Origin: Escherichia phage phiLLS
Strand: one strand, 5' to 3'
Length of the DNA: 64,000 nucleotides
Sequence record: NC_047822.1
In this document: one piece after another, positions 1 to 64,000 of the stretch
Numbering within the stretch: position 1 is the first letter of the stretch
Layout of the letters: each line of letters opens with the position of its first letter
Notes under the pieces: generated by a model
The model's database searches: none
Seen by the model: the letters and a program-made list of their open reading frames with translations, nothing else
Told to the model about the DNA's origin: nothing
Translations under genes and position numbers: made by a program

Positions 1-1
1 C

Positions 2-1843
2 GCCGCTGCTATTTCCGCTACAAAAGCGGGTAACAGTGCTGTTGAGGCTGGGCAACAAGCTAGTAATGCTGCTAGTAGCGCACAAAGCGCATCTACCGAC
101 GCTGGACGTGCAGAAGTGGCTGCTGGAAAAGCTGAAGGTATTATTGGTAAATCGTTACTAAAAGAAAATAATCTTTCAGATCTGTCGGATATTAATGCTT
201 CTCGTCAGACGCTCCTTATAGACTCACTTGTGCAGGATGGGGCTCATACTTTTTTATACTCGCATAATAGATTATATAGATTTGTTATGAGAGATGATGG
301 GCTTATTGTACTCCAGAAAAACATAAAGGGTGATGGTATCTCATGGGAATCTCTTCCATTATCAATTATTGCTGGTGGTACTGGAGCGGATACACTTGAA
401 GGTGCTAGATATAATTTAGGAGTTGATAGGCTGTTTCAGAATTCTGGTGAAACAGTTTTATATTCCCCAAATAAAAACAAGTATCTAACCATTCCAGATG
501 GTGGGGATCATTGGGGCGTTTATGATGCTACAACCGAGCAATGGCTACCCCTAGGTATTCAATTTGGTGGTACGGGTGCTAAGGATGCGAATGGTATTAG
601 AAATAATATAGGACTCGGGGAAAAACATGCGCCAAAGTTCCTAAGTCTTACTGTTGAAAATGAAACTGAAAATGCAACTACTGCAAACGCAGGTATATAC
701 CATTCAAAATTAAAGAATACACAAGGCGAGGATATTGGTTCTTCTCAGTCTTACTTTGAAACTCAACTTGGCGTAGGAAAGCATACTATAGGTGTATTTC
801 ATAATAACTTGTCTCACTATTATCAGTTTAATGAAAATGGTACTTTTTCAGGAGCGAAAAGTATTTCCTTAGCTCCTGGGGCTGGTATTTATGTAGACGG
901 AAATGAGCGAAATGCGTCGCAATTGTTTTCAATTATGAATCCACCAATCAACACATGGACTGGTGTAAGTCGTTACAACTGGTATGACGATTACGCTATC
1001 GCTGGTTTAATCAGAAGAGACGATACACACGTTGAATCTTTTGGAATAGAATTGTATCAAGCAGGGATACAGGCCTATATGCACAAGTTTTACCCGGACG
1101 GCAGAACGCATTCTGCCCAATACACAGGGAAGACACAACAGATGGGCTGGGACGATCCTAACTATTGGGGTAATGCTCTTGTTTGGGGTGAGATTATTGC
1201 TAACAATGACGGTGGTTGGGCACCGGGTCTTTCATGGGGAACCCAGTCCACCGGTGGCTATCCTATTCGCGCAACTTGGGGTCTTATTCCACAGGGAAAT
1301 AATGCATGGCCTTTTTGCTCGTTAAGGCTTCGTGGTGATGGTAATTTTTTCTGTAACTTCCAGTTCCAGCCAGCATCAAATGATATAACTACATGGTCAT
1401 CAAGTGGAAATTTCATTTTTCAAAAGGCCGCTAACTCTGACAGAGATTTAAAGCACGATATCATCTATACAGATGGAAAAGAAAGCTATGATCGCGTTAT
1501 GCAGTGGCTGCCTACAATGTTTAAGTACAATGGAAGCAATATCCAGCGATTTGGTTTAATAGCCCAAGACCTACTAAAAATAGACCCGGAATATGTAAAA
1601 TTAATTCCTGGCGGGGACATCTTTGCAGACGTTATAGGTGTTAATGAAGAAGGTGAAGAATATGTAGACCGTCAAATTGTTGTTGATAAAGCGGACGATA
1701 CATTAGCTCTTGATAATAACGTAATTATGGCTGATTTAGCTTGTGCATTTCGTTATCAAGCTGACAAAGTTAACAAACTTGAGCAAGAATTAACTGAACT
1801 GAAAAAACTTGTGAGCGAGCTCATTAAGCCAAATAACTCATAA
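2..1843 (+). CDS. L-shaped tail fibre protein, C-terminal part (5' end outside window); C-terminal intramolecular chaperone-like domain
   Basis: Open frame runs from window edge to stop at 1843; Gly/Ala-rich N-terminal repeats; C-terminal ...NVIMADLACAFRYQADKVNKLEQEL resembles autoproteolytic chaperone domain of phage fibres. Confidence 0.7.
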   Translation, partial: AAAISATKAGNSAVEAGQQASNAASSAQSASTDAGRAEVAAGKAEGIIGKSLLKENNLSDLSDINASRQTLLIDSLVQDGAHTFLYSHNRLYRFVMRDDGLIVLQKNIKGDGISWESLPLSIIAGGTGADTLEGARYNLGVDRLFQNSGETVLYSPNKNKYLTIPDGGDHWGVYDATTEQWLPLGIQFGGTGAKDANGIRNNIGLGEKHAPKFLSLTVENETENATTANAGIYHSKLKNTQGEDIGSSQSYFETQLGVGKHTIGVFHNNLSHYYQFNENGTFSGAKSISLAPGAGIYVDGNERNASQLFSIMNPPINTWTGVSRYNWYDDYAIAGLIRRDDTHVESFGIELYQAGIQAYMHKFYPDGRTHSAQYTGKTQQMGWDDPNYWGNALVWGEIIANNDGGWAPGLSWGTQSTGGYPIRATWGLIPQGNNAWPFCSLRLRGDGNFFCNFQFQPASNDITTWSSSGNFIFQKAANSDRDLKHDIIYTDGKESYDRVMQWLPTMFKYNGSNIQRFGLIAQDLLKIDPEYVKLIPGGDIFADVIGVNEEGEEYVDRQIVVDKADDTLALDNNVIMADLACAFRYQADKVNKLEQELTELKKLVSELIKPNNS

Positions 1844-1862
1844 TGTATACATAGTAAAAAGA

Positions 1863-1894
1863 AACCCCAGTGGACAAAATCCACTGGGGTTTTA
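1863..1894. terminator. bidirectional rho-independent terminator between convergent tail-fibre and early genes
   Basis: ccccagtgga/tccactgggg hairpin flanked by A-run upstream and T-run downstream. Confidence 0.7.
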
Positions 1895-1898
1895 CTAT

Positions 1899-2156
1899 TT
1901 ATTTACTGCCTTCTATAATACCAAGATTATAAATAATTAATAGTAATTTTAACTGCTCATTATCTGTATTAGTACAAAGCTCTACAAAACCTTCAGGATC
2001 CCAGAAAATAACGTTACCTTCTTTATCTATTTTTAATACAATCTTTTCTGGTTCAGTAGTTTTAATCTGATAAGTTGACATATTAGTATCAATACCTACC
2101 ATATTATGATGAACAAAATTACTTGCTTCCTGAGCTTCCAAATCCACCTTCTCCAC
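1899..2156 (-). CDS. hypothetical protein
   Basis: ORF; overlaps dUTPase 3' end, true start may be internal (MVGIDT...). Confidence 0.35.
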   Translation of the reverse strand: MEKVDLEAQEASNFVHHNMVGIDTNMSTYQIKTTEPEKIVLKIDKEGNVIFWDPEGFVELCTNTDNEQLKLLLIIYNLGIIEGSK

Positions 2157-2565
2157 GAATAGTCTCCTCTAGTTCGTCAACGATTTTAAAGTTATGGGTT
2201 GAATAATGTGGGAGTACCACTAGTTGACAAAGTCTCTCGAAATTCTCCAGAGTTTGCATTTCAGAACCGTAATTATAGAGGTTCATCTTAATAGTGCCAC
2301 GATAATCTGAGTCGATCACTCCTGCGGTGTTTGCAATCATCAGATGACGCTTTCCTAAAGAACTACGAGGAACCACCAAACCGAACCAACCTCGCGGAAT
2401 TTCCACCGCGACACCGGTGTCAATCATTAAGGATTTGCCTGGTGCAATAGCCCGTAAATCTGCAGCAGGGTTAGTACCAAAGAATGCTCGCAGATCCATA
2501 CCTGCGGCATCTTCAGAGCCGATCTTAGGCATACAATCTGGATGAGTTAACTTAATTTTAATCAT
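2119..2565 (-). CDS. dut: dUTP diphosphatase (dUTPase)
   Basis: 148 aa; motifs AGMDLRA, GLVVPRSS, TAGVIDSDYRG, RGEGGFGSSG typical of trimeric dUTPase. Confidence 0.9.
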   Translation of the reverse strand: MIKIKLTHPDCMPKIGSEDAAGMDLRAFFGTNPAADLRAIAPGKSLMIDTGVAVEIPRGWFGLVVPRSSLGKRHLMIANTAGVIDSDYRGTIKMNLYNYGSEMQTLENFERLCQLVVLPHYSTHNFKIVDELEETIRGEGGFGSSGSK

Positions 2566-3437
2566 TGTTCTGCAATCTCCAAAATATCTTTTGTAAACTT
2601 ATCTAATACGTCTTGACCTACAGCAGCAATAGCATCCACACAGTAGGTAGGTAAATCAACCAGAATTAGGTTTCGATAAAGCAATTCTTCCGAAGCATTT
2701 AAATTCTGTATATATTTCTGTTTTCCAGGTAGTGGAAGCTGATCAATAATATCCAGAACGTTACCAAATTCACGAATAATATTATATCCGCGTTTTGCCC
2801 CAATACCTTCAACACCCCGGATATTATCCCCTAAATCACCCATAATTGCCTTTAGAGAGATGAACTGCTCTACATCGTCAACATTATGATGCTCATACAT
2901 ATCACGAAGATGATATTCACGACGTGTTGTGAAAGAGAAGCGAGAAACTTTATCAGTTAATAAAGTATCCCAGTCGCCATCGGTAGAAATTAGCCAAACA
3001 TGATCATATAGATGCCCAATCAGCTTAACAATATAAGCTGCCATATCATCTGCTTCTACGCCACGAATAGTGAAAGTTGGGAATGTAGTTTCACACAACT
3101 CGAAAGCATCACGCAGGTACTCAAAGAACTGTTCATCCAGTGCTTTCTCTTCCTCTGTACGTTGTGAGTATTTTTCATCACGATTACCTTTATACTCTGG
3201 TAGATGTTCTAGACGAAATACAGATTTACCTTTATCGCCTAAAACAATCGTAGTTCTTGCGGAGTAGGATTTTGCCAGAGATTGAATAGTTGAAACATAA
3301 CTTGAGGCAAAGGGTTTCTTACTATTATTATGTTTGAATCGAAAACCTAAGTTAGTTCCGTCAACGATCATTAGATTACGACGAGAGGCCATTTCAGCCT
3401 CTTCCTCTTCAATAAATTTTCCCCAGGATTTGCTCAT
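2562..3437 (-). CDS. flap endonuclease / 5'-3' exonuclease (T5 D15-like)
   Basis: 291 aa; LMIVDGTNLGFRF, EADDMAAY, GDLGDNIRGVEGIGAKRG (H3TH) motifs of FEN family. Confidence 0.9.
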   Translation of the reverse strand: MSKSWGKFIEEEEAEMASRRNLMIVDGTNLGFRFKHNNSKKPFASSYVSTIQSLAKSYSARTTIVLGDKGKSVFRLEHLPEYKGNRDEKYSQRTEEEKALDEQFFEYLRDAFELCETTFPTFTIRGVEADDMAAYIVKLIGHLYDHVWLISTDGDWDTLLTDKVSRFSFTTRREYHLRDMYEHHNVDDVEQFISLKAIMGDLGDNIRGVEGIGAKRGYNIIREFGNVLDIIDQLPLPGKQKYIQNLNASEELLYRNLILVDLPTYCVDAIAAVGQDVLDKFTKDILEIAEQ

Positions 3438-3919
3438 TATTTAATTAAGTCCTCAACAGATGCATGATGTAGCCACGGCTCAAACAACCCTATTACAATT
3501 TCCATATCTTTCTTATTTAACACCATATGTGTACGACTCATTAGGTTATCCACCATTGGGTCAGAACTATCTAAAGCAATTAGCCACTGTCCTCTGTCTT
3601 TTTTGAATATTAATGCTGGTTTAGAGTTCATTTGCTCACCTTCACGCGAGCATTGCTGCCACCATTTCTCTAGAGTGGATTCACCAACATTAAATAAATT
3701 GCTTGAAATATTATCATCTTTATACCACTTAACTTCGAAGCAGTATTTACTAATATGTCCACTTTGTGGGGGAAGGTAGATATCACCCTTTAGTCCATGA
3801 CTCTGGCCAAAAGCACCAGAGCCTGGAACACGTTCCCACTCAAGACCTGTACGCTCACGTAGAATATCTCTTACCTGATATTCACCACGTTTACCTTTCT
3901 CTCTACTATCTACAGCCAT
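3437..3919 (-). CDS. putative PD-(D/E)XK-type nuclease (hypothetical)
   Basis: 160 aa; GDIY...FEVKWYK arrangement resembles D...ExK nuclease core; inference only. Confidence 0.45.
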   Translation of the reverse strand: MAVDSREKGKRGEYQVRDILRERTGLEWERVPGSGAFGQSHGLKGDIYLPPQSGHISKYCFEVKWYKDDNISSNLFNVGESTLEKWWQQCSREGEQMNSKPALIFKKDRGQWLIALDSSDPMVDNLMSRTHMVLNKKDMEIVIGLFEPWLHHASVEDLIK

Positions 3920-3922
3920 GTT

Positions 3923-5761
3923 TTATTCTAAGTAGGAAAATCCTTCTGCATCTTTTTTGACAGTAATCTTATGAGCTAATGGATGCGTATGCCCATGAGA
4001 AACAATGATAGAATTTAGACTTTCTTCCTCATTTAATAGCTCAACGAGAGTATCAAGTCCCTTCGTATCAATAAAGCTAATTACTTCATCAAGGAATAGA
4101 AGATTAATATTAACTTTACTAATAGATGTTAACAGCATCCGAATAGCTAACAGGGTTGCTAGATTAATTCGACTTTGCTGACCAGTAGAGCAGTTTTCCA
4201 TACTGGTACGGTTTCCATCATTGAAGATTACTACTTGTAATTTAGTTTCATCTAGTTCAAATCCAAGTGCGAATTTACCACCAGTCATAATAGAAAGATA
4301 TTTATTAATTAGCTCTTCAAATACTTTCACACTATGCTCTAGTTTATATCCAACCAGATTTTTCAATGCAGCAATTAGAATATCGAGATCAGCAACAGCT
4401 TCTGATACTCCATCCAGTTTGGAAGTAATCTCAGTCATTTCTGCTTCTGCTTTCTCAATCTGTTCTAGCTTTGCTTTATATTTTGCATTGGCTAATTCGA
4501 CATTTGCATTATGCTCTTTGGCAATTGCAACCTTAGAACGGCCATCAGCGATTTCCTGTTCTAATTGTCGGATTTGCACCTGTAGGATTTGCACATTGAG
4601 TTCTTCAAAAGAAGCATCACTCATTGAATTTTTGAACTCGTCTCTAGCTACCACTGCTTTATCCAAAGCATCCTTTGCTCTAGTATACGCAACGTACTCA
4701 AGTTGTTCTTTCTTCAACTGTTCTAGCTTAGCTTCAAGAGATTGCTTCTCTTTGAACAGAGGATCATATTCTACTCTAGCCATATCCATTGCTTTTTGAG
4801 CAGCAGTTGTATCCAGATGAGTACCACAAGTAGGACATTCAGTATTTGAAGCCTCTTGCTTGAACTTCTGATAACGTTTCTTAACTTCGATCGCACGTGA
4901 GGTCACAATCGTTAAGTCACGCGTAACACTTGAGATCTCTTCGTTTTGGTCAGTGGGCGCGGGCAAATTTTTGAAAGGCTCGAAAGATTGTTCGGCAACT
5001 TGTACAGCTTTGTCCAAATTACGCAATTTAGTAATATTAGCCTCTTGAGACTTGGCTAATGCCGCCTTAATTTTCGATTCAGTAAGTTCTTGTGCTAATG
5101 GCTCTTCATCAAACTCCGGTACTTCTACAGGTTCCTGCAAAGTTCCTAGATTATTTTTTCCATTAAGGATTTTCGTAATTACAGCCATTTGGCCCTGCAA
5201 ATTATTTAAGGTATTTGCTATTTCTTTACGGTCAGCCTTAATAGTTTCCGACATTTCTTTGTATTGTTCTTGATTGAACAAGTTGACAAGAAAAGCCTTA
5301 CGTGTTGCATCTGTTGCTTTTAGAAAATCTAGGTTGGAACCCACTGATTGATAAATCAGTTTGGTGAATGTTTGAAAGTCACCACCCATAATCTCTTCAA
5401 TCATCTTGTATGTTTGGGTTGCCGTATGTCCACTAATATCTTCCCCATTCTTAATCAACGTTACTTTAGCAGTTGACTTAACTACTTTATGCAGCTCATA
5501 CTCATCATCATCTTTTGAAAAGTAAGCGTGCATATCGTATTCTTTCTTAGGGGCATTCCAAGAGAACAGAGCATCTTTCTTAATACCACGTGAGTTCTTG
5601 TTATAAAATAGTTCTTCAATAACCGTAGCGATGGTGGATTTCCCTAGTCCATTGCCACCAATTAGTTGAGTAACTGGATTCTTATCGAAATGAATTACGA
5701 TGTCCTTACCATAAGACATAACGTTACTAAATTTTAGTGTCTTAATTGTAATCTTTGACAT
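3923..5761 (-). CDS. SbcC/Rad50-like recombination ATPase
   Basis: Walker A GGNGLGKST near N-terminus, long coiled-coil, CPTCG zinc hook, C-terminal LFLDEVISFID signature; start chosen at MSKITIK (track ORF extends to 5842). Confidence 0.8.
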   Translation of the reverse strand: MSKITIKTLKFSNVMSYGKDIVIHFDKNPVTQLIGGNGLGKSTIATVIEELFYNKNSRGIKKDALFSWNAPKKEYDMHAYFSKDDDEYELHKVVKSTAKVTLIKNGEDISGHTATQTYKMIEEIMGGDFQTFTKLIYQSVGSNLDFLKATDATRKAFLVNLFNQEQYKEMSETIKADRKEIANTLNNLQGQMAVITKILNGKNNLGTLQEPVEVPEFDEEPLAQELTESKIKAALAKSQEANITKLRNLDKAVQVAEQSFEPFKNLPAPTDQNEEISSVTRDLTIVTSRAIEVKKRYQKFKQEASNTECPTCGTHLDTTAAQKAMDMARVEYDPLFKEKQSLEAKLEQLKKEQLEYVAYTRAKDALDKAVVARDEFKNSMSDASFEELNVQILQVQIRQLEQEIADGRSKVAIAKEHNANVELANAKYKAKLEQIEKAEAEMTEITSKLDGVSEAVADLDILIAALKNLVGYKLEHSVKVFEELINKYLSIMTGGKFALGFELDETKLQVVIFNDGNRTSMENCSTGQQSRINLATLLAIRMLLTSISKVNINLLFLDEVISFIDTKGLDTLVELLNEEESLNSIIVSHGHTHPLAHKITVKKDAEGFSYLE

Positions 5762-6719
5762 ATTTCGCAGCTCTAGCCAAGATTCTATCAATGTCGCCTT
5801 GAGATAGCTTCTCGACTTCACGGAAGTAAAGTTCAAGTTCACCTAACATATCAAGATCAACAAGATTTAACTTAGCGTCTTTAGTGACTCGATGATTAAT
5901 CTTCTTATCTAATAAATCAGAGTCTTTGATAGACTTTAATTGAACAACGTCACCAGTAACTTCATAGACTACACGATCATAATCACTAGGTTCCATCTCT
6001 TCACCAGCTCCGATTGTTTTACGAATCAGTTGTGGTAAATCACCTAGTTCAATCCATTCTACTTTTAATGTGTCGGTATCAATGATAAAGCAACCATTTG
6101 TACCTTTTGTGCGTTCTCTATGGAACGATGTAGTTAATGGGGATCCTGGGTAGAGAAGTCTAGTAGATCCGATAGTCTGGCTATTAGTATAAGAATGTAA
6201 ATCGCCAGCAATTACAGTATCATAACAGTTGTACTTAGTTAGATCAATTTCTGGTTTTACATGTGGAGGGATTTCACCACGAACATGTGTGAAACATAGT
6301 TTTGATTCAGATGGTTTCCATTTGGATTTATGGATCTCATCATACGGAACAATATCAAATTCAGGGGAACGATATGGTTTGGTAATTACTTCCCACTTAC
6401 CACTCGTTACTTTATTAATAACTCCTGCATAGTGATATAGACATGAAATGGTTTTAGTTAGCATTTCATGATTTCCAGTAAAGATTTTACCTGGATGGTC
6501 AAGTCTTGACATGAACTGTTCAAGCAGTTCTATTTCTTCTGACGACGGATCGGCAACATCAAGTATATCACCACCAGCAATATGAAGATCACAGTTATGA
6601 TTATGGAATATATCATTTAACCGTTCTCCTAGCATCAGGAAGCGACGCTTCTGCCATTCCTTTGGAACTTTATCTTGTCCTAGTTTGATATGATGATCAG
6701 CACTAAATAATATTCTCAT
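5742..6719 (-). CDS. SbcD/Mre11-like nuclease (calcineurin-like metallophosphatase)
   Basis: MRILFSADHH, GGDILD, GNHE, GDLH motifs. Confidence 0.85.
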   Translation of the reverse strand: MRILFSADHHIKLGQDKVPKEWQKRRFLMLGERLNDIFHNHNCDLHIAGGDILDVADPSSEEIELLEQFMSRLDHPGKIFTGNHEMLTKTISCLYHYAGVINKVTSGKWEVITKPYRSPEFDIVPYDEIHKSKWKPSESKLCFTHVRGEIPPHVKPEIDLTKYNCYDTVIAGDLHSYTNSQTIGSTRLLYPGSPLTTSFHRERTKGTNGCFIIDTDTLKVEWIELGDLPQLIRKTIGAGEEMEPSDYDRVVYEVTGDVVQLKSIKDSDLLDKKINHRVTKDAKLNLVDLDMLGELELYFREVEKLSQGDIDRILARAAKYVKDYN

Positions 6720-6721
6720 TG

Positions 6722-6750
6722 GTTAAAAAGAAAGGGGCCGAAGCCCCTCT
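6722..6750 (-). terminator. rho-independent terminator
   Basis: aggggccgaagcccct hairpin with T-run on minus strand. Confidence 0.6.
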
Positions 6751-6755
6751 ATTTA

Positions 6756-7529
6756 TTAATCGTCCAGATCGCTTGCAGCTTCTGAGTCAATACCTTTCTG
6801 GGAACCTGCATTGCTATTACCAGATTTGGCATCATCATCTTTATTCTCACGACCTTCCATGAAGGCTAGAATTGCTTCTTTCTGCTCTTCATAGGTAGGA
6901 ACCGGATAGGTTTGTTCCAGAGAAGGAACTTTTTCGAACTTAATGATGTCGCCATCTTCATCACACATAGCTTCACCGATCAGATCGACATCCGCAGCAT
7001 ATTGCTTAGATTCCGCACTGTTAGGATCTTGCAGCTTAATCTGGAACTGCATAGCAGCAATCTGCTGTACATCATACTCAGTATCGAAACCTTTACCTTT
7101 TTTCTCGATAGAAATATCAATATCAAACGGAGTTGCCAGGTTCAACTGCTTCATGATAGACTGGATGCCTTTCAGAATAGTAGCCTTGACTTCCATTACT
7201 TTCAGTTTGTTATCAGAACGGTCAATAACAAAGGCGATATAGTTTTTCTTAGGTTTCAGCGGAACACGATTACCATCTTTATCCAGCTCTTTCTCGAAGA
7301 AGCCCATCTCATGAACCGGATCAGCTTTACCACGAACAAAGCTCTCTTTGTCACGGTTAAAACGGAGACATTCGAAAGGAGCTACGCTACCCTCTTTATT
7401 AGTCAGCCAATAGACATAACGTGGAAGAACACCAGAAACGATACGAACACGAGTGATACCGTTGTTGAACTTCAGGAATTCGATTTTATCGTTAGAACCG
7501 CCAGTAGTTTCGCCCCAAGACTTAGCCAT
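6756..7529 (-). CDS. hypothetical protein (T5 D11-like), acidic C-terminus
   Basis: 257 aa ORF in replication module. Confidence 0.6.
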   Translation of the reverse strand: MAKSWGETTGGSNDKIEFLKFNNGITRVRIVSGVLPRYVYWLTNKEGSVAPFECLRFNRDKESFVRGKADPVHEMGFFEKELDKDGNRVPLKPKKNYIAFVIDRSDNKLKVMEVKATILKGIQSIMKQLNLATPFDIDISIEKKGKGFDTEYDVQQIAAMQFQIKLQDPNSAESKQYAADVDLIGEAMCDEDGDIIKFEKVPSLEQTYPVPTYEEQKEAILAFMEGRENKDDDAKSGNSNAGSQKGIDSEAASDLDD

Positions 7530-7806
7530 ATTTTATTTCCTCTTTAAAGATTAATTTCGATTTGTTAATTGCGATTAGTGGGTTAGTGTCGATTACTAAA
7601 CGTGGTATCCATACTGGAACATATTGTATGTCCAAACTAGGATCGTTTGTAAACTTGTATTCGGCATAATTTCGTAGACTTAAAATTCCTAGATATTCTG
7701 CCAGTTGTCTATTAGACAATTTATTTGGATTATCAACAATAGTTGACTCATTTAAAATGAATGAGGAACCGACCAATAATTGATGAGCATCAGGCTCTGT
7801 AAGCAT
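7522..7806 (-). CDS. hypothetical protein
   Basis: 94 aa ORF downstream of promoter module. Confidence 0.4.
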   Translation of the reverse strand: MLTEPDAHQLLVGSSFILNESTIVDNPNKLSNRQLAEYLGILSLRNYAEYKFTNDPSLDIQYVPVWIPRLVIDTNPLIAINKSKLIFKEEIKYG

Positions 7807-7913
7807 TCTTTTGAATAGCTTAATAATTAGGTCGGAATTTCCTCTAGCTAGTAAGTATAGCTTTTCATAATCGAAGAATTTAATTTTTGTTTTCTCCTCG
7901 AATTTATGTATAT

Positions 7914-7943
7914 ATTATACTAGATTTCGAGAGAATTTAGCAA
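7914..7943 (-). promoter_or_regulatory. sigma70-type early promoter (conserved module), minus strand
   Basis: reverse-complement gives TTGCTA -35, ~17-18 bp spacer, TATAAT -10, ACATAAATT downstream; second copy at ~7990-8030. Confidence 0.6.
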
Positions 7944-8026
7944 CTAAAATTTTTATTTTTCTGCTTCGGACTTTCTTATCAATCCGAAACTTTCTCTCTC
8001 AAATTTATGTATATATTATACATCAT

Positions 8027-9379
8027 TTATGAGCTATTGCCAAATGCAATTTTAGCTAATTGAACTGCTTTCTCAGGAGTCATGGTAATAGTTTTCCACC
8101 CGTTATTACGATATACTGCCATACGCCCAGAAGCCTGTCTTAGTCCAGTGCCCCCTTTCATAATTAGATCTACAACAATAGGGTCGAGTTTACCTTCAAC
8201 AATACGTTGAACACGACCTGCAAGCTGTTCAATGAGAGATTCATTATTAATAAGACTTCCCATTATTAAACAAGATAGCTCATTAAGGGAAATACCTTCA
8301 GAGAAGATACTCTGAGCTGCTGCAAGTACACAAGGACCACCTTTTGCTATATCTTCTTGAATTTTTAATCGGTCATCCAAGTGGGTTGCCCCTATAATTT
8401 CATATGTTGTAACACCACGCTGTGCAAGAGCTTCTAGTACTGTTTGGATTAACTCTGTTCTATCACTTACAATGAGTACTTTATGCCCCATATTCACATA
8501 TAAATGTGCTAGGTTTATAATAGTTTCTCGATATTCAGGATGATTATACACATCGTTAGCACGTAATGCCCATGGTACGTTTTGGTTTCCTGATAACTCA
8601 ACAGGTACGGAGTACCTATGGATTGTAGGTGCAACAGTATTATTAACCGGCGGACTAAATATCTTATATCCAAAGAAATCTTTGAACATAACTTGTAGAC
8701 CGTCTTTCCGTTTTAATGTGCCGGATAGTCCAATTTTATAGCGAGCACAGGATATTTCTAGGAAGTTAGTGAAAGTTGTAGCCACACAATGGTGAACTTC
8801 ATCAACTATAACAGTACCGAATACTTTAGAAAGATTATTCGCATGTTTATTCACTGTTTGAATATTACTGACCACAATTGGTGGATCAATGTTATATTTC
8901 CCAGAACCTATTATGCCTGGTTCAAACCCAAACCATTTACGAACTTCTGCTGCCCACATCTCACGAATAGATGTATTTGTACAGATTACCAAAGTTTTCT
9001 GGCCAAATTTATATGCAAGTGCAAGGGCTAGGATAGTTTTGCCAAATCCAGGCTTACCGTTAATAATACAGGTATCATCGCATTCTTCGTATATTGGAAG
9101 TTGATCTTCTTCACGCAGCTTGAACTTAGGTTTTGGTATATCTACCGGAGCTAATGTGCGTTTATCGACTAATTCGTATTTTACTCCTTTAGCATCTAAT
9201 AAGTCCAGACGCGTAATAGGAATCCACTTAATCTCTTTAGCAACAACACCACTATTCTTATACATAATAGGGTATTTACTAGTCATTGTCTCAATGTGAT
9301 AAGTGGTTTGCTTACTACAATAATCCCAAAGTTCATCATCGGGCTTGAAATAGGCTTTATTAGATATAACAACCTTCAT
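8027..9379 (-). CDS. SF2 DNA helicase (T5 D10-like)
   Basis: 450 aa; Walker A GKPGFGKT, DEVHH box, helicase C-terminal motifs QLAGRVQR. Confidence 0.8.
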   Translation of the reverse strand: MKVVISNKAYFKPDDELWDYCSKQTTYHIETMTSKYPIMYKNSGVVAKEIKWIPITRLDLLDAKGVKYELVDKRTLAPVDIPKPKFKLREEDQLPIYEECDDTCIINGKPGFGKTILALALAYKFGQKTLVICTNTSIREMWAAEVRKWFGFEPGIIGSGKYNIDPPIVVSNIQTVNKHANNLSKVFGTVIVDEVHHCVATTFTNFLEISCARYKIGLSGTLKRKDGLQVMFKDFFGYKIFSPPVNNTVAPTIHRYSVPVELSGNQNVPWALRANDVYNHPEYRETIINLAHLYVNMGHKVLIVSDRTELIQTVLEALAQRGVTTYEIIGATHLDDRLKIQEDIAKGGPCVLAAAQSIFSEGISLNELSCLIMGSLINNESLIEQLAGRVQRIVEGKLDPIVVDLIMKGGTGLRQASGRMAVYRNNGWKTITMTPEKAVQLAKIAFGNSS

Positions 9380-9873
9380 AATTTTATTCTAAGTCTAGGA
9401 ATTTCAGGCTCCTCTTGATGGACTTGATAAATAACAGGGCTATTATTTACCAGAATATAGCTTATATAAGCTGGAACATAGGATAATACAAATGGATATG
9501 GAACTTTAGCCACATAGCATTGGTATTTTCCATTATAAATTCTAGCTGAATGCAAAACTTTAGAGGTGACAACATCATAGAACGTAGTTTTCTTCCAATT
9601 AATAAGATTTCCATCAGAATCTATAAATTGGTTACGCTTTGACCCCACTAATTGAGACAACATTGATATTCTACCCCTAATAGGATAGAGCTTGTATGGT
9701 AATTCTTTCCGTTTCTCAAATAGAATAAGCCTACGTTGAGAAAACGTGCCAGGCAACTTCCTGTTATCTAGCACATATTTATTATATCTTGTTGTAATTA
9801 CGGAATAATCACCTTCTTGCTCAATTGATACAAATGCCCGTAACGCATAGACGGGCAATTTGAAATTAAGCAC
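9376..9873 (-). CDS. hypothetical protein
   Basis: 165 aa ORF, translationally coupled between helicase and polymerase. Confidence 0.5.
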   Translation of the reverse strand: MLNFKLPVYALRAFVSIEQEGDYSVITTRYNKYVLDNRKLPGTFSQRRLILFEKRKELPYKLYPIRGRISMLSQLVGSKRNQFIDSDGNLINWKKTTFYDVVTSKVLHSARIYNGKYQCYVAKVPYPFVLSYVPAYISYILVNNSPVIYQVHQEEPEIPRLRIKL

Positions 9874-12433
9874 CGAGAATCCTTTTCACGTTATCCAGAT
9901 CTTTACATATAGCAATAAACTTATCATCCTTGTACTTGCTATGATCTGGATGCTCTTTATCCATTGCAGCTAGTTTCTTATACTCGAACTCTGCATCAAG
10001 TAATACACCCTTGACATAACGAGTATATTCATCATCATCAATACAAGCGATTGATGGATGCTGTTTCTTCATCTTACCACAGGAGTAGTCACGAGAACCT
10101 CCAGCCTCAGAATCAGAATCAATACCAATCGGACAGCCAGGGATACTGATACCACGGTCTTTCTGAATATTACGAATCAGGATTTCATTGTATTGGTCGA
10201 TCAAATCCTCACGAACAATAGCAACTACGGAGTCATGAACCAGCATAACAATCTTCATCTCTTGTTCTAGGCCAAGAGAAATGATCTCATTATCTGCATC
10301 TACCGCACCTAAAAGGAGGCTATCAGAAGAAGCAGACTGAATGATTGCGTTAAATCCAGAACGGATTTCTTCACCCTGAACACCACGGTCTTCGGAGTGG
10401 ATATTATGCAGACGACGTTTACGACCAAAGTGACTGTAGATAAATCCATGATTCTTGATCTGATCGTGGCACTTATCAATCCAACGCTTAAGCTGCGGGA
10501 ACTGACCGAAGTAAGTTTCAATGTACTCTTTAGCATCTGCAACAGTACACTCTACAAACGGTTCGCCTGTCTTAGCAGCCTGTTCCAGAAGAGCTTCGTT
10601 AACAGAATGAGCTACTTTAGCTGGGCCAGAACCATACAGAATACCAAAGGTGATTGCTTTAGCTGCTTGACGCAGAGCTGGGAATAACTTTTTAACATCA
10701 CGAGGTTCGCATTGGAGCTTAAATACCATGTGTGCGATGTTAGAGTGGAAGTCAGGGTATTTATCAGGTTCATTTCTCATGTTGATAAATACCTGTTGCA
10801 TATTTCTATCACCAGATAGAACAGCAGCATAATAAACTTCCGCAGTTGTTAAGTCCCATGCGATTACACGGTATCCAGGTGGTGCAACCACACAACCCTT
10901 GATAATAGATTCATCACGAGGTAACTGTTGCAGGTTCAGTTTACCAGAAGAACTCAGACGACCAGAAGTAGTCATGTGTTCGTGGAAGCCAGTACGAATG
11001 CAACCATCAGCATCAATGCTCAGAAGAATCTTCTCAACGTAAGTAGAGATCAGCTTAGTCAGCTTACGAATCTCCAGCAAAGTCTTAGCAATTGGATGCT
11101 GTGTAGACAATTCGTTCAGAGCTTCTGCATCTGTAGAGTCTGCTCCAGTATCCGTCAATTTACCTGTTGGAGTTAAGCCAACATAATCAAACAGAAGAAC
11201 ACGTAGCTGCTTAACAGAGTTTGGGTTAAATGCTTCGTTCTGATCTTTCTCTAGCTGAACGACTTCTGGATAAGTATACAGCTTCTCACGGGCTTTATTC
11301 AGATTATGAGTTAACTGATATTGAGCTTCTTTCAAGCGATCAATAGAAATTGGTACACCACGATCCTCAACACGCTGGAGAAATACACAACCAGGCATTA
11401 GAACATCATAATACAGACTGCAAAGTTTTTCATTCTTCTCAATTTTTGGTAAGAAGAAGTTGTGCAAACGTATGGTGGCATCGGTATCTTTTGCAGCGTA
11501 AGGCCACATAATATCAAACGGAATTAAATCATAGGTGAAATCTTCTTTCTTGATTTTATGTGCTTTGCAGTAATCCTCTTTGAACTTATCTAGTTCGAAG
11601 TCATAGTCACCCATATCGGTGTACTTCATCGCTAGAGATTTCAAGCCATGAGTACCACGACGCTCATCTAGAACATAATGCTGCAACATAGTATCATGGA
11701 GCCTGCGTTCTTTATGTGCTTTATCAAAAGTAAGTCCCAGATGGTACTTATAAAAGTGCATATCAAACTTCAAGTTGTGAAAAACAATAGTGTGGTTTTC
11801 ACTATCCAGAATTTTCTGGAGATAATATACTGCAACCTCTGTGAGACAATCAGAATCGATATACACACCCTGATACTCTTGGTGAGATATAGAAACACCA
11901 AGCAGATAACCATCTCGACAGTATAGTGCTGAGGTTTCGGAGTCGAATGCGACAGGTCCGATAACCATGTTATACACCATCTTGATATATTCTTCCGCCT
12001 CATCAGGGTCCGTAATAGGACGGTAATCACCAGCTTTTGCAACCTTCTCACGACCATTGATAATATCGTGGATATTCTCTACTGTTGCATCAAAAACTGG
12101 TTTCATTTCAGGCTTAAAGTGTAACTGGGCTGGGCTGATACTCGCAATCCAGTTAGCATATCCATTATACTCTACACGTTTACCAGTATAGTCACCAATG
12201 CCTTTCTTACCTGCGAAGTACAGGAAAGGTTCAGCACCTACTAGTATAACAAAATCATAATCATTCGGATCAAATGGGTTTTCTGGTGTTCCAATAGTAA
12301 TATGCTTTTTAAGCAAACGACCAGATAACTTCTCGTTACACATATGGAATACATCAACTTCCTCACCGTATAGCTGGAAGTGTTTATCGTAACGAGTGTT
12401 GTTTAGAGCTTTATCAACTACTGCGATTTTCAA
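9866..12433 (-). CDS. DNA polymerase, family A, with 3'-5' exonuclease domain
   Basis: 855 aa; exonuclease motifs (VAFDSETSAL, HNLKFD), polymerase motifs (RQAAKAITFGILYGSG, VHDSVV). Confidence 0.95.
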   Translation of the reverse strand: MKIAVVDKALNNTRYDKHFQLYGEEVDVFHMCNEKLSGRLLKKHITIGTPENPFDPNDYDFVILVGAEPFLYFAGKKGIGDYTGKRVEYNGYANWIASISPAQLHFKPEMKPVFDATVENIHDIINGREKVAKAGDYRPITDPDEAEEYIKMVYNMVIGPVAFDSETSALYCRDGYLLGVSISHQEYQGVYIDSDCLTEVAVYYLQKILDSENHTIVFHNLKFDMHFYKYHLGLTFDKAHKERRLHDTMLQHYVLDERRGTHGLKSLAMKYTDMGDYDFELDKFKEDYCKAHKIKKEDFTYDLIPFDIMWPYAAKDTDATIRLHNFFLPKIEKNEKLCSLYYDVLMPGCVFLQRVEDRGVPISIDRLKEAQYQLTHNLNKAREKLYTYPEVVQLEKDQNEAFNPNSVKQLRVLLFDYVGLTPTGKLTDTGADSTDAEALNELSTQHPIAKTLLEIRKLTKLISTYVEKILLSIDADGCIRTGFHEHMTTSGRLSSSGKLNLQQLPRDESIIKGCVVAPPGYRVIAWDLTTAEVYYAAVLSGDRNMQQVFINMRNEPDKYPDFHSNIAHMVFKLQCEPRDVKKLFPALRQAAKAITFGILYGSGPAKVAHSVNEALLEQAAKTGEPFVECTVADAKEYIETYFGQFPQLKRWIDKCHDQIKNHGFIYSHFGRKRRLHNIHSEDRGVQGEEIRSGFNAIIQSASSDSLLLGAVDADNEIISLGLEQEMKIVMLVHDSVVAIVREDLIDQYNEILIRNIQKDRGISIPGCPIGIDSDSEAGGSRDYSCGKMKKQHPSIACIDDDEYTRYVKGVLLDAEFEYKKLAAMDKEHPDHSKYKDDKFIAICKDLDNVKRILGA

Positions 12434-12494
12434 ATTTAATCTCCTCTTGGTAAGTAAGTATAACTTCAGTGTTTCTTCTCTAACTTACCAATAT

Positions 12495-12523
12495 ATTATA
12501 TCAAAGTATTAGGATAATAGCAA
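12495..12523 (-). promoter_or_regulatory. sigma70-type early promoter (conserved module), minus strand
   Basis: rc TTGCTA-17-TATAAT. Confidence 0.55.
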
Positions 12524-12526
12524 ATA

Positions 12527-12856
12527 CTATTTATATGTGTGTAGTAGTTTAAGCATTTCGTTGCGCTGCTTTTCTACTGCCTTAAGTTCTTCATCTATGC
12601 GCAAGAAAGCTCTGAGTACTTTCATAGATTGCTCAGTATTTTCTACAACAGCCCAATCATACGTTAGATATACCTCTTGACCAGTATCTTTTACTATAAA
12701 GTAAATATATGATGCTGGTAATTTAGAGTCTCCAAATAGATGGAAATCCTTTCGTTTATTAAGGGATTCTAGTACCGTAAACCGTTCTAACTCCACTCTT
12801 TCATGTGTTGTACTGTCGTATACTGGAACATCCTCATAAATATATACATATTCCAT
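12527..12856 (-). CDS. hypothetical protein
   Basis: 109 aa ORF. Confidence 0.5.
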   Translation of the reverse strand: MEYVYIYEDVPVYDSTTHERVELERFTVLESLNKRKDFHLFGDSKLPASYIYFIVKDTGQEVYLTYDWAVVENTEQSMKVLRAFLRIDEELKAVEKQRNEMLKLLHTYK

Positions 12857-12884
12857 AGTGACTCCTCAGTTATTTATGAAAATA

Positions 12885-13775
12885 TTATACCAAATCTTTA
12901 AGCGATTCAGCAACTAAAATTTCAATACGTTTTGCTAACATATCAATTTCATCTTTGTTTAAATCACCCGGATCTTTACCTTCTGGCAGAAGAAAGTTAG
13001 CAACTACAGGTGTTAAACGCGTTTTTGTACGAATTAACTTGGCCAATGCTTGTGCAGCCTTATTACCAGAAGCATCATTATCTAGTAAGATAACAACAAC
13101 TTTAACACCAGCAATAATATAAGGACTGAACTTATCTGCAATGTTATCCGAGGTAAACTGATGTGTACCAAAGCAGCAAGAAGCATAGTCTATACCATTA
13201 TCCTCTAGGTTCAGCATATCAAAGATACCTTCAACTAGAATAAGAACTGGAGTATTATATCGTACAGGGAAAATCGGTGGTGAAACTTGTTTTGGTTTTA
13301 CTAAGTATTTAGGAGGGGCAGAACTGTTTATAGAACGACCCAAAAATAGGATATTGCGTCCAACAGCATCTGTGATTGGGAATACAATTCTGCCTTCCCA
13401 GTCTGCTTGGTGTTGGAAAGCAAAATATTTCTTCAAGGTCTTAGAACTTATACCTCGGAAATCACCTTCGAAAAGGTAAGCAGATTCAGGAATTGCAAGA
13501 TTCGTTGATCCATTCCTAATCTCTGAAATCTTTTTGCGTACTTGCGATAGCCTTGGGGACTGTCGGTACTGAGTCTCATTAAAATAATGGTAAATGCTCG
13601 GTATACCTTTACCGAAGCCACAACTCAAGCAGTGCATAATACCTGTTTCAGGATCAATACGCAAACTTGGATGTTTATCGTCATGATCTGGATTGAGACA
13701 ACAGATGAGGATGTCCCCACCTGTGTCTTTATATTCAATGCCTTTCAGATCAAGTAGTTCTGTTATTCTACTCAT
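12885..13775 (-). CDS. DNA primase (zinc ribbon + TOPRIM)
   Basis: 296 aa; CHC2-type zinc ribbon CCLNPDHDDKHPS...CLSCG; TOPRIM LVEGIFD. Confidence 0.8.
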   Translation of the reverse strand: MSRITELLDLKGIEYKDTGGDILICCLNPDHDDKHPSLRIDPETGIMHCLSCGFGKGIPSIYHYFNETQYRQSPRLSQVRKKISEIRNGSTNLAIPESAYLFEGDFRGISSKTLKKYFAFQHQADWEGRIVFPITDAVGRNILFLGRSINSSAPPKYLVKPKQVSPPIFPVRYNTPVLILVEGIFDMLNLEDNGIDYASCCFGTHQFTSDNIADKFSPYIIAGVKVVVILLDNDASGNKAAQALAKLIRTKTRLTPVVANFLLPEGKDPGDLNKDEIDMLAKRIEILVAESLKDLV

Positions 13776-15244
13776 ATATCGCTGGCCTGTTCACCTGTTG
13801 AATTTTCAGTTTTGTCTTTCTTAGCACGTTTAGGTTGAGCCGGCTTATCCTTCTCAATAGGGATAACGAACTCAGCTTCCATTTGAGATATATCTTCCAT
13901 TGCTAGGTTGGTAGTGTTATCCATCCGCAGGGTTTCCCAGTTCATTTTAGGCATAAACTTCACACTATCAGAAGAACGAGTCTTAACGAAGTCAAACATA
14001 ATAGCACCTTGACCATTATCAGCTTTTGCAGCATTAAGATTAGCAGCCATGTCTGCGGAATCAAGAATACCCTTTGACATACGTGTTCTACCATCTTGAT
14101 CGATCTGGTAAGGAGCTACACCAGCCACGTTATGTTTCTGGCAGATAGATTTGAAAGACGAGCTAACAACCATCTGTTCTTTCCAGTCATACATATCAAT
14201 GGTTTTAGAGTCTGGAAGTCGGGTTTGGTTAATATAGTCCAGTAAAGCTACTGTAACTTTATCACCATATCTAGCAACTAATTTATTTAATTCTACGTCA
14301 ACTGTTGTAATGGACAGTTCAGGGTCATAAACGATAATCATAGGAGTATGTAGTTCATATCCCTCTATTAGCTTACTCTCCATATCGTAGAAATCACTCA
14401 TCTTAGCCATTGTGTACTGTTTAACGAAGTTGTCGAAAAGCTCTTCACCACCATTAAACATCCTAGCTCTAGTTCTGGCTAATCTCAACAGAGCTGCACC
14501 TTCTAGAGTATTATTACGCATTGCTAATGCTGATACACCAGCTAACATGGCTAGATTACGTCTAAATACTTCATGTTCTTTCATCTCAATTGAGAAGTAT
14601 GGAGCAATATCTCCATTCAAATATTGCTGAACCTGTATGTTTGAACAGATAATGGATTTACCAGTACCACGCCAACCACCAAGCAGTAACGTTTCTGTGC
14701 GAGCTAAACCAATTTGAGCGTCAAACTCATTACAAATACCAAGAGCGATTAGGTTCAGTTTGGTATCTTCTTCTCTCTGGAAAATACGCATATTATCTGC
14801 GTTGAATACTTTTCCAGTATTCGTTACTTTCTCTTCTAATTTTAAGTGAAGGGAGGCAACTCGGTTGAGAATTTCTCCCTGATCCAGCATTGTTAAATCT
14901 TGAAGCACGTCTGTTTCTAGAAGCTTCAGGAATAAATCCTGTGTATATTCGGCTTCTAGGACTTCAAGTGCCTGTTCCATGCTCACTTCTGGAATTTGAG
15001 TGTTAGCTAAGACGACTAGAGCTTGAGAAAGGCGGGCGTTCCTATTAGCTTCAAGCATAAGTGCGTCAATGGACGGCATTGTGTTATATTTTTTATAATA
15101 ATTCTGGACGGCTTGGTAAATTGAGGAGAAAGCGTCATTAAAATGATCTTTATGCAGTTTTGAGAATGTTTCCAATGCTATTTGCTTCTGTTCGGAAGCT
15201 AGAAGCATCTTCAACACTACAGCTTGCACGTTAAACAAGGTCAT
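13772..15244 (-). CDS. replicative DNA helicase (DnaB-like)
   Basis: Walker A GGWRGTGKS; start chosen at MTLFN with AAGGAG SD (track ORF extends to 15295 into hairpin). Confidence 0.75.
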   Translation of the reverse strand: MTLFNVQAVVLKMLLASEQKQIALETFSKLHKDHFNDAFSSIYQAVQNYYKKYNTMPSIDALMLEANRNARLSQALVVLANTQIPEVSMEQALEVLEAEYTQDLFLKLLETDVLQDLTMLDQGEILNRVASLHLKLEEKVTNTGKVFNADNMRIFQREEDTKLNLIALGICNEFDAQIGLARTETLLLGGWRGTGKSIICSNIQVQQYLNGDIAPYFSIEMKEHEVFRRNLAMLAGVSALAMRNNTLEGAALLRLARTRARMFNGGEELFDNFVKQYTMAKMSDFYDMESKLIEGYELHTPMIIVYDPELSITTVDVELNKLVARYGDKVTVALLDYINQTRLPDSKTIDMYDWKEQMVVSSSFKSICQKHNVAGVAPYQIDQDGRTRMSKGILDSADMAANLNAAKADNGQGAIMFDFVKTRSSDSVKFMPKMNWETLRMDNTTNLAMEDISQMEAEFVIPIEKDKPAQPKRAKKDKTENSTGEQASDI

Positions 15245-15286
15245 TCTCCTTTGCACGCTTTCGTGCCTTCTAAATGCAAAAAGGGG

Positions 15287-15326
15287 AAGGAGCATAGCCC
15301 CCTCCCCTTAGGTTTAATTTACCAGA
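15287..15326 (-). terminator. rho-independent terminator (minus strand)
   Basis: GC-rich hairpin ggggaggggg...ccttcccc followed by T-run on minus strand. Confidence 0.5.
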
Positions 15327-16094
15327 TTATTCAGCAGCCGCAGCTTTTGCATCCAGTTTAGCACGCTTAGCGGCACCATCATAGTCCTTAGCAACCAGAC
15401 CACGACGAGACAGCATAGATTTAACACCGCGCTCAGACTTACCAGTTTTCTCAGCGATCTCAGCAACAGTCATGTTAACCAGATCCAGACCTTCTAACAG
15501 ATCTTCACGAGTTTTAGCACTTGAGGTTTCCTGTACCGGCATAGCGGCGATACGACCTTCACGAAGCAAGCTCAGAGCTTTACCACGAATCTGCTTGATA
15601 TTGCGACCGAAGTGAGCAGCGATAGCTTCAATAGTAGCACCAGCAACAACCTGATTAACAAAATCAGTTTCTTCATCCGGAGTGAAGGAACGAACAGCAG
15701 CAGCTTTTTCGGTTGGTTTAACAGAAGCGGTCATTTCCAGACTCAGAATCTTACCCTGTACCTGCTTAGCACCGAACTGACCACCAGCTACAGCAGCAGC
15801 AATTTCAGCATAGGTATACTGACCAGCATGAGCGTTCAGGAAATCAACCAGTTCAGCTTCCTGCTCAGGAGTCCACGGGGATTTCTGTACTTCGTTAGCT
15901 TTTTGTACTTCAAAACCTTCTTTACGCAGTTTAGAGCCAACAGAGCGAGCAGTAACATCTTTACCAGTTTCAGCAGCCAGTTCAGCAGCGATAGCAGCTA
16001 CTTGTTCTTGAGAGATTACAGCAACACCCAGAGCAGTGGCTTTTGCTTTCAGAGACTCGGTTACACCTTCTACGTTCCAGTTCAGTTTAGACAT
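15327..16094 (-). CDS. Ala-rich putative DNA-binding protein (T5 D5-like)
   Basis: 255 aa ORF with internally repeated helical segments. Confidence 0.5.
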   Translation of the reverse strand: MSKLNWNVEGVTESLKAKATALGVAVISQEQVAAIAAELAAETGKDVTARSVGSKLRKEGFEVQKANEVQKSPWTPEQEAELVDFLNAHAGQYTYAEIAAAVAGGQFGAKQVQGKILSLEMTASVKPTEKAAAVRSFTPDEETDFVNQVVAGATIEAIAAHFGRNIKQIRGKALSLLREGRIAAMPVQETSSAKTREDLLEGLDLVNMTVAEIAEKTGKSERGVKSMLSRRGLVAKDYDGAAKRAKLDAKAAAAE

Positions 16095-16869
16095 TATTAT
16101 TTTTCTCCAATAGTTCTTTAATCGACAGGATTTCTATCCCATTCGTTTCGGCTTTCTTATAAGATGAGGAAGAACATTTTGATTCATCCTCACAGATTAG
16201 GTATTTGACGTCTTTGGTAACGGATTTCTTAACCGTATACCCTAGACTTTCTAAATAGTTTGTTGCATCCGTTCTATTTGCAAAATCTTGCAAAGATCCG
16301 GTAATACACACCGCGATTCCATTTGGCTGGGCAACTAATTCATCCGTAATGATAATATTAGCTTTAGTGCCCTTAATACCAGTTGAAAATTTCCACGGTA
16401 GTTCGATAACATCCTTGCCTTGTGGGGAATTTAGCCAGGCTTTATAATTTTCTCCAGCCTTGCCGTCAGCCTTCACATCGTGGAAGCTAGTGCAATTTTG
16501 GGATAATTTCTTTGCTGCAACCTCTCCAATTAGAGGGATTCCTAAAGAACCGAGAACTGAACCAAAGTCAATGTCTCCGCGAACTTTAGTATTTAATTCG
16601 CTAATTAACTTAGCGGCAACCTTGCTACCCACGGCTCTAACCAAATCTTCTTCGGTTAGGTAAAATAGTTCTGAAATCTTCGTCAGCTCCAGCTTCTCAA
16701 TAGTTTTTGGACCAAAGCCCTTTAACTTCATTTTTGAACAGAAGTTCTCAATTAACTTGCTTGATTGCGCTGGACAATTGGACTTATTACGACAGAATAA
16801 TTGTCCGTTGACAAGATCTAGCTTAGAACCACAAGAGGGACATTGTGTTGGAATTTCGATTTTCATCAA
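16087..16869 (-). CDS. NAD-dependent DNA ligase, C-terminal part (Zn-finger/HhH/BRCT-like)
   Basis: 260 aa; CPSCGSKL...C Zn finger, HhH-like GFGPKTIEKL. Confidence 0.75.
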   Translation of the reverse strand: MMKIEIPTQCPSCGSKLDLVNGQLFCRNKSNCPAQSSKLIENFCSKMKLKGFGPKTIEKLELTKISELFYLTEEDLVRAVGSKVAAKLISELNTKVRGDIDFGSVLGSLGIPLIGEVAAKKLSQNCTSFHDVKADGKAGENYKAWLNSPQGKDVIELPWKFSTGIKGTKANIIITDELVAQPNGIAVCITGSLQDFANRTDATNYLESLGYTVKKSVTKDVKYLICEDESKCSSSSYKKAETNGIEILSIKELLEKNNNV

Positions 16870-16896
16870 ATTTCTTCCTTATCAATTTATATAAAT

Positions 16897-16925
16897 ATTA
16901 TAGCAAGTATTTAAGCATTTAGCAA
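16897..16925 (-). promoter_or_regulatory. sigma70-type early promoter between the two ligase ORFs (minus strand)
   Basis: rc TTGCTA-17-TATAAT with ATAAATTGA downstream. Confidence 0.55.
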
Positions 16926-17068
16926 CTACAATTTTAACTAACTTTGCTTACCCTCGCCATAACTTTCTATCCCTCAACTGAATGATAATAGTATATACCT
17001 AAGCGGCGAAAATGTCAATAACCACTTTATAATTCCGATATGGTAGATGGGTAGCAAGGGGTTATGTA

Positions 17069-18040
17069 TTAATCGTATACTCGCTCTACTATGCACGGGA
17101 TTACACCACCAGCACGAATCACTCGAATCTGGCAACCGATCTCTAGATCGAGAGAGTTAATATAATCAACGTTATTAAGAGTCGCTTTAACAATTGTAGC
17201 ATCATCAATAATTACCGGTTCGAAATAACCAACTGGAGTTACTTTACCAGAAGCCCCTACCTGCCATTCAACTCTAGTAAGAGTTGTAATCTCGCCTTCT
17301 TCATCCTCTTTAATAGCGAATGCTCCACGAGGGAATTTATTAGTCCAGCCTTCCCGGAAGAATTTGTTGTTGTCATTAATACGAACAACTTTACCGTCCG
17401 TCGGAATCCATTTAAAGAAGGAACGCACATTAACAACTGTTAAGAAATCTTCATTCTCTAGCCAAAGCATATCTTTTAAGTACGATTCTGTAATACCCAC
17501 AGATTCAGCAGAACACTGGATACCGTATGCAACGAAGATTAAACCACCTTCCCCGATACGTTGTACGAAATCATCGCTATCTTTGAGGTTAATAGCACCT
17601 GAGGCAAAGTTACGTTTATTTTCTACTTCTTTTGTAATTAGAACTTCACCAGTGATTTGAGTAGGTACTTTTTGGGAAATCTTTTTAGGGATATTCAGCA
17701 GTCTTACGTTGCTTGTGACATCATTCCCTAGAATACCATTACCACGAGTTAGTGCTTGAACAAATTCGCCATTAATATATAATAGAGAAATCGCACAACC
17801 ATCTAACTTGTCAGTTTCTACCTGACCTAATGGGTTAAATGGGGGTTTATCTCCACGATTATAATAAACTTTCTGTAAAGAATACATACGGTACAGATGT
17901 GGAATATCACCCTTAGGCCCGATCTCTTCTTCTAACGGAAATCTTTTAATCAGACGATCATATTCTTCATCAGAGATTAAAGACATTCCCTGGTAATATG
18001 CTTCTTGGCAACGTTTAATAAATTCTTTTACATTGGTCAT
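17069..18040 (-). CDS. NAD-dependent DNA ligase, N-terminal adenylation part
   Basis: 323 aa; KxDG adenylation motif (TDKLDGCAISL), N-terminal NAD-binding Ia-like region. Confidence 0.8.
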   Translation of the reverse strand: MTNVKEFIKRCQEAYYQGMSLISDEEYDRLIKRFPLEEEIGPKGDIPHLYRMYSLQKVYYNRGDKPPFNPLGQVETDKLDGCAISLLYINGEFVQALTRGNGILGNDVTSNVRLLNIPKKISQKVPTQITGEVLITKEVENKRNFASGAINLKDSDDFVQRIGEGGLIFVAYGIQCSAESVGITESYLKDMLWLENEDFLTVVNVRSFFKWIPTDGKVVRINDNNKFFREGWTNKFPRGAFAIKEDEEGEITTLTRVEWQVGASGKVTPVGYFEPVIIDDATIVKATLNNVDYINSLDLEIGCQIRVIRAGGVIPCIVERVYD

Positions 18041-18313
18041 TTATTCTGCCTCATAGTACGTGGGTTGTCTGGTAGATCCGTGCCACGTATAATTTTTGCA
18101 AAGATGCAAATATGTAGTTTTTACTAGCCTATCCGATAATGGAGAGTATATTTCAGCTATTAATACTTCTTTTTCGTAATAAAGTGAAATCAGTTTATAC
18201 CCAATTCTAGTTTTAGTATACTTTTCCCCATTAATCTTTTCCTCCCACATGAGTATGAGGGGCTGTCCGATATATGGAAAAGGTTTAAGTGTACTTATGT
18301 TTATCTTTTTCAC
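18041..18313 (-). CDS. hypothetical protein
   Basis: 90 aa ORF abutting ligase. Confidence 0.45.
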   Translation of the reverse strand: MKKINISTLKPFPYIGQPLILMWEEKINGEKYTKTRIGYKLISLYYEKEVLIAEIYSPLSDRLVKTTYLHLCKNYTWHGSTRQPTYYEAE

Positions 18314-18343
18314 TTTGCAACCCTCTCATTAATTTATATAAAT

Positions 18344-18372
18344 ATTATATAACAAAACTGAGTTGAAAGCAA
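18344..18372 (-). promoter_or_regulatory. sigma70-type early promoter (minus strand)
   Basis: rc TTGCTT-17-TATAAT. Confidence 0.55.
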
Positions 18373-18399
18373 ATACATTTATAAAGAAAAAGCCAAGAA

Positions 18400-18708
18400 C
18401 TAGGCATTCTTGGCTTTGAGTTCTTCAGCTCGTTTCTGTACTTCATGTAAAACCTCAGATTCACTAAGAATCTGTGTAAACGCGTAGAAAAGCTGTGATG
18501 TTGTTTCTAGGGTGTAAGGAAAAGAGAAGCCAGATTTCGTTGGAAACCATTCATCATTAATATCAAGAAGCCAGTAACGAATACCCATGTATAGATTCCC
18601 ACGAAATTCAGATACTGTTAATCTTACTTGTTCTCCCTCCTTCTCCCAAAGTATGATGGACTGGTCATCAACGTGTCCTTCATAGTTTTGATTTACCTGT
18701 TCGCTCAT
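18400..18708 (-). CDS. hypothetical protein
   Basis: 102 aa ORF. Confidence 0.5.
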   Translation of the reverse strand: MSEQVNQNYEGHVDDQSIILWEKEGEQVRLTVSEFRGNLYMGIRYWLLDINDEWFPTKSGFSFPYTLETTSQLFYAFTQILSESEVLHEVQKRAEELKAKNA

Positions 18709-18727
18709 TTACATATCCCAAATACAC

Positions 18728-18752
18728 AAAAAGCCCCATATAGGGGCTAATT
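18728..18752 (-). terminator. rho-independent terminator (minus strand)
   Basis: agcccctatatggggct hairpin plus T-run on minus strand. Confidence 0.55.
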
Positions 18753-18758
18753 GGTTTC

Positions 18759-19055
18759 TTATCGGCCTACTGGAGAAGCACGATCTAACTCTGATTGGAG
18801 GCTAGTCACACGACGGACTTTCTCAACAGGAATAAAACGGAAGCTATCATTAGTACGAGAGAAGACAAGGATCTCATCATCTTTCGCTTTACGAATACGT
18901 TCACGTTTAATACGCTCAGCCAGATATTTATCTTGGGCTGGATCAAATTCCATCGTACCCTGAAGGTACGTGGTTCCTTTCTGACGAAGTTTCTCGTAAT
19001 GAAGATAAAACTCACCAAATTTTTCACATTGTGCGATAATTTCAGCTTTGGTCAT
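18759..19055 (-). CDS. hypothetical protein
   Basis: 98 aa ORF. Confidence 0.5.
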   Translation of the reverse strand: MTKAEIIAQCEKFGEFYLHYEKLRQKGTTYLQGTMEFDPAQDKYLAERIKRERIRKAKDDEILVFSRTNDSFRFIPVEKVRRVTSLQSELDRASPVGR

Positions 19056-19091
19056 AACTGTGTTCCTTTTGTTGGTGGATTTATCTAAATA

Positions 19092-19502
19092 TTACTTAGT
19101 AATAGCTCGGATTGCTTCTGCCAGATGAGCAGCCGCTTTACCGGTCAGTTTGTCGATAATTGCATCATCCAGAAAATCTGGTGCTAAGCCAGCGTCAGAG
19201 AATGCTGCGCGAAGGTCGGCATGGGCTTGAGCTTTGGAGGTACGAGAACCACCGGAAGCTTTTTCTCCAGTAGATGCGCTAGATTTAGAAGTAGAACCAG
19301 CAGCTTTCTTAATATACAAACCTGCTTTAGTCAGCTTCATACGAAAACCGTTCGGAGTTACACCATTTTCCTGGGCAATTTCGCTAACAATTTCCATGCT
19401 AACACCCGGACGTTCATCCTCTGGGAATTGCTCCATACGAGCAACGTATTCGGAAGACATTTTTTCGAACAGTTCATCAGTCCACTGAGTTGGAGTAGTC
19501 AT
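19092..19502 (-). CDS. hypothetical protein
   Basis: 136 aa ORF. Confidence 0.5.
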   Translation of the reverse strand: MTTPTQWTDELFEKMSSEYVARMEQFPEDERPGVSMEIVSEIAQENGVTPNGFRMKLTKAGLYIKKAAGSTSKSSASTGEKASGGSRTSKAQAHADLRAAFSDAGLAPDFLDDAIIDKLTGKAAAHLAEAIRAITK

Positions 19503-19549
19503 ATTTTATATTTCCTTAATTAAGAATTAAACAGAATAGTTCTTTCAAA

Positions 19550-19578
19550 CTATGAGAATATTATATCAAGAATTGTAG
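19550..19578 (-). promoter_or_regulatory. sigma70-type early promoter (minus strand)
   Basis: rc TTGCTT-17-TATAAT. Confidence 0.5.
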
Positions 19579-19605
19579 GATTAAGCAACTGAAATTTTTA
19601 AGTAG

Positions 19606-19881
19606 TTACTCCACCAGGCCAACAGCGAGCATATCCTCGATGCTGGCAACCTCCCAATCATCTGCAATAGCTTCGCATACTGTTAATGAAACAACCTCGC
19701 TATATGGATAGTTACCGGCTACCCAGGTATGCTGAGTAGCTATATCCGAGTCAGCATCTAAAGTTAGTAACACTAAGCCGTTATTATCGTTATCCCAGCT
19801 TCTACGATATAGTGTTTTTACTTCCCCATCTTTAAGTAAATCAGTTAGTCTACTCACGGCGTTTTCCTTTTTCTTTATCAA
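19606..19881 (-). CDS. hypothetical protein
   Basis: 91 aa ORF. Confidence 0.45.
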   Translation of the reverse strand: MIKKKENAVSRLTDLLKDGEVKTLYRRSWDNDNNGLVLLTLDADSDIATQHTWVAGNYPYSEVVSLTVCEAIADDWEVASIEDMLAVGLVE

Positions 19882-20575
19882 GTTTCAAGGCGGCCTTAAC
19901 AGCTTCGTTAATCAACGTAATGACTTCTTCCCGAGTCCACTTATACCCTAGAGATTTTACATCAACCCCTAGCTTTTCCAGATGTTTAACAGAAGCCAAC
20001 TCATAATTCATATAATGAACGTTCTGTTGTTTGCCTTCTGATAGAAGCCATACACGGTAACAACCAACAGGGTTATCCATTGCTTTTTTGATTTCACCGA
20101 TACACTGGTATCCAGGAACCCAAACAAGCTCACCTACCTCAAATTCTTCTGCTACAGCATCATCAGGAATAATTGGTGGATTCAATGGATCTACAATATC
20201 GTTCAAACGAAGCAGAGCACCATAGCGTTCCAGAACAGATTTAACCATTGCTACAGAGCGGTAATTACGATCGGCAATTTCTTCAAAAGAATCACCAGAT
20301 AAATACTGTTCAATAACGTTGGCCAACTCAATACCTTCAATGAGTGTACCACGTTTCTTTTTCTTCATCTCGGCAACTTGAACCTGGCGGTCTTGCCACT
20401 CTTCAATCATCCTTTCCATAGTTGGATTGGATGATACGCCGAGCATTTCACAAGCTGCTTTCTTAGTACCACCGTTCTCCAGATGCTCTATAACTTTTTT
20501 AAAGACTTCATCCGGGATTTCATGGATATGTTTCTTTCTGCGAGAACCGGCCATATTTAAACTCCTCTCTCTCAA
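19850..20575 (-). CDS. hypothetical protein with putative N-terminal HTH
   Basis: 241 aa; GGTKKAACEMLGVSSNPTMERM resembles HTH. Confidence 0.5.
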   Translation of the reverse strand: MRERSLNMAGSRRKKHIHEIPDEVFKKVIEHLENGGTKKAACEMLGVSSNPTMERMIEEWQDRQVQVAEMKKKKRGTLIEGIELANVIEQYLSGDSFEEIADRNYRSVAMVKSVLERYGALLRLNDIVDPLNPPIIPDDAVAEEFEVGELVWVPGYQCIGEIKKAMDNPVGCYRVWLLSEGKQQNVHYMNYELASVKHLEKLGVDVKSLGYKWTREEVITLINEAVKAALKLDKEKGKRRE

Positions 20576-20577
20576 AT

Positions 20578-20606
20578 TTATGAATCTATTATACAGAAAT
20601 TTTTTG
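20578..20606 (-). promoter_or_regulatory. sigma70-type early promoter (minus strand)
   Basis: rc TTGCAT-17-TATAAT. Confidence 0.5.
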
Positions 20607-20624
20607 AACTATGCAAATAAATTT

Positions 20625-20867
20625 TTACGATTCCTTGAGCAAAGAAGCAAGTTCAGCATAGACTTTATCTAACTCAAAGCCGATGCGAAGAGACACGTTT
20701 GTTTTCCGTTGTTTAAGTAACCACTCGGATATGTTAGGGATGCCAGCTAATCTGTGTGGTACCACCCTACATAGCTTTTCCGAAGTGTCGTAAACAGGAA
20801 TTTTACGTTCTTTTACTGGAAACTTCCTTGTTTCCCATTTTTTATTCTTCACTGTCATTTCTAGCAC
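20625..20867 (-). CDS. hypothetical protein
   Basis: 80 aa ORF. Confidence 0.4.
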   Translation of the reverse strand: MLEMTVKNKKWETRKFPVKERKIPVYDTSEKLCRVVPHRLAGIPNISEWLLKQRKTNVSLRIGFELDKVYAELASLLKES

Positions 20868-23709
20868 CTAACTCTGACATTGCTTCATCATGCATATGTT
20901 TTTCCTCGTCAGTCATGAACTTATAAGGAATTGGCATACACTCGATTTTACAATAGGTTCTATACCAGTCTACAATATTTTCAGTGTTCATATCCTTACC
21001 AATACCCATCATACCAAGATACATTCTAGCATATTTTGGGTTAGCACTCTGACCTGTTTTAAGGAAGAAGTCTTTCTTCTTACCTTTCAGAGCCTCTATG
21101 AATGGTTTAATGGTCACATTTGAACACTTCTTAATATCTTCCCAGAACATCTCGTGCATCTTATGGAAGAATGCAGCTCGATCATTTGGTTTATCTTTGA
21201 TATATTGTTCGACATGCTCAACTGTTACATCTTTAATAGACTCAAGATGATAATAGCGAACAAGAAGTAGTTTAGCCTCATACGCATCCGCATGACGTGG
21301 AGCACAATAATCCGGAGTTGAATGTAGAATAGCTTTAATTCGCTCTTCTGTGTACTCTTTACCAGCACCTTCAATAGTTCCCCAGCTTTCGCTGAAAATA
21401 TCAATAGTTGCACCCTGATCAAGCAAGTAATAACGTAAAGTACTAGTATAGTTCCTAGATTCTAGCTCCCTGCGACGTGCGTATAATTGCTGTGCTAACT
21501 CCAGCCAACCTTCATCAATATTATATTGTTCAGAACCTGCGGAGAACCCACTAGTGGATTTATCAATAAAATAATAGATGTTCTGAGCACCACGGTCGCG
21601 CCTGATTGCTTGGAAACGCATGTTTGGCGCCTGGTTTGAGGTTCTAGTAATAACGAATACGTTATCAAAATAGTTGAAGTCAACGCCACTCGTTACGGAT
21701 GGGCTACATAATAAGCAATCAATTTGTTGATCAATTAGCTCATTAGTTGTATAATCCAGAATACGTCGAATATCCACATCTGAGGTAGAGTTTGAATGGA
21801 TTTCCTTAACTAACGCACCCGTATTACGACGCAGTGCCATACCCTTCTCATTCAGCTCATCAGGACCACAATCAGATACTAGAATAGATTTCTCACCCAT
21901 CTCTAGAGAAGTCTGAAGTGCAACCCAAATACTGGATTCATCAGGGAACTCATAAGCATGAGCTTTTGACAGCATCTTACGATGATGATTATAAAATGCG
22001 ACCGGTTTATCAAACTCAATCAAAGAACCATATGCTTCAATTGTTTCTGCACTAATATCACCATCAGATAATATAATGATTTTTGCAGTTGCAAGAATAT
22101 CCCGAAGAACCTGAATACACTCGCGACGTTGCTTAACAACCGGGGCGAATAATAGGTCATTCATTACAGCATCACATTCATCGATAAAGATTGCATCAAT
22201 TTGACCAATAAAACTCTTGAATTTATGCAAAGAGTGAATAGTTGTGGACATACGGTCAATAGCACCGCGCTTAAAATTAAGCATATCTACAGACTTATCA
22301 TATTGCCCTGCACTAAATTTCTTAGCATTTGAAGACACTAGTGCCCTAGTATTGGTAATTGCTAAGAAATTACCTTTAATAACTCCTGAATCCAGCCAAC
22401 GAACAACAGCCGTTGTTTTACCTGTACCTAGACTTGCTTTTACAAAAGTCATATAACCTTCTGGTGGCACAGTATTTAATTTCAAGAAGTTATCAGTTTC
22501 TAGAGAATTAGTTTCTAGCTTTTTAAGTGGAATACCTTTTAAAACATCTGGTATATCACGTTTAGAATTATTAACAAACGCTTTCAGAGCCTGCTTACGA
22601 CCGTTGTTAAAGTAGTCTTGAATATTACGACTATTATCTTTAGTTGCAATATACTCTGATAAGGCTGGGCGGATTTCTTTTTCTAGCCATGCAAAATCAA
22701 CACCATCCTCTAAAGCCCTGTGATAGAGTTTAGGAATAATACGTAGATACACTCCATCCTCAGCTTCTTCTAGTTCGCTGATAGTTTCTTCTACTTTATC
22801 AGAGGCAGCTTTTTTACCCTTAATTTGGTCGAGTAAAGAGTAGAACTCTTCTTTAAACTCACCTCTAGTTGTTTCATAGTCAACCAGATTATTGGGTAAA
22901 TTTACTTTTGAGCCTTTAACAAATACCAGACGTGAAGCACCCTCCGCTTTAAACGGATCTACTATACCATCAGTGAATAAAGGATCTGCAAAGTAATGGA
23001 GCTGTACGGAAGAGTAATAAGCTAAGTCGGCAATATCAAAGCCATACTTTTGTCTACTACTTTCGTTGATAGATGTAAATAAGAATTTGATTTGACCCTG
23101 AGTTACTTTAACATTAGATTCTAGTATTAAGTGCATTCGGATACCTGGTTTTAACCCAGCCGAAGACGATGCATGAGCGATAAACCCTGCATCAAGAGGA
23201 AACATATCCTCACTAATACTATTTAACATCCTAATAATATGTCGAGCCATGCCAACAAGATCAAACTTGTTACAACCACCTGTATCTACAATACCATCCA
23301 CGTCCATTGCAATTATATGACTTGGGTTAGATACATTAAAGTTGCCCTTCTTACGTCGCACATTATTTTTAGGTGCAAGACATCGACCTCGTACCGCAAC
23401 GATATGAGGGTCAGACGTTAAACGTCTCATAAGAGGGAGCATTTCTACTAGGGTTTGAGGATCAACTTCATCAATTACATCAAACTTGAAGGGCATTGAA
23501 GCTGGTTTACCTTCAGGATGCTTTGAGGAAAATCTTTTAGCAAAAAGATAATCTTCTGCTTTAACTTCTCGCCAATTGCCTGTGGCTAAATCGCGATGAA
23601 ATCCTGCATGACCTTGTAGGATTGAAAACACAACAATACTCCTGTGTTGGAAATGAAATAAGTTTTCTTTAGGACTATTCAGAAAGAATAGAACAACTGT
23701 TACTGTCAA
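20842..23709 (-). CDS. replication origin-binding-type helicase (SF2 family)
   Basis: 955 aa; Walker A SLGTGKTTAV, DECD box (FIDECDAVM); start uncertain. Confidence 0.7.
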   Translation of the reverse strand: MTVTVVLFFLNSPKENLFHFQHRSIVVFSILQGHAGFHRDLATGNWREVKAEDYLFAKRFSSKHPEGKPASMPFKFDVIDEVDPQTLVEMLPLMRRLTSDPHIVAVRGRCLAPKNNVRRKKGNFNVSNPSHIIAMDVDGIVDTGGCNKFDLVGMARHIIRMLNSISEDMFPLDAGFIAHASSSAGLKPGIRMHLILESNVKVTQGQIKFLFTSINESSRQKYGFDIADLAYYSSVQLHYFADPLFTDGIVDPFKAEGASRLVFVKGSKVNLPNNLVDYETTRGEFKEEFYSLLDQIKGKKAASDKVEETISELEEAEDGVYLRIIPKLYHRALEDGVDFAWLEKEIRPALSEYIATKDNSRNIQDYFNNGRKQALKAFVNNSKRDIPDVLKGIPLKKLETNSLETDNFLKLNTVPPEGYMTFVKASLGTGKTTAVVRWLDSGVIKGNFLAITNTRALVSSNAKKFSAGQYDKSVDMLNFKRGAIDRMSTTIHSLHKFKSFIGQIDAIFIDECDAVMNDLLFAPVVKQRRECIQVLRDILATAKIIILSDGDISAETIEAYGSLIEFDKPVAFYNHHRKMLSKAHAYEFPDESSIWVALQTSLEMGEKSILVSDCGPDELNEKGMALRRNTGALVKEIHSNSTSDVDIRRILDYTTNELIDQQIDCLLCSPSVTSGVDFNYFDNVFVITRTSNQAPNMRFQAIRRDRGAQNIYYFIDKSTSGFSAGSEQYNIDEGWLELAQQLYARRRELESRNYTSTLRYYLLDQGATIDIFSESWGTIEGAGKEYTEERIKAILHSTPDYCAPRHADAYEAKLLLVRYYHLESIKDVTVEHVEQYIKDKPNDRAAFFHKMHEMFWEDIKKCSNVTIKPFIEALKGKKKDFFLKTGQSANPKYARMYLGMMGIGKDMNTENIVDWYRTYCKIECMPIPYKFMTDEEKHMHDEAMSELGARNDSEE

Positions 23710-24130
23710 TTTCTCAACAAATTAATCGCAAATACTGAAGGGGGGTGGCAACTTCCCCTTTCACGCTACACTGCCGCTTCACTATACCGCACAAATCCTT
23801 GAGGATGGCCGCTAAGCCAGATTTGCTCACCTAATGCTTCATGTACTAGCTCATACTAGATGTAGTATACCTTACGTCATCACTTCTCAGAGTTTTTCAC
23901 TCTTCCCGTCTCACTTCACAACCACCTCACACTAGGTTGCTTCGAGGCCTTACCAGGGTTCCTACGGGATGTAGATCGCTAAGTATTCTATTAACTATTT
24001 GTTTAAAAACTAACACGTAACAGTTAAAACAACCCTTAATGGGGCAGCCTAACTGTTCCGTATCGCGGATTGTAAACAAGAAAAATTAGCAAAATCAATT
24101 TTTACTAATGTCTCTCGATTCAATATAAAT

Positions 24131-24159
24131 ATTATATCAAGATTTTGGGCATCATGCAA
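24131..24159 (-). promoter_or_regulatory. sigma70-type early promoter (minus strand)
   Basis: rc TTGCAT-17-TATAAT. Confidence 0.5.
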
Positions 24160-24250
24160 GTAAAATTTTCCGGATGGTGCTAACATTGGTCTTGGGTACG
24201 GATAAAACCGAGCCAAAATGACTCGGTAATCAGAGTTCAGCTAATAAAAA

Positions 24251-24643
24251 TCATTCATCATTTAATCCCGGAACATAGATCCCAACACGGCTTAATTGTT
24301 CTTTAGCTTCTGCGAGAATATCTGGAGTGTACTCCCAAATATCATCTTCCACCTGTAAAAGATGGGGCGAACAACCATCATCCGGCACACGACATATGGC
24401 CAACCCACGTGGATGGAATATAGAGAAGTTTAGGGCAACAATCAAGCCCATAACAGACAATTCATTCCAATCCAATTCCCATTCCCCGGCATATCCAGAC
24501 AGGAAAACGCCAATGCAGGGGTCATCTATTTGCTGCTCCGGAAAAGTGAAGGAGGCTTGCCTTACCCCCAACCAACGTTGTAGCAGTTTTTCCGCACGTT
24601 TCACCAAACTAGGGTCAATATGTCGCCAAAATACTCGTTCCAT
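24251..24643 (-). CDS. hypothetical protein, paralog of adjacent ORF
   Basis: 130 aa; shares CIG(V/L)...W.ELD.MGL(I/V)(V/F)ALN...IPGL(N/T) blocks with 24653-25081. Confidence 0.55.
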   Translation of the reverse strand: MERVFWRHIDPSLVKRAEKLLQRWLGVRQASFTFPEQQIDDPCIGVFLSGYAGEWELDWNELSVMGLIVALNFSIFHPRGLAICRVPDDGCSPHLLQVEDDIWEYTPDILAEAKEQLSRVGIYVPGLNDE

Positions 24644-24652
24644 TCTGCCTCC

Positions 24653-25081
24653 TTAAGCAGTTAAACCTGGGATGATATACCCGAAACGTCGAAGTTTCTG
24701 AATCCCCTCATTTACTTCTTCCGGTGAGTAAGACCAACCATAACGTTCATTAACCTGAAAACCAGGAGATTCACTAGTCTTATAGTTAACAACGAGGCGA
24801 TGCTTAGCAGGCATAAACAGCTTATAGTTTAACGCAAAAACTAAGCCCATTTCATCTAGCTCTTTCCATCCCACAATCTCTTCAAGACCATCCTCTACCT
24901 GCACAATTAAACCAATACATGGGGCCTCATCAATATCATCTTTAAAAGCAAAGGAGATTTCGTTATTCTCACACCATATTTTCAAAAAGTTAATAGCCTC
25001 ATTATACAGGCTAGCCGGGAGAGTACGCCAAAAGTTAACCAAAATTGGGTTAGCTTCTTTAGAGAATACATTATTGAACAT
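24653..25081 (-). CDS. hypothetical protein, paralog of adjacent ORF
   Basis: 142 aa; tandem duplicate of 24251-24643. Confidence 0.55.
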   Translation of the reverse strand: MFNNVFSKEANPILVNFWRTLPASLYNEAINFLKIWCENNEISFAFKDDIDEAPCIGLIVQVEDGLEEIVGWKELDEMGLVFALNYKLFMPAKHRLVVNYKTSESPGFQVNERYGWSYSPEEVNEGIQKLRRFGYIIPGLTA

Positions 25082-25083
25082 AC

Positions 25084-25590
25084 TTACACCTTAAATTGTT
25101 GTAAGGATTTACACATTTCAAGATCTGGGCTAAATTCTAGCATATAGCTAACAGCCATTAAATCTTGAAGATTTATTCCAGTTCTACCATTGACTATAAC
25201 CGTTGGATACTGGTACATCATAGCACCAGCGTCATCCAGTACACACCAATGTTTGAGCTTATGCTTTTCAACGAAGCGAAGAACAGAATTACCCCTAGAT
25301 AGCCCACCACCAGTAAAATCCGTTGTACCAAGAAAACGATCGATAAGACCCAATCCGGTCATAATCTGAACGTTCTCCATCTCATTCCTGACAGAGAACC
25401 ATGAGGATACCCCAACAATCATTATCGGAGAAGGACGAATAAAGTCCTGAAAAGCCTTGAGAAGCGGTTTGAAAACCCAGTCACTTCCAAAGAAAATCTT
25501 TTCATCATCAGGTGCATGATGGTGGGAGATGCTCGAATTGAGCACCCCATCAATGTCTAGAAAAATAATTGGAGTATTACTTATTTCCAT
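25084..25590 (-). CDS. HAD-superfamily phosphatase (putative deoxyribonucleotidase)
   Basis: 168 aa; N-terminal FLDIDGVL matches HAD motif I (DxDGxL). Confidence 0.65.
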   Translation of the reverse strand: MEISNTPIIFLDIDGVLNSSISHHHAPDDEKIFFGSDWVFKPLLKAFQDFIRPSPIMIVGVSSWFSVRNEMENVQIMTGLGLIDRFLGTTDFTGGGLSRGNSVLRFVEKHKLKHWCVLDDAGAMMYQYPTVIVNGRTGINLQDLMAVSYMLEFSPDLEMCKSLQQFKV

Positions 25591-25759
25591 TTTTGTTCCT
25601 TTCTAAGAACGTATCATACTCAGCCGTATCAACATATATGACACCATAGTCATCGGATTTATAGTCCATTTCCCACAGTTCACAGCGATAGCACCAACTA
25701 CCGTCCGCCCATACAAATATATCATCAGAGTGTGTATACACAGATTTAATTATGGACAT
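25577..25759 (-). CDS. hypothetical protein
   Basis: 60 aa ORF overlapping neighbours by a few nt (translational coupling). Confidence 0.35.
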   Translation of the reverse strand: MSIIKSVYTHSDDIFVWADGSWCYRCELWEMDYKSDDYGVIYVDTAEYDTFLERNKNGNK

Positions 25760-26574
25760 ATTTGTTTCCCCGGCATATAAGGTCTACCCTCTAGATGAGC
25801 TTCTACACGAGCAATAAAATCAGGGTCACTGAAAGCATCTACCGCACCTTTACTCCAGTAAGGGATACCGCGTTCTTCCAGCTGGTACATCTCACTACGA
25901 GTCATACCTTGATAGCCCGGTTCCGCCGCTAGGGCACTATCATAGTAGTTAACAACCATAAGTTTCGCAGCAGTCAAATTAAGAACAGGAAATAATTCCC
26001 AGTAGAAATTAATTACTTGGTTAGAGCAACCAACCACAATGATCATATCTTGACTGGTAATACCATCAAAAACATTGTACATTTCTGCATATGCAGGAGC
26101 ATGCTCTCCAAAGAAGATTACATTAGGTTTAACCCATTTATAATCATCTGGATCAATAGAATTATATCCTACATCAATAATCCGTTTATTGCTACTATTG
26201 TAGCTATCAGCTACAACAACCTCTTTTAAATATCCGTGAATGTGCAGAATATCACTATGTGGAACGCCAGCACGCTCAATAAGGTCATCAACGTTGGTAG
26301 TCAAGTTTACTACTTGACCGGGGTATTGTTTATACCATTCACCAATACGCAAATGCGCAAGATTGGGTTCAACAGTTTTTAGCTCTTCACGACGCTTGTT
26401 GTAAAACATATGGGTTTTATGATAAAAATTACCACGAAAGGCATGAATATTACATACTTCTTCTAGATCATAATCATCCCACAATGCTTTACCACTAGCA
26501 GTATCAGTACGAAAAGCTCGTACACCACTTTCAACACTCAAACCTGCACCGCTAATAATAATTAATCTACGCAC
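25750..26574 (-). CDS. Sir2-like (sirtuin family) protein
   Basis: 274 aa; ISGAGLSVESGVRAFR matches Sir2 GAGIS..SGI..FR NAD-binding motif. Confidence 0.7.
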   Translation of the reverse strand: MRRLIIISGAGLSVESGVRAFRTDTASGKALWDDYDLEEVCNIHAFRGNFYHKTHMFYNKRREELKTVEPNLAHLRIGEWYKQYPGQVVNLTTNVDDLIERAGVPHSDILHIHGYLKEVVVADSYNSSNKRIIDVGYNSIDPDDYKWVKPNVIFFGEHAPAYAEMYNVFDGITSQDMIIVVGCSNQVINFYWELFPVLNLTAAKLMVVNYYDSALAAEPGYQGMTRSEMYQLEERGIPYWSKGAVDAFSDPDFIARVEAHLEGRPYMPGKQICP

Positions 26575-26768
26575 TATACGATTCCTCGCTTAAATCCTTC
26601 GATAATATCTCGGAGTAAAATTGCTTCCTCCGGGCGTACCTTTTCTTGCTTAATAAGCATATCTAATCTAGCAATACAAGTAGCTATACCAGCATTATAA
26701 CCATAGTTCCATTGCTCAATAAGCATATTTTCTGGATTACTTTTTGGATTCTGATTCAAGAAGTCCAT
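26574..26768 (-). CDS. hypothetical protein
   Basis: 64 aa ORF. Confidence 0.35.
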   Translation of the reverse strand: MDFLNQNPKSNPENMLIEQWNYGYNAGIATCIARLDMLIKQEKVRPEEAILLRDIIEGFKRGIV

Positions 26769-26940
26769 AAAGTTTTTCCTCTAGTTCCATAACACGATTT
26801 TCATAAGAAGCACGCAACTTTTCAATTGCCAGCGCACGCACTGTAACCTCATTAGAATTAATAGCTAATTGGGCCAGGTCTTCTGTTTCCATACGTCCGT
26901 TGTAAATTAAGCGATATTTAAGATGTTTTACGTTTTTCAT
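26737..26940 (-). CDS. hypothetical protein
   Basis: 67 aa ORF. Confidence 0.35.
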   Translation of the reverse strand: MKNVKHLKYRLIYNGRMETEDLAQLAINSNEVTVRALAIEKLRASYENRVMELEEKLYGLLESESKK

Positions 26941-27311
26941 TCTTTTAGCTCCGTTCCAATATCCTCATAGAAGTAGTCGTAGTAAACCTGCTTAATATGA
27001 TGTTTAATAACAGAAGAGAAATCCTCTGTGCCATTAAGGGTAACATTAAACACTTGTAAGTGGTTCCAATATACAAATTCTAGAGTCTCTTTTAAGTCTT
27101 CAGGTTCTTCATATATAGGATTATAGACAGTAATATCTAGTTCTTGCTCTACGAAGTCACCTAGTAATGCAGGATACCCAATACCCCCTAGTAATGAGTA
27201 ATCACCTGTAGCAGCAAAAATAGCTTCCTGAACAGTATCTACTCCTAAGTGATAATGTCCTAACTTAGATACAACAATAAATGGTTTTAGGTCCATATAC
27301 CCTCCTCTCAA
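26937..27311 (-). CDS. hypothetical protein
   Basis: 124 aa ORF downstream of promoter. Confidence 0.45.
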   Translation of the reverse strand: MRGGYMDLKPFIVVSKLGHYHLGVDTVQEAIFAATGDYSLLGGIGYPALLGDFVEQELDITVYNPIYEEPEDLKETLEFVYWNHLQVFNVTLNGTEDFSSVIKHHIKQVYYDYFYEDIGTELKE

Positions 27312-27323
27312 ATTTATAAATCA

Positions 27324-27352
27324 ATTATACATAAATTTTAGCTCGAAAGCAA
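27324..27352 (-). promoter_or_regulatory. sigma70-type early promoter (minus strand)
   Basis: rc TTGCTT-17-TATAAT. Confidence 0.55.
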
Positions 27353-27394
27353 ATAAAATAAAAGCCAGGTCGACTAGCAACCCGGCTGATTAGC

Positions 27395-29269
27395 TTATTT
27401 AGCTCGAATATCCTGATGTTTCACCCTGCCCATAACCTCGTGCTGTTTGCCGGGGTTAAATGGACGAGCGCCCGGATTTCCAAGATACCCACAAACTCGA
27501 CGAGTTACTTCAAGAGTTTCGGGGTCATGATTACCACAGATAGGGCACTTAAATCCATCTTCGGATGCTATTGTTTCACCTAAGAATCCACATTTACCAC
27601 AGGAATCCACTGGGGTATTAATACCGAAGTAATGAACCTTACTAGCAGCATAATTAATAACCCATTCCAGTGCATCTGGGAATCGTTTCATATCCGGTAG
27701 TTCTACATAGGAAATGCACCCACCAGAAGCAATCGGAGTAAAGTTAGATTCATAATCAAATTTGACGTTAGGAGCAACTTTACGTTCCACATCAAGGTGA
27801 TGCGAGTTAGTGTAGTATCCTTTAGACAGAATATCTTCATGCTCTGGGAAATATTCACGGTCTAAACGGCAAAACCTATCACATAGGGACTCTGATGGTG
27901 TAGCATACAGGCTATAACCTAACTTAGTCTCTTCCTTCTTCTGATCGACTCTATCTCGCATGTACTGCAATACACGCTGAACAAACTTGATGCAGGTCTC
28001 TGACATTGTGTCTACATCTTTGCCAAACATGAACTGTAGCATTTCATGGCAACCAATATACCCTAGAGATACAGAAGCACGGTTATAGAAATGATCGAAT
28101 ACATATTCATCAGGCTCCAAGCGTAACCCAAAGGCTCCTGACATATAGAGGATGGGTGCAGCTTTAGCTTGGATGTACTTTAAGCGATCAACTCTCCACT
28201 CCAATGCTTTTAACGCTGTATCCACACGTAGCTCAAGCAAATCAAAGAATAGATCAATATTTCCTTCAGCTTCGATAGCAATTCTAGGCAAGTTTACAGA
28301 AACAACACCTAAGTTATTACGGCCAGCAGTTTCACCATCTTCTGCAGCAGCTAGGAATGAACGGCAGCCCATAGAAACTTTATAGTCTCCAGTAACTTCT
28401 ACAACTTTGTCATAGCTGATATAATCTGGATACATACGTTCAGCAGTACATTTCATAGCTAACTTCTTGATGTCATAATTAACATCTCCTGGTTTCATAT
28501 TTACGCCATCGCGAAGTACAAATACCAGTTTCGGGAAGATAGCTGTACGTTTATTGATACCTAAACCATCCATGCGTACTTTCAGTATTGCTTTCTGTAC
28601 TAGACGTGCTTCCCAGGAAGTTCCTAGACCAAAACCAAAGGTAATAAATGGACTCTGACCATTAGAGTTGAACATGGTATTGATTTCATATTCTAAACCC
28701 TGACAAGCGTCATAGACTTCTTTTTCAGTCATCTCCGTAGCCATTACTGATGCTTTGGCTTCATCCTTAGTCCAACGTTTTGCAAACGCATGATTTTTGT
28801 CATAGGATTTACGAACATAAGGGGCTAATACTTCATCAAGGCGATCTACAGAAGTACCACCATACTGATGGGAGCTAACCTGAGTGATAATCTGAGCAGT
28901 AATAGCCGCCGCAGTAGTGATAGAGTTTGGAGTGCTAATTTCAGCATTACCAACCTTCATACCATTCTTCAACATATCTTCCAGAGCTACCAGACAACAG
29001 TTAGTCATGCCTAATGCAGCATAATCAGCATCATGGAAATGAATATCCCCAATCATATGAGCATTTCGAATCTGAATTGGCATTTCTTCTAGAATCAGAT
29101 ACTTACTCAATTCACCTGCAAGCATATCCCTTTGTGTAGGGAAACGTTCTGAGGGTTTATTGGCATTATTAAACAGCAGCTCTTCATCTGCTGACCCTTC
29201 GATAATCTCTTTGCAGTTTCTAATTAACGCCTGCATTTCTTTATATTTTAGTTCTTCATTACGATTCAT
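27395..29269 (-). CDS. nrdD: anaerobic ribonucleoside-triphosphate reductase (class III RNR)
   Basis: 624 aa; C-terminal glycyl-radical motif RVCGYLG and Zn-ribbon CGKCGF...CPICG. Confidence 0.9.
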   Translation of the reverse strand: MNRNEELKYKEMQALIRNCKEIIEGSADEELLFNNANKPSERFPTQRDMLAGELSKYLILEEMPIQIRNAHMIGDIHFHDADYAALGMTNCCLVALEDMLKNGMKVGNAEISTPNSITTAAAITAQIITQVSSHQYGGTSVDRLDEVLAPYVRKSYDKNHAFAKRWTKDEAKASVMATEMTEKEVYDACQGLEYEINTMFNSNGQSPFITFGFGLGTSWEARLVQKAILKVRMDGLGINKRTAIFPKLVFVLRDGVNMKPGDVNYDIKKLAMKCTAERMYPDYISYDKVVEVTGDYKVSMGCRSFLAAAEDGETAGRNNLGVVSVNLPRIAIEAEGNIDLFFDLLELRVDTALKALEWRVDRLKYIQAKAAPILYMSGAFGLRLEPDEYVFDHFYNRASVSLGYIGCHEMLQFMFGKDVDTMSETCIKFVQRVLQYMRDRVDQKKEETKLGYSLYATPSESLCDRFCRLDREYFPEHEDILSKGYYTNSHHLDVERKVAPNVKFDYESNFTPIASGGCISYVELPDMKRFPDALEWVINYAASKVHYFGINTPVDSCGKCGFLGETIASEDGFKCPICGNHDPETLEVTRRVCGYLGNPGARPFNPGKQHEVMGRVKHQDIRAK

Positions 29270-29462
29270 TACACCCTCCTTCTCTAACTAAGACTACTAT
29301 TATAACTCATTCGAGGGCGGATGTCAATATAATTTTTCTCTTAGATATTGTATTTTGATCTGTGCTAAGAAAATTGATCAGAATGTCAAAATTTTATTGA
29401 CACCACCATAACTTTTGTATAAGATATATACATAACTTAAAAAATTTGACAAGGAAATAAAA

Positions 29463-29954
29463 ATGAACACTGAAATAACACAAGACCTACTAAGAACCTA
29501 CTTTGACTATAAAGATGGAGAATTGTTTTACAAACCAACCTATAAAACCCCTGCGGGAAGAATATCCAAAAAAGCAGGTAAATCTGCCAGACTAACTCCG
29601 TGTAACGGGTACTATCGTATAAATGTACCAAGAATAGGTGTACAGAAAGAACATAGGATGATTTTCCTATATCATGAAGGATACCTACCAGAAGTAGTAG
29701 ATCATATTGATAGGGATAAAGAAAATAATAGGATAGAGAACCTTAGGGCATCTAATCTTCAGGACAACGCTATTAATCGCTCCATAAGTAAGAGTAATAC
29801 CTCTGGTATTGTGGGTGTCCATTATGATGAATCGTATGGTAAGTGGGTTGTAACGTATAGGGGTAAGTACTTTGGAAGATTTGATACCAAAGAAGAAGCT
29901 GCCGAAGTTAATGCTAATGTTCGTGCCCTTGATCAAACCCGTATAAATAGTTGA
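29463..29954 (+). CDS. HNH homing endonuclease with AP2-like DNA-binding domain
   Basis: 163 aa; VDHIDRDKENNRIENLRASN HNH motif; paralog of 33690, 37181, 54193 ORFs. Confidence 0.8.
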   Translation: MNTEITQDLLRTYFDYKDGELFYKPTYKTPAGRISKKAGKSARLTPCNGYYRINVPRIGVQKEHRMIFLYHEGYLPEVVDHIDRDKENNRIENLRASNLQDNAINRSISKSNTSGIVGVHYDESYGKWVVTYRGKYFGRFDTKEEAAEVNANVRALDQTRINS

Positions 29955-30037
29955 GTATCTAATATCACACATCTCACGTTAAAAGCAAGCAAATTTTTTA
30001 TTTAAATGCAATATCATAGGCTTATTTAAAATTGTAG

Positions 30038-30066
30038 TTGCTTTTTACTGTATATATTGGTATAAT
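30038..30066 (+). promoter_or_regulatory. sigma70-type early promoter
   Basis: TTGCTT-17-TATAAT. Confidence 0.55.
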
Positions 30067-30139
30067 ATATTTGTAAGTTGATAAACAAGATCTTTTTGTT
30101 GATCCTCTGTTAGCGAAGTACACTATAGGAGTGTTATTT

Positions 30140-30892
30140 ATGGGAAAAGCACGTCAAAAAAGAGAGAACCGCAATGGTTCAAGAAAGCGTGGCAACAAAT
30201 ATGAGAATAACGTAATTCAGGCTGATTTTTCTAATGATTACGCTAACCCAGTTGCTAAATCCCTAGTAGGTAAAAACCGCGAGCAAAAATCATATATCAA
30301 TATGATCAAGAACAACACAGTGACTGTGGGTATCGGTGAGCCAGGTACTGGTAAAACCTTTATCCCGTCCGTTCTTGCAGCTCAGGAACTAGTAGACATT
30401 CACTCAGATATTGAGCAAGTGATTCTCGTACGTCCTAATGAACCTCTAGGTAAGTCTCTTGGTATGCTTCCTGGTGATCTAGCGGAAAAGCTAGAGCCTT
30501 GGTTGGAGCCAATAGCTGATGGTATGAAATGGGCCATCGGCGATCATGCATATAAGGGATATGTCGAACGTCAGAAAATTAAATTTTTGGCTATCGAACA
30601 TGCTCGTGGCAGAACTTTCAACAACTCCTATGTAATTGTCGATGAAGCTCAGAATATTTCCGTTGAGGCAATGATTTGTCTCCTAACTCGTGTAGGACAA
30701 GACTGCCGTTTAATTATCTGCGGAGATATAGCTCAGAAAGACATTAAAGGTGACTCAGGTCTAGCACTCCTTATGGAAGTCTATGGGAAATACGAAAATG
30801 CCCCATTCTCAATGATCGAATTGATTGATAACGTTCGTTCTGTTGAGTCTAAAGCATTCTATGACATTTTTAAAGACATGGGGAAGGTGTAA
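30140..30892 (+). CDS. phoH: PhoH-like ATPase
   Basis: Walker A GEPGTGKT, Walker B VIVDEAQN; AGGAG SD before ATG at 30140. Confidence 0.85.
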   Translation: MGKARQKRENRNGSRKRGNKYENNVIQADFSNDYANPVAKSLVGKNREQKSYINMIKNNTVTVGIGEPGTGKTFIPSVLAAQELVDIHSDIEQVILVRPNEPLGKSLGMLPGDLAEKLEPWLEPIADGMKWAIGDHAYKGYVERQKIKFLAIEHARGRTFNNSYVIVDEAQNISVEAMICLLTRVGQDCRLIICGDIAQKDIKGDSGLALLMEVYGKYENAPFSMIELIDNVRSVESKAFYDIFKDMGKV

Positions 30893-30893
30893 T

Positions 30894-31115
30894 ATGGGAA
30901 ACGTAGTTCATCTGAGCCGTAAAACTAAAATACATCGTACTTCACTGAGTGCTGCTAATATGATTACACGTAAGGAAGGGGAAGAAAGTCCTAAGACAAC
31001 CCTAGCGTGGAAAATTGTAACCTCAAATCCAAATAAACCATTCAATTATAACGAGCTGAGCACCTCCATAGATATTTTATTAAAAGAAGTAGCTAGAGCT
31101 AAAGTAATTGAATAA
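30894..31115 (+). CDS. hypothetical protein
   Basis: 73 aa; start MGNVVHL with AAGGTG SD. Confidence 0.45.
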   Translation: MGNVVHLSRKTKIHRTSLSAANMITRKEGEESPKTTLAWKIVTSNPNKPFNYNELSTSIDILLKEVARAKVIE

Positions 31116-31257
31116 GCTAAAAAGCTAGACTGGTAATATATAGGGCCTGGGTATGAAAATACTCGGGCCTTTTCTATCAGAAAATTTTATTTGCCTAATG
31201 ACCGATAATAAAATAGAATATTCCTTAAATCCTGATAACTATAAAAAGGAAAGCCAA

Positions 31258-33588
31258 ATGAGCCATCGCATTGAAAAAGTAATTAAACGTGACGGTACTG
31301 TAGAAGACTTTGCTCCTGAAAAACTCAATGGTTGGGCAGAGTATGGTTGCAAAACAGTTGATGTAAGTTGGTCAGCCATTACTATGGCTGCTCAAAAAAC
31401 TCTGCCTAAAGGGGTTGTAGATTCCGATACTCTGATGGATGCATTAATTAAAGCTGCTGAAAGTCTTATCAAAGATAATCCAGCATACGATGTGCCAGCA
31501 AAGGAATTACGTCTTGCGCAAATGCGTAAACGCCTTTATGATTCTTTCGAACCACCCTCTCTACGCTTCTTCCATGACCATATGGTTAGCGTAGGTGCAT
31601 GGGAAGATATGAGTGCATGGATTACCGATGAGCAATTTGAAGCTCTGAATCAGGTTATAGACCACGATCGTGACCGTCTTTTTACTAGTGGTGGGCTGAA
31701 ACAGTTCTTTGATAAGTATTCCCGTCGTAACATAGCCACTGGTGAAATTTACGAAACCCCGCAGTTTGCCTACATGGGTATGGCAATGGCGATGTTATCT
31801 CAACCTAACTGGACAATTCTAGATGCAATCGACCTCTACAACGCAATGTCACTCCACAAAATCAACGTTCCTACGCCGCCACTGGTTGGTCTGCGCTCTA
31901 GTGACCGTGGATTTGCTAGTTGTTGCCTCGTGGATTCCACTGACACGTTGGATTCAATCGACACCGCCGAGCACATCGTCTTCAAAATGGTCGCAGCCAG
32001 AGCGGGAATCGGGTATCATCTTGAAAGCAGATCAATTGCTGATCCGGTGCGAAATGGGGCATTCCCGCATTCCGGAAAACTGCCATATTATCGACACATT
32101 GACCGCTCAGTAAAGGCCAATACTCAGCAAACTCGTGGTGGTTCTGCTACAGTGTCTTATCCATACTTCGACCCTGAAATCATTCAATTGATGCAGGTTA
32201 AGCAACAACGTGCTACAGATGAGAATAAAATCGATAAGATGGATTATTCTCTGAGCTTCAACAATCTTTTACTAAAACGTTATCTTAAAAACGAAGATAT
32301 TACGCTAATGTCATACTTCTATGCTCCAGAAGTTCATGAAGCGTTTTATAGTGATGACGAGGCTAAATTTGAAGAAATCTACGTGGCAGCGGAGAAACGT
32401 GTGGCATCTCTTACAAAGATCGACCACGAAGGAAAAACAGTTCCTGCAGCTCCTAAAGTCTCTGCAAAAGAAATCCTAGATACTTGGCTACGTATCCGAA
32501 TGGAAACAGGACGTATGTATGCTCATCACATCGGGGAATCTAATCGTCACGGTAACTTCCTTGATCCAATCCGTATGACAAACCTTTGTGTTGAAATTAC
32601 TCAGCCTACGCGCCCGTTCCATCATATCACAGAACTGTATAAGACAAAAGAGCAGCTTGATCAAATGAAGCCGGAGGATATTGGTGAAGTATCTCTGTGT
32701 AACTTAGGTGGTGTTGTACTGGGGCGCATGGAATCTCTGGCTGAGTGGGAAAAAACTTGCTACATCCTCCTGAAATTCGTTGATACAATTATTGAAATTC
32801 AGGATTATCCGTTCCCAACTATGGAATATACGGCTAAGAAACGTCGTAATGTTGGTATTGGCCTAATGAACGCAGCAGGTGCAATGGCAGCAGAAGGTCT
32901 GGCTTATGAAGGTATTGAAGCCCGTAACTGGATTCACCGTGAGGCTGAAAAACTGTCCTACTTCCTGCATAAAGCCTCTGTACGCCTAGCTAAAGAACAG
33001 GGTGCATGTGAGTGGTTTGATCGTACTAAACCATCTAAAGGAATTCTGGTAATCGACACGTACAAGAAAACTGTTGATGAACTGGTATCCGTAGGTCTAG
33101 AAATGGATTGGGAGTCTCTGCGTGCAGATATTCTGAAATACGGTATGCGTAACTCTGTTCTGACTGCTCAGATGCCAGGAGAAAGTTCTTCTGTTCTGTT
33201 AGGTGTTACTAATTCTATTGAACCGCCTCGTAAGATTGTATCTATCAAGGGTAGTGCAGTGAATAAAGTAATTGCAATTGCTCCGGGTGCAACCGATTGG
33301 GAAACGTTAATGAGCTATAAACTGGCTTATGATGTAGATCGTATCGAGTGGATCAAATGGGTAGCAACTATGCAGAAATTCTTCAGTCAGTCTATCAGTA
33401 CGAATATGTACTATGACTACACCAAGTTTGAGAATGAAATCATTCCTGGCCCAGTAGTAGTTCGTGATTTCATGACTGCTGTTAAGTATGGGTGGAAGAC
33501 TTTCTACTACGCAAACTTCAACACCGCAAATGGTGGGGGTGCTGGAGAAGAAGCAGCCGGTTGTGCATCCGGTGGTTGTACTATTTAA
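31258..33588 (+). CDS. nrdA: ribonucleoside-diphosphate reductase large subunit (class I RNR alpha)
   Basis: N-terminal ATP-cone (IKRDGTVEDF), catalytic core motifs, C-terminal Cys pair; start MSHRIEK with SD. Confidence 0.9.
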   Translation: MSHRIEKVIKRDGTVEDFAPEKLNGWAEYGCKTVDVSWSAITMAAQKTLPKGVVDSDTLMDALIKAAESLIKDNPAYDVPAKELRLAQMRKRLYDSFEPPSLRFFHDHMVSVGAWEDMSAWITDEQFEALNQVIDHDRDRLFTSGGLKQFFDKYSRRNIATGEIYETPQFAYMGMAMAMLSQPNWTILDAIDLYNAMSLHKINVPTPPLVGLRSSDRGFASCCLVDSTDTLDSIDTAEHIVFKMVAARAGIGYHLESRSIADPVRNGAFPHSGKLPYYRHIDRSVKANTQQTRGGSATVSYPYFDPEIIQLMQVKQQRATDENKIDKMDYSLSFNNLLLKRYLKNEDITLMSYFYAPEVHEAFYSDDEAKFEEIYVAAEKRVASLTKIDHEGKTVPAAPKVSAKEILDTWLRIRMETGRMYAHHIGESNRHGNFLDPIRMTNLCVEITQPTRPFHHITELYKTKEQLDQMKPEDIGEVSLCNLGGVVLGRMESLAEWEKTCYILLKFVDTIIEIQDYPFPTMEYTAKKRRNVGIGLMNAAGAMAAEGLAYEGIEARNWIHREAEKLSYFLHKASVRLAKEQGACEWFDRTKPSKGILVIDTYKKTVDELVSVGLEMDWESLRADILKYGMRNSVLTAQMPGESSSVLLGVTNSIEPPRKIVSIKGSAVNKVIAIAPGATDWETLMSYKLAYDVDRIEWIKWVATMQKFFSQSISTNMYYDYTKFENEIIPGPVVVRDFMTAVKYGWKTFYYANFNTANGGGAGEEAAGCASGGCTI

Positions 33589-33620
33589 TAAAAACAAGGA
33601 GATCTTCGGGTCTCCTTTTT
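33589..33620 (+). terminator. rho-independent terminator
   Basis: ggagatcttcgggtctcc hairpin + TTTTTC. Confidence 0.65.
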
Positions 33621-33634
33621 CTTTGAAATTTTAC

Positions 33635-33663
33635 TTGCTAATCGCTATCAGATTTGCTATAAT
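33635..33663 (+). promoter_or_regulatory. sigma70-type early promoter
   Basis: TTGCTA-17-TATAAT. Confidence 0.55.
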
Positions 33664-33689
33664 ATCTTCATTAATTAGGGAGATATAAT

Positions 33690-34190
33690 TTGATTACGCA
33701 AGAAGAATTAAAACTTTTATTGGATTATGGCCCAATAAAAGGAATCTTTATATGGAAAGAACGAAATCCAGATAAAGGTGGATTTAACAAACAATTCGCA
33801 GGAAAAGTAGCAGGAACATATGATGATCTTGGCTACCTACGAATTAAGATTAACGGTGTGCAATATTTAGCGCATAGATTGGCCTTCCTTTTCGTAAAAG
33901 GATATATGCCAGAATTAGTAGACCATAAAGACCGTAATCCTAGTAATCTAGCTTGGGACAACCTTAGAGAAGCTACCAATTCTCAAAATATAATGAACTC
34001 AGCTGCTAGATCAGATAATAAACTAGGACTAAAGAACATAAGAATCAAGGGAAACTCATATCAGGTACGAATAGGCAAGAATGGCAAATCGTACACCAAG
34101 ACTATGAAATCTCTTGAAGAAGCCATAGAATGGCGGGATACTAAACTAGCTGAACTACACCAAGAATTTGCTAACAATGGAGAAGATTAA
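33690..34190 (+). CDS. HNH homing endonuclease (AP2-like domain), free-standing between nrdA and nrdB
   Basis: 166 aa; VDHKDRNPSNLAWDNLREAT HNH motif; TTG start with GGGAG SD. Confidence 0.8.
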   Translation: MITQEELKLLLDYGPIKGIFIWKERNPDKGGFNKQFAGKVAGTYDDLGYLRIKINGVQYLAHRLAFLFVKGYMPELVDHKDRNPSNLAWDNLREATNSQNIMNSAARSDNKLGLKNIRIKGNSYQVRIGKNGKSYTKTMKSLEEAIEWRDTKLAELHQEFANNGED

Positions 34191-35335
34191 TGACGACTTT
34201 ACTTAACCTAGCGTGGGATCATACTAATCCTGAACTTTTCTTAGGTGACTCCCTGGGTATTGCTGACTATGTACGAGTAGCCCACCCTGAGTTAGAACGT
34301 CTAGCACTGCTACAGCGTTCCCAATTCTGGACTGAGACAGAAATTAGTCTAGAGAGCGACAAAAAACAATGGCCTAATCTCCAACGAGAAATTCAGGAAA
34401 TTACACTCCTGAACTTAGCATGGCAGACTCAAACTGATTCCTTTATCAGTCGTGCCCCTGAAGCAGCTATTATGCCGCTTGTAAGTCGTCCAGAATTGGA
34501 AGGTATGCTCAAACAGTGGAGCTATTTTGAAGACCTGCATAGTCGTGCTTATAGCAATATTATTCGTAATGTTCTGACTGATCCAGCAGAATTTATTGAT
34601 TCTGTAACCAAAAACCAAGAAGCATTCGCACGAATCGCTGATTCTGTTGAACTATTCGATGAACTGTACCAGTTAGGTCAGTATTTCATCGCAGTACGCG
34701 ATCATCGTGGCGACAATACATATCCAGAAACTGAGTTCCCTGAAGTTAAACGTGAAACTCAGGCTAAACTATTAGACGCTTACTTTGCTATCTATGGTCT
34801 GGAAGCAATGCAGTTTTACGCATCCTTTGCATGTACCTTTGCACTAGCAGAGAACGATATTCTGCAAGGTATTGCTAAAAATCTGCAATTAATCGCTAAA
34901 GATGAGGCTCTGCATACTCAGATGTCCAAAGCAATCATCCAGATTATGTTCCAGCAGTTTGACAAAGACCTGGTGGATGAAGCCGTGGCTAAAGCACCAG
35001 CACAGCTCCTGAAAACTCTGAAAACTGAAATTGAATGGGGTCATTTCATTTTCAAAGGTCGTAGTCTGATTGGCTTGAATGCAGAACTTCTAGAAGAATA
35101 TTTGTACTTTGTGGGGCGTAATGCATTTATGCACATCGGTGTAGAATGGCCTAGTCATTTACCAGTAATCACCAAAAATCCTATTCCGTGGATCATGAAC
35201 TGGTTGGATACTACTTCTCTACAGCCTGCTCCACAAGAAATCCAGATTGGTGCAGCCTACCGTGTAGGTCAGGTAACTGAGACCTCTACTGATACTCTGA
35301 AAGATCTGGGCAATGAATTTGGAGATTTCTTATGA
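34190..35335 (+). CDS. nrdB: ribonucleoside-diphosphate reductase small subunit (class I RNR beta)
   Basis: 381 aa; di-iron ligand helices (EDLHSRAYS, EALHTQ). Confidence 0.9.
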   Translation: MTTLLNLAWDHTNPELFLGDSLGIADYVRVAHPELERLALLQRSQFWTETEISLESDKKQWPNLQREIQEITLLNLAWQTQTDSFISRAPEAAIMPLVSRPELEGMLKQWSYFEDLHSRAYSNIIRNVLTDPAEFIDSVTKNQEAFARIADSVELFDELYQLGQYFIAVRDHRGDNTYPETEFPEVKRETQAKLLDAYFAIYGLEAMQFYASFACTFALAENDILQGIAKNLQLIAKDEALHTQMSKAIIQIMFQQFDKDLVDEAVAKAPAQLLKTLKTEIEWGHFIFKGRSLIGLNAELLEEYLYFVGRNAFMHIGVEWPSHLPVITKNPIPWIMNWLDTTSLQPAPQEIQIGAAYRVGQVTETSTDTLKDLGNEFGDFL

Positions 35336-35865
35336 TTACAGCAATGTATGCAGTTGGGCCGAATGGGGAGTTCGGCCTCCGCGGTAAACTTCCATGGGGT
35401 TCCTTCAAAGAAGAACTAGATGCTTTCTATTCTCAACTGGACGTGTTGAATCCAGATAACATCATCATTGGTGCGGGTACTTATTTAGCTCTTCCATACG
35501 CCGTTAGAGAACGTATGATTGGAGCTTCTGACCTATTTATTCGTGCTGATCGTCCACTGCCAGATGATATTACACATGATATTTACACCCCAATTTCTAA
35601 GATTGGGGATGCTTTACCTACTTTTCTGAAAGATCAGCAGACAGTAGTTCTAGGTGGGGCTAACCTTCTTCTAGAAATGTATATTCATGGACATATTGAA
35701 AGTGCTTTTGTATCCACAATCTTTAGTGATCAAAAACTAGAGGCAGATGTACATCTGGATAATACGATTCTAGATTACAACTATGAATCTACTCGTTTAG
35801 TTTACGCAACTGGCGCAAACAGTGATAACAGCCTGCGATTTGTACAGGAATTGGTTACTTATTAA
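35332..35865 (+). CDS. folA: dihydrofolate reductase
   Basis: 177 aa; N-terminal MITAMYAVGPNGEFGLRGKLPW DHFR signature. Confidence 0.85.
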   Translation: MITAMYAVGPNGEFGLRGKLPWGSFKEELDAFYSQLDVLNPDNIIIGAGTYLALPYAVRERMIGASDLFIRADRPLPDDITHDIYTPISKIGDALPTFLKDQQTVVLGGANLLLEMYIHGHIESAFVSTIFSDQKLEADVHLDNTILDYNYESTRLVYATGANSDNSLRFVQELVTY

Positions 35866-36704
35866 TGCAACAATACTTAAAAATTTTGACAGATGTAATT
35901 TTACTAGGTGAACCACGTAACGATCGTACAGGGACAGGCACAGTTTCAATTTTTGATTCCTATGCTAAGTTCGATCTACGTGAAGGGTTCCCGGCTGTAA
36001 CTACTAAACGCCTGGCCTGGAAATCAGTAGTAGGAGAACTCTTATGGTTCTTGTCTGGTTCCACAAATCTCCATGATCTACGTGTATTCACCTTTGGTCG
36101 TGACGAAGGACAGTGGACCATCTGGACTCCAAATTATGAAGACCAAGCTATAAGTATGGGGTATGATAAGGGTAATCTAGGACCAGTATATGGTAAACAA
36201 TGGCGCAACTTTGGTGGACGAGATCAGATCCTAGAACTCATTGAGGGTCTCAAGAATAATCCACATGGTCGTAGACACCTAGTATCTGCATGGAACGTAG
36301 CTGAACTTGATAAAATGGCATTACCACCCTGTCACTACGGCTTCCAGTGCTATGTAAGTAACGATGGATACCTAGATCTTAAATGGACACAACGTTCTGT
36401 AGATTGTTTCCTCGGTTTACCTTTCAATATTGCTAGTTATGCTTTATTAACGCATATATTAGCAAAACTGACAGGATTAAAACCTCGTTATCTTATCTTT
36501 AGTGGCGGTGATACTCATATCTATAATGACCACATGGAACAGGTAGAAGAACAGGTAAAACGTAAACCTCGTGCTTTACCTACTCTAGTAATGCCAGAGT
36601 TTGTAGATCTTTACGATTTATTAGAAAATAATACGGCAGCTTGGTCCTTCCAGCTTGAAGGATATGATCCGCATCCGGCTCTTAAAGCTAAAATGTCCTC
36701 TTAA
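35865..36704 (+). CDS. thyA: thymidylate synthase
   Basis: 279 aa; RRHLVSAWNV...ALPPCHYGFQCYV active-site motif. Confidence 0.9.
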   Translation: MQQYLKILTDVILLGEPRNDRTGTGTVSIFDSYAKFDLREGFPAVTTKRLAWKSVVGELLWFLSGSTNLHDLRVFTFGRDEGQWTIWTPNYEDQAISMGYDKGNLGPVYGKQWRNFGGRDQILELIEGLKNNPHGRRHLVSAWNVAELDKMALPPCHYGFQCYVSNDGYLDLKWTQRSVDCFLGLPFNIASYALLTHILAKLTGLKPRYLIFSGGDTHIYNDHMEQVEEQVKRKPRALPTLVMPEFVDLYDLLENNTAAWSFQLEGYDPHPALKAKMSS

Positions 36705-36706
36705 CT

Positions 36707-36735
36707 TAAATAGCCCTTCGGGGCTATTATATTTG
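36707..36735 (+). terminator. rho-independent terminator
   Basis: tagcccttcggggcta hairpin + T-rich tail. Confidence 0.6.
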
Positions 36736-36743
36736 AAATTGTA

Positions 36744-36773
36744 TTTGCTTATTAAGTACAATTTCAAATATAA
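36744..36773 (+). promoter_or_regulatory. sigma70-type early promoter
   Basis: TTGCTT-18-TATAAT. Confidence 0.55.
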
Positions 36774-36804
36774 TATACTCAATAAGTACAAAAAGGATAA
36801 TAAA

Positions 36805-37188
36805 ATGAGTAAAGAAATTGAATTAGAACAAGCCCTTCTGAGTTACTCCAATTACTTGCAGAGTGATAAAGAAACTATTACTAAGGAACAGGTATTATTA
36901 ATACTAGACTCTATCACTTCTAAATTCAGGACTTTAGAAGACTACTACTCTGTAGGCAATGGAGATGAGAAGGTAGAGTTACGTCTAAATCTTCTAGAAG
37001 ATATGGGTTGGGACGAGGAAGATCAATTAGGATATTTAGGTATATCTACAGAAATTCTAGAAAATACAGAGCATGAAAATATACTTGAAGTAAAGAGCAA
37101 AAGTGCTATTCGATATAATACTTATGGTACAGGTATTACAGGAATAAAAGCATTACTTAGTATAGACATAGGATGGTTAGATGAGTAA
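36805..37188 (+). CDS. hypothetical protein
   Basis: 127 aa from MSKEIELE with AAGGA SD. Confidence 0.5.
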   Translation: MSKEIELEQALLSYSNYLQSDKETITKEQVLLILDSITSKFRTLEDYYSVGNGDEKVELRLNLLEDMGWDEEDQLGYLGISTEILENTEHENILEVKSKSAIRYNTYGTGITGIKALLSIDIGWLDE

Positions 37189-37729
37189 AAAGTTACCTAG
37201 CCAAGAAAGATTAAAAGAAATACTAATCTATGACCCAGATACTGGTATATTTACTAATAAGGTAAGTCGTGGTAGGGGAGGAAAAGCAGGTTCGCTAGCT
37301 GGATACCTAAGAAAAGACGGCTATATAACTATTAAGATAGATAAAATAGATTATTTAGCGCATAGGTTAGCCTTTCTATACATGACAGGATCAATACCTG
37401 ATTTAATAGACCACAAAAATAGAATTAGGTCAGATAATAGGTGGATAAATCTAAGAGAAGCTACAAGCCAGTCTAATAACAGAAATTGTACCGCATCGAG
37501 TAAATCTGGATATCTAGGTGTACACTGGAACAAACAACTACAGAAATGGCAAGTACAGGTGATTGATAATAATGGTAAAAATATTTACGGGGGTGTTTTT
37601 GACTACTTAGACCTAGAAAGTGCGGTCATAAAGGCTAATGAACTAAGAAAAACACTTCATGGTAACGAAGCAGTTATAGAAGATTTCTATACCAACTATT
37701 ACCCACCAATAGAGGAACTTAATAAGTGA
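37181..37729 (+). CDS. HNH homing endonuclease (AP2-like domain)
   Basis: 182 aa; IDHKNRIRSDNRWINLREAT HNH motif. Confidence 0.8.
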   Translation: MSKKLPSQERLKEILIYDPDTGIFTNKVSRGRGGKAGSLAGYLRKDGYITIKIDKIDYLAHRLAFLYMTGSIPDLIDHKNRIRSDNRWINLREATSQSNNRNCTASSKSGYLGVHWNKQLQKWQVQVIDNNGKNIYGGVFDYLDLESAVIKANELRKTLHGNEAVIEDFYTNYYPPIEELNK

Positions 37730-38202
37730 GCGTTTTCCACATTTACACAGATGGTGCTTGTAAGTCTAACCCAGGTCCAGGTGCTTGGGGTTTTATTGTC
37801 TATGATGATAACGACGATCGTTTAGGTTCTAAATCTGGATATAGTCCTAAAACTACAAATAATGAGATGGAACTCACGGCTATTGTAGAGGCTCTACGTT
37901 GGTCAGTTAAAAAAGATAATAGACCAATTGTTATCTATACTGACTCTGCTTATTGCAAAAATGGCATGGAAAGTTGGATGTTTTCTTGGCAAAGGAAAGG
38001 CTGGAAGAAAGCAGATGGTGAAGTTCCTCTTAATCTAGAACTTTGGCAGGAAGCATTTAAATTAACACAGCAGTATATCAACTTTCATAATACTAACCCT
38101 ACCTTTATTAAGGTTAAAGGACATTCTGGTATTAGTGGTAATGAAGCTGTAGACGCCTTATGTAACACAGTTATTACTGAAGCTGAAATGGCTGAGATGT
38201 AA
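37726..38202 (+). CDS. rnhA: ribonuclease H
   Basis: 158 aa; IYTDGACKSNPGPGAWG and YTDSAY, GHSG motifs. Confidence 0.85.
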   Translation: MSVFHIYTDGACKSNPGPGAWGFIVYDDNDDRLGSKSGYSPKTTNNEMELTAIVEALRWSVKKDNRPIVIYTDSAYCKNGMESWMFSWQRKGWKKADGEVPLNLELWQEAFKLTQQYINFHNTNPTFIKVKGHSGISGNEAVDALCNTVITEAEMAEM

Positions 38203-38222
38203 TAAATAAATTAAAAATTCTC

Positions 38223-38251
38223 TTGCTTAAATCTCTCTAATTTAGTATAAT
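38223..38251 (+). promoter_or_regulatory. sigma70-type early promoter
   Basis: TTGCTT-17-TATAAT. Confidence 0.55.
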
Positions 38252-38278
38252 ATTTGTATTGAAAGTGAGGAGGGCTTT

Positions 38279-38557
38279 ATGCGGATTTATAACTCAAATT
38301 CATTAGGATTTAAACCATTGAGAAAACGTGCACAATCACCTCGTCAAATAAGAAAGGCTAATATTGGTGAGCCAGAAACACGTCTTCCACCTCCTCCAGA
38401 ACAACGTTTAGTTTATCTGGATGAAGAGTTAGCTGAACGCGAAAGAAAAGCTCAAGAAGAGATTGAGCGTAAGAAAATGTGTACTGCTCCAGCGTATAAT
38501 AAAGGAGCGTATCAATATGTTTCCGATGCAGAACAAGCCAAGATGGTTGGTAGATAA
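38279..38557 (+). CDS. hypothetical protein
   Basis: 92 aa ORF with GAGGAGGG SD. Confidence 0.5.
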   Translation: MRIYNSNSLGFKPLRKRAQSPRQIRKANIGEPETRLPPPPEQRLVYLDEELAERERKAQEEIERKKMCTAPAYNKGAYQYVSDAEQAKMVGR

Positions 38558-38573
38558 TTTTTAAAAAATTCAT

Positions 38574-38602
38574 TTGCTAAACGCTTCAAATTCTCGTATA
38601 AT
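38574..38602 (+). promoter_or_regulatory. sigma70-type early promoter (canonical copy of repeated module)
   Basis: AAAAATTCATTTGCTA -35, 17 bp, TATAAT, then CATAAATTGA. Confidence 0.65.
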
Positions 38603-38640
38603 ATACTTCATAAATTGATAAACAAAAAGGAAAATAAATA

Positions 38641-39156
38641 ATGGCTAAGCAGAAAAACGCAAAAACTCAAGCAGCTACTACAGTTAAAACTTTCCCTCAG
38701 ACTGAGGCTAACCGCAAAGCTCGTCTGGAACGCCACCTGCGCAAGCACCCTACTGATGCTCAAGCTGCACAGGCACTGAATCGTCCGGCTCCGATTCGTC
38801 AAAAGCCGAAGGCTAAGAACGCAACTCGTTCTGTAGCCCGCCTTGTGACCTATGTACAGGGTTACGGTCACAAATCTGTTCCAGTAGCACTGAGTTTCAA
38901 TGCTGGAGCAGAATTGTTCCCTCGTAATGGCATGGCCATGAAAGATTACGAGAAAGCAGTTAACCAGAAACGCAAACCAACGGCAGATGTATTGCGTGAT
39001 ACTCGTGGACAGTTTGGTTCTGTTAAGCCAAATATCTTTGGCGTAGAGTATAGTAAAGATAATGTTCGTGCTCTGTGTTACGGTGTAGGCATTAAGTTCA
39101 CGGGTGATTCTGCTCGTAAATCTGCTAAACCAGCTCGTAAACGTAAAGCGAAGTAA
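38641..39156 (+). CDS. hypothetical basic protein (possible nucleic-acid binding)
   Basis: 171 aa, Lys/Arg-rich termini. Confidence 0.5.
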   Translation: MAKQKNAKTQAATTVKTFPQTEANRKARLERHLRKHPTDAQAAQALNRPAPIRQKPKAKNATRSVARLVTYVQGYGHKSVPVALSFNAGAELFPRNGMAMKDYEKAVNQKRKPTADVLRDTRGQFGSVKPNIFGVEYSKDNVRALCYGVGIKFTGDSARKSAKPARKRKAK

Positions 39157-39219
39157 TAGATAAATAGGGGCTTCTGCCCCTAGAATCTACTAATTCTCTA
39201 ACTAATCAAGGATATTTTT

Positions 39220-39435
39220 ATGTTCTCTAAGAAACCACGTTCTGTTACTGAAATCGTTGCTTCCTTTACCATCATCACTGATGAGCTTCAAGCTCGTATT
39301 GAGGCTGATCAAAAAATTGCTGCGGATATTCAGAAACAGCAGGAAGAACTCGCTTTAAAGTTGGCTGAAACCAACAAGAGTGAAAAATCTGCCCAAACTA
39401 TTATGGAAAATATCCTTAAACTGCTGGGCAAGTGA
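39220..39435 (+). CDS. hypothetical protein
   Basis: 71 aa ORF. Confidence 0.45.
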   Translation: MFSKKPRSVTEIVASFTIITDELQARIEADQKIAADIQKQQEELALKLAETNKSEKSAQTIMENILKLLGK

Positions 39436-39566
39436 TTTAAATCAGGGGGCGAAAGCCACTCTTATTTGGAGAAACTATGCGTAATTTTGTAGCAAAGAAT
39501 GATTTTAACCGTGCTAGCACCCATAAGTCAGCTAGGGATTATACATGACTTTCTAGTCATGAGGTA

Positions 39567-39713
39567 ATGGATGCCTGTTATGAAGAGCTGGAAGGTAGCT
39601 GGAATGAATGGCCCGACTTCTCTATGGAAGAGAACTGGGATGTCAGTGAGGATATGCTTCCTGGTTTTAAAGACCCCAAGAAGTGGGAGTCTATTAAAGA
39701 GACAGCTCTTTAA
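39567..39713 (+). CDS. hypothetical small acidic Trp-rich protein
   Basis: 48 aa ORF (MDACYEELEGSWNEW...), GAGG SD; below track size cutoff. Confidence 0.3.
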   Translation: MDACYEELEGSWNEWPDFSMEENWDVSEDMLPGFKDPKKWESIKETAL

Positions 39714-39741
39714 TAGTTTTCTACACAATAAAGGATAAGTT

Positions 39742-40443
39742 ATGAAAGTAAAACCATTTGGTATGCTAGATATTGAATCTCTAGGAACTCCAGGAGATTG
39801 TGGTACTACTCATATCGCAATGCCTTCTTTCGCTTTTGTGGCTATGCATGGGATTGACAAAGACCCTGACTTAGTATTTGTTACTTTGGATGTGCAGGAT
39901 CAGCTTAATTCTGGTGCCAAAGTTACAGCATCTACTCTAGCATTCTGGATGGATCAAGCTAAAAATAGCCCCTCTGCTATTCACATAATGGAAGCTATGA
40001 AGGAACGTAATCCAAAACTGATTGCCTTCCAAAATGGTAAACATCACTGTACTAATAAGCTCGGCTCTAACTATGCTGCCTTCTCTATGGCTCAAAATAT
40101 TATGGAGTTGGCTCTAGGCGAAAATGCTTTGTATTATGGCAATGGCCCAGAGTTTGATATGACTATCTACTCTGCAAACACGTTCCATGCTGGAACCAAT
40201 GAAGAGGTAGTTCCGTGGAAATTCTGGAATTTGGGTAATGTTCGATCTCTTCGTAATCTCTGGATGCAAGCTGGATACAGTTATAAGGCTCTAGAGACCG
40301 AAGCTATTAGCTGGGCAATAGCTAAAATGGAGAAGATGGACACCATTCGTTATGGGATCTATCCGGTTAAGCACGACCCAGCATTCGATGCACTAGTTGA
40401 GGGCTATTGTGTTGCAGCTATGATCGAAAAAATGAAAATTTGA
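39742..40443 (+). CDS. putative DEDDh-type 3'-5' exonuclease
   Basis: 233 aa; MLDIESLG (Exo I DxE-like) and YPVKHDPAFDA (Exo III H-x4-D-like). Confidence 0.5.
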   Translation: MKVKPFGMLDIESLGTPGDCGTTHIAMPSFAFVAMHGIDKDPDLVFVTLDVQDQLNSGAKVTASTLAFWMDQAKNSPSAIHIMEAMKERNPKLIAFQNGKHHCTNKLGSNYAAFSMAQNIMELALGENALYYGNGPEFDMTIYSANTFHAGTNEEVVPWKFWNLGNVRSLRNLWMQAGYSYKALETEAISWAIAKMEKMDTIRYGIYPVKHDPAFDALVEGYCVAAMIEKMKI

Positions 40444-40444
40444 T

Positions 40445-40473
40445 TTGCTTCCGGCTTCAAAATTCTGTATAAT
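40445..40473 (+). promoter_or_regulatory. sigma70-type early promoter
   Basis: TTGCTT-17-TATAAT. Confidence 0.55.
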
Positions 40474-40513
40474 ATATTCATAAATTTGAGAAAACAATAA
40501 AAGGAAAACAAAT

Positions 40514-40696
40514 ATGCCAGTATCTAAAAATGTTCGTAAAAATGGTAAGAAAGCTACTCGTAATCTGGGTATCCGTCGTATGGCTGAACGTCAATCAGGT
40601 GTCCAGAAAATCTTTGATCTGCTAAATCGTGCTAATCCTAAAATTGATAACAGTAACGATACTGTTCTACGCACTCTGCTGGCAATTGGTCTGTAA
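40514..40696 (+). CDS. hypothetical small basic protein
   Basis: 60 aa ORF. Confidence 0.4.
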   Translation: MPVSKNVRKNGKKATRNLGIRRMAERQSGVQKIFDLLNRANPKIDNSNDTVLRTLLAIGL

Positions 40697-40749
40697 TAGA
40701 CCAACTTTAAACAAATTCAAATCTCAAACTTCATATAAGGAAGCAAATA

Positions 40750-41388
40750 ATGACTACTCGTATTTCTAAAACTCGCGCTCTAGCAACTATCAAATCTCTG
40801 GAAGCTAAAATCCGTAAAGCTACTGAACAGCAGCTTCTGATCGCTGTTGGTGAAGGTAAGGATAAAAACCAGGTTGTAGTTGGCGCTGCAATCGAAGTAG
40901 CTGATCTGTCTACTCGTATTAAGACTGATTTCCAGTCTCTGCTGGATATGATGTCCCAGCGTGATTGTATCAAAGCTGCTCTGATTAAAAGCAATGCGGA
41001 AACAATCGTTGAGATTGGCTCTCGTAAGATGACTGTTGCGGAAGCAATTGAAGCTAAGCGTTCTATGGAACTTAAAGCCCAATTGCTGGCTAACATGCGT
41101 AAGCAGTTCCATGCCGCTACGGTTAAGTTTAATACGCAGAAAGCACAGTTTGATGCTAAATATGAGCGTTTGCAGGATAGCATGGCTACCCGCGATAAGA
41201 AAACTTCCGAAGATGAAGTTAAAATGCAGCTCAACCTGCTGGAACTCAAGAATACTCCATTCTTGATTGATCCGCTGGAACTGGAAAAGCTGATTAAGCA
41301 GCATGACGAGGAATACCAGGACTTTGCAACAAATGTTGACTTTGTTCTGTCCGAGTCTAACGCCTCTACCTTCATTGAAGTAGAGTAA
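40750..41388 (+). CDS. hypothetical protein
   Basis: 212 aa ORF; antisense ORFs 40731-41430 rejected. Confidence 0.55.
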   Translation: MTTRISKTRALATIKSLEAKIRKATEQQLLIAVGEGKDKNQVVVGAAIEVADLSTRIKTDFQSLLDMMSQRDCIKAALIKSNAETIVEIGSRKMTVAEAIEAKRSMELKAQLLANMRKQFHAATVKFNTQKAQFDAKYERLQDSMATRDKKTSEDEVKMQLNLLELKNTPFLIDPLELEKLIKQHDEEYQDFATNVDFVLSESNASTFIEVE

Positions 41389-41771
41389 TAATTTAAAAGC
41401 TAGTAAATCGGTAGACGAAAGCCCAAGCATCTTACCTCGCAGCAGCGGTTGAAATACGAGGTTAAATAAGACCGCTGACCATACTATAAAATATAATCTA
41501 TTGGAGATTATGTTTATTACACCAGCCTTTTAAGCTGACACGTAAGAACAAAGCGTCGTTGATATTACCGACACAACTTCAAAGATCAACATTTAAGTAT
41601 GAAAGCTGAAAAGTTTAAAGAACTCAAACTTCTAAACTTCTAAAGCTAAAAGATGCAAAGTATTCGTTGATGATTCAAACCCTAGATCAAAGGTACATGG
41701 CTCATAAGATATGGCCTGTGGCGCCTCTAGGCTGTTTATCGGTTTACTAGTTTCACAATTTAAAAATGTAT

Positions 41772-41800
41772 TTGCTAATTTACTAAGTTATCTGTATAAT
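41772..41800 (+). promoter_or_regulatory. sigma70-type early promoter
   Basis: TTGCTA-17-TATAAT. Confidence 0.55.
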
Positions 41801-41830
41801 ATATTTTTAAATTGATGAAACGAGGCTATT

Positions 41831-42148
41831 ATGACTTTTCATATTTTGATTGATGATGTGCGTAATCTTCACGGAATGGACATTATCATTCGAACCCCAG
41901 AAGCCGCTGTCGAGTTTCTGAATAAAACTGATACCACAGGCCACTTCGTTTATATGGATAATGACTTGGCTGTAGATGGTATGGAAGGTTATCAAATTCT
42001 TCGTTTACTCTTAGAATTTGGGCAGAGACCAAAGAAAGTGGTACTAGTAACCTCGAACCCAGTAGCTAAGCAACATATGCGTAATGATTTGCTTGACTTA
42101 GGGTACAAAGAAAGCCCCAATCGTGTTGAATATGATTGGCAGGAGTAA
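41831..42148 (+). CDS. stand-alone CheY-like receiver (REC) domain protein
   Basis: 105 aa; ILIDDV acidic pocket, FVYMDNDL (phospho-acceptor Asp region), VVLVTS (conserved Thr/Ser), downstream Lys; alignable to CheY by eye. Confidence 0.5.
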   Translation: MTFHILIDDVRNLHGMDIIIRTPEAAVEFLNKTDTTGHFVYMDNDLAVDGMEGYQILRLLLEFGQRPKKVVLVTSNPVAKQHMRNDLLDLGYKESPNRVEYDWQE

Positions 42149-42603
42149 AAAGAATGAAGGCAGCTTTGCTTTTAGTAGCTGCCCTTACCTTCAGCTTTAG
42201 TAGTCAGGCATCGCACGATGCAAAAGAAATAGATTGCATTGCTAAAAATATCTATTTCGAAAGTCGTGGTGAGGGCATAAAGGGAATGACGGCGATTGCA
42301 CACGTTACTAAAAACCGTGTAAACTCCGGTAAATTCCCAGATTCCTACTGTAAAGTAGTATATCAGTCTAACCAGTTCTCTTGGGTATCTAAGAGACCAA
42401 AAGTTGATAAAACTGATGAGGCTTGGCAAACCGCTAAGAATTTAGCTAGAGTGATATACTACGTTGATTTACCACAAGATCCTACACATGGAGCACTATA
42501 CTTCCATAGTGGTAAAGATAAACCTTACTGGACAAAGAAGTTTAAGAAAACAACTAAGATTAAGGGACATACGTTTTATAAACCTGTTGTCACTAAAACT
42601 TAA
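42136..42603 (+). CDS. secreted SleB-like cell-wall hydrolase
   Basis: 155 aa; N-terminal signal peptide; NIYFESRGEG...AHVTKNRV...YCKVVYQSNQFSW. Confidence 0.65.
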   Translation: MAGVKRMKAALLLVAALTFSFSSQASHDAKEIDCIAKNIYFESRGEGIKGMTAIAHVTKNRVNSGKFPDSYCKVVYQSNQFSWVSKRPKVDKTDEAWQTAKNLARVIYYVDLPQDPTHGALYFHSGKDKPYWTKKFKKTTKIKGHTFYKPVVTKT

Positions 42604-42611
42604 AAATTTAC

Positions 42612-42640
42612 TTGCTTAAATACTTAAATTTCCGTATAAT
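42612..42640 (+). promoter_or_regulatory. sigma70-type early promoter
   Basis: TTGCTT-17-TATAAT. Confidence 0.55.
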
Positions 42641-42671
42641 ACTTCCATAAATTAATGAGAGGAAGCGAAAT

Positions 42672-42842
42672 ATGAAATCAGTTGTAATTATTGGTGTTAA
42701 CACTCGCGGTATTCGTACTACGAAAATTGTTAAAACTTCTAACGTTGCTGAGATCACTACGAACCCTAAAAAGTTTGATTTCGCCAAAGTCTCAGCAGTT
42801 ATGACAGAACAATCTTTTAACCAAGCGTTAGGAATGAAATAA
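42672..42842 (+). CDS. hypothetical small protein
   Basis: 56 aa ORF, TAATG overlap with next gene. Confidence 0.4.
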   Translation: MKSVVIIGVNTRGIRTTKIVKTSNVAEITTNPKKFDFAKVSAVMTEQSFNQALGMK

Positions 42843-43285
42843 TGGAAGAGAATATTTTAGATGTTTTGCGTAGAGCTTTGCAGGATTCTAAGTTTAATGG
42901 TTCTGATAAAGAAGTCGCTAAAAGCTATCAGACCATAATCGGGGATCTTCAGCGTATTGATAAAGATTTCATCACTTCTGAACAATTTGTGTCTTATCTC
43001 AAAGCTCAACTAAAAAGCATTAACCAGATGAAAGCTAAACTTCATGGTCAAGATCTTGATAGTTATAGCTTGCAGTCCGCTCAGTATGAATACATTCTAA
43101 ATAAGTGGTTGCAGGAGTATCTGCCTCCTCAGTTATCTGATACTGAGATTCGTAAATACTTTGCAGAATTAGTTAAGCTAAACCCTGGAATTACAAAAGG
43201 TATGCTGATGAAAGCGATTAAGGAAGAATTTCCTGGGCGTTACGATGGTGGTACTGCTGCTCAGATTGCTGGCGAATTTAATTAA
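42842..43285 (+). CDS. GatB/YqeY-domain-like protein
   Basis: 147 aa; resemblance to YqeY/GatB C-terminal domain by eye. Confidence 0.4.
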   Translation: MEENILDVLRRALQDSKFNGSDKEVAKSYQTIIGDLQRIDKDFITSEQFVSYLKAQLKSINQMKAKLHGQDLDSYSLQSAQYEYILNKWLQEYLPPQLSDTEIRKYFAELVKLNPGITKGMLMKAIKEEFPGRYDGGTAAQIAGEFN

Positions 43286-43293
43286 AAATTTAT

Positions 43294-43322
43294 TTGCTAA
43301 ATGCTTATAAATTCTGTATAAT
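43294..43322 (+). promoter_or_regulatory. sigma70-type early promoter preceding ORF-free region
   Basis: TTGCTA-17-TATAAT. Confidence 0.55.
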
Positions 43323-43339
43323 ATATTCATAAATTAGAG

Positions 43340-44135
43340 AACAGCGAGCCGATTACGCTGAACTTGTCTTAATGTAAGATGCGTCGAGCACTAAGATTCG
43401 TTGAATAGAGTCGGTGGGTTAGTTGTAAAACTAGTACACAGGGGGCGGCAATCCCGGTTAGTGGCTAGAACGTGTAAAATGAGGCGTCTGAAACCTCTCC
43501 CCTAAACTCTTCTCTAATTTATAAATAGTGGGGTGTGGAAATCACTTATGTAGTAACACTGCCGTCCTAGTATAATTGGTATTATCAAGCCGTAACCGGT
43601 GGAAGATGTAGGTTCGAATCCTACGGTCGGTAAGAACTGGATAACTGATGCTTTTAACGTAAAAGCTTCCGAGGTTAGTTGCGCACTGCCTAAACCACGC
43701 GGTAGTTGGTTCCAGACTAACCAACCAGTCTGCTGAATAGTTTTATTACGATTTAACTATGTCCAGGCTAAAGAAGAACTTTAGAAGGTATTCTAGGATA
43801 GTGAAGTTCTTTCTCCATATCGGAGTAGTTTTTCAAGCTATCCACAAAGTGGGAAATGCTGACATGAGAGATGTCACTAATGGTGCACAATAGCACAGGT
43901 AATTCGCGATAACTCCTGTTGAGTAGCAGCAAAAGGCGGGAAGTCATGACCCCAAGCCTAACCGAGTCCTCAATATACCGCAGGACATAACCACTAAGTC
44001 ACCCTGACTTAAACTGGAAAATAATAGACGTTACTGTATTTTGTCTTGAAATACTTAATGAGTGAGACTTATGACTCTCCCGGTATCGTCTGTATTTTTA
44101 AGAGTTTTTTACGAGAGTTCTTAAAAATACTTAAA
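43340..44135 (+). ncRNA. candidate non-coding RNA region (promoter-driven, ORF-free, tRNA-like fragments)
   Basis: ~800 bp with no ORF above ~26 codons; internal T-arm-like GTAGGTTCGAATCCTAC at 43608-43624; several hairpins. Confidence 0.3.
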
Positions 44136-44207
44136 CGGGGTGTAGTCTAAGGGAGAGGCAGGAGTCTTCTAAATTCCTTTATGCAGGTTCGAATCCTGTC
44201 ACCTCGG
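44136..44207 (+). tRNA. tRNA-Arg (anticodon TCT)
   Basis: 7-bp acceptor, D/anticodon/T arms fold; TTCGAAT T-loop; CCA encoded. Confidence 0.8.
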
Positions 44208-44244
44208 CCAATTTTATTAACTGTAACTAAAACAAAGGAAATAT

Positions 44245-45192
44245 ATGTTTGCTACTAAAAATATGAAAGAACTGACTTCTGAGCAGAAAGTAATTCGTAC
44301 TATTAAACGTTGGGGTATTGGTGCTGTAGTTGGTTTAGCAGGTTTAGTCCTAGCTTTTAATTCATATACTATTGTTTCTGATGGTACGGTTAAAACCCAA
44401 ACATTCCTGGGTAAAGTAGACCCTAATCCTGTATTACCTGGTTTTCATCTTGTAAACCCATTTGCATCTTTCGATACTTTTAGTACAAAAGACATTGCTG
44501 TAAAATTAGATAAACTTCAGGTTCCTAGTCAGGATAAGTTTAAATCCACTGTTGACCTGACTGTTATGTTGCAGTTTGATGGTTCTAAGGCACCAATTAA
44601 CCGTATTAACGCAGGTACTCAGGACCAGGCGCTAGACAAGTATGTAACTGAAAAATTACTGTCTACTATTCGTGAGTTTGGTAAATCTGTACCTAAAGCA
44701 CAAGATTTATTTGATGCTAAAATTCAGGCTCAATTGCAAACTGCAATTCAACAGGAAGTTGAAGAGTATGCACGCCCATATGGTTACACAGTTAAGCAGG
44801 TGTTTCTTCAGGATATTACTTTGCCACCAGTAATTATGGAGCAAGTACAAAATACAAAAGTTCGTGAAGAACAAGTTAATGCGGCTAAAGCTGAATTGGC
44901 TCGTGTTGAACAAGAAGCACAGCAGAAAGTCAAACAAGCTGAAGCAGATCGTGAAGCACGTAACAACCAAGCTATCGCTAATGAACGTGACGCCGATGCT
45001 AAGCTGTATGCAGCTAAGAAAGAAGCTGAAGCTAACGCCGCATTGCAACGTACCATTACTCCTGAGATGATTCGTTGGAAGCAATTGGAAGTCGAAATGA
45101 TTCGTGCTCAGAAATATCAAGGTGGTGTACCTCAGACTGTGGTAGGTACTGGCTACGATGGTCAAATGATCATGGATATGCGTAATAAATAA
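44245..45192 (+). CDS. SPFH/band-7 (HflC/prohibitin-like) membrane protein
   Basis: 315 aa; N-terminal TM helix, SPFH-like core, long Ala/Gln/Glu-rich coiled coil. Confidence 0.7.
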   Translation: MFATKNMKELTSEQKVIRTIKRWGIGAVVGLAGLVLAFNSYTIVSDGTVKTQTFLGKVDPNPVLPGFHLVNPFASFDTFSTKDIAVKLDKLQVPSQDKFKSTVDLTVMLQFDGSKAPINRINAGTQDQALDKYVTEKLLSTIREFGKSVPKAQDLFDAKIQAQLQTAIQQEVEEYARPYGYTVKQVFLQDITLPPVIMEQVQNTKVREEQVNAAKAELARVEQEAQQKVKQAEADREARNNQAIANERDADAKLYAAKKEAEANAALQRTITPEMIRWKQLEVEMIRAQKYQGGVPQTVVGTGYDGQMIMDMRNK

Positions 45193-45214
45193 TATCCGCA
45201 CGTAACATCTGAAG

Positions 45215-45252
45215 TAAGCCCTGCGTTCCCTGGAGAGCGCAGGGCTTTTCTG
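45215..45252 (+). terminator. rho-independent terminator
   Basis: agccctgcg...cgcagggct hairpin + TTTTCT. Confidence 0.7.
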
Positions 45253-45269
45253 TACTTAAGATAAAAGAA

Positions 45270-45302
45270 AAGCCCCTAAGTCTTTCTACTAGGGGCTTTA
45301 TT
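45270..45302. terminator. bidirectional terminator hairpin
   Basis: agcccctag...ctaggggct hairpin flanked by A-run and T-rich tail. Confidence 0.6.
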
Positions 45303-45516
45303 GTTTGGTTTCTTAGAACCATATACTCTTGTTACAGCAACCACCCATACGGGAGGCCAATCTTGACTGAAAATCTACTCTAGGGGGCAGGATAAGAGTA
45401 GGCTTAAAGGCAAAGGGATTGAACGCCGGTATTTGTGTAAACATTGCTGGAGAGCAACAACGTGCTACAGGCATTGGGCAGCACGAAACAGATTTTCTGC
45501 AACACATAATTTCTCC

Positions 45517-45933
45517 TTAGGAGTTATTACCACCATTTTGAGCTTTTGCAACTTGGCTTTGGCAGAAGCTATTAAACTTACCCATAAGTGATACAAGCTG
45601 TTTCCCATCCTCTGTCTTTGCGAAGTCTTCGAAAAGGGCTAGTACTGCCTGTCCTTCCGCAGAAACCTGCGGTTGTTGGGTTTGTTGCTGAACTTGCTGC
45701 TGAGCCACCTGTTGCTGCATTTGTTGAGGCATTTGCGACTGCCCGCTCATTTGCTGCATCATTTGCATAGGACTCACACTTCCAGGGTTTTGCTGGAGTT
45801 GTTGCTGCATCTGTTGCGCTTCTGCTAAACGCTGTTGCAATTGTTGTAAGTAGGGGTTATCCAGACCCGGAATGGGCTGCTGGGAGCCCCTACTTTGATT
45901 AAGTCCGTTATTTACAAAACCATATTTACTCAT
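45517..45933 (-). CDS. Gln-rich low-complexity protein (hypothetical)
   Basis: 138 aa; poly-Q/QQM repeats; co-oriented with 45955-46947. Confidence 0.55.
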   Translation of the reverse strand: MSKYGFVNNGLNQSRGSQQPIPGLDNPYLQQLQQRLAEAQQMQQQLQQNPGSVSPMQMMQQMSGQSQMPQQMQQQVAQQQVQQQTQQPQVSAEGQAVLALFEDFAKTEDGKQLVSLMGKFNSFCQSQVAKAQNGGNNS

Positions 45934-45954
45934 AATGGGCTCCTCCCCCTAATA

Positions 45955-46947
45955 TTAAGCCGGCAGTTTAGCCTGCAGACCAGCCAGAGTCTGAGTGATA
46001 GCACCAAGACTTACAGCGATTTGATTAATTACCTGACCGTTAGCACCGTTACCCGCAGCGATTGCTTCACGTAGGCGACATGCATCTAACTCATCCTGAA
46101 TACGAGCAGTAGTTACACCAGCGATAGCAGTCTGAAGTTCACAGCAACATTCAGCGATCTGACGTTCCAGAGAGTTCTGGTTAGCACACATCTGAGCCTG
46201 AACAGCGGCAAACTGGTTATTAGTTTGTAAAGTCTGCTGGAAAGCGATCTGTGCAGAATCAAACTTATCTTGTGCACGAGCTATCTGATTAGCTGCGAAA
46301 GATTGATCAATCTGGCGAGAAAGATCGAACTGACCCTGAATAACGTTGCGAGTTTCCTGACAGATCTGATTAGACAGATTAGCACCTGTACCATAGATCG
46401 TAGTTAGTACAGACTGAGTATCACGGCTCTGGTTTTGGGATGTCTGGCTAAACCCATTGTTAACTGCGCTTAAAACAGCTCCAGTACCCTGGTTAGCTTC
46501 TGTACGAGTAGTGTTAATAGCTGCTAGAATACTAGCGGTATCTTGGTTCTGAAGTACTGCATCAACTGCGGTACCATCACCAACTACACCACGTCCACCG
46601 AATCCACCGAAACCACCGAATCCGCCTGTTAATAGAGCACCGATTAGGATAGCTCCGAATAGTCCCATACCTTCACCACCGAAAGCACCTGCGTTTGCTG
46701 GGTAACCACCCAGTAGGCCAGGGAAGCCACTAGTAAATACGTTTACTGGTTCTTGCATTTTATGTTTTCCATATTTATGACAATGTTCATCGTCATCTTC
46801 TTCATCATCGTGTTCACGATGTTTTTCTTCGTAGGCTCTGACCTTCTCCCACTTTTTCTTATCTGATTCCTCGTGACGGTGCAGTTCTGCTGCAACGCTA
46901 GCGACGGTCTCAGGACTCTTAGCTACTTCTTCTGTCATTTTTGACAC
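45955..46947 (-). CDS. Gly-rich / Gln-Asn-Ala-rich hypothetical protein with His/acidic N-terminus
   Basis: 330 aa; strong SD (AGGAGGTG); GGFGGFGGFGG hydrophobic Gly segment; C-terminal half predicted helical. Confidence 0.6.
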   Translation of the reverse strand: MSKMTEEVAKSPETVASVAAELHRHEESDKKKWEKVRAYEEKHREHDDEEDDDEHCHKYGKHKMQEPVNVFTSGFPGLLGGYPANAGAFGGEGMGLFGAILIGALLTGGFGGFGGFGGRGVVGDGTAVDAVLQNQDTASILAAINTTRTEANQGTGAVLSAVNNGFSQTSQNQSRDTQSVLTTIYGTGANLSNQICQETRNVIQGQFDLSRQIDQSFAANQIARAQDKFDSAQIAFQQTLQTNNQFAAVQAQMCANQNSLERQIAECCCELQTAIAGVTTARIQDELDACRLREAIAAGNGANGQVINQIAVSLGAITQTLAGLQAKLPA

Positions 46948-47145
46948 CTCCTAGTATATAGAAAATGTGTGTCTCTTTGATCACTCATCCATAACATATA
47001 CTTTACACTACCCCAGCGAAAATGTCAAGGGGTCTTTAAAAATTGCCCCTGAATTTTTAGTGGGGTCACAAATTTTGGTCCTCACCACTTATCTGCTATC
47101 CTTAAGTGCCCTATGATTTTCCTCTAAAAAGTTAAAAAAATTTGA

Positions 47146-47174
47146 TTGCTTGAATGCTAAATTCTCTGTATAAT
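47146..47174 (+). promoter_or_regulatory. sigma70-type early promoter
   Basis: TTGCTT-17-TATAAT. Confidence 0.55.
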
Positions 47175-47204
47175 ATATCTATAAATTTGAAAGAGGAACC
47201 AAAT

Positions 47205-47723
47205 ATGAATGTTGATGAGCTAACACAGCACCTCTTATCTAGAGGATTTGATACAGATAAATATCATTGCTGGTTAAGTCCGGAAGGATGGCTAACAGTC
47301 CCGTTGTATGACTTCTCTGGGATGTTGAGGGGCTATCAAACTTATAATCCTTCTGCTCCAAAAGGTCATGGTAAGTGCCCCTTTGAAGCTAAATACTTTA
47401 CTTATTCTACTACCCAGTGTGTATGGGGACTAGAAACTCTCAATGGAGATGAAAAAGTAGTATTGATTGCTGAATCTGTATTTAAGGCAGTTGCGTTACA
47501 TAATGCTGGTTATCCAGCCCTAGCAATGTTGGGTTCTTCTCCAGGAAAAGCGTTATTAAAGCAACTGAAATTACTACCTTTTAAATTGGTAGCTGTCGGA
47601 GATAATGATCCTGCGGGTGAAAAATTTGCTAGAAAATTAAACGGCTTTGTTTCTCCCGTAGATGTGGATGAGATGTCTACCGAAAACTTGAAAAATTTTC
47701 TTGCTATGAAGCTAAATTTCTAA
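47205..47723 (+). CDS. TOPRIM-domain protein (hypothetical)
   Basis: 172 aa; VVLIAESVFKAV ... AVGDNDPAGEKFARKL resembles TOPRIM E...DxD core. Confidence 0.5.
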   Translation: MNVDELTQHLLSRGFDTDKYHCWLSPEGWLTVPLYDFSGMLRGYQTYNPSAPKGHGKCPFEAKYFTYSTTQCVWGLETLNGDEKVVLIAESVFKAVALHNAGYPALAMLGSSPGKALLKQLKLLPFKLVAVGDNDPAGEKFARKLNGFVSPVDVDEMSTENLKNFLAMKLNF

Positions 47724-47729
47724 TATAAT
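47700..47729 (+). promoter_or_regulatory. sigma70-type promoter overlapping 3' end of preceding ORF
   Basis: TTGCTA-18-TATAAT. Confidence 0.45.
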
Positions 47730-47744
47730 ATATCTTATAAATTC

Positions 47745-47830
47745 GGAAGAATAGCATAACGGTATTGCAGCAGATTGCTAATCTGTCGGTTTGAAATATA
47801 GCCTTGTGGGTTCGATTCCCGCTTCTTCCG
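47745..47830 (+). tRNA. tRNA-Ser (anticodon GCT), class II
   Basis: perfect acceptor ggaagaa/ttcttcc, long variable arm, TTCGATT T-loop, CCA encoded. Confidence 0.8.
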
Positions 47831-47839
47831 CCAAATTCT

Positions 47840-47914
47840 GGTTCTCAAGCTCATATGGTATGAGCACCCGGCTCATAACCGGAAGGTACGTAGGTTCGAA
47901 TCCTCGGGGAGCCA
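47840..47914 (+). tRNA. tRNA with CAT anticodon (Met/fMet/Ile2)
   Basis: acceptor and D stems pair; anticodon loop CTCATAA; CCA encoded; T-stem imperfect. Confidence 0.65.
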
Positions 47915-47936
47915 CCAAATTAAATAGAGGTCACAA

Positions 47937-48125
47937 ATGGATCTATATATAGTTTATGTTGTGTTTATCCAAGATAGAGAATACCCGGATGAATATAAAA
48001 AAGGGTATAGGTTGGCCAGAGCTACCTCTGAAGCCCAAGCTATGGATAAAGTGGCAGATTATATGATTACGGTAGAAAACATACACTATATCGACTACCT
48101 TGAAGCCTCAAAAGTAATTGACTAA
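47937..48125 (+). CDS. hypothetical protein
   Basis: 62 aa ORF. Confidence 0.4.
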   Translation: MDLYIVYVVFIQDREYPDEYKKGYRLARATSEAQAMDKVADYMITVENIHYIDYLEASKVID

Positions 48126-48131
48126 ACTACA

Positions 48132-48205
48132 CGGGGGTGTAATCGAATTGGCATAGGTACTGGACTTAAAATTCAGGTTTTGTGGGTTCGAATCCCACCA
48201 CCCCT
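48132..48205 (+). tRNA. tRNA with TAA anticodon (Leu-decoding) but short variable arm
   Basis: perfect T-arm GTGGG/CCCAC, anticodon stem CTGGA/TTCAG, loop CTTAAAA; CCA encoded. Confidence 0.6.
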
Positions 48206-48384
48206 ACCAAACTAAGGAAATAAGATGTATAGACATCCACCTCCGCCAACACGTCGTTCTAGAGAAGTTATCCTCATGGAATTGACTAAAAACTTCAAGG
48301 CAACTCTTGAAGATAGAGATCTAGGTACAGATGAAGACGTTGATTTCATTTGTAAACTATTAAAAATGAAGCTGGAGAAACATC

Positions 48385-48591
48385 ATGGCTAACCGTGAAA
48401 TTACTATGCAACGAATCATGACTAAAGGCATGATAGCCGAGGCAGGTATTGAACAAGAAGTAAAAGGCTATTACGAACAGATTAAGACTATTATAGACTC
48501 TGCTAAAAACACCGGAGAAAAAGAGCATGGTGCGGCAATTATGGCTATAACTCTTATTAGTCTAGACTTGGCCGAAGAATCTGGAGTTTAG
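48385..48591 (+). CDS. hypothetical protein
   Basis: 68 aa ORF. Confidence 0.4.
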   Translation: MANREITMQRIMTKGMIAEAGIEQEVKGYYEQIKTIIDSAKNTGEKEHGAAIMAITLISLDLAEESGV

Positions 48592-48621
48592 CTCCTCCAA
48601 ACAGAATTTTTAAAAATGTAC

Positions 48622-48651
48622 TTGCCTTTTGCTTTAAATTTCTGATATAAT
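48622..48651 (+). promoter_or_regulatory. sigma70-type early promoter
   Basis: TTGCCT-18-TATAAT. Confidence 0.5.
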
Positions 48652-48681
48652 AGTTATATAAATTGATGGAGGAGTTAACGA

Positions 48682-48957
48682 ATGCAAAATCGTGTTGTAG
48701 CAACTGGTATTGAAAGTGCAATCTGTAAATCCTGGGAAGGCTGGGAAGGTGAGATTGAATGGCTTTATTTCTATGATGTAGAACTTCTACCGGAAGTTAA
48801 AGCTAAATGTATTGAAGCTGGCATGGCTCCAGATGCAAAAGCTGATATTGATATTTTAATGTCTGAACTTAAAGGTCGTGTAGTTACCGTTAGTAATGAG
48901 GGCGAAGAAGTTTTCGAACTTCCGTTCTCCTTAACTGTCACTCCTAAGTTCGACTAA
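48682..48957 (+). CDS. hypothetical protein
   Basis: 91 aa ORF with GGAGG SD. Confidence 0.5.
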   Translation: MQNRVVATGIESAICKSWEGWEGEIEWLYFYDVELLPEVKAKCIEAGMAPDAKADIDILMSELKGRVVTVSNEGEEVFELPFSLTVTPKFD

Positions 48958-48993
48958 CTAATACAGCACTGAGCAAGTTCTTTAAAATTTGAC

Positions 48994-49022
48994 TTGCTCA
49001 GTGCTATAAAACTTGATATAAT
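48994..49022 (+). promoter_or_regulatory. sigma70-type promoter overlapping a 15-bp inverted repeat
   Basis: TTGCTC-17-TATAAT; IR cagcactgagcaagt / acttgctcagtgctat spans the -35. Confidence 0.5.
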
Positions 49023-49156
49023 AGTTATCTAATTTGGAAAGTTCTTTTTAAGGTAGTTCCTACTTTAGTAGAGTAAATTTTTGGCAGATGGCCCCCACCA
49101 TTTTACCGATAACTCCTAGTCAGTGCGGCAACACTGGCTACCTTAAAGAGAATTTT

Positions 49157-49241
49157 GGGCGTTTATTCCGTAAGTGGTAGCGGAGGGGATTGTAAATCCC
49201 TGGTCATTGCGACTCGAGTGGTTCGACTCCATTAACGCCCA
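49157..49241 (+). tRNA. tRNA-Tyr (anticodon GTA), class II
   Basis: perfect acceptor gggcgtt/aacgccc; anticodon loop TTGTAAA; CCA encoded. Confidence 0.8.
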
Positions 49242-49251
49242 CCAATTTAAT

Positions 49252-49323
49252 GCACCTATCGTCTAGCGGTTAGGACACCACTCTTTCACAGTGGGAACAC
49301 GAGTTCGACCCTCGTTGGGTGTG
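49252..49323 (+). tRNA. tRNA-Glu (anticodon TTC)
   Basis: perfect T and anticodon stems; loop CTTTCAC; CCA encoded. Confidence 0.8.
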
Positions 49324-49335
49324 CCAATTAATAAT

Positions 49336-49403
49336 TGGGGTACGCATAGGTTGCAAATGGGCCTCCAAAACCCATGAAAAGGTTTCGAATACCTTTACCC
49401 CTG
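49336..49403 (+). tRNA. tRNA-like element (possible pseudo-tRNA; 9-nt anticodon-like loop)
   Basis: T-arm AAGGT/ACCTT with TTCGAAT loop and CCA, but 5' acceptor mismatch and no consistent cloverleaf. Confidence 0.3.
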
Positions 49404-49412
49404 CCAAAATTT

Positions 49413-49484
49413 GCACCTTTAGCTGAGATGGATTAGCGCTTGCCTGAAGAGCTTGAGAGGTTCGTTCGATTCGAACAGGGTGCA
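49413..49484 (+). tRNA. tRNA-Phe (anticodon GAA)
   Basis: acceptor, D and T arms pair; anticodon loop CTGAAGA; CCA encoded; two U-U mismatches in anticodon stem. Confidence 0.65.
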
Positions 49485-49504
49485 CCAATTTGAAGGAGCT
49501 GCTG

Positions 49505-49777
49505 ATGCATACTGAAAACTTCTTTATTTACTGCGCGGATAAGTCGCTGAAACGTAGAATTAACAAAGTCTATCATTATCGTGTTAGTCAACAGCCTTAT
49601 GTATATGCTTTTGACGGTGATCACATTCCACTAGAACAATTATCTTGTGATTACATGATATTGAAGAACTTTGACGAGACAAAGATCTCAAGCGTTCATA
49701 ATCGACAGAATCCATTAACGTGGAAATATAAGAAGAAAAAGAAAGGCATCAAATTCTTAAAAAATGTAGTTGCTTAG
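49505..49777 (+). CDS. hypothetical protein
   Basis: 90 aa ORF between tRNA genes. Confidence 0.45.
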   Translation: MHTENFFIYCADKSLKRRINKVYHYRVSQQPYVYAFDGDHIPLEQLSCDYMILKNFDETKISSVHNRQNPLTWKYKKKKKGIKFLKNVVA

Positions 49778-49798
49778 TTTCCAAAAGTTCTGTATAAT
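49770..49798 (+). promoter_or_regulatory. sigma70-type early promoter
   Basis: TTGCTT-17-TATAAT. Confidence 0.5.
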
Positions 49799-49846
49799 AA
49801 TTACATAAATTGAACTGGAGAAGCAACATGACAGAATAAGATAAAC

Positions 49847-49919
49847 CGACCGTTGGCTGAATGGCTTAGGCGAAGGATTGCAAATCCTTTTTATGTGAGT
49901 TCAAATCTCATGCGGTCGT
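49847..49919 (+). tRNA. tRNA-Cys (anticodon GCA)
   Basis: acceptor cgaccgt/gcggtcg, perfect anticodon stem AAGGA/TCCTT; CCA encoded. Confidence 0.8.
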
Positions 49920-49943
49920 CCAAATTACTAAAGGAAAGAAGTA

Positions 49944-50462
49944 GTGCATACAAAAGTTTTTGATAGTTTGGTAAAGAAAGGCATTGTTACTAATAAGCCT
50001 TTCTGTATAACCGCAGAACTAATCCAAAGATTTATGGAAGAATATATAAATCTTTCAGGAACTAATGGTAATACCAAAAAGAATACAAATACTATGTATT
50101 CGAGAAAACTTGCCGCACTTTCCTTTATAAAGTTTAAGCAGGAAAATAAACTTCCTATTTCTGAAGGTTTTGTATACTGTATTAGTAATCCTGCATGGAA
50201 AAATCAGTATAAAATAGGTATGAGTCAAAATCCAAAAGAGAGATTAGCTCAATATCAGACCTATTCCCCCTATAGGGATTATAAATTAGAGCATTGGTCG
50301 TTTTGGTTTGACAAACGAAAAGGTGAAAAACTAATTCACCAGTATTTCAAAGATTTAAAAGAACATGAGTGGTTTAGTATAAATTCTAGGGATCTTAGTA
50401 AATATCTAGAACGTATTAACTCTAGTTCTGACTTATATGGTTCCTTAGCTCTAATTGGTTAG
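49944..50462 (+). CDS. T5orf172-domain (GIY-YIG-like) protein
   Basis: 172 aa; GFVYCISNPAWKNQYKIGMS...EHEWF pattern; GTG start with AAGGAAAG SD; 3' end overlaps next tRNA. Confidence 0.55.
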   Translation: MHTKVFDSLVKKGIVTNKPFCITAELIQRFMEEYINLSGTNGNTKKNTNTMYSRKLAALSFIKFKQENKLPISEGFVYCISNPAWKNQYKIGMSQNPKERLAQYQTYSPYRDYKLEHWSFWFDKRKGEKLIHQYFKDLKEHEWFSINSRDLSKYLERINSSSDLYGSLALIG

Positions 50463-50513
50463 AGCGGCATCTTGTTAAGTTGAGGGTTGCTGGTTCGAAT
50501 CCAGCAGGAACCG
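50439..50513 (+). tRNA. tRNA-Asn (anticodon GTT)
   Basis: perfect acceptor ggttcct/aggaacc, D and T stems; loop TTGTTAA; CCA encoded. Confidence 0.7.
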
Positions 50514-50618
50514 CCAAATTCTGTGTAGAGTTAAGTAAACCGGTAGCCAACCAGCTATCATTGCTGACATCGAATTCAGCCACAGATACCATTTTCATTA
50601 ATAACTGAGGAAATAAGC

Positions 50619-50804
50619 ATGTCCAAGAATGTAATTGCGCAGCTAGAAGTTCATCGTGATAGCACTATCAACAATATTGAAGTTGAAAAGAAATACATCG
50701 AAGAACTTAAACACGATATACTAATAAGTCTCAATCGTCTTAATGTACGAAAAGAGTTTCTTAAAGAACTTAATGCAGCTATTGAAAAACTCAAAGCTGA
50801 GTAA
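50619..50804 (+). CDS. hypothetical protein
   Basis: 61 aa ORF with GAGGAAA SD. Confidence 0.45.
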   Translation: MSKNVIAQLEVHRDSTINNIEVEKKYIEELKHDILISLNRLNVRKEFLKELNAAIEKLKAE

Positions 50805-50813
50805 ATGAATTAT

Positions 50814-50887
50814 GCGACCGGGGCTGGCTTGGTAATGGTACTCCCCTGTCACGGGAGGGAATGTGGGTTCAAATCCCATCGGTCGCG
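50814..50887 (+). tRNA. tRNA-Asp (anticodon GTC)
   Basis: perfect acceptor gcgaccg/cggtcgc and anticodon stem; CCA encoded. Confidence 0.8.
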
Positions 50888-50915
50888 CCAAATTAATTTA
50901 GTATGAGAATATACT

Positions 50916-51263
50916 ATGCGTAATGCCAAAGAAGAGCTGTTACTTGCCTTAAAAAATACTAATTCTGAAGTTAAATGTATTAAAATAGAATTCGGGTATT
51001 ATGGGGATAAAAAAGTTTGGGTATTGCCTTTAGGTTACACAGAAGAAGATATTGAGGATTTTCTTAATAACCTAGACTTTAAATATGACTCTGGGTACGG
51101 TGGACAATTACTTTATGGTAATGTATGGTTTGCCGATGGAACTTGGCTAGAACGTGGAGAATATGATGGTGCTGAGTGGTGGGAATACAAAGCCACACCA
51201 GCAATTCCAGAGGAATGCCGAACAATTAATGGTGAAGTAGATAATACTTTACGGTTAAACTAA
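50916..51263 (+). CDS. hypothetical protein
   Basis: 115 aa ORF. Confidence 0.5.
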   Translation: MRNAKEELLLALKNTNSEVKCIKIEFGYYGDKKVWVLPLGYTEEDIEDFLNNLDFKYDSGYGGQLLYGNVWFADGTWLERGEYDGAEWWEYKATPAIPEECRTINGEVDNTLRLN

Positions 51264-51385
51264 TAAAATTTCAGTGCAGAACACGGAGCTAGCAATTCGG
51301 AAGTGCTGACTCATGATAAGCTGCCTATGTACTTGCGAAGCGGTCGTGTCCAAGACTCGGACTCTTGCACTGAAAACAATCAAAC

Positions 51386-51506
51386 ATTCTAGCGTGGTTG
51401 ATGGGGAAACCAGCTTGGCTAGGGCAGAAGCTCGTTCGATTCGAGTGAAAGAATGGTTCTCGTAAGTCCGCACAAGTGATAACAGGTTCGAGTCCTGTCT
51501 AGAATG
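51386..51506 (+). ncRNA. tRNA-like structured RNA (~120 nt) with perfect 7-bp acceptor-type closing helix and T-arm
   Basis: attctag (51386-92) pairs with ctagaat (51499-505); T-arm ACAGG-TTCGAGT-CCTGT; internal hairpins; no CCA. Confidence 0.35.
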
Positions 51507-51692
51507 ACATATTCTGGAGATTCTATGGATTATGAAGAGTTAGATAAATTAGCTGATACATTATCAGAACTATCTGATAATGTAGTAATAAAAGATTCTA
51601 GGATAGACAGTTTTATTGCTGATTATCGTAATGGTATTATCTCTAGGCAAGAACTAGTAGATAAAACTTATCAATATTTAAAGGGAAAGTAA
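51504..51692 (+). CDS. hypothetical protein
   Basis: 62 aa ORF. Confidence 0.4.
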   Translation: MTYSGDSMDYEELDKLADTLSELSDNVVIKDSRIDSFIADYRNGIISRQELVDKTYQYLKGK

Positions 51693-51712
51693 ACGAAAGT
51701 TTACTTATTATG

Positions 51713-51810
51713 TAGGTTCCGATAGATCGGCGGGTCTATTCTGGCATTTAAGAGAAGTCTCGCAAACTTCTTTGTCAGCCGTGGGGTTGGTAGCCTCCAG
51801 GTGGCCTACA
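51713..51810 (+). ncRNA. tRNA-like element (~98 nt) without canonical T-loop
   Basis: terminal helix gtaggtt/ggcctac; internal anticodon-like hairpin AGAAGT-CTCGCAA-ACTTCT. Confidence 0.3.
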
Positions 51811-51837
51811 CAATAAGTAAATTTATTAAAAATTCAT

Positions 51838-51866
51838 TTGCTATTCTGCTTTATTATCTGTATAAT
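51838..51866 (+). promoter_or_regulatory. sigma70-type early promoter
   Basis: AAAAATTCATTTGCTA-17-TATAAT. Confidence 0.6.
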
Positions 51867-51899
51867 ATATTTTATAAAGTGAAGAGAAGGAAAGCAAAA

Positions 51900-52058
51900 T
51901 GAAACACAAGATAGCTCAAGTTTTTATGGCATTATGGTGTATGCCAATAGCTATAACAGCATTTAATCTAGATACTTTTACTATAGAAGAAAAATGTATC
52001 GGATTAGTTAGCGGTTTTAGTATGCTGGGCTTATCTTTGCTGTGGTTAAAGAAATAAT
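51900..52058 (+). CDS. hypothetical small membrane protein
   Basis: 52 aa ORF (MKHKIAQVFMALWCMPIAITAF...) with AAGGAAAG SD; below track cutoff. Confidence 0.4.
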
Positions 52059-52061
52059 ATT

Positions 52062-52136
52062 CTCCGTGTAGCTCAGTTTGGCCAGAGCGTTTCGTTTGGG
52101 GCGATAGGGTCGGGGGTTCAAATCCTCCCACGGAGA
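52062..52136 (+). tRNA. tRNA-Pro (anticodon TGG)
   Basis: perfect acceptor ctccgtg/cacggag, D stem GCTC/GAGC, T-loop TTCAAAT; CCA encoded. Confidence 0.75.
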
Positions 52137-52145
52137 CCAAACAAT

Positions 52146-52220
52146 TGCGGGTTAGATCTCTGGTAGAGATCGCTAGTCTCATAAGCTAGAAAGAGGTAGG
52201 TTCGATTCCTGCACCCGCTT
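52146..52220 (+). tRNA. tRNA with CAT anticodon (Met/fMet/Ile2); 1:72 mismatch
   Basis: anticodon stem CTAGT/GCTAG, loop CTCATAA; CCA encoded. Confidence 0.7.
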
Positions 52221-52243
52221 CCATTTTAATAGAGGATTTCGAA

Positions 52244-52411
52244 ATGAAAGTATTTCGATTAGTAGTAAGTGACAAACGTTTAGGTAATAATACCTCAAGA
52301 TCCTTACTTGCACATTATGGAAAAGATGAAAAAGAAGTAATGGCGGAGTTTGGGATTAATCATTCTTACTTAAAAGTCCATTCTATTAAAGAAGTATACA
52401 ATGGTTACTAA
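52244..52411 (+). CDS. hypothetical small protein
   Basis: 55 aa ORF with AGAGGA SD between tRNA genes. Confidence 0.4.
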   Translation: MKVFRLVVSDKRLGNNTSRSLLAHYGKDEKEVMAEFGINHSYLKVHSIKEVYNGY

Positions 52412-52412
52412 T

Positions 52413-52488
52413 AGATCGCTAGCTCAATAGGTTTAGTAGCATCCGACTTTTAATCGGAAGGTTCTGGGTTCGAGTCCCAGGCGATCTA
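52413..52488 (+). tRNA. tRNA-Lys (anticodon TTT)
   Basis: perfect acceptor, anticodon stem TCCGA/TCGGA, T-arm CTGGG/CCCAG; CCA encoded. Confidence 0.85.
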
Positions 52489-52509
52489 CCAATTTCAAGA
52501 AAAACGCAG

Positions 52510-52538
52510 TTGCTTGATGCTTAATTTCTTGTTATAAT
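52510..52538 (+). promoter_or_regulatory. sigma70-type early promoter preceding ORF-free region
   Basis: TTGCTT-17-TATAAT. Confidence 0.55.
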
Positions 52539-52559
52539 ATTTATATAAATTGATGCGAA

Positions 52560-52870
52560 AATAGCTGCCTAGATACCAGGTGTATGACGTCTACACTAGC
52601 AGAGCTACCGAAAAAGAGATCCTCAGGATAAACGTCGTAGCAAAATTAGTCTGGTATCCATCAATTTAGTTCACTAAGGTATTAGCTCGACCTAGGACTG
52701 GCTGCCAAAAAGCACGATCCCTACGATTCGGGAGAAGTTCTAGATTAGTCCACTAGATTCAGCGGCAACTGAATAGTGTATTGGGTTTGCGAGATGACGC
52801 AGTTCCTTCCGCTCGAAGCGAAGGTGCTGTAGTTACGCCGAGCTAATAGCCTTAGTAAACTAAAGAATTT
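52560..52870 (+). ncRNA. candidate structured non-coding RNA (~310 nt, ORF-free, downstream of promoter)
   Basis: long imperfect hairpin 52562-52608; further hairpins near 52800-52825; no ORF, no canonical tRNA fold. Confidence 0.3.
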
Positions 52871-52871
52871 G

Positions 52872-52947
52872 GGGGAATGGGTCTGCATGGAGTGGACACC
52901 TCGCTTGCACCGAGGACATCAGAACGGTTCGATTCCGTTATTCTCCA
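52872..52947 (+). tRNA. tRNA-Ala (anticodon TGC)
   Basis: perfect anticodon stem CCTCG/CGAGG, loop CTTGCAC, T-arm AACGG/CCGTT; 3' end CAA rather than CCA. Confidence 0.65.
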
Positions 52948-52955
52948 CAAAATAC

Positions 52956-53029
52956 GCGTGATTGATGGAATTGGCATACATACCGTCCTTAGAAGTCGGG
53001 TTTTGAGGGTTCGAATCCCTTGTCACGCA
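52956..53029 (+). tRNA. tRNA with TAG anticodon (Leu-decoding) but short variable arm
   Basis: acceptor gcgtgat/gtcacgc, T-arm GAGGG/CCCTT; loop CTTAGAA; CCA encoded. Confidence 0.55.
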
Positions 53030-53144
53030 CCAAATTTGATGGTCAGAGTAAATTAAACCTACTATCTCGGTTGAGCTGTTTTAATGGGTTCGAATCCCAG
53101 CGGGGCGTAACTGCCTGGTGTGATAGAGGCATCATCTTATTATT

Positions 53145-53232
53145 GGAAGAGCAAATCGAATTGGCGACGAAAACCGCTTGGAAAGTGGCTGACTGGTAAA
53201 ACGGCTTGAGAGTTCAAATCTCTCCTCTTCCG
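53145..53232 (+). tRNA. tRNA-Ser (anticodon GGA), class II
   Basis: perfect acceptor ggaagag/ctcttcc, T-arm GAGAG/CTCTC, long variable region; CCA encoded; anticodon assignment tentative. Confidence 0.65.
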
Positions 53233-53247
53233 CCAAACAATTTATAT

Positions 53248-53339
53248 GGTAGGTCAATCCAACGGCTGGCGCTGGACTCCGACTTGAAATCGGTTGATCG
53301 TAGTGATACGGTGTAAGGGTTCGATCCCCTTACCTACCT
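53248..53339 (+). tRNA. tRNA-Ser (anticodon TGA), class II
   Basis: perfect acceptor ggtaggt/acctacc, T-arm AAGGG/CCCTT, loop CTTGAAA; CCA encoded. Confidence 0.7.
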
Positions 53340-53342
53340 CCA

Positions 53343-53478
53343 AATCTTGGAATATGCCGGAATTGGTAGACGGGACTGCCGAATAGGTTTACTAGGAACA
53401 TCCACTCCTAGAAATATACCTTAAAAGCGGTTGAGTTAAATGGTCTAACTCATGAAGGTTCAAATCCTTCTATTCCTT
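53343..53478 (+). ncRNA. tRNA-like element / possible pseudo-tRNA with insertion
   Basis: canonical T-arm GAAGG-TTCAAAT-CCTTC and acceptor-like 3' strand; upstream D-loop consensus AATTGGTAGAC; no consistent cloverleaf. Confidence 0.3.
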
Positions 53479-53707
53479 GATACATCAATGGCTCAAAGTG
53501 TAACGGTGCTATTTGATGCACTTGGAAAGACTTTCCCGACATGCGTTCGGGGGTAAGCTTCTGAGGCTAGAATAGAAGAGTTTCTGGGAGCCGCCACAAT
53601 CGAAAATTCGTACTCGTCTTGAGCTGCGTGCAATAGGAGATAACTTGATTAGTATTCTAGAACATGCTAATTGAGGATGGTTTCGCTAACCCTGCGAGTT
53701 TTCAATT

Positions 53708-53781
53708 GTGGCTATATCATAATTGGTTAATGATCCTGATTGTGAATCAGGCCTATGTGGATTCGAATTCCACTAGCCACC
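53708..53781 (+). tRNA. tRNA-His (anticodon GTG)
   Basis: perfect acceptor gtggcta/tagccac, anticodon stem CCTGA/TCAGG; CCA encoded. Confidence 0.8.
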
Positions 53782-53809
53782 CCAAATTAATTTAAATAGG
53801 AAATAAAAT

Positions 53810-54004
53810 ATGGCTGATTTCTGCAAACAATGCTCCATTGATATGTGGGGCAGAGATACTGGTGACTTAGCTGGTCTGATTACAGAAGCCGAAGTCAAAG
53901 AAGGTTATGGTGCAGTTGTGGTTTGCGAAGGATGCGGAGTCATTCGAGTAGACCATAAAGGTAAGCGCCTTGAAGAACCTGAGCCAGTTACTCTATTTCC
54001 ATAG
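53810..54004 (+). CDS. hypothetical Cys-rich small protein (zinc-ribbon-like)
   Basis: 64 aa; CKQC...CEGC pairs. Confidence 0.45.
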   Translation: MADFCKQCSIDMWGRDTGDLAGLITEAEVKEGYGAVVVCEGCGVIRVDHKGKRLEEPEPVTLFP

Positions 54005-54017
54005 AGTAAAGAATTAT

Positions 54018-54090
54018 TGGGATGTAGATCAATTGGCAGATCGTCGGCCTCTGACTCCGAAGGTTCCACGTTCGATCCGTGGCATCCCAG
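54018..54090 (+). tRNA. tRNA-Gln (anticodon CTG)
   Basis: perfect acceptor tgggatg/catccca, T-arm CCACG/CGTGG; CCA encoded. Confidence 0.75.
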
Positions 54091-54099
54091 CCAAATTAT

Positions 54100-54172
54100 T
54101 GGAGAGTAGTGTAACGGTTAGCACAACGGCCTTTGACTCCGTTAATGGTAGGTTCGATTCCTCCTTCTCCAG
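54100..54172 (+). tRNA. tRNA-Gln (anticodon TTG)
   Basis: acceptor tggagag/ttctcca, loop CTTTGAC; CCA encoded. Confidence 0.7.
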
Positions 54173-54192
54173 CCAACTTAAAAGGTAAAAAT

Positions 54193-54753
54193 GTGAAGGT
54201 AATACCGGAATTTCCATTATATAGTATATCTGAGGATGGTAAAGTTTGGTCAACTTATTCTAATAAGTTTTTATCCTCTTATATTAACAATGATGGGTAT
54301 CCCTGTTATAAATTACATAAGAAGGGGGTTCAGTATACTCAACTAATACATAGATTATTAGCTAGAGTATACAAAGATCTGCCTTCTCTGGATTCTGACC
54401 TAGAGGTAGATCACAAAGATACTAATATTCTTAACTATGCACTAGAGAATATACAAGTTCTCAGTAAAGAGGATCACAGAAAGAAAACCTTACTAGATAA
54501 TGGGTATACTGCGTATAACAAGGTATGTCCAACTTGCTCAGGATACAAAGATCCCGGAGCTATTCAGTGTAAGGGATGTTCTTCGCTATCCCAAGTAAAG
54601 AATAAAGATGTTACTGCTGAGCAAATAGAATACTGGGTGTCCAAGTATTCATGGGTTAGAGCAGCCAAAGAATTTGGATACTCAGATAATGGACTTCGTA
54701 AAAGGTATAAATCCCTTACTGGTAAAGATCCAAAAACAATAAAACGCGGTTAG
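54193..54753 (+). CDS. HNH homing endonuclease inserted in tRNA cluster
   Basis: HNH motif EVDHKDTNILNYALENIQVL and C-terminal Zn-finger-like CPTCSG...CKGC; probable GTG start at 54193 after tRNA-Gln. Confidence 0.7.
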   Translation: MKVIPEFPLYSISEDGKVWSTYSNKFLSSYINNDGYPCYKLHKKGVQYTQLIHRLLARVYKDLPSLDSDLEVDHKDTNILNYALENIQVLSKEDHRKKTLLDNGYTAYNKVCPTCSGYKDPGAIQCKGCSSLSQVKNKDVTAEQIEYWVSKYSWVRAAKEFGYSDNGLRKRYKSLTGKDPKTIKRG

Positions 54754-54814
54754 CCTCATGGTGGGGACTCAGCCTTCCAAGCTGATGGAGAGGGTTCGAT
54801 TCCCTCTAGCCGCT
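54746..54814 (+). tRNA. tRNA-Gly (anticodon TCC), compact
   Basis: acceptor gcggtta/tagccgc, perfect anticodon stem TCAGC/GCTGA, T-arm GAGGG/CCCTC; CCA encoded; overlaps stop of HNH ORF. Confidence 0.65.
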
Positions 54815-54833
54815 CCAACTTTAAGGAAACACT

Positions 54834-55085
54834 ATGCACGTTTTTGAGTTTCGTAATAAAAGTACTGATAAGCGAGTTATCATTATTGGAGAAACATATC
54901 GAGCATATGAACAAACTGACGGCTCTGTTATCTTGAATGATGAGAAAGGAGGTTTTAGCTTTTATCCAGAAGAACCTTATGAAGAGTTTCGAAAACAATT
55001 TAACCTAGACTGGAGAAAGCATTTAAACACTGTTGCTCCATCTGTAGTATTGCCAACTACCAGTACTGTACCCTCTAATGGCTGA
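54834..55085 (+). CDS. hypothetical protein
   Basis: 83 aa ORF. Confidence 0.45.
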   Translation: MHVFEFRNKSTDKRVIIIGETYRAYEQTDGSVILNDEKGGFSFYPEEPYEEFRKQFNLDWRKHLNTVAPSVVLPTTSTVPSNG

Positions 55086-55242
55086 CAACCTAAAAGTAAA
55101 GATTGATAAACAAAAGAAACGTGTAGAAGTAGAGATTGGCGAAGAACGTGTTGCCTTTACTTTCGAGTTTCTTCAGCAGTTGGCAATGACAGTAATGTCA
55201 GATAAATCCCCTGTATTTGAAAAAGAAATCCCGTTGAAATAA
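55078..55242 (+). CDS. hypothetical small protein
   Basis: 54 aa ORF (MADNLKVKIDKQ...); below track cutoff. Confidence 0.35.
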   Translation: MADNLKVKIDKQKKRVEVEIGEERVAFTFEFLQQLAMTVMSDKSPVFEKEIPLK

Positions 55243-55252
55243 CGGGATTATC

Positions 55253-55324
55253 GCTCCTAAAGCATTGCTGGCGATGCAGTTGCCTTGTAAGCATCTGAAC
55301 CGGGTTCGATTCCTGGTGGGAGCA
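55253..55324 (+). tRNA. tRNA-Thr (anticodon TGT)
   Basis: acceptor gctccta/tgggagc, D stem GCAT/ATGC, loop CTTGTAA; CCA encoded. Confidence 0.75.
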
Positions 55325-55342
55325 CCAAATTTAAAAATTCAT

Positions 55343-55371
55343 TTGCTTTCTCCCTTATTTATTGCTATAAT
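55343..55371 (+). promoter_or_regulatory. sigma70-type early promoter
   Basis: AAAAATTCATTTGCTT-17-TATAAT. Confidence 0.6.
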
Positions 55372-55401
55372 ATTTATATAAATTAATGAGAGGGAAACCA
55401 A

Positions 55402-55692
55402 ATGAAACGTTATCTTTCTGTAATATTCCAAACTGGTGGCCAAAGATACACCTATGAATTTCCATCCTCTTGGAAAATCAAAGAGGGTGATCAAGTAGTA
55501 GTGCTAACACCGCGTGAAGGATATAAAGTAGTAACGGTTAAACAAGTATTTCCAAAAGATCATGAACCAGCTAAAGGCATCCGCTATAAGATGATTCATG
55601 GTGTGGTTCGTCAAGTACCACGAACTGAGGTAGAAGTAGATAAGACTGGAGAAACTAAATTCCATTATACTTCTTACTTAGACAGTGTGTGA
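55402..55692 (+). CDS. hypothetical protein
   Basis: 96 aa ORF with GAGGGAAA SD. Confidence 0.5.
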   Translation: MKRYLSVIFQTGGQRYTYEFPSSWKIKEGDQVVVLTPREGYKVVTVKQVFPKDHEPAKGIRYKMIHGVVRQVPRTEVEVDKTGETKFHYTSYLDSV

Positions 55693-55707
55693 TGTAAATA
55701 TTTTAAT

Positions 55708-55781
55708 GCTTCGGTAGCTTAGCGATCTAAAGCACTCGGCCGATAACCGAGAGATCGGGGGTTTAAATCCCTCCCGGAGTA
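55708..55781 (+). tRNA. tRNA-Ile (anticodon GAT) with non-canonical C33 and TTTAAAT T-loop
   Basis: perfect D stem GCTT/AAGC and anticodon stem CTCGG/CCGAG; CCA encoded. Confidence 0.65.
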
Positions 55782-55870
55782 CCAAATTTAGGAATTAAGA
55801 CTATGCGTCCAGGAAAGTTTAAAAAAGCTAATTGGTCTAAAGAGTATAAAGAATACTTACTTAGTCTAGT

Positions 55871-55943
55871 AAAACATAACAGTTAGTTGGCAGAGTGGTT
55901 ATGCACCTCCTTCATACGGAGCGACTACAGTGGTTCAAATCCA
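55871..55943 (+). tRNA. tRNA with CAT anticodon (third CAT tRNA; Met/fMet/Ile2)
   Basis: perfect acceptor agttagt/actaact and T-arm AGTGG/CCACT; loop TTCATAC; CCA encoded. Confidence 0.7.
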
Positions 55944-55993
55944 CTACTAACTACCATTAAAATAGCTAGAGATAGCTAAATTTAGGAGCAGCT

Positions 55994-56188
55994 ATGTTAA
56001 CAATTAAAATAATGTCAGCCAAGAATGGGGAGCAGATTCATACAGGCAAAAGTGTAAGCTTTAATCCTAGAAATAAAAGATTAGCTATAGTTGGAGTAGA
56101 CCAAGCCATCTTTTTAAAAGAAGATGAAGTAGCATATGTTATGAACCAAACTGGTAAGACAGTTTCCGTATACTATGGAAAAGTATAA
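55994..56188 (+). CDS. hypothetical protein
   Basis: 64 aa ORF with AGGAG SD. Confidence 0.45.
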   Translation: MLTIKIMSAKNGEQIHTGKSVSFNPRNKRLAIVGVDQAIFLKEDEVAYVMNQTGKTVSVYYGKV

Positions 56189-56230
56189 AGAATAAAGAGC
56201 TGAGCCAAATTCTAACATCGGGGAGATCTA

Positions 56231-56599
56231 ATGAAAGCATATCAAAACCTTAAATCTGGCGTAATTAATATTGTTCATAATAATCAGATCATTCAGCTAT
56301 ACTCCGACAATGGTGAACTTAAACAGAAAGTTCTAGTTGAAGATCTAGAAGGTATTACACCACAATTCGATCCTGAATCCTTCCGTGAAGTTAAGGTGGA
56401 AGTCGCCCCTCAAATCGAAGGTGGTCAGCACCTAAATGTCAATGTATTAAGCCGTGATCAGCTTTTGGATGCACAGAAACATCCTGAAAAGTACCCTCAA
56501 TTAACTATCCGTGTTTCAGGGTACGCTGTACGTTTTAATGCACTGACTCGTGAACAGCAGAACGACGTTATTAGTCGTACATTTACTCAGGCGATGTAA
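56231..56599 (+). CDS. grcA: autonomous glycyl-radical cofactor (GrcA/YfiD-like)
   Basis: 122 aa; C-terminal [19 protein letters not shown] glycyl-radical signature. Confidence 0.75.
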
Positions 56600-56680
56600 T
56601 GGGGTTTGGATACGATTTCTCCGAATTACGTGAGGTAGTCGAGCAAATTCCATTTATCTCCCAAGTTTTAGGAGAAATGT

Positions 56681-56995
56681 GTGGATCGAGCATTAAGACG
56701 CCATCACCGGCAACGTGTGAAGAACAACCGCAAGAAGTATTGGACAGTATTTCCACATGAAGAAAGCCCTAAGCGGTTAGGTATTATCACTACTACTCCT
56801 TGCATCTGTTCTTGTTGGATGTGCGGGAACCCTCGCAAATATTATAAGAATAGTAAAGCAGGCATGAAAATTTCGGAGATTAGGAAAATGGAAGCAATGA
56901 TTATGGGCATCTCAAATGATGAATTTGATGGCTTTGTAGGATTCGGAGAAGGAATTAGCTCAGGCTGTTTCGAAGATGAACGCCCCGATCTGTAA
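56681..56995 (+). CDS. hypothetical Cys-rich basic protein
   Basis: 104 aa; CICSCWMCGN cluster; GTG start with AGGAG SD. Confidence 0.45.
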   Translation: MDRALRRHHRQRVKNNRKKYWTVFPHEESPKRLGIITTTPCICSCWMCGNPRKYYKNSKAGMKISEIRKMEAMIMGISNDEFDGFVGFGEGISSGCFEDERPDL

Positions 56996-57004
56996 TTAAT
57001 AACA

Positions 57005-57040
57005 AACCCCAGCTATTGAATAAGTAGTCTGGGGTTTTTC
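57005..57040 (+). terminator. rho-independent terminator
   Basis: accccag...ctggggt hairpin + TTTTTCT. Confidence 0.7.
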
Positions 57041-57116
57041 TGTATAAAGGTACATAATATATGTATAACAAAATTCATCCACATTAGGTTAATTTAAAAG
57101 ACTTAATGGAGGTAAT

Positions 57117-57464
57117 ATGAGCCGTACTTATCGTAAACAATCTGGTGATCAGTGGTGGAAGTCTAAAGAACAATTCTCTCAAGAATATTCTTTCATCAAA
57201 GAAAATGGCTACTGGATTCGTGTTATTTATGCTAAATCCTGGGATGATGTAGAACAGGAAATGAAGGAAGCAACCATTCGTAATGAGAAAAAGGATGGTT
57301 ATAACTGGAATTCTATTAGTAAGAATGTTAAGTGGCATTCTAATAAAATGGTTCGTCAAGGGAATCGTCAAGAACTCCACCGCGTGATGAAAGATCCAGA
57401 AAATTATGATTATAATCGCGATCATGACATGCGTAAGCGTGGATTATGGTGGTGCTATGACTAA
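57117..57464 (+). CDS. hypothetical protein
   Basis: 115 aa ORF with GGAGG SD. Confidence 0.5.
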   Translation: MSRTYRKQSGDQWWKSKEQFSQEYSFIKENGYWIRVIYAKSWDDVEQEMKEATIRNEKKDGYNWNSISKNVKWHSNKMVRQGNRQELHRVMKDPENYDYNRDHDMRKRGLWWCYD

Positions 57465-57481
57465 ATTCTGAAATAATTCAT

Positions 57482-57510
57482 TTGCTAAACCTCTCTTTTC
57501 TTGCTATAAT
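57482..57510 (+). promoter_or_regulatory. sigma70-type early promoter
   Basis: ATTCATTTGCTA-17-TATAAT. Confidence 0.6.
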
Positions 57511-57540
57511 ATATTTATAAATTGATGAGAGAGGTTTGAA

Positions 57541-57822
57541 ATGAAAACTCGTCTAGACTGTGCTGTTCATGTTCTTGAACATGATGTTGTGGGAACCTGT
57601 ATGTCTTATCACGAAGCAGGTCGTTTAATTAAAGAACGTGTGGCAGATGTGTGCGGATTGAAGATTACTGCTGAGGAAGCTGATGATCTTTTAGGTCAAG
57701 CACTAGAGAAAACCGAAATGTTTCTCTGCGATTCTTGTTCTTGGTGGTGTGAAGCTCACGAACGTTCTTTCAACGATTATGATGTATGTCGTGATTGTAG
57801 TGGGGAGGATGAAGATGAATAA
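57541..57822 (+). CDS. hypothetical Cys-rich acidic protein
   Basis: 93 aa; CDSCSWWC and CRDCSG pairs. Confidence 0.5.
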   Translation: MKTRLDCAVHVLEHDVVGTCMSYHEAGRLIKERVADVCGLKITAEEADDLLGQALEKTEMFLCDSCSWWCEAHERSFNDYDVCRDCSGEDEDE

Positions 57823-58114
57823 GTTTATTATTGCACTGATGATCTCCACAGTTAGTTTCGGTTCTCTGGCATCTACCAAAGTTTCTATGAAAAATGGTAA
57901 TGTTAAAGTCCAACAGAACGGCATTATTACCGAGTATGGTAAAGTTCGTGATGTTAAGGAACGTAATGGTAAAGTAGAAATATATACTAATAAAAACTTC
58001 TCTACTCCAGCCGTTACTATTAGCAAACGCGGTGAAATAACCACTCAACGTACTAATAGCTCCAGTTCTTTTACTTGTCGTTATGATTGCGGCTTTGAAG
58101 GTGAAGATGAATAA
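57815..58114 (+). CDS. hypothetical secreted protein (signal peptide)
   Basis: MNKFIIALMISTVSFGSLAST N-terminus; ATG overlaps upstream stop (ATGAATAA). Confidence 0.5.
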   Translation: MNKFIIALMISTVSFGSLASTKVSMKNGNVKVQQNGIITEYGKVRDVKERNGKVEIYTNKNFSTPAVTISKRGEITTQRTNSSSSFTCRYDCGFEGEDE

Positions 58115-58502
58115 TTTAGACCCTAGAATTAAATTTGCAATTACAGAAATCCAAGATCAAATTGATGAGGATTTCACTGTTTGGTCAAGATCTGGTAATG
58201 GAGAATATTGCCAGCTTTATAGCATGAAAATGGGTATCTCAATTGATCTTAATATCAACTCTGAAGGTAGAGTGGAAGCCCAACCCATGTTCAGTGTTCC
58301 AGGCTTCTCTGGATTTGTTGCAGGTATAAAATTGTGTCTACCAAATAACCATCTTCATCGAGTTATTTGTCAGCTAGAGACTATTAAGCATTTCTTGCCA
58401 GAAGGTAACATTAATGACTACTATCATGAAGTTGTAGCAGCTCATATGATGAAAGAATGCAAACGTCGGAGAGAAGAGCGTGAAAAAGCTAAACATCAAT
58501 AG
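58107..58502 (+). CDS. hypothetical protein
   Basis: 131 aa from MNNLDP; coupled to upstream gene. Confidence 0.5.
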   Translation: MNNLDPRIKFAITEIQDQIDEDFTVWSRSGNGEYCQLYSMKMGISIDLNINSEGRVEAQPMFSVPGFSGFVAGIKLCLPNNHLHRVICQLETIKHFLPEGNINDYYHEVVAAHMMKECKRRREEREKAKHQ

Positions 58503-58776
58503 CACAGTGCAGATTCCAGCAACTAAGGATATTTTAACATTCCTACGTAGTGAGAATACCCAGTTTTGGCATGACTATATTCAGGAAAATAAAAATAATC
58601 CAGACATAGTTGCTTTTGCCAAAAAACGTATTGGGGAATATAAAGATCCAGAGATTAAAGATGGCATGATTACTATGCAATTGTGGGTAGCCATGAATAC
58701 GTTTGGACCTACTATGAGTCTAGGAGTTACTCCACTGTTTACTAATATTCTAATTAATGAAAAGGATCTAAAATGA
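58480..58776 (+). CDS. hypothetical protein
   Basis: 98 aa ORF. Confidence 0.45.
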   Translation: MKKLNINSTVQIPATKDILTFLRSENTQFWHDYIQENKNNPDIVAFAKKRIGEYKDPEIKDGMITMQLWVAMNTFGPTMSLGVTPLFTNILINEKDLK

Positions 58777-59057
58777 TTATCTCTCCCTTTGCTCTTTGGT
58801 TCGTCATTGGATCTATAGTAGCTATTTACAGCTTGGTTGATGATCTGTATATTTCTAAGAATAAAGATGTAATATTATACGTTATACATAAAACTCGACC
58901 GTTAGATATACCTCCTCTTGATGATAAAACATTACTGAGATGTGCTAGATCTATGATATTTATTGTGGATATTCTTCTAGGCCCAACATCTGTGTTTTTC
59001 TTTTATAGAAAGACTCGTAATATGAAAAAATTTAAAGCTGAAATGCAGAATACCTAA
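58773..59057 (+). CDS. hypothetical membrane protein
   Basis: 94 aa; two hydrophobic segments. Confidence 0.45.
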   Translation: MIISPFALWFVIGSIVAIYSLVDDLYISKNKDVILYVIHKTRPLDIPPLDDKTLLRCARSMIFIVDILLGPTSVFFFYRKTRNMKKFKAEMQNT

Positions 59058-59167
59058 AGAACTCGCGTAGGACCGAGTTGCGTCACCTGCAACTGTTACG
59101 GATAAGGGAGTCGTGCCCCTTAGTGCGGTAAGTGGTGAGGTGGCTGCTAGCCCTAACTGGAGATAAT

Positions 59168-59512
59168 ATGACTATATTACTAATTCTTGTTACAACTTGG
59201 TTTTTAATCGGTGCTGGATACGCGATAGCTATTATTAGACATTTGGATGAACATTCTGCTGAATGGTTTGTTAAGTATCTACGTATTGATGGTCAAGAAC
59301 AGAAGTTTAAAGACGAAAAGCAGAAAAAAGCAGTAAATAATATGACAGCCAAAGAATGCTTGTTCTACATGCGTATTGTAGGGTTCTTTGGACTATTAGT
59401 TGCTGGCCCAATTGGTTCTACCATTGCTCCGTATAAGGAAACAGTTGCTGACATCAAATTGTGGAGAAATGCAGGGGTACTGCACAAAGCTAGAAAAACT
59501 AATATTACATAA
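59168..59512 (+). CDS. hypothetical membrane protein
   Basis: 114 aa from MTILLILVTTWFLIGAGY with GGAG SD. Confidence 0.5.
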   Translation: MTILLILVTTWFLIGAGYAIAIIRHLDEHSAEWFVKYLRIDGQEQKFKDEKQKKAVNNMTAKECLFYMRIVGFFGLLVAGPIGSTIAPYKETVADIKLWRNAGVLHKARKTNIT

Positions 59513-59554
59513 GATTGACACTAAGTCAGCTTACTAGCAAAAGCAAATAATGAC

Positions 59555-59592
59555 AAAGCCCAGCCTGCACTTTTGCGACTGGGCTATTTTTA
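59555..59592 (+). terminator. rho-independent terminator
   Basis: agcccag...ctgggct hairpin + TTTTTAT. Confidence 0.6.
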
Positions 59593-59606
59593 TAATAAAA
59601 TTTTAG

Positions 59607-59635
59607 TTGCTTAGATGCCCAAACTTTTGTATAAT
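59607..59635 (+). promoter_or_regulatory. sigma70-type early promoter
   Basis: TTGCTT-17-TATAAT. Confidence 0.55.
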
Positions 59636-59666
59636 ATGTTTATAGATTGAGGCAAGAGGATTAAAT

Positions 59667-60365
59667 ATGAGGATTATTTCTAAGTTCGCCGATGTGTATG
59701 ATTTGCAGAACAGTTTGTTTGACCCAGATCGTGTGTGGGAACGTAAAACTGAGGAGTTACTGGTTAAAGTAACCGATGATGCAGAAAAGAACATTGTGCA
59801 TACTCGCCAGGTATTTCGTGATGGTTCGCTATCTTTCCATGGTGATTTCGAATATTTTGTAAACCCACTATTTGTTGCAGGTGAAGTTTACTGGTTACAC
59901 GAGCTGTACTGCTGGCATCCAGCATTTAGCTTCAAAACGTTCAACCTCGACACTATGTTCGATAAAATGGAAGAGATGGGATTGCATGCTCGCTCTTACT
60001 TAATGGATAAAAGTCGTGGGGATGTTCGTGAAACAATGCGTGATCTGCTAGTTGAAGCAAAACCTAAAGCAGAACGTATCTTATCCGAACTGCGTGTACC
60101 GATTGCATATGTGAAAGGTATTAAAAAGAATGATAACGATGATGTTCGTAACTTCGTAATTCAGACTAACATTCGTTTCCATCAGTCAGGTATTCCGTGG
60201 CAGGAAATTGAAAGTAACTTATACCGTTTACACCAAGTTCTCGAACAGTATATCTTTGGTGTACTAGGAACTGGTGAGCCTGATATGATTAAAGTATCAG
60301 ATAAAGACAGGTTAGCAGCGCATGGATTTGATACAAAAACTTCTTTCAGGAATATGGCAAGGTAA
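59667..60365 (+). CDS. hypothetical protein
   Basis: 232 aa ORF with AGAGGA SD. Confidence 0.55.
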   Translation: MRIISKFADVYDLQNSLFDPDRVWERKTEELLVKVTDDAEKNIVHTRQVFRDGSLSFHGDFEYFVNPLFVAGEVYWLHELYCWHPAFSFKTFNLDTMFDKMEEMGLHARSYLMDKSRGDVRETMRDLLVEAKPKAERILSELRVPIAYVKGIKKNDNDDVRNFVIQTNIRFHQSGIPWQEIESNLYRLHQVLEQYIFGVLGTGEPDMIKVSDKDRLAAHGFDTKTSFRNMAR

Positions 60366-60771
60366 GTGGTATATCCTGGGAGCAGGTCTAGCGATAGGCA
60401 TCGGGTTCGGTGCTTATCACTTAGTAAATAAAGTGGAGACTTTGGCGGGAGATCTTGCGGTAGCTACTAAAAAGATTTCTTCTCTAGAGACTTCCCTTAA
60501 CAAGGTGAAAGCTGAAAGCGAACTTCGTGAGACTAGAATGAATCAGTATTTCACAATGAATAATATTTCGCAAGCAGATCTAGACAAAAAGATTAAGCAG
60601 CTAGATAAAGCTCTTAGTCGTCAAGATGTTATCGCTGCAAAGCCTGGATTGGTAACATTAATTGCTAAAAAGCAGAATAAAGAATTCGAGGAAAGATTAG
60701 CGTGTTTAACTGGAAACTTGGAGTACTGCTCGCAGCCACAATCACAATCGCAGGCTGTGCAGAAGAAATAA
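60322..60771 (+). CDS. putative i-spanin (Rz-like): N-terminal TM helix + coiled coil
   Basis: 149 aa; GKWYILGAGLAIGIGFGAY TM segment then helical periplasmic region; overlapped at 3' end by lipoprotein ORF. Confidence 0.5.
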   Translation: MDLIQKLLSGIWQGKWYILGAGLAIGIGFGAYHLVNKVETLAGDLAVATKKISSLETSLNKVKAESELRETRMNQYFTMNNISQADLDKKIKQLDKALSRQDVIAAKPGLVTLIAKKQNKEFEERLACLTGNLEYCSQPQSQSQAVQKK

Positions 60772-61055
60772 AACCAGAGCCATCTCATGAGTTAAAGCAA
60801 GCTCATGTAGACTGGCCTAAAGGACTTCAACCTTGTAGCTTTGACTTTAAGTTTGAAAAGAAATTAGCTACAAATGGAGAAGATGGCGTAGTAGTTGTTG
60901 TACCGTATAAAGATTGGAATGCAAAAGCAAAATGTGAGGAAGCAGTTTACTCTTACATTTCACGACTGACTGGTATGGTTTGCTTCTATCGCCAAGATTT
61001 ACAAGAAAAACGTTGCTTAGTTTACTATCCACCAATTAACAATAGGAAAGATTAA
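60702..61055 (+). CDS. putative o-spanin (Rz1-like outer-membrane lipoprotein)
   Basis: 117 aa; signal peptide with lipobox ITIAGC; starts inside 3' end of preceding ORF in another frame. Confidence 0.5.
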   Translation: MFNWKLGVLLAATITIAGCAEEIKPEPSHELKQAHVDWPKGLQPCSFDFKFEKKLATNGEDGVVVVVPYKDWNAKAKCEEAVYSYISRLTGMVCFYRQDLQEKRCLVYYPPINNRKD

Positions 61056-61807
61056 TGTCAGTATTAGTCGGTTTACATGGTGAAGCTGGTTCGGGAAAAG
61101 ATACCGTTGCAAAATTAATTATCGATTGGTGTAATGACACGTATCCAACGTGTTTATCCCGTCGTTATAGTTTTGCTAAGCCCGTTTATGAACTTGCATC
61201 CGTAATCCTCGGTGTAACTCCAGAGTTTTTAGGAGAGCGCAGGGGAAAAGAGATTGACCAATGGTTTACGGTCACACAATCTCAACTGGAGCGAGCCAGA
61301 GATGTGTGGTTTAAGTACGGTATCGATAAGTTTGAAGACTTCTCGTACGTTTGGCCTATTTTTGAGGAAAAATATCTTAATCCTCAACAACTTATCTCAG
61401 AGAATAAAGAAGACGGACTTTATAGTTTATTTATTTCTCCGAGAAAAATGTTACAGCTCGTAGGGACAGAGCTAGGAAGGCAGCTGGTGCATGAACGCAT
61501 TTGGCTCATAATTCTGGAGCAATCCATCGCTAAAGACGACCCAGATGTCGCCGTAATAACAGATGTTAGATTCCCCAATGAAGGAGAGTTACTCAGAGAA
61601 ACAAACCATTTAGATATGGATTCTTTGATAGTAAATGTAGTACCCGCTGAGCAGAAGTTCACTATTAAATCAGATCATCCATCTGAAAGTGGTATTCCTG
61701 CAAAATATATTACTCACGAATTAGTTAATAAATTCGATGGTATCAATAACCTTAAACTAGAAGTTTATAACTTCTGTGACTTAGAGCTAGAACCACTAGT
61801 TGGATAA
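61055..61807 (+). CDS. deoxynucleoside monophosphate kinase
   Basis: 250 aa; P-loop GLHGEAGSGKDT. Confidence 0.7.
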   Translation: MSVLVGLHGEAGSGKDTVAKLIIDWCNDTYPTCLSRRYSFAKPVYELASVILGVTPEFLGERRGKEIDQWFTVTQSQLERARDVWFKYGIDKFEDFSYVWPIFEEKYLNPQQLISENKEDGLYSLFISPRKMLQLVGTELGRQLVHERIWLIILEQSIAKDDPDVAVITDVRFPNEGELLRETNHLDMDSLIVNVVPAEQKFTIKSDHPSESGIPAKYITHELVNKFDGINNLKLEVYNFCDLELEPLVG

Positions 61808-61819
61808 TCAAGGATCGCT

Positions 61820-62416
61820 ATGGCTAATAAAAAAGAAAAGACTAATCTGTTTCACTCCATTCGCCAATCTAACGAGTATACCTTCTTCTTTGATGAAGAA
61901 TTAGGCCCGCCGGATGAATACCGTGATTTATCAATGGTACTTATGCAGGCAAATGAGGACGACGAAATTAATCTGATGATTAATGGTCCGGGTGGTTATG
62001 TTGATACTGCTGCACAGTTATCTAACTTAATTGCTAATTGCCGTGGAACAGTTATAGGACACCTGATTGGTCCTAGTGCTTCTGCTTACTGCACAATTTT
62101 CCTATCCTGTCATGGATGGGTAGTACATCCACATGCTACGCTAATGGGACACACGTTCTCTGGCGGATTCTGTGAGAAGGGTCAAGAAATTAAGAAAGCC
62201 TATGAATCTTACAACAAGTTCGTAGAAGATATGATGCTAGATGTCTACTATCCGTTCTTCTCAATAGACGAAATCGACGAGATGGTAAAAGACAACAAAA
62301 ATATCTATCTAGATAGCAAAGAAATCCATAAGCGTATTGAAATCTTGGCAAAATATCGATCTGAGCAATATAATAAAGCCCAGTTACCTCAATTTGAGGA
62401 GCACAGTGGAGAGTAA
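61820..62416 (+). CDS. ClpP-like serine protease
   Basis: 198 aa; ClpP-family fold by eye (GPGGYVDTA, GPSASAY Ser region, HPHAT His region). Confidence 0.6.
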   Translation: MANKKEKTNLFHSIRQSNEYTFFFDEELGPPDEYRDLSMVLMQANEDDEINLMINGPGGYVDTAAQLSNLIANCRGTVIGHLIGPSASAYCTIFLSCHGWVVHPHATLMGHTFSGGFCEKGQEIKKAYESYNKFVEDMMLDVYYPFFSIDEIDEMVKDNKNIYLDSKEIHKRIEILAKYRSEQYNKAQLPQFEEHSGE

Positions 62417-62423
62417 GTAGTTT

Positions 62424-62458
62424 TAAGCCAGGGTTTAACGACCCTGGCTTTTCTTTTA
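62424..62458 (+). terminator. rho-independent terminator
   Basis: aagccaggg...ccctggctt hairpin + TTTCTTTT. Confidence 0.7.
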
Positions 62459-62518
62459 TCTAAAATTCTTCTTGACAACGACAAAATTTTATGCTCCAGA
62501 AGTGATCTTTAAAAACAC

Positions 62519-62549
62519 ATTGTAATTTTCCTCCAAAATTAGTATAATG
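62519..62549 (+). promoter_or_regulatory. sigma70-type promoter upstream of lysis genes
   Basis: TATAAT at 62544 with TTGTAA-like -35; additional TTGACA at 62472. Confidence 0.4.
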
Positions 62550-62572
62550 GTACTGGTTAGAGGAGGTTACAA

Positions 62573-63229
62573 TTGGAAAAGTTCTTACAATTATTAACGG
62601 TACTGCTCCAAGAAGCGAAAGATCCAGCATCGCTTCTTAAACGTCTGCTAACTATCTTAGTTGCTGTCATTATTTTCTTATTTGTTAGTAATACTAGCGA
62701 GGTGATGTCATTCTTAAAGACTTTCTCCACGTCTGCGGTCCTACAGGATGTTCAAACTCAAAGGATAGATAACTTTCCTAATGTAGCTAGAGAAAAGAGC
62801 ATGGTACTCTTTTCTCAAACGGGTGCGGATGCTGTTTTTGTCGTCAAGTATAAACCCGATGCCATTAATGATTATTCTAACATTATTGCATGGGAAAGCA
62901 ATGCGCAATTAGATAGGGCTGACTTGGCCGATAAAGCGGTAAATAAAACGTCTGAGCTATATAGACGTCACTTGGAAGGCTTTAACTACGCATCGGATTT
63001 AAGTGTAAAAGTAAATAAATACATGGGGTTAAATATACCTGCGTTTAAGAACGTTACTTTTAATTACATATACACTTGTCCATATTTCAATCTAAACAAT
63101 ATCTATGCTGGATATATTGGTATTGCTTGGAAAGATAATCCTGTAGATGCAGCCGATTCTGAGAAATTTAACGAGTATTTAACAAAGCTCTGTTCCCCAC
63201 AACAGAGATCTTTAGGTAGATCAATATGA
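62573..63229 (+). CDS. putative holin
   Basis: 218 aa; N-terminal TM helix; immediately upstream of and overlapping endolysin; TTG start with AGGAGG SD. Confidence 0.6.
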   Translation: MEKFLQLLTVLLQEAKDPASLLKRLLTILVAVIIFLFVSNTSEVMSFLKTFSTSAVLQDVQTQRIDNFPNVAREKSMVLFSQTGADAVFVVKYKPDAINDYSNIIAWESNAQLDRADLADKAVNKTSELYRRHLEGFNYASDLSVKVNKYMGLNIPAFKNVTFNYIYTCPYFNLNNIYAGYIGIAWKDNPVDAADSEKFNEYLTKLCSPQQRSLGRSI

Positions 63230-63639
63230 GTTTTAAATTTGGTAAAAATAGCGAAAAACAATTAGCTACCGTTAAGCCAGAGCTACAAAAAGTAGCTCGT
63301 AGAGCTTTAGAATTATCTCCATATGATTTCACGATCGTACAGGGTATTCGTACAGTAGCACAAAGTGCCCAGAATATTGCTAATGGTACTTCATTTTTAA
63401 AAGATCCTAGTAAAAGCAAGCATATTACTGGTGATGCTCTTGATTTTGCTCCATACATTAATGGCAAAATTGATTGGAATGACTTAGAAGCATTTTGGGC
63501 AGTTAAAAAGGCTTTTGAACAAGCGGGTAAAGAACTAGGCATTAAACTTCGTTTTGGTGCTGATTGGAATGCTTCGGGAGACTATCACGATGAAATAAAA
63601 CGTGGTACCTATGATGGCGGTCATGTCGAACTAGTTTAA
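63226..63639 (+). CDS. endolysin, L-alanyl-D-glutamate peptidase-type
   Basis: 137 aa; Zn-ligand pattern (H...D...H) typical of T5-type endolysin. Confidence 0.8.
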   Translation: MSFKFGKNSEKQLATVKPELQKVARRALELSPYDFTIVQGIRTVAQSAQNIANGTSFLKDPSKSKHITGDALDFAPYINGKIDWNDLEAFWAVKKAFEQAGKELGIKLRFGADWNASGDYHDEIKRGTYDGGHVELV

Positions 63640-63658
63640 TTAATAACTGAGGCGGGAA

Positions 63659-63684
63659 TATTCCCGCCTTTTTAGGCAAAGGGG
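63659..63684 (+). terminator. rho-independent terminator
   Basis: ggcgggaatattcccgcc hairpin + TTTTT. Confidence 0.75.
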
Positions 63685-63716
63685 GCTTTAATAATTTTTA
63701 AAGATAGGAGAAAGCC

Positions 63717-64000
63717 ATGTTTGCAGAACTATTCACTATGATGCTGCTAGGTATCTGGAAAATAAGTCTAGTAGTATTCGTTTTAATGATAGTCTTTACT
63801 ATCATTGCATTAACTACCCGAAATAGCTTATTAATAAAGGTTATTCACGGACTAGAGTATATAATTATGGGTTCATTCGGCGTTTGTAAATGCAATTGCC
63901 ATAGAGATACGAAATATTGTTGGTTATGGATGGAACTAGAGAATCCTATATCCATAGCTTTGGCTGTTTCATTCGGCATGATTCTTATGGCCCTTACTCT
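63717..64000 (+). CDS. hypothetical membrane protein (3' end outside window)
   Basis: open frame from ATG 63717 to window end; hydrophobic N-terminus; AGGAG SD. Confidence 0.45.
   Translation, partial: MFAELFTMMLLGIWKISLVVFVLMIVFTIIALTTRNSLLIKVIHGLEYIIMGSFGVCKCNCHRDTKYCWLWMELENPISIALAVSFGMILMALT

What the first reader, a model, noticed from the sequence alone, without database searches (positions are those of the whole stretch)
51386..51506. 120-nt tRNA-like RNA with a perfect acceptor-type helix and T-arm but an oversized body
ATTCTAG at 51386-51392 pairs perfectly with CTAGAAT at 51499-51505, and the latter directly follows a canonical T-arm (ACAGG-TTCGAGT-CCTGT). The enclosed 100 nt forms several hairpins rather than D and anticodon arms, and no CCA is encoded. 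This may be a tRNA with a large insertion or a tRNA-mimicking ncRNA. Further tRNA-like fragments lie at 49336-49403, 51713-51810 and 53343-53478.
Basis: seen in the sequence. Interest (0 to 1): 0.5.

Follow-up and report, generated by a model that had tools for sequence, protein, structure and literature searches.

The report
T5 phage tRNA-like RNA2
This is the already annotated but functionally unexplained "RNA2" of T5-like phages: a tRNA-shaped RNA whose anticodon loop is replaced by a conserved 55-base module carrying a second T-arm, and the same design turns up in tRNA gene clusters of unrelated phages and some bacteria.

Summary
ATTCTAG (51386-51392) pairs with CTAGAAT (51499-51505), directly after a canonical T-arm, and no CCA is encoded (G-ACA).

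The window is a T5-like phage. The element is 98% identical to "rna2 / RNA2, tRNA-like RNA with unknown functions" in GenBank AJ604531, so it is already known as an entity.

Only the anticodon loop is replaced, by a 55-nt module (51418-51472). The module holds a second T-arm with the invariant loop TTCGATT, an invariant AATGG and a TAA bulge.

Homologues occur in about 480 T5-like phage records. They also occur in Klebsiella Sugarland-like phages, Acinetobacter T4-like phages, a 46-kb phage contig, and large metagenome contigs that are probably bacterial, always among tRNA genes.

Across 23 distinct sequences, 93% of cells pair and 26 of 32 pairs show changes on both sides. No Rfam family matches, and ARAGORN finds nothing with default settings.

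Most likely it is a non-decoding tRNA mimic, cut out and stabilised by the tRNA processing machinery, that displays a second tRNA-elbow-like module. What the module binds is unknown; I suggest a factor that recognises tRNA elbows, but that is inference. An intron-containing tRNA is unlikely.

The parts
51386..51392 (+). Acceptor-stem 5' strand (AUUCUAG)
   Evidence: Pairs perfectly with 51499-51505. All 7 pairs show changes on both sides across the family.
51395..51412 (+). D arm: stem 51395-51399/51408-51412, loop GAUGGGGA with the GG expected of a tRNA D loop
   Evidence: Stem covaries: UGGUU/AACCA, UGGUG/CACCA, CGACU/AGUCG. Recovered by RNAalifold.
51413..51417 (+). Anticodon-type stem, 5' strand (GCUUG)
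   Evidence: Pairs with 51473-51477. 98% of cells are paired and all 5 pairs covary.
51418..51472 (+). Conserved 55-nt module that replaces the anticodon loop (J1a-P3-P4-T2 arm-J2-P4'-UAA-P3'-J3)
   Evidence: This is the most conserved part of the family. Its invariant columns include GG (51423-51424), G-UUCGAUU-C, AAUGG, UAA, CC and A51472.
51422..51428 (+). P3 (GGGC) and P4 (AGA), 5' strands
   Evidence: P3's innermost pair covaries C-G/U-A (8/9 sequences). P4's pair 51428-51460 appears as A-U, U-A, C-G or G-U. G51422 covaries perfectly with C51471 (G-C 17, A-U 6). The alternative MFE-type register is poorly supported.
51431..51445 (+). Inner second T-arm (T2): CUCG-UUCGAUU-CGAG
   Evidence: 100% of cells are paired. 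Three of 4 pairs covary (CUCG/CGAG, ACGG/CCGU, AUGG/CCAU, CCCG/CGGG, GGAG/CUCC). The loop and its closing G-C are invariant in 23/23.
51446..51459 (+). J2 single strand UGAAAGAAUGGUUC, with invariant AAUGG at 51452-51456 (proposed D-loop-like partner of the T2 loop)
   Evidence: AAUGG is invariant in 23/23. Its contact with the T2 loop is inference: both partners are invariant, so covariation cannot test it.
51460..51472 (+). P4 3' strand (UCG), invariant UAA bulge (51463-51465), P3 3' strand (GUCC), J3 (GCA)
51473..51481 (+). Anticodon-type stem 3' strand (CAAGU) and 4-nt variable loop (GAUA)
51482..51498 (+). Canonical T arm (T1): ACAGG-UUCGAGU-CCUGU
   Evidence: 96.5% of cells are paired and 4 of 5 pairs covary. 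It gives the weak Rfam tRNA match.
51499..51509 (+). Acceptor 3' strand (CUAGAAU), discriminator G51506, tail ACA (no encoded CCA)
   Evidence: Relatives encode GCCA (EH2) or UCCA (Sugarland); others have ACUA, ACUC or UCAA.

Best explanation
SHOWN. The element is the RNA2 gene of T5-like phages (Demerecviridae). It has a full tRNA shell: a 7-bp acceptor, a D arm with GG, a 5-bp anticodon-type stem, a 4-nt variable loop and a T arm. The 7-nt anticodon loop is replaced by a conserved 55-nt module. The module consists of two short stacked helices (P3, P4), an invariant UAA bulge, a second T-arm with an invariant UUCGAUU loop, and an invariant AAUGG strand. It lies inside a tRNA operon with no terminator between the flanking promoters. 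It belongs to a covarying family that is always found among tRNA genes in unrelated phages and in some large, probably bacterial contigs.

INFERRED.
(1) It is transcribed with the neighbouring tRNAs and cut out by the tRNA machinery: RNase P at A51386, and 3' trimming with or without CCA addition after G51506. The tRNA shell makes it stable.
(2) Having no anticodon loop, it cannot decode.
(3) The T2 loop, capped by AAUGG, forms a second tRNA-elbow-like knob at the end where the anticodon would be. The RNA therefore resembles two tRNA cores joined through their anticodon stems.
(4) It acts as a non-decoding tRNA mimic that binds, and so titrates or recruits, a host or phage factor that recognises tRNA T-arms or elbows. 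Candidates are a tRNA-targeting defence nuclease or a tRNA processing or modification enzyme.

Aminoacylation is probably not needed. The 3' tail is not conserved, and the Acinetobacter-phage versions lack a convincing acceptor stem.
For: Identity:
- 98% identical and syntenic to the rna2 feature 'tRNA-like RNA with unknown functions' of AJ604531.
- The window is 99% identical to Salmonella phage LVR16A, a T5-like phage.

Structure:
- In a manual alignment of 23 distinct members, 93.3% of cells pair and 26 of 32 pairs change on both sides. None of 500 shuffles reach these values, and slid controls give 27-46% paired.
- RNAalifold independently recovers the acceptor, D, anticodon-type, T2 and T1 helices.
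- An unbiased scan of all column pairs ranks these same helices on top.

The shell is tRNA-like and the module is specific:
- The covariance model scores members at 68-102 bits, ordinary tRNAs at 30 bits or less, and finds one copy per locus.

Distribution:
- 483 phage records match, 416 of them nearly full length.
- 14 Acinetobacter phage records match.
- There are further phage and metagenome contigs. L010 carries portal and Mu-F genes. L048 has 47 tRNAs in 8.3 kb, and the RNA lies next to tRNAs everywhere.

Operon context:
- AJ604531 places promoters P14b upstream and P13a downstream. No terminator-like site lies on the + strand in 49400-52200.

Acceptor dispensable:
- Tails vary: GACA, GCCA, UCCA, ACUA and others.
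- In the Acinetobacter phages no acceptor stem could be aligned, and the Acj9 copy starts inside the annotated upstream tRNA.
Against: No expression, end-mapping or binding data were available to me, and AJ604531 itself says the function is unknown.

The single-sequence fold is no more stable than shuffles, and the MFE does not form T2.

The elbow-like fold of the module rests on invariant nucleotides, so covariation cannot test it. RNAalifold offers a competing pairing of the UGG of AAUGG with CC(G/A) at 51468-51470.

No conserved protein neighbour was found that could name a partner.

The T5 tRNA region is a deletion hotspot and dispensable in the laboratory (PMC12483538), so any function is conditional.

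The alignment was built by hand with the structure in mind, which inflates the pairing statistics somewhat.
Confidence: 0.55

Rival explanations
1. It is an intron-containing tRNA, Arg(CCG) in T5-likes and Trp(CCA) in some relatives. The roughly 48-nt insert is removed to give a decoding tRNA.
For: ARAGORN with the intron option calls the window 'tRNA-Arg(ccg), 48-nt intron at 33/34', but only at a relaxed threshold. At the default threshold it calls L047 and L070 Arg(ccg) and L048 and L062 Trp(cca). The neighbouring RNA1 (53348-53478) is called tRNA-Leu(taa) with a 40-nt insert at the same loop position and an intact CUUAAAA loop. CGG is a rare codon in E. coli (own knowledge).
Against: - After removal, the loop would be G-U-CCG-C-A or x-U-CCA-U-A, with a pyrimidine at position 37, where tRNAs carry a purine (established tRNA knowledge).
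- The putative anticodon CC is base-paired in P3, and its neighbour covaries with G51422.
- The 'intron' is the most conserved part and the 'exons' the least, the reverse of what introns show.
- The Acinetobacter phages already have a tRNA-Trp, and their versions lack an acceptor stem.
- The only bacterial and phage tRNA introns known to me are group I introns of about 200 nt or more.
Confidence: 0.07
2. It is a cis-acting processing or 'punctuation' element. A tRNA-shaped signal directs RNase P and other nucleases to cut the polycistronic transcript and free the neighbouring small ORF mRNAs, and the excised RNA has no function of its own.
For: It sits between ORF trn2.10 and ORF trn2.10.1 in one operon. 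The ribosome-binding site of the downstream ORF starts about 10 nt after the RNA. tRNA-like shells are RNase P substrates (established knowledge).
Against: A plain tRNA or a minimal acceptor/T-arm helix would do this job. It does not explain an invariant 55-nt module kept across unrelated phage families. The downstream neighbour is not conserved: it may be an ORF, tRNA-Gly, an HNH endonuclease gene, tRNA-Pro, tRNA-Ser or tRNA-Asp.
Confidence: 0.1
3. It is a decaying tRNA pseudogene or a recombination scar in a region rich in homing endonucleases, with no function.
For: The tRNA region carries HNH homing endonuclease genes and is a deletion hotspot. The encoded CCA is lost, and some T5-like variants have acceptor mismatches.
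Against: It is kept in about 480 phage records and in distant phage families. Compensatory changes occur in seven helices, and the single-stranded motifs are invariant.
Confidence: 0.03
4. It is a tmRNA-like or otherwise aminoacylated RNA that enters the ribosome, with the module filling the decoding site or encoding a short tag.
For: It has the acceptor plus T-arm design of a tmRNA tRNA-like domain. L047 has G3-U70 and A73, the alanine identity set. One Acinetobacter phage (W16) has an RF-1-domain ORF just downstream.
Against: - ARAGORN finds no tmRNA.
- No reading frame is conserved through the module. The ATG/TAA frames differ between the window, EH2 and Sugarland (read from the alignment).
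- Acceptor identity and the 3' tail are not conserved, and the acceptor is absent in Acinetobacter phages.
- The RF-1-like ORF is not a conserved neighbour and lacks GGQ.
Confidence: 0.03

Closest known systems
RNA2 (gene rna2) of the T5 / BF23 / phage 5 tRNA gene region, GenBank AJ604531 ('tRNA-like RNA with unknown functions')
   Same: The same gene. It is 98% identical over 125 nt, in the same position between ORF trn2.10 and ORF trn2.10.1 / RNAIV, on the same strand as the tRNAs.
   Different: Nothing of substance: three substitutions in the T arm, two of which affect its outermost pair. The database entry gives no structure, family or function. The complete T5 genome record AY587007 does not annotate it.
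Canonical tRNA (Rfam RF00005)
   Same: A 7-bp acceptor, a D arm with GG, a 5-bp anticodon-type stem, a 4-nt variable loop, a GUUCGAGUC T arm, and a location in a tRNA operon. Ordinary tRNAs match the family model at 20-30 bits.
   Different: It has no 7-nt anticodon loop and no usable anticodon. A 55-nt structured module stands in their place, and CCA is not encoded. Rfam gives 18 bits against a threshold of 29, and ARAGORN is negative.
Phage T4 species 1 RNA (rnaC), a stable RNA in the T4 tRNA cluster
   Same: A phage-encoded RNA of about 140 nt with an acceptor-like stem and a canonical T arm. It is encoded at the end of a tRNA cluster and its function is unknown.
   Different: It has no inner UUCGAUU hairpin or AAUGG/UAA motifs. 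It scores 25.6 bits on the family model, the level of any tRNA. It is an analogue, not a member.
tRNA-like domain of tmRNA and other tRNA mimics (YrlA Y-RNA-like RNAs, viral 3' tRNA-like structures)
   Same: A tRNA-shaped acceptor/T-arm part fused to a non-tRNA body. Such RNAs are processed by tRNA enzymes (established knowledge).
   Different: It has no tag ORF. It keeps a full D arm and an anticodon-type stem. Neither Rfam nor ARAGORN reports tmRNA or YrlA.
Engineered 'tRNA scaffold' RNAs (own knowledge: Ponchon and Dardel 2007), in which the anticodon arm of a tRNA is replaced by a cargo RNA to make it stable in E. coli
   Same: The same architecture: an intact acceptor, D and T part with the cargo grafted onto the anticodon stem.
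   Different: RNA2 is natural. Its cargo is itself T-arm-like and conserved.

Membership tests
T5-group RNA2 (AJ604531 rna2) | Sequence identity to the annotated rna2 feature | tested here: met
   98% column identity over the 146-column alignment that spans the feature.
T5-group RNA2 (AJ604531 rna2) | Same position and strand in the tRNA gene region (after tRNA-Asp and ORF trn2.10, before RNAIV and promoter P13a) | tested here: met
   Feature table of AJ604531, the tRNA map of the window, and the RNAIV alignment.
T5-group RNA2 (AJ604531 rna2) | Exists as a discrete RNA in infected cells | not testable with these tools
   No expression data are held. The record's note says only 'tRNA-like RNA with unknown functions'.
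Canonical tRNA | 7-bp acceptor stem directly continuous with a 5-bp T stem and a 7-nt UUCRANY T loop | tested here: met
Canonical tRNA | D arm with a conserved GG in the loop | tested here: met
   51395-51412. The stem covaries.
Canonical tRNA | 7-nt anticodon loop with U33 and a purine at 37 | tested here: not met
   55 nt lie between the strands of the anticodon-type stem. Even after the ARAGORN 'intron' is removed, position 37 is C or U.
Canonical tRNA | Reaches detection thresholds (Rfam gathering score 29 bits; ARAGORN default) | tested here: not met
   18 bits, a partial match. No ARAGORN call.
Canonical tRNA | 3' CCA, encoded or added, and aminoacylation | tested here: inconclusive
   The window encodes G-ACA. 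EH2 and Sugarland encode CCA. Post-transcriptional addition and charging cannot be tested here.
Intron-containing tRNA | Removing the insert restores a standard anticodon loop, and a splicing mechanism is available | tested here: not met
   The restored loop has a pyrimidine at position 37. The 'anticodon' is inside helix P3. The insert is the most conserved part. No splicing mechanism for such an insert is known to me in bacteria or phages.
tmRNA | tRNA-like domain plus a tag reading frame and pseudoknots | tested here: not met
   ARAGORN's tmRNA search is negative. There is no Rfam tmRNA match and no conserved frame.
T4 species 1 RNA (rnaC) | Homology beyond the generic tRNA shell | tested here: not met
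   rnaC scores 25.6 bits on model R1, the same as ordinary tRNAs. The module motifs are absent.
Any Rfam 15 family | Match at or near a gathering score | tested here: not met
   Only chance-level hits were found.

The most novel reading that the evidence does not exclude
RNA2 may be the founding member of an undescribed, widespread class of natural 'tRNA-scaffold' RNAs with no Rfam family. In this class a tRNA shell displays a conserved second T-loop 'elbow' where the anticodon should be, like two tRNA cores fused through their anticodon stems. The class has spread among tRNA clusters of T5-like, Sugarland-like and Acinetobacter T4-like phages, other phages and bacterial tRNA arrays. It would act as an RNA decoy or inhibitor of a tRNA-recognising host factor, for example a tRNA-cleaving anti-phage defence nuclease.
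Probability: 0.2. Interest if true: 0.7.

Novelty: already known. Interest (0 to 1): 0.45.

Why it matters
Phage tRNA clusters are now known to counter tRNA-cleaving defence systems. T5's own tRNAs rescue infection from PARIS and similar systems (PMC11464382, PMC13096335). Yet the 'tRNA-like RNAs of unknown function' in the same clusters have been ignored since they were annotated.

This work shows that RNA2 is not a T5 oddity. It is a covarying family shared by unrelated phages and by bacterial tRNA arrays, and the functional part is the conserved module rather than the acceptor end. That gives a concrete, testable candidate for a non-coding player in the conflict between phages and hosts over tRNAs. 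It also provides a natural example of the tRNA-scaffold design used in RNA engineering. For genome annotation, it explains a recurrent gap of about 120 nt in T5-like genomes that is often mis-called as a hypothetical protein.

Tried and rejected
- **Single-sequence folding**. z is about 0 and the MFE misses the inner T-arm, so it was not informative.
- **Rfam** at gathering and at permissive thresholds, on the window and on a distant member. Nothing was found.
- **ARAGORN**, default and with intron and tmRNA options. It returned only a relaxed-threshold 'tRNA-Arg(ccg) + intron' call, rejected for the reasons given under the rival explanations.
- **First collection pattern**. It had the wrong spacing (8 N) and missed the window's own type. 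Corrected.
- **Plain MAFFT alignment**. It mis-registered the inner T-arm by one base in EH2-type sequences. I replaced it with a hand-segmented, N-padded alignment.
- **MFE-type register for helix P4** (AGAA/UUCU). Only 67% paired, with the covarying column unpaired in 14 of 22 sequences. Rejected.
- **Mini-ORF or tag peptide in the module.** The frames are not conserved. Rejected.
- **Archaeal-type bulge-helix-bulge splice motif** around P3. The 4-bp helix flanked by J1a and the UAA bulge is superficially similar. However, J3 lies opposite J1a, and the implied cut sites would not restore a 7-nt loop. Rejected.
- **Ancestry of the shell.** Comparison with 71 tRNAs gave about 0.6 identity to many isoacceptors and no clear parent.
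- **Search for a conserved protein neighbour**. None was found.
- **Literature searches**. No paper in the held library describes RNA2 or the module.

Full report
**What the window is.**
The window carries 21 tRNA genes by ARAGORN, on the + strand between 44.1 and 56 kb. Rfam adds two more, at 43561-43632 and 47840-47914. The stretch 51200-51900 is 99% identical to Salmonella phage LVR16A and matches 507 T5-like phage records. The window is therefore the tRNA gene region of a T5-like phage (Demerecviridae).

**The observation.**
- ATTCTAG lies at 51386-51392 and CTAGAAT at 51499-51505.
- ACAGG-TTCGAGT-CCTGT lies at 51482-51498, directly before the 3' strand.
- G51506 is followed by ACA, not CCA.

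ARAGORN and Rfam report nothing here. On the isolated stretch, Rfam's tRNA model gives only an 18-bit partial match to the T arm and acceptor, against a threshold of 29. The MFE fold is no better than shuffled sequence (z = -0.02).

**It is already annotated.**
It aligns to 51386-51509 at 98% identity and in the same gene order.

- 49336-49403 lies where the record annotates tRNA-Trp. The anticodon loop CTCCAAA is shared, but the sequences are otherwise only 76% identical.
- 51713-51810 is RNAIV, 'stable RNA with unknown functions'.
- 53343-53478 is RNA1, 'tRNA-like RNA with unknown functions'.

The complete T5 genome record leaves the RNA2 position unannotated. Several other records place a hypothetical protein there.

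**Anatomy.**
In 5' to 3' order:
- Acceptor 5' strand, 51386-51392, then two bases.
- D arm: stem 51395-51399/51408-51412, loop GAUGGGGA.
- 5-bp anticodon-type stem, 51413-51417/51473-51477.
- 4-nt variable loop, 51478-51481.
- T arm, 51482-51498.
- Acceptor 3' strand, 51499-51505.

Only the anticodon loop is missing. In its place are 55 nt (51418-51472):
- a 4-by-3 internal loop (GCUA / GCA);
- helix P3 (GGGC/GUCC);
- helix P4, with two solid pairs;
- an invariant UAA bulge between P4 and P3 on the 3' strand;
- a second T-arm, CUCG-UUCGAUU-CGAG (51431-51445);
- a 14-nt strand, UGAAAGAAUGGUUC, that contains an invariant AAUGG.

**The family.**
BLAST with the element alone finds 483 phage records, 416 of them nearly full length. 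Identity runs from 100% down to 76% in T5-like phages, with partial matches in Klebsiella Sugarland-like phages and Acinetobacter phages. The Acinetobacter hits are T4-like phages such as Acj9, W16 and AB1I1M-1.

A pattern built from the inner module was run against three collections and the hits were sorted into members and false positives. It found further members:
- in IMG/VR: T5-like, Sugarland-like and Acinetobacter-type contigs, and L010;
- in metagenome contigs: L047, L048, L062/L081, L066, L070, L073;
- in one GTDB bin that looks like a T4-like phage contig (167 kb, 14 tRNAs): L101.

Context of the new members:
- L010 is a phage (portal, Mu-F-like and DUF2213 genes).
- L062 lies next to a chemotaxis receptor gene, so it is probably bacterial.
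- L048 sits in a 1.46-Mb contig, inside an array of 47 tRNA genes in 8.3 kb.
- In every case the RNA lies among tRNA genes.
- In L066, L070 and L073 the shell looks like an ordinary tRNA: L066 has the D arm AGCTCAGTGGTTAGAGCT, and L070 and L073 have perfect 7-bp acceptors.
- In the Acinetobacter phages no acceptor stem could be aligned. The RNA is simply the spacer between two tRNAs, but the D-loop-like GG, the anticodon-type stem, the module and the T arm are all kept.

**Test of the structure.**
MAFFT mis-registered the inner T-arm. I therefore segmented 23 distinct sequences by hand, checked the segmentation of 16 of the 17 full-shell sequences against the real sequences, and corrected a typing slip in the seventeenth (L048). 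I then loaded the alignment with N as padding.

- On the proposed structure, 93.3% of cells form standard pairs and 26 of 32 pairs have changes on both sides. The covariation score is 0.664 against 0.164 for shuffles (0 of 500 reach it). Sliding the partner by 1-3 columns drops pairing to 27-46%.
- The inner T-arm is paired in 100% of cells. Three of its four pairs covary, and its loop and closing G-C are invariant.
- RNAalifold, given only the alignment, recovers the acceptor, D, anticodon-type, T2 and T1 helices.
- A scan of all column pairs puts these helices at the top. It adds one pair I had mis-assigned: G51422 with C51471 (G-C in 17 sequences, A-U in 6).
- The MFE-type alternative for P4 is poorly supported.

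Caveats: the alignment was made by hand with the structure in view. The fine pairing around P3 stays ambiguous, because RNAalifold prefers pairing the UGG of AAUGG with CC(G/A) at 51468-51470.

**Shell versus module.**
A covariance model of the family scores members at 68-102 bits. Ordinary tRNAs score 14-30 bits by skipping the module. T4 rnaC scores 25.6 bits. There is one member per locus.

The shell is thus generically tRNA-like and the module is what defines the family. The shell shows no clear isoacceptor parent. Acceptor sequences and 3' tails differ widely (GACA, GCCA, UCCA, ACUA, ACUC, UCAA), while the module's single-stranded motifs are invariant.

**How it most likely works.**
In AJ604531 the gene lies between promoters P14b and P13a, together with tRNA-Cys, tRNA-Asn, RNA3, tRNA-Asp and small ORFs. 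In the window I find no terminator-like site on the + strand between 49400 and 52200, and the P13a-like promoter lies at 51838-51866. The RNA must therefore be cut from a polycistronic transcript.

Its shell has what RNase P and the 3' trimming enzymes need (established tRNA biology), so it should accumulate as a stable RNA of about 121-124 nt. This is inference.

Without an anticodon loop it cannot decode. The conservation pattern points to the module as the working part, and to the acceptor end and charging as dispensable.

The module has the connectivity of a tRNA core without an acceptor stem:
- P3 and P4 correspond to an anticodon stem.
- The 2-nt linker corresponds to a variable loop.
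- T2 corresponds to the T arm.
- AAUGG corresponds to the D-loop GG that caps a T loop.

On this reading the whole RNA resembles two tRNA cores fused through their anticodon stems, with a second 'elbow' at the far end. This is a structural inference that I could not test.

My best guess for function is a non-decoding tRNA mimic that occupies a factor recognising T arms or elbows. Given that T5's tRNAs counter tRNA-cleaving defences (PMC11464382; the discussion in PMC13096335), a role as decoy or inhibitor in that conflict is attractive but unproven. The T5 tRNA-rich region is a deletion hotspot and dispensable in the laboratory (PMC12483538), which fits a conditional, accessory function.

**Rivals.**
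- **Intron-containing tRNA.** ARAGORN with the intron option reads the window, at a relaxed threshold, as tRNA-Arg(CCG) with a 48-nt intron. It reads four relatives, at the default threshold, as Arg(CCG) or Trp(CCA). I consider this unlikely for four reasons. Position 37 would be a pyrimidine. The 'anticodon' is inside helix P3. The 'intron' is the most conserved part. No splicing route for such an insert is known to me in bacteria or phages.
- **Pure processing signal, decayed pseudogene, tmRNA-like RNA.** Each fails to explain the conserved module, or is contradicted by the covariation or by the lack of a conserved reading frame.

**Comparison with known families.**
- It is the RNA2 of the T5 group.
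- It is not a canonical tRNA, because the anticodon loop and the detection thresholds are not met.
- It is not a tmRNA, not a member of any Rfam family, and not a homologue of T4 rnaC beyond the tRNA shell.
- It has the same design as the engineered tRNA scaffolds used to stabilise RNAs in E. coli (own knowledge).

**Verdict.**
As an entity the finding is already known, annotated in 2004. Two points were not found in any database or paper searched here: the breadth of the family, and the nature of the insert as a conserved second T-arm module. The function remains open.

Noticed in passing
window 53348-53478 (RNA1 of AJ604531): ARAGORN with the intron option calls this tRNA-Leu(taa) with a 40-nt insert at loop position 33, at the default threshold. 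An intact CUUAAAA anticodon loop follows the insert. Differences from phage 5 in the insert hairpin and in the long variable arm are compensatory. The window therefore holds a second tRNA-shaped gene with an insert at the same place as in RNA2, but the insert is unrelated.
   Followed up: partly
window 51269-51375: A long hairpin lies just upstream of RNA2, closed by UUUCAGUGCA / UGCACUGAAA (MFE -32.6 kcal/mol, z = -1.9). AJ604531 does not annotate it. Its 3' part is conserved in many T5-like genomes.
   Followed up: partly
window 49329-49406; 53145-53235; 53248-53338; 47840-47914; 43561-43632: Five tRNA genes are missed by default ARAGORN. They are a non-canonical tRNA-Trp(CCA) found by neither tool, two tRNA-Ser genes (GGA and TGA) found only at a relaxed threshold or as weak tRNA-Sec-model hits, and two found by Rfam only.
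   Followed up: partly
window 50517-50590, 52550-52870, 53480-53707, 51713-51810: Further non-tRNA stable or tRNA-like RNAs are annotated in AJ604531 (RNA3, RNA 2H, RNA I, RNA III, RNAIV), all of unknown function. 52660-52870 shows a long-range helix (UUAGUUCACUAAGGUAUUAGCUCG ... CGAGCUAAUAGCCUUAGUAAACUAA) in the raw sequence.
   Followed up: no
L013 (Acinetobacter phage W16) 1628-1858: Directly downstream of the RNA2 homologue is a 76-aa ORF annotated as an 'RF-1 domain peptide chain release factor'. Its sequence has GKH where the catalytic GGQ would be. It is not a conserved neighbour in the other phages.
   Followed up: no
L048 (metagenome contig Ga0308158_10000004, 1.46 Mb) 1-8283: An array of 47 tRNA genes in 8.3 kb, with many duplicates, holds one RNA2-family member at 6023-6141.
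   Followed up: no
window 50814-50890; L004, L006, L010, L014, L047, L070: A tRNA-Asp(GTC) gene lies next to or within two genes of the RNA2 homologue in T5-like phages and in L010, L047, AB1I1M-1 and L070. In L010 it is the only tRNA found in the 9.2 kb held for that locus. This may be chance.
   Followed up: no
L012 (Acinetobacter phage Acj9) 1501-1731; L003 543-695: Annotated 'hypothetical protein' CDSs overlap the RNA2 homologue in several phage records. They are probably mis-annotations of the RNA gene.
   Followed up: no
L012 270-342, L101 7053-7127: ARAGORN calls tRNAs with a CTA anticodon (amber-suppressor type, labelled 'tRNA-Pyl') in the Acinetobacter T4-like phage tRNA clusters.
   Followed up: no

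What the first reader, a model, noticed from the sequence alone, without database searches (positions are those of the whole stretch)
52560..52870. Second ORF-free structured segment downstream of a promoter inside the tRNA cluster
Promoter 52510-52538 is followed by about 310 bp lacking ORFs and canonical tRNA folds but rich in hairpins, including a long imperfect helix at 52562-52608. tRNA-Ala follows immediately. This is a candidate small RNA or a precursor spacer with processing sites.
Basis: seen in the sequence. Interest (0 to 1): 0.5.

Follow-up and report, generated by a model that had tools for sequence, protein, structure and literature searches.

The report
Phage T5 stable RNA "RNA2H"
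The segment is this T5-like phage's copy of RNA2H, a small non-coding RNA long annotated in phage T5 with no known function; comparison with related phages shows a conserved, knotted fold that no public RNA family library contains.

Summary
A conserved early promoter (52510-52538, T5's annotated P13b) is followed by about 325 nt with no conserved ORF and no tRNA, then tRNA-Ala at 52872. The segment is already annotated in GenBank. T5 (AY543070) and Salmonella phage 5 (AJ604531) list a 172-nt misc_RNA, "RNA2H, stable RNA with unknown functions", which maps to window 52680-52851.

Two things are new here. The first is an anatomy supported by covariation: a 23-bp closing helix P1 with a conserved bulged G, helices P2, P3, C1 and C2, two swappable hairpins (PB, PD), and a pseudoknot between a junction strand and the C1 loop. 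All of these covary across Tequintavirus/Epseptimavirus, Sugarlandvirus (Klebsiella) and Novosibvirus (Proteus). The second is a 5' hairpin that carries a roughly 95-nt structured expansion (D1), found in only 83 phage records.

The annotated RNA2H ends face each other in P1 with a 2-nt 3' overhang. I therefore infer that RNase III excises it from the tRNA-operon leader. Rfam 15 has no match. Viable T5 deletion mutants lack the region, so it is dispensable in the laboratory. Its function is still unknown; the most likely is a trans-acting accessory RNA. It is an already known entity and of moderate interest.

The parts
52510..52538 (+). Early sigma-70 promoter, the orthologue of T5 P13b: -35 TTGCTT (52510-15), extended -10 TGT-TATAAT (52530-38).
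   Evidence: Sequence. Annotated as promoter P13b in AJ604531 and AY543070. Nearly invariant in 44 loci. Not listed by the consensus scan because the -35 matches only 3/6.
52545..52545 (+). Inferred transcription start (A of AUAAAUUGAUG).
   Evidence: Inference from the 6-nt distance to the -10 hexamer and from resemblance to the T5 PN25 start region (recalled from memory). Not tested.
52549..52665 (+). 5' hairpin P0. The base helix AUUGAUG/CAUCAAU is shared with all T5-likes. Here it carries the ~95-nt expansion D1: helix 52572-79/52651-58, hairpin 52580-96, hairpin 52604-41.
   Evidence: Most relatives have a 10-bp hairpin with a GAAA loop at this position. The long form occurs in 83 phage records, once per genome, at >=94.6% identity. 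Helix GAUACCAG/CUGGUAUC varies C-G / U-G / U-A.
52667..52862 (+). The whole P1-enclosed domain, which is the unit matched by the covariance models.
   Evidence: R1 scores 239.5 bits on + against 33 bits on -. z = -4.85.
52680..52851 (+). Mature RNA2H (172 nt), by transfer of the GenBank annotation.
   Evidence: The first and last 14 nt of the annotated rna2H of T5 and of phage 5 map exactly to these positions.
52667..52689 (+). P1 5' strand: outer 13 nt 52667-79, inner 10 nt 52680-89. Inferred cut between G52679 and U52680.
   Evidence: Seven pairs with changes on both sides across the T5-like and Sugarland-like sequences; the Proteus P1 also differs and still pairs.
52839..52862 (+). P1 3' strand: inner 52839-48, bulged G52849, outer 52850-62. 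Inferred cut between C52851 and U52852. C52672/A52857 is a mismatch.
   Evidence: The bulged G is present in T5-like, Sugarland-like and Proteus homologues.
52690..52693 (+). P2 5' strand ACCU, pairing with GGGU 52783-52786.
   Evidence: ACCU/GGGU, AUAC/GUAU and AACU/AGUU in the three clades.
52695..52701 (+). Pseudoknot 5' strand GGACUGG, pairing with the C1 loop UUAGUCC 52745-52751.
   Evidence: GGACU/AGUCC (T5-like); AGUC/GACU, AGUC/GGCU and AGCC/GGCU (Sugarland-like); GAACCA/UGGUUU and GAACUA/UGGUUC (Proteus).
52704..52711 (+). Conserved single-stranded A-rich tract GCCAAAAA.
   Evidence: The CCAAAA core is conserved in T5-like and Sugarland-like sequences and in PM135; it varies in a few phages and reads GCCAAG in the other Proteus phages.
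52712..52715 (+). P3 5' strand GCAC, pairing with GUGU 52776-52779.
   Evidence: GCAC/GUGU, ACAC/GUGU, AUGC/GCAU and AUGU/GCAU.
52718..52733 (+). PB, a variable hairpin (UCCC/GGGA stem in this window).
   Evidence: Replaced by at least four unrelated hairpins at the same position in other phages.
52739..52757 (+). C1 hairpin UCUAG/CUAGA, with a 9-nt loop that forms the pseudoknot.
   Evidence: UCUGAU/AUCAGA in L002/L003; CGGAG/CUCCG in Sugarland-like; GGGA/UCCC in Proteus.
52758..52773 (+). C2 hairpin UUCAG/CUGAA, loop CGGCAA.
   Evidence: ACGC/GCGU (loop CUGGUAA) in Sugarland-like; GGAU/AUCC and GGGU/ACCC (loop UGGCG) in Proteus.
52789..52838 (+). PD, a long variable hairpin with base GCG/CGC.
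   Evidence: Two non-homologous versions, D and D', among T5-likes. D' is shared with Sugarlandvirus at 80-86% identity. The base covaries C-G/U-A.
52852..52871 (+). Spacer left on the tRNA-Ala precursor after the inferred P1 cut. RNase P would remove it.
   Evidence: Position relative to the annotated RNA2H 3' end and the ARAGORN tRNA-Ala start. The processing steps are inferred.
52872..52948 (+). tRNA-Ala(UGC), the first tRNA of the transcript.
   Evidence: ARAGORN.

Best explanation
The segment is the transcribed leader of the phage's P13b tRNA operon, and it encodes this phage's orthologue of T5 RNA2H.

Transcription starts near 52545. The RNA first forms a 5' hairpin (P0), which in this phage is enlarged by the D1 expansion. 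It then forms a compact domain closed by a 23-bp helix, P1 (52667-52689 with 52839-52862). Inside P1 there is a three-way junction (P1, P2, PD) and a four-way junction (P3, PB, C1, C2). A pseudoknot between the strand GGACUGG and the C1 loop locks the two together.

Inferred step: host RNase III makes a staggered cut in P1, at 52679/52680 and 52851/52852. This releases the 172-nt RNA2H, capped by a 10-bp helix with a 3' overhang. It also leaves a short monophosphorylated leader on the tRNA-Ala precursor, which RNase P then removes.

Inferred with lower certainty: the released RNA is a gene product in its own right, not processing debris. It would be a trans-acting accessory RNA that binds a host or phage factor. 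It is dispensable in the laboratory.
For: **Shown**
- The window is 97-98% identical to records in which the RNA and its promoter are annotated, and the ends map to 52680 and 52851.
- The element is present in about 425 T5-like records.
- The structure model gives 98.3% paired cells, and 28 pairs change on both sides. No shuffle of 500 reached these values. Slid controls gave at most 42% paired.
- Every helix, including the pseudoknot, has different but complementary sequences in T5-like, Sugarland-like and Proteus phages. A U-G intermediate lies between U-A and C-G in the pseudoknot (L044, L039, L042).
- The strand is +: 239.5 bits against 33 bits, and the one-sided changes in the helices are mostly G-U wobbles on +.
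- The covariation-based fold costs -64.6 kcal/mol and the pseudoknot duplex adds about -7.4, against an MFE of -72.8.

**Supporting excision**
- The annotated 5' end pairs with A52848, and the 3' end extends by bulged G52849 plus C52850-C52851. This is a two-base-pair stagger, i.e. a 2-nt 3' overhang.
- The 13-bp outer and 9-10-bp inner lengths of P1 and the bulged G are kept in all three clades while other pairs covary.

**Supporting an independent function**
- The interior is conserved well beyond P1.
- In Proteus phages the element has no P13b-like promoter in the ~150 nt upstream (by eye) and no adjacent tRNA-Ala. It sits between two ORFs.

**Supporting dispensability**
- The viable T5 mutants T5Mos (deletion 30661-38625) and T5-123 (deletion 29191-32442) span T5 RNA2H at 31808-31979 (PMC11464382).
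Against: - 'Stable RNA' and its exact ends rest on the depositors' annotation. I could not reach the primary data (searches found nothing), so the ends might be predictions.
- No experiment links RNase III to this site. A bulge next to the scissile bond is unusual for a double cut.
- The covariation comes from few independent lineages (about three deep clades plus module swaps), and the A2 alignment was fitted to the model.
- No partner, target or phenotype is known, and deletion mutants grow.
- The element was not found in Vibrio phage pVp-1.
Confidence: 0.6

Rival explanations
1. The segment is only a processing and stability platform. P1 serves just as an RNase III entry site that detaches the triphosphate 5' end and speeds maturation of the downstream tRNAs or mRNA. 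On this view RNA2H is a nuclease-resistant by-product with no function of its own.
For: It is promoter-proximal and sits directly upstream of tRNA-Ala in T5-like and Sugarland-like phages. In Proteus phages and some T5-likes an RBS and ORF follow P1 within about 10 nt. There is a precedent: RNase III takes part in phage T4 tRNA maturation (cited in PMC4810235). The element is dispensable.
Against: Only P1 would be needed for this role. Yet P2, P3, C1, C2 and the pseudoknot covary, and single-stranded tracts such as the CCAAAA core stay largely conserved across three clades. The 130 columns of 196 that are invariant among 30 T5-like sequences lie mostly outside the swappable hairpins.
Confidence: 0.22
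2. It is a tRNA-like RNA. On this view the inner P1 helix is an acceptor-stem mimic, RNase P makes the 5' end, and the 3' end ...G-C-C is completed to GCCA by the host CCA-adding enzyme.
For: The annotated ends copy tRNA geometry: the 5' nucleotide is paired, followed by one unpaired base and CC. G-CC is invariant in T5-like and Sugarland-like sequences while its neighbours covary. The phage's own tRNA-Ala gene also lacks an encoded CCA. The same GenBank records call neighbouring species 'tRNA-like'.
Against: ARAGORN and the Rfam tRNA, tmRNA and Y-RNA-type models find nothing. In Proteus phages the site reads G-CU. The would-be 5' leader is fully base-paired with the trailer, which should hinder RNase P. 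I found no T-loop/D-loop pair.
Confidence: 0.08
3. It is a cis-acting regulatory leader, either a riboswitch-like sensor or a put-like antitermination RNA, that controls read-through into the tRNA genes.
For: It begins 0-40 nt after the start site of a strong promoter in T5-like and Sugarland-like phages. Its size and pseudoknotted junction architecture resemble those of large riboswitches. Alternative pairings exist in T5-likes (CUAGGACU/AGUUCUAG and CACUA/UAGUG).
Against: No terminator-like site or sequestered RBS follows P1. No Rfam riboswitch matches. The Proteus homologue has no P13b-like promoter in the ~150 nt upstream (by eye). The alternative P2 pairing is not conserved in Sugarland-like sequences.
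Confidence: 0.07
4. It is a small protein-coding gene or a DNA-level site, such as an origin or a protein-binding palindrome.
For: Many automated annotations place 'hypothetical protein' CDSs here, mostly on the minus strand.
Against: The longest open stretch changes frame and strand between homologues. Hairpin swaps and indels ignore codon phase. Helices covary through G-U intermediates on one strand only. A DNA-binding palindrome would keep its sequence and not covary.
Confidence: 0.02

Closest known systems
RNA2H of bacteriophage T5 (misc_RNA rna2H, AY543070 31808-31979) and of Salmonella phage 5 (AJ604531)
   Same: It is an orthologue: the same promoter (P13b), the same downstream tRNA-Ala and tRNA-Leu, and 97-98% identity. 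The first and last 14 nt of the annotated RNA match the window exactly.
   Different: T5 has the short 10-bp P0 hairpin. This window, like phage 5, has the ~95-nt D1 expansion, which the phage 5 record leaves unannotated. T5 also has tRNA-Val between tRNA-Lys and the promoter, which this window lacks.
RNase III processing stems of rRNA operons, T7 early RNAs and the T4 tRNA cluster
   Same: A long helix pairs the 5' and 3' flanks of a stable RNA. The ends are staggered by two base pairs. The element lies in a polycistronic stable-RNA transcript. RNase III involvement in T4 tRNA maturation is cited in PMC4810235.
   Different: Cleavage here is inferred, not shown. A conserved bulged G sits at the site. 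The enclosed RNA is a 172-nt pseudoknotted domain of unknown function, not an rRNA or an mRNA.
Stable RNAs of unknown function in phage tRNA clusters (T5 RNA I, III and IV; T4 species 1 and 2, recalled from memory)
   Same: They are small, abundant, non-tRNA RNAs co-transcribed with phage tRNAs, and their function is unknown.
   Different: There is no second copy of this fold in the window. I did not test similarity to the T4 RNAs.
Bacterial Y RNAs (YrlA) and other RNAs with a long bulged terminal stem plus a structured module
   Same: A long terminal helix formed by the two ends carries a conserved bulge and closes a compact structured module.
   Different: No Rfam Y-RNA-type match even at E <= 10. 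No Ro/Rsr gene is nearby. E. coli K-12 lacks Rsr (from memory). The resemblance is architectural only.
Large pseudoknotted riboswitches and the HK022 put antitermination RNA
   Same: It is promoter-proximal, about 170-200 nt long, and has multi-way junctions locked by a loop-strand pairing.
   Different: It has no expression platform and no family match. In Proteus phages it is not promoter-proximal.

Membership tests
T5 RNA2H (GenBank-annotated stable RNA) | Sequence orthology to the annotated rna2H, including both ends | tested here: met
   97-98.7% identity to phage 5, Spc35 and GSP044. The first and last 14 nt of the annotated T5 and phage 5 rna2H match the window at 52680-93 and 52838-51.
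T5 RNA2H (GenBank-annotated stable RNA) | Synteny: P13b promoter upstream, tRNA-Ala then tRNA-Leu downstream | tested here: met
T5 RNA2H (GenBank-annotated stable RNA) | Accumulates as a discrete stable RNA in infected cells | not testable with these tools
   Rests on the depositors' note. Paper searches found no accessible primary data.
RNase III double-strand processing site | Roughly two turns (>=20 bp) of mostly Watson-Crick helix | tested here: met
   P1 has 22 standard pairs, one C.A mismatch and one bulged G.
RNase III double-strand processing site | Product ends staggered to leave a 2-nt 3' overhang | tested here: inconclusive
   The annotated ends 52680 and 52851 give exactly this geometry. 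Whether those ends were measured is unknown.
RNase III double-strand processing site | Cleavage depends on RNase III | not testable with these tools
   Needs an rnc mutant host or an in-vitro cleavage assay.
tRNA or tRNA-like RNA | Cloverleaf recognised by tRNA or tmRNA models | tested here: not met
   ARAGORN found none in 52492-52871. Rfam tRNA-clan models found no hit there, even at E <= 10.
tRNA or tRNA-like RNA | A 3' end of the form N-C-C(-A), conserved | tested here: not met
   G-CC in T5-like and Sugarland-like sequences, but G-CU in all five Proteus homologues.
Any Rfam 15 family (riboswitches, ribozymes, 6S, Y RNA, GOLLD/ROOL and others) | Covariance-model match | tested here: not met
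   Nothing reached gathering score. At E <= 10 there were only unrelated, non-recurring noise hits for the three clade representatives.
Riboswitch or attenuator leader | Expression platform (terminator, or an alternative helix that sequesters an RBS) | tested here: not met
   No terminator-like site on the + strand between 52545 and 52871. tRNA-Ala follows after a 20-nt spacer.
Structured RNA with a loop-strand pseudoknot | Compensatory changes in the crossing helix | tested here: met
   Six sequence versions of the pairing in three clades, including U-A, U-G and C-G at one position.

The most novel reading that the evidence does not exclude
RNA2H would be the founding member of an undescribed class of about 170-220-nt pseudoknotted RNAs. 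The class would be specific to T5-like (Demerecviridae) phages of Enterobacterales. The RNA would be cut out of whatever transcript carries it and would act in trans. It might be a decoy or inhibitor of a host factor such as a nuclease or a defence system, in keeping with the anti-defence roles recently shown for neighbouring T5 tRNAs. It might instead be a new ribozyme. The swappable PB and PD hairpins and the D1 expansion would be the surfaces under diversifying selection.
Probability: 0.3. Interest if true: 0.75.

Novelty: already known. Interest (0 to 1): 0.45.

Why it matters
Phage T5 is a classical model, and its tRNA region has recently become important because individual T5 tRNAs neutralise bacterial defences such as PARIS and retron Eco7. 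The same region holds several 'stable RNAs with unknown functions' that have carried that label in GenBank without a known function. This analysis gives one of them a comparative secondary structure with a pseudoknot, a defined family spanning at least four phage genera on four host genera, a specific search signature, and a testable processing model. That makes its function directly approachable through rnc hosts, pseudoknot and compensatory mutants, pull-downs, and host or defence panels. The element also belongs in Rfam, and the spurious 'hypothetical protein' CDSs drawn over it in many phage genomes need correcting.

Tried and rejected
- **Rfam.** Gathering-score search of the whole window, and E <= 10 searches of the segment and of the Klebsiella and Proteus homologues: no family.
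- **Host origin.** No similarity in 5,426 E. coli genomes or in 72,556 plasmids. The P1 signature is absent from 185,579 bacterial and archaeal genomes.
- **RNAalifold helix P2 (CUAGGACU/AGUUCUAG) and hairpin PA (GCU/AGC)** from T5-like sequences alone: rejected, because neither can form in Sugarland-like sequences. The extension CACUA/UAGUG competes with C1 and loses a pair in L002/L003, where C1 has compensatory changes.
- **Small hairpin UCG/CGA:** it varies only through wobbles. I replaced it with P2 (ACCU/GGGU), which has three covarying positions.
not supported.
- **Second copy or paralogue in the window:** none.
- **D1 as a mobile element:** rejected. It occurs at one locus per genome and only at this locus.
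- **Conserved protein neighbour:** the ORFs upstream of the element in Epseptimavirus and in Proteus phages are unrelated. A protein-anchored search returned only Proteus phages.
- **More distant homologues:** none in Vibrio phage pVp-1 positions 36-48 kb with filters off, and none in two Vequintavirinae loci. IMG/VR and metagenome pattern scans returned only T5-like, Sugarland-like and Proteus-phage members plus chance hits such as L101.
- **Literature:** four searches for T5 stable RNAs, RNase III or transcriptomes found no paper that describes RNA2H.
- **T-box-like specifier idea:** GCA in the C2 loop matches the tRNA-Ala anticodon, but I rejected this because the loop is GUC in L002 and GGUAA in Sugarland-like sequences.

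Full report
**What the window is.** The window comes from a T5-like phage (Tequintavirus). It holds 21 ARAGORN tRNA genes between 44 and 56 kb. The 601 nt around the finding are 97-98.7% identical to Salmonella phages GSP044, Spc35 and phage 5.

**Checking the observation.**
- The promoter is present: TTGCTT (52510-15), a 17-nt spacer, TATAAT (52533-38), preceded by TGT, which makes an extended -10.
- The simple consensus scan missed it because the -35 hexamer matches only 3 of 6.
- It is the orthologue of the promoter annotated as P13b in AJ604531 and AY543070. It is almost invariant in 44 homologous loci.
- Between tRNA-Lys (ends 52491) and tRNA-Ala (starts 52872) there is no tRNA or tmRNA and no Rfam match, even at E <= 10.
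- ORFs are at most 47 aa. The longest open stretch changes frame and strand between homologues.
- The + strand folds far better than shuffles. For 52545-52871 the z-score is -3.8. For 52667-52862 it is -4.85.
It clashes with a helix that covaries.

**It is already annotated.** The GenBank records of phage 5 and of T5 itself carry a misc_RNA "RNA 2H / RNA2H, stable RNA with unknown functions", 172 nt long, just downstream of promoter P13b and 18-19 nt upstream of tRNA-Ala. The first and last 14 nt of both annotated RNAs match the window exactly, which places RNA2H at 52680-52851. I found no accessible paper describing it. "Stable" and the exact ends therefore rest on the depositors' word.

**Two parts.** BLAST shows that the 3' two-thirds (52659-52871) is present in about 425 T5-like records, down to about 71% identity. 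The 5' third is present in only 83.

Most relatives, including T5, have a 10-bp hairpin with a GAAA loop directly after the start site (P0). In this window the hairpin keeps its base, AUUGAUG/CAUCAAU (52549-55 with 52659-65). Its tip is replaced by a roughly 95-nt branched insert, D1. The main D1 helix, GAUACCAG/CUGGUAUC, occurs as C-G, U-G and U-A in different phages. D1 is always at this locus, once per genome, at >=94.6% identity. It is therefore an expansion segment and not a mobile element. The phage 5 record does not annotate it.

**Structure of the conserved domain.** Alignment of 30 distinct T5-like sequences (A1) shows 130 invariant columns of 196. Two hairpins interrupt this conservation because they have been swapped wholesale. 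PB has at least three unrelated versions among the T5-likes and further ones in Klebsiella phages, and PD has two. The replacements are always hairpins at the same position.

RNAalifold on these sequences gave a cloverleaf-like fold. The decisive information came from more distant homologues.
- A Klebsiella phage (Sugarlandvirus, L039) has, in the same place (promoter, element, tRNA-Ala, tRNA-Leu), an RNA that a covariance model built from the T5-like alignment finds at about 100 bits, E about 1e-28.
- A second model that includes these sequences finds a homologue in Proteus phage PM135 (Novosibvirus) at 43.7 bits, E about 5e-13. Four further Proteus phages are 75-77% identical to it.

Across these three clades every helix changes sequence but stays complementary:

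| Helix | T5-like | Sugarland-like | Proteus |
|---|---|---|---|
| P1 | 7 pairs change on both sides between the T5-like and Sugarland-like sets | (see left) | differs again and still pairs |
| P2 | ACCU/GGGU | AUAC/GUAU | AACU/AGUU |
| P3 | GCAC/GUGU | ACAC/GUGU | AUGC/GCAU |
| C1 | UCUAG/CUAGA (UCUGAU/AUCAGA in L002/L003) | CGGAG/CUCCG | GGGA/UCCC |
| C2 | UUCAG/CUGAA | ACGC/GCGU | GGAU/AUCC, GGGU/ACCC |
| Pseudoknot (strand after P2 with C1 loop) | GGACU/AGUCC | AGUC/GACU, AGUC/GGCU, AGCC/GGCU | GAACCA/UGGUUU, GAACUA/UGGUUC |

On alignment A2 the full model, pseudoknot included, gives 98.3% paired cells, and 28 pairs have changes on both sides. No shuffle of 500 reached either value. Slid controls reached at most 42% paired.

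Three caveats apply. A2 was fitted to the model. The independent lineages are few. The Proteus interior had to be aligned by hand.

The covariation-based nested fold costs -64.6 kcal/mol. The pseudoknot duplex adds about -7.4, which together is about equal to the MFE of -72.8. The RNAalifold helices P2 (CUAGGACU/AGUUCUAG) and PA cannot form in Sugarland-like sequences, so I dropped them.

The resulting anatomy in window coordinates:
- P1: 52667-89 with 52839-62, bulged G52849, C.A mismatch 52672/52857
- P2: 52690-93 with 52783-86
- Pseudoknot: 52695-701 with 52745-51
- A-rich strand: 52704-11
- P3: 52712-15 with 52776-79
- PB: 52718-33
- C1: 52739-57
- C2: 52758-73
- PD: 52789-838

**Strand and molecule.** The models score 239.5 bits on + and 33 bits on -. 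One-sided changes in helices are mostly G-U wobbles on +. The promoter and all the tRNAs point the same way. This is an RNA structure, not a DNA site or a coding region.

**Processing (inferred).** The annotated 5' end, U52680, is the first base of the inner 10 bp of P1 and pairs with A52848. The annotated 3' end, C52851, lies two base pairs further out, beyond the bulged G52849. That is the two-base-pair stagger, or 2-nt 3' overhang, that RNase III leaves.

The helix has 13 bp outside the cut and 9-10 bp inside it in all three clades. The bulged G and its neighbours (UAARG on one strand, G-CY-UUA on the other) stay fixed while other P1 pairs covary.

I therefore propose that RNase III excises RNA2H. 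This would leave a monophosphorylated 20-nt leader on the tRNA-Ala precursor for RNase P, and a separate 5' fragment (about 52545-52679) that in this phage contains the structured D1. RNase III involvement in phage T4 tRNA maturation is a precedent. None of this has been tested here.

The same end geometry also mimics a tRNA acceptor end (paired 5' base, one unpaired base, then CC). However, Proteus homologues read G-CU, no tRNA-like model matches, and the leader is fully paired. I rank that reading low.

**Function.** A pure processing signal would need only P1. The conserved junctions, the pseudoknot and the single-stranded tracts point to a folded RNA under selection for its own sake.

In Proteus phages the element has no P13b-like promoter in the ~150 nt upstream (by eye) and no adjacent tRNA-Ala. 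It sits between two small ORFs, with an RBS about 10 nt after P1. This argues against a role tied to this promoter or to tRNA-Ala, and for a self-contained, excisable RNA gene.

Two viable T5 deletion mutants, T5Mos (30661-38625) and T5-123 (29191-32442), remove RNA2H (31808-31979). This assumes that the paper, which cites AY543070, uses its numbering. The RNA is therefore an accessory function, like the neighbouring tRNAs that counter PARIS and retron defences.

I could not identify a partner or a target. There is no conserved protein neighbour. There is no host homologue. No known RNA family matches.

**Distribution.** Members were found in Tequintavirus and Epseptimavirus (including Yersinia and Citrobacter phages), in Sugarlandvirus and in Novosibvirus. 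None was found in Vibrio phage pVp-1 or in two Vequintavirinae loci.

A P1 signature pattern hit 24 of 24 true members in IMG/VR and nothing else. It hit nothing in 185,579 bacterial and archaeal genomes.

**Verdict.** The additions from this work are the covariation-supported pseudoknotted fold, the family boundaries, the modular hairpin swapping, the D1 expansion, and a testable excision model. The function remains unknown.

Noticed in passing
window 53033-53707: ARAGORN and the Rfam tRNA model call nothing here. Yet 53144-53240 and 53300-53343 align to the two tRNA-Ser genes annotated in phage 5, and 53342-53707 aligns to its RNA1, RNA I and RNA III 'stable RNAs'. The small ORF trn2.14 of phage 5 is missing from the window.
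   Followed up: partly
window 52872-52948, 49157-49244, 47840-47914, 43561-43632: The tRNA callers disagree. tRNA-Ala and tRNA-Tyr are called by ARAGORN only; tRNA-Ala reaches only a 20-bit tRNA-Sec match in Rfam. Two Rfam tRNA hits (40.3 and 35.5 bits) are not called by ARAGORN. These may be atypical or tRNA-like phage RNAs.
   Followed up: no
window 52718-52733 and 52789-52838; loci L002-L012, L039, L041: The PB and PD hairpins occur in several mutually unrelated versions that are shuffled among phages. The D' version of PD is shared between Epseptimavirus and Sugarlandvirus at 80-86% identity. Recombinants L007 and L010 join the two PD types inside the base helix and break one pair.
   Followed up: partly
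L090 and L095 (metagenome contigs), P0 hairpin: The short 5' hairpin is present as its exact reverse complement (GAGGAUUUCUCCUC, not GAGGAGAAAUCCUC). The hairpin has been inverted in place, so the GAAA loop is not essential.
   Followed up: no
L089 about 9437-10640 (Proteus phage PM135, record about 64437-65640): A promoter about 88% identical to the Sugarland-type P13b promoter used as the query is followed by about 1.2 kb with no annotated ORF and no ARAGORN tRNA, though it contains T-arm-like sequences. It may hold further unannotated structured RNAs.
   Followed up: no
Homologous loci in many GenBank phage records (for example NC_048781, NC_042093, MH830339, PP738788): Automated pipelines annotate short 'hypothetical protein' CDSs, mostly on the minus strand, on top of RNA2H. 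No ORF is conserved, so these are probably mis-annotations.
   Followed up: yes
window 52520-52555, 51818-51905, 55331-55402: The core of P13b (ATGCTTAATTTCTTGTTATAATATTTATAT) recurs at other promoters of the tRNA region (P11 and P13a of phage 5). It also recurs inside the ligB gene of many T5-like phages. It is a shared early-promoter cassette.
   Followed up: no

What the first reader, a model, noticed from the sequence alone, without database searches (positions are those of the whole stretch)
56231..56599. GrcA-like glycyl-radical cofactor encoded together with NrdD but no NrdG activase
The phage encodes the glycyl-radical enzyme NrdD (27395-29269) and a separate small glycyl-radical protein ending in [17 protein letters not shown], but I found no radical-SAM activase (no CxxxCxxC ORF). 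Both therefore probably depend on host activating enzymes. The GrcA-like protein could rescue oxygen-damaged host pyruvate formate-lyase, or conceivably the phage NrdD, during anaerobic infection.
Basis: partly seen in the sequence, partly recalled or inferred. Interest (0 to 1): 0.45.

Follow-up and report, generated by a model that had tools for sequence, protein, structure and literature searches.

The report
T5-like phage GrcA spare-part protein
This is the already-known GrcA ("spare glycyl-radical part") gene that T5-like phages carry, most likely to keep the host's pyruvate formate-lyase working after oxygen damage; like the phage's anaerobic ribonucleotide reductase, it must rely on host activating enzymes because the phage has none, so the finding is correct but ordinary.

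Summary
ORF 56231-56599 (+) encodes a 122-aa GrcA-type glycyl-radical protein. It matches E. coli GrcA/YfiD at E=1e-30 and the PflB C-terminus at E=5e-27, and 49 of its last 62 residues are identical to PflB. NrdD is at 27395-29269, but on the minus strand, and is catalytically intact. No radical-SAM activase exists in the window or in two complete relatives (SSP1, T5): the best NrdG-profile hit is E=0.3, against 1e-84 for the positive controls. A 104-aa ORF 82 nt downstream carries CICSCWMC, but it is not an activase.

The window is bases 1-64000 of the published Escherichia phage phiLLS, and the gene is the ortholog of T5.056. Many records already annotate it as grcA. The T4 homolog Y06I (vs.6) was shown in 2001 to rebuild oxygen-cleaved PFL after activation by host PFL activase. 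"nrdD without nrdG" in T5-type phages was reported in 2013.

The gene is under strong purifying selection (dN/dS 0.07). Rescue of phage NrdD is very unlikely. A plausible but untested link is that PFL makes formate, which is the reductant of this type of NrdD. Novelty: already known. Interest is low.

The parts
56231..56599 (+). grcA-like gene (122 aa plus stop). It is phiLLS ORF81 and the ortholog of T5.056 and of T4 vs.6/Y06I.
   Evidence: ORF and sequence. Gly_radical and GrcA models. PDB 6owr at 1.1e-30. phrog_1209 over the full length. 100% identical to the phiLLS protein, with the same coordinates in the phiLLS gene table. dN/dS 0.068 over 29 alleles.
56220..56225 (+). Shine-Dalgarno-like GGGGAG, 5 nt before the ATG
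   Evidence: Read directly from the sequence.
56231..56410 (+). N-terminal half (residues 1-60). It is phage-type and begins MKAYQ.L, as in T4 vs.6. By analogy with E. coli GrcA it would serve as the docking and recognition part.
   Evidence: Alignment A1. tblastn aligns T4-type homologs over residues 1-122 at 51% identity. dN/dS 0.11. AF2 predicts a 4-stranded sheet with pLDDT about 80. The role of the N-half in E. coli GrcA is described in PMC8683613.
56411..56596 (+). C-terminal glycyl-radical domain (residues 61-122). It duplicates the PflB C-terminus.
   Evidence: 49/62 identical to E. coli PflB 698-759, 48/62 to E. coli GrcA and 49/62 to the T4-type protein. The residue 63-119 region holds 44 invariant columns among 11 homologs. 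dN/dS 0.017. The fold matches 6owr and 2pfl.
56519..56521 (+). Codon of Gly97 in RVSGYAV, the predicted radical-bearing glycine (equivalent to PflB Gly734)
   Evidence: Sequence. Alignment to PFL and GrcA. Gly734 is the radical site and O2 cleavage site according to PMC8683613.
27395..29269 (-). nrdD, class III (anaerobic) ribonucleotide reductase, 624 aa, without an ATP-cone. It is catalytically intact and of the formate type.
   Evidence: Pfam and NCBIfam. 54% identical to E. coli NrdD and 50% to RB69 NrdD. C91, M300, C302, G594 and the four Zn cysteines are conserved, and the glycine loop is 20/26 identical to E. coli against 15/26 for RB69. dN/dS 0.010 against SSP1.
29299..29327 (-). Consensus sigma-70 promoter of nrdD (TTGACA, 17 nt, TATAAT)
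   Evidence: Sequence. T5 annotates nrdD with its own promoter and terminator. No FNR box is nearby.
56599..56760 (+). 53-aa ORF whose ATG overlaps the grcA stop codon (TAATG). Function unknown. Listed as context only.
   Evidence: Open in 29 of 29 T5-like loci. phrog_31464.
56681..56995 (+). 104-aa ORF with CICSCWMC (= T5.055). It is the only CxxxCxxC-bearing ORF and is not an activase.
55881..55956 (+). tRNA-Met, the last tRNA of the early tRNA cluster, upstream in the same orientation. In T5 it lies 13 nt from the gene and in the same transcription unit.
   Evidence: T5 annotation with promoter P11 and a terminator after T5.055.

Best explanation
The gene encodes a phage version of the autonomous glycyl-radical cofactor GrcA (YfiD in E. 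coli, Y06I/vs.6 in T4). It is an early gene of a T5-like phage (phiLLS).

Proposed mechanism, inferred by homology and not shown here: when traces of oxygen cleave the host pyruvate formate-lyase (PflB) at its radical glycine, the enzyme loses its C-terminal radical domain. The phage protein is a near-copy of that 62-residue domain. It docks into the cleaved enzyme, helped by its N-terminal half. The host PFL-activating enzyme PflA (radical SAM) then converts its Gly97 to a glycyl radical, and PFL activity returns. This would keep acetyl-CoA/ATP and formate production going in micro-oxic infected cells.

The phage encodes no activase. The GrcA-like protein therefore needs host PflA, and the separately encoded, intact phage NrdD needs host NrdG. 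A likely but untested connection between the two genes is metabolic: PFL produces formate, the reductant used by the characterised E. coli and T4 class III reductases, to which this NrdD belongs.
For: Family and domain:
- Pfam Gly_radical 3.2e-18 and NCBIfam GrcA 2.5e-35.
- E. coli GrcA structure 6owr at 1.1e-30 and PFL at 4.7e-27.
- The last 62 residues are 49/62 identical to PflB and 48/62 to GrcA.
- The RVSGYAV glycine and 44 columns are invariant across 11 phage and bacterial homologs.
- The AF2 C-terminal half superposes on 6owr and 2pfl.

Full-length homology to the validated T4 protein:
- T4-type vs.6 aligns over residues 1-122 at 51% identity.
- phrog_1209 covers positions 1-121 of 121.
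- Y06I and YfiD are activated by PFL-AE and restore O2-cleaved PFL (PMC8683613, citing Wagner 2001).

The gene is functional:
- It is intact in 30 of 30 T5-like loci.
- dN/dS is 0.068 overall, 0.11 for the N half and 0.017 for the C half.
- It has a good ribosome-binding site.

No activase:
-, with controls at 1e-84 and 1e-86.
- The phiLLS published gene table lists none.
- NrdG occurs in 2273 phage records, none of them T5-like in a 40-row spread. NrdD occurs in 2922. At least 649 records are therefore nrdD-only, and about 550 of the NrdD records are T5-family.

NrdD is intact and close to the host enzyme at the activase-contacting glycine loop, with dN/dS 0.010. Formate is the reductant of the characterised class III RNRs (PMC4493059).
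Against: No biochemical or genetic test has been done on the T5-type protein.

Its N-terminal half, which in E. coli GrcA is needed for binding cleaved PFL and for efficient activation, is not recognisably similar to the bacterial N-half. The NCBIfam GrcA model aligns only residues 50-122 and scores 121.5 bits, below the 170 cut-off. The validated T4-type protein also falls below that cut-off, at 154.6.

AF2 predicts an ordered beta-sheet for the N-half, whereas E. coli YfiD 1-60 is reported to be disordered.

Activation of phage NrdD by host NrdG is inferred only from the absence of a phage activase together with purifying selection.

The formate link is a hypothesis. I could not compute gene co-occurrence across phages.
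Confidence: 0.8

Rival explanations
1. The small protein is a spare glycyl-radical domain for the phage's own NrdD, replacing its C-terminus after oxygen cleavage.
For: Both genes lie in one genome that lacks NrdG. All glycyl-radical enzymes suffer the same O2 cleavage, and spare parts for enzymes other than PFL have been speculated about (PMC8683613).
Against: There is no significant similarity to the NrdD C-terminus (best blastp E=1.0 over 21 residues). The protein has no cysteine, while the NrdD C-terminal domain carries the four-Cys zinc site. The domain is 79% identical to PflB, so it has been kept matched to PFL. T4-type phages that carry their own NrdG also have the same protein.
Confidence: 0.03
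2. The protein acts against the host. It would be a decoy substrate that soaks up PFL activase, or a dominant-negative partner that blocks host PFL, redirecting pyruvate.
For: It is an early gene in a phage that shuts down host functions (T5 annotation). Its N-half differs from bacterial GrcA.
Against: The C-domain is conserved at every position that is invariant in functional GrcA and PFL, including the radical glycine. Its dN/dS of 0.017 indicates more constraint than a mere binder would need. The T4 homolog restores PFL activity rather than inhibiting it.
Confidence: 0.05
3. It repairs a different host PFL-family enzyme, for example 2-ketobutyrate formate-lyase TdcE, rather than PflB. Several database records name it that way.
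For: Records label it '2-ketobutyrate formate-lyase'. E. coli genomes contain a median of three places similar to the gene. I assume these are pflB, grcA and tdcE, but only pflB was listed.
Against: The best DNA match in E. coli is the pflB 3' end (74.7% over 186 nt). The database labels are automatic name transfers. PflB is the constitutive, abundant enzyme according to PMC8683613. This reading is compatible with the main explanation rather than opposed to it. I did not compare against the TdcE sequence.
Confidence: 0.1
4. It is a decaying, non-functional fragment of a captured host pflB or grcA gene.
For: The similarity to host DNA is restricted to the 3' half.
Against: It is intact in all 30 T5-like loci, with synonymous divergence dS=0.38 but dN/dS=0.068, and the N-half is also constrained. 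A conserved phage-wide family covers the full length (phrog_1209), and 1584 phage records hold a homolog.
Confidence: 0.02

Closest known systems
Bacteriophage T4 Y06I (gene vs.6), autonomous glycyl radical cofactor
   Same: A small phage protein (120 against 122 aa) that aligns over the full length at about 51% identity. It shares the MKAYQ.L N-terminus and 49/62 identical residues in the C-terminal domain. Both belong to the same PHROG. Both are early-region genes, and neither phage encodes a PFL activase. Y06I was shown to be activated by E. coli PFL-AE and to reconstitute O2-cleaved PFL (Wagner 2001, via PMC8683613).
   Different: The middle of the N-terminal half is divergent. The T4-type C-domain is nearly identical to E. 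coli GrcA (60/62), whereas the T5-type is equidistant from GrcA and PflB (48-49/62). T4 also encodes NrdG next to nrdD, and T5-type phages do not. The T5-type protein has not been tested experimentally.
E. coli GrcA / YfiD (PDB 6owr)
   Same: Same size class (127 aa), the same two-part layout, 48/62 identity in the C-domain, and the same radical glycine motif.
   Different: Residues 1-49 are not aligned by the NCBIfam GrcA model, and the score of 121.5 is below the equivalog cut-off of 170. The N-half is predicted to be ordered rather than disordered.
C-terminal glycyl-radical domain of E. coli pyruvate formate-lyase PflB (residues 698-759)
   Same: 49/62 identical, with the same ending ...RTFTQ(A/S)M. 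It is the best DNA-level match in E. coli.
   Different: The phage protein is a stand-alone 122-aa protein without the 10-stranded barrel or the catalytic cysteines.
nrdD-only phages (T5, SPC35, EPS7) described by Dwivedi et al. 2013
   Same: The same nrdD - phoH - nrdA - nrdB layout, with no nrdG.
   Different: Nothing differs. This window is another member of that group.

Membership tests
Autonomous glycyl radical cofactor (GrcA/YfiD/Y06I) | Small stand-alone protein of about 120-130 aa | tested here: met
   122 aa. Homologs are 117-127 aa.
Autonomous glycyl radical cofactor (GrcA/YfiD/Y06I) | C-terminal domain of about 60 aa homologous to the PFL C-terminus, with the RVSGYAV radical glycine | tested here: met
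   Pfam PF01228 at 3.2e-18. PFL at 4.7e-27 and GrcA at 1.1e-30. 49/62 identical to PflB. The fold matches 6owr and 2pfl.
Autonomous glycyl radical cofactor (GrcA/YfiD/Y06I) | Reaches the curated NCBIfam equivalog cut-off (TIGR04365, 170 bits) | tested here: not met
   121.5 bits, with residues 50-122 only. As a control, the T4-type protein, which is the experimentally validated phage member, also fails at 154.6, while a bacterial GrcA scores 233. The cut-off therefore defines bacterial GrcA, not the functional class.
Autonomous glycyl radical cofactor (GrcA/YfiD/Y06I) | N-terminal half homologous to that of a validated member | tested here: met
   tblastn aligns T4-type vs.6 over residues 1-122. 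The N-terminus MKAYQ.L is shared. phrog_1209 covers the full length. Similarity to the bacterial N-half is weak.
Autonomous glycyl radical cofactor (GrcA/YfiD/Y06I) | Glycyl radical installed by PFL-activating enzyme, and restores activity to O2-cleaved PFL | not testable with these tools
   This needs EPR and enzyme assays. It has been shown only for YfiD and Y06I.
Class III ribonucleotide reductase NrdD (formate type) | NRDD domain, radical Gly in RVCGYLG, thiyl Cys with the preceding Met (MGCR), a second active-site Cys, and a C-terminal four-Cys zinc site | tested here: met
   The residues are G594, C302, M300, C91 and C557/560/575/578. The reference residue numbers for E. coli are from memory, but all aligned columns are identical in E. 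coli, RB69 and the window.
Glycyl-radical activase (NrdG/PflA, radical SAM) | Protein of at least about 150 aa with CxxxCxxC and homology to NrdG or PflA, encoded by the phage | tested here: not met
   None in the window, in SSP1 (113,299 bp) or in T5 (1-111,000). The best hit is E=0.31 against controls at 1e-84 and 1e-86. The phiLLS gene table lists none. Bases 64001-107263 of phiLLS itself were not available to scan.

The most novel reading that the evidence does not exclude
The T5-type phage uses two host radical-SAM activases at once. Host NrdG would arm the phage NrdD, whose glycine loop has stayed host-like (20/26 identical to E. coli against 15/26 for the T4-type enzyme, which brings its own activase). 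Host PflA would arm the phage GrcA. The role of GrcA in infection would then be specifically to secure formate, the reductant of the phage NrdD, so that dNTP synthesis continues in the fluctuating-oxygen gut. The two genes would form one functional module although they lie 27 kb apart.
Probability: 0.3. Interest if true: 0.4.

Novelty: already known. Interest (0 to 1): 0.15.

Why it matters
It matters little beyond correct annotation. The gene is often mislabelled in databases as 'pyruvate formate-lyase', '2-ketobutyrate formate-lyase', 'acetyltransferase-related' or even 'ribonucleotide reductase subunit', and PHROGs lists its family as unknown function. 'Phage GrcA-type spare glycyl-radical cofactor' is the right name.

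A modest open question remains and is easy to test. Do T5-like phages really use host NrdG and PflA, and does phage GrcA serve to feed formate to the phage anaerobic reductase during infection at low oxygen? The answer would say something about how gut phages cope with anaerobiosis.

Tried and rejected
- The marginal NrdG hit (E=0.17) in the ORF just downstream of nrdD, where T4 keeps nrdG. The window ORF 26937-27311 has no cysteine at all, no Pfam or NCBIfam hit and only a PHROG of unknown function. It is not an NrdG remnant.
- The CICSCWMC ORF 56681-56995 as a mini-activase. Rejected for the reasons given in the observation check: no Pfam hit, NrdG-profile E=0.31 for the T5 copy, motif not found in 3 of 29 loci.
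- The idea that Vibrio phages of about 120 kb with adjacent nrdD-nrdG are T5 relatives that kept nrdG. VMJ710 is a Mohonavirus (ICP1-like), not Demerecviridae, so I dropped this.
- An FNR box upstream of nrdD or grcA, which would give oxygen-responsive expression. There were 6 one-mismatch hits against 5 expected by chance, and none is near either gene. nrdD instead has a perfect sigma-70 promoter.
- The promoter and terminator scan around grcA gave nothing above chance.
- The look-up of encoding contigs for the phiLLS protein found no record.
- A naive codon comparison of nrdD with the T5 reference gave dN/dS of about 1. This was an alignment artefact caused by a 150-nt in-frame deletion in T5.
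- Literature searches for Tequintavirus plus glycyl radical, and for T5-like plus PFL or NrdD, found no paper on the T5-type protein.

Full report
**What is there.** ORF 56231-56599 (+) is real. It has an ATG start, a GGGGAG ribosome-binding site 5 nt upstream, and encodes 122 aa. It matches Pfam Gly_radical (E=3.2e-18, residues 62-103) and, best of all NCBIfam models, the autonomous glycyl radical cofactor GrcA (TIGR04365, E=2.5e-35), followed by the GrcA3, GrcA2 and PFL models. Against solved structures, the top hits are E. coli GrcA/YfiD (6owr, E=1.1e-30) and E. coli PFL (E=4.7e-27, residues 61-122 aligned to PFL 698-759). The radical glycine is Gly97 in RVSGYAV (codon 56519-56521). The quoted motif is not quite the C-terminus; 12 more residues follow it.

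**Source of the window.** The protein is 100% identical to a protein of Escherichia phage phiLLS. The gene table of the phiLLS paper has exactly the window's coordinates: ORF35 at 27,395-29,269 (-) and ORF81 at 56,231-56,599 (+), the latter named 'putative acetyltransferase-like protein' (PMC5519627). The window is therefore bases 1-64,000 of this 107,263-bp T5-like genome (Demerecviridae, Tequintavirus-type). The gene is the ortholog of T5.056, which has been annotated since the T5 genome as a match to IPR001150. In T5 it sits in the early tRNA region between promoter P11 and a terminator. In public records the gene is variously called grcA, glycine radical protein, pyruvate formate-lyase, 2-ketobutyrate formate-lyase or acetyltransferase-related.

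**NrdD.** The coordinates 27395-29269 are right, but the gene is on the minus strand. It is a full class III reductase: Pfam NRDD at 2.6e-172 and NCBIfam PRK09263 with 844 bits against a cut-off of 657. It lacks the N-terminal ATP-cone.
- It is 54% identical to E. coli NrdD and 50% to RB69 NrdD.
- All catalytic positions are conserved: C91, M300, C302, G594 and the four zinc cysteines.
- The 26 residues around the radical glycine, which the activase must reach, are 20/26 identical to E. coli but only 15/26 to RB69. RB69 is a phage that brings its own NrdG.
- Between the window and phage SSP1 there are 49 synonymous but only 2 non-synonymous differences, giving dN/dS 0.010.
- It has a perfect sigma-70 promoter (TTGACA, 17 nt, TATAAT at 29327-29299, minus strand) and no FNR box. 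In T5 it is annotated with its own promoter and terminator.

**No activase.** A six-frame CxxxCxxC scan of the window found the motif in only one open frame longer than 45 aa, the 104-aa ORF 56681-56995. I fetched two complete relatives, Shigella phage SSP1 (113,299 bp, about 96% identical to the window) and T5 (bases 1-111,000; by the left repeat's length, I infer that nearly all of the unfetched 111,001-121,750 is the right terminal repeat). I searched every six-frame segment of at least 40 aa with an NrdG profile (E. coli, RB69 and VMJ710) and with PflA, with HMMER filters off.
- The E. coli and RB69 control loci scored 1.4e-86 and 6.6e-84.
- The best phage segment scored E=0.31 (tblastn gave the same result).
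It did detect both NrdG controls (3e-10 and 1e-8).
- The published phiLLS gene table contains no activase, NrdG or radical entry.

Database-wide, NrdG homologs occur in 2273 phage records, and none of 40 evenly spread rows is a T5-type phage. NrdD occurs in 2922 records, of which 390 are at least 80% identical and 160 are 60-80% identical to this one. At least 649 records are therefore nrdD-only, and the T5 family accounts for most of them. Only 126 Salmonella phage records have NrdG, while 268-288 have this GrcA gene. [quoted passage not shown]

**The small Cys-motif ORF.** ORF 56681-56995 (= T5.055) carries CICSCWMC. It has no Pfam hit and matches only PHROGs of unknown function. It is smaller than the 154-aa E. 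coli NrdG used as control, and the motif was not found in 3 of 29 related loci. It is not an activase.

**Relation to known GrcA proteins.** Homologs occur in 1584 phage records:
- about 435 T5-type records at 80% identity or more;
- the T4-type phages at 51% identity over the whole length, where the gene is vs.6, the T4 gene whose product is Y06I (the vs.6 = Y06I identification is from memory);
- jumbo phages and Vibrio and Aeromonas phages.

The T5-type, T4-type and jumbo-phage proteins share an N-terminal MKAYQ.L / KAKQIL start, and the residue 63-119 region holds 44 invariant columns. PHROG 1209 covers the protein end to end, although PHROGs gives it no function. The last 62 residues are 49/62 identical to PflB, 48/62 to E. 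coli GrcA and 49/62 to the T4-type protein.

The NCBIfam GrcA score (121.5) is below the curated cut-off (170), and only residues 50-122 align. As a control, the T4-type protein, which is the experimentally validated phage member, also fails the cut-off (154.6), whereas a bacterial GrcA scores 233. The cut-off therefore delimits bacterial GrcA rather than the functional class.

Knappe's group showed that YfiD and T4 Y06I receive their radical from PFL-activating enzyme and reconstitute oxygen-cleaved PFL. These are still the only two validated spare-part proteins (PMC8683613; reference confirmed).

**Is the gene functional?** It is intact in all 30 T5-like loci retrieved from IMG/VR. Over 29 distinct alleles dS is 0.38 and dN/dS is 0.068. 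The N-terminal half gives 0.11 and the C-terminal half 0.017. Both halves are therefore under purifying selection.

An AlphaFold2 model (mean pLDDT 73, pTM 0.39, so only moderate confidence) gives a C-terminal half that superposes on 6owr and on PFL (rmsd about 2.6 Å over 51 columns). It gives an N-terminal four-stranded sheet at pLDDT about 80 with no structural match. E. coli YfiD residues 1-60 are reported as disordered but important for binding cleaved PFL and for activation. What the phage N-half does remains inferred.

**Mechanism and rivals.** The best-supported reading is a PFL spare part armed by host PflA. The domain identity and the selection are shown here. The activity is inferred from Y06I.

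Rescue of phage NrdD is very unlikely. There is no significant similarity to the NrdD C-terminus (best E=1.0). The protein has no cysteine, against a four-Cys zinc site in NrdD. The domain has been kept 79% identical to PflB. T4-type phages that own NrdG also carry it. So GrcA is not a compensation for the missing NrdG; its activase would be PflA in any case.

A real functional link may still exist. PFL makes formate, and formate is the reductant of the characterised class III reductases, including the E. coli and T4 enzymes to which this NrdD is closest (PMC4493059; MGCR motif). I found no paper stating or testing this for T5-type phages, and I could not compute co-occurrence.

**Verdict.** Everything essential is already known or annotated. 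Interest is low.

Noticed in passing
window 56599-56760 (+) and 56681-56995 (+): A 53-aa ORF starts on the stop codon of grcA (TAATG overlap) and is open in 29 of 29 T5-like loci (phrog_31464). Its 3' end is overlapped in another frame by the 104-aa ORF with the C-x-C-x-C-xx-C-GNPR motif (= T5.055; phrog_4499/6828). Different records annotate one or the other. Which ORF is expressed, and whether either relates to GrcA, is unknown.
   Followed up: partly
L044 4961-6685 (T5 NC_005859 53961-55685) versus window 27395-29269 (-): The NrdD of the T5 reference strain has an in-frame 50-aa deletion (window NrdD residues 392-441). The deletion removes the RASVSLGYIGCHE motif, which is conserved in E. 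coli and RB69 NrdD. The laboratory T5 enzyme may therefore be defective, while phiLLS and SSP1 have the full-length gene.
   Followed up: partly
window 29299-29327 (-): A perfect consensus sigma-70 promoter (TTGACA, 17 nt, TATAAT) sits just upstream of nrdD. There is no FNR site, so the anaerobic reductase appears to be transcribed regardless of oxygen.
   Followed up: partly
window 56231-56410 (+): AlphaFold2 predicts the N-terminal half of the phage GrcA as an ordered four-stranded beta-sheet (pLDDT about 80) with no PDB match. The corresponding half of E. coli YfiD is reported to be disordered.
   Followed up: partly
window 24251-26574 (-): Downstream of nrdD, after three small ORFs of unknown function, lies a block of four genes: a Sir2-family protein (25750-26574), a HAD domain of the 'Swiss Army Knife RNA repair' type (25084-25590) and two paralogous DUF7415 proteins (24653-25081 and 24251-24643).
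   Followed up: no
window 29463-29954, 33690-34190, 54133-54753 (+): HNH homing-endonuclease ORFs are scattered through the nucleotide-metabolism and tRNA regions. One lies between nrdD and phoH, one between nrdA and nrdB, and one overlaps the tRNA-Gln(ttg) gene at 54100-54175.
   Followed up: no
window 55994-56188 (+): A 64-aa ORF (phrog_3909) lies between tRNA-Met and grcA. It is annotated in T5_ev212 and SSP1. The T5 reference annotation instead puts tRNA-Met only 13 nt upstream of T5.056.
   Followed up: no
window 16087-16869 and 17069-18040 (-): By synteny with SSP1 and T5, the NAD-dependent DNA ligase appears to be encoded as two separate ORFs, as annotated for T5 ligA/ligB and for SSP1.
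   Followed up: no
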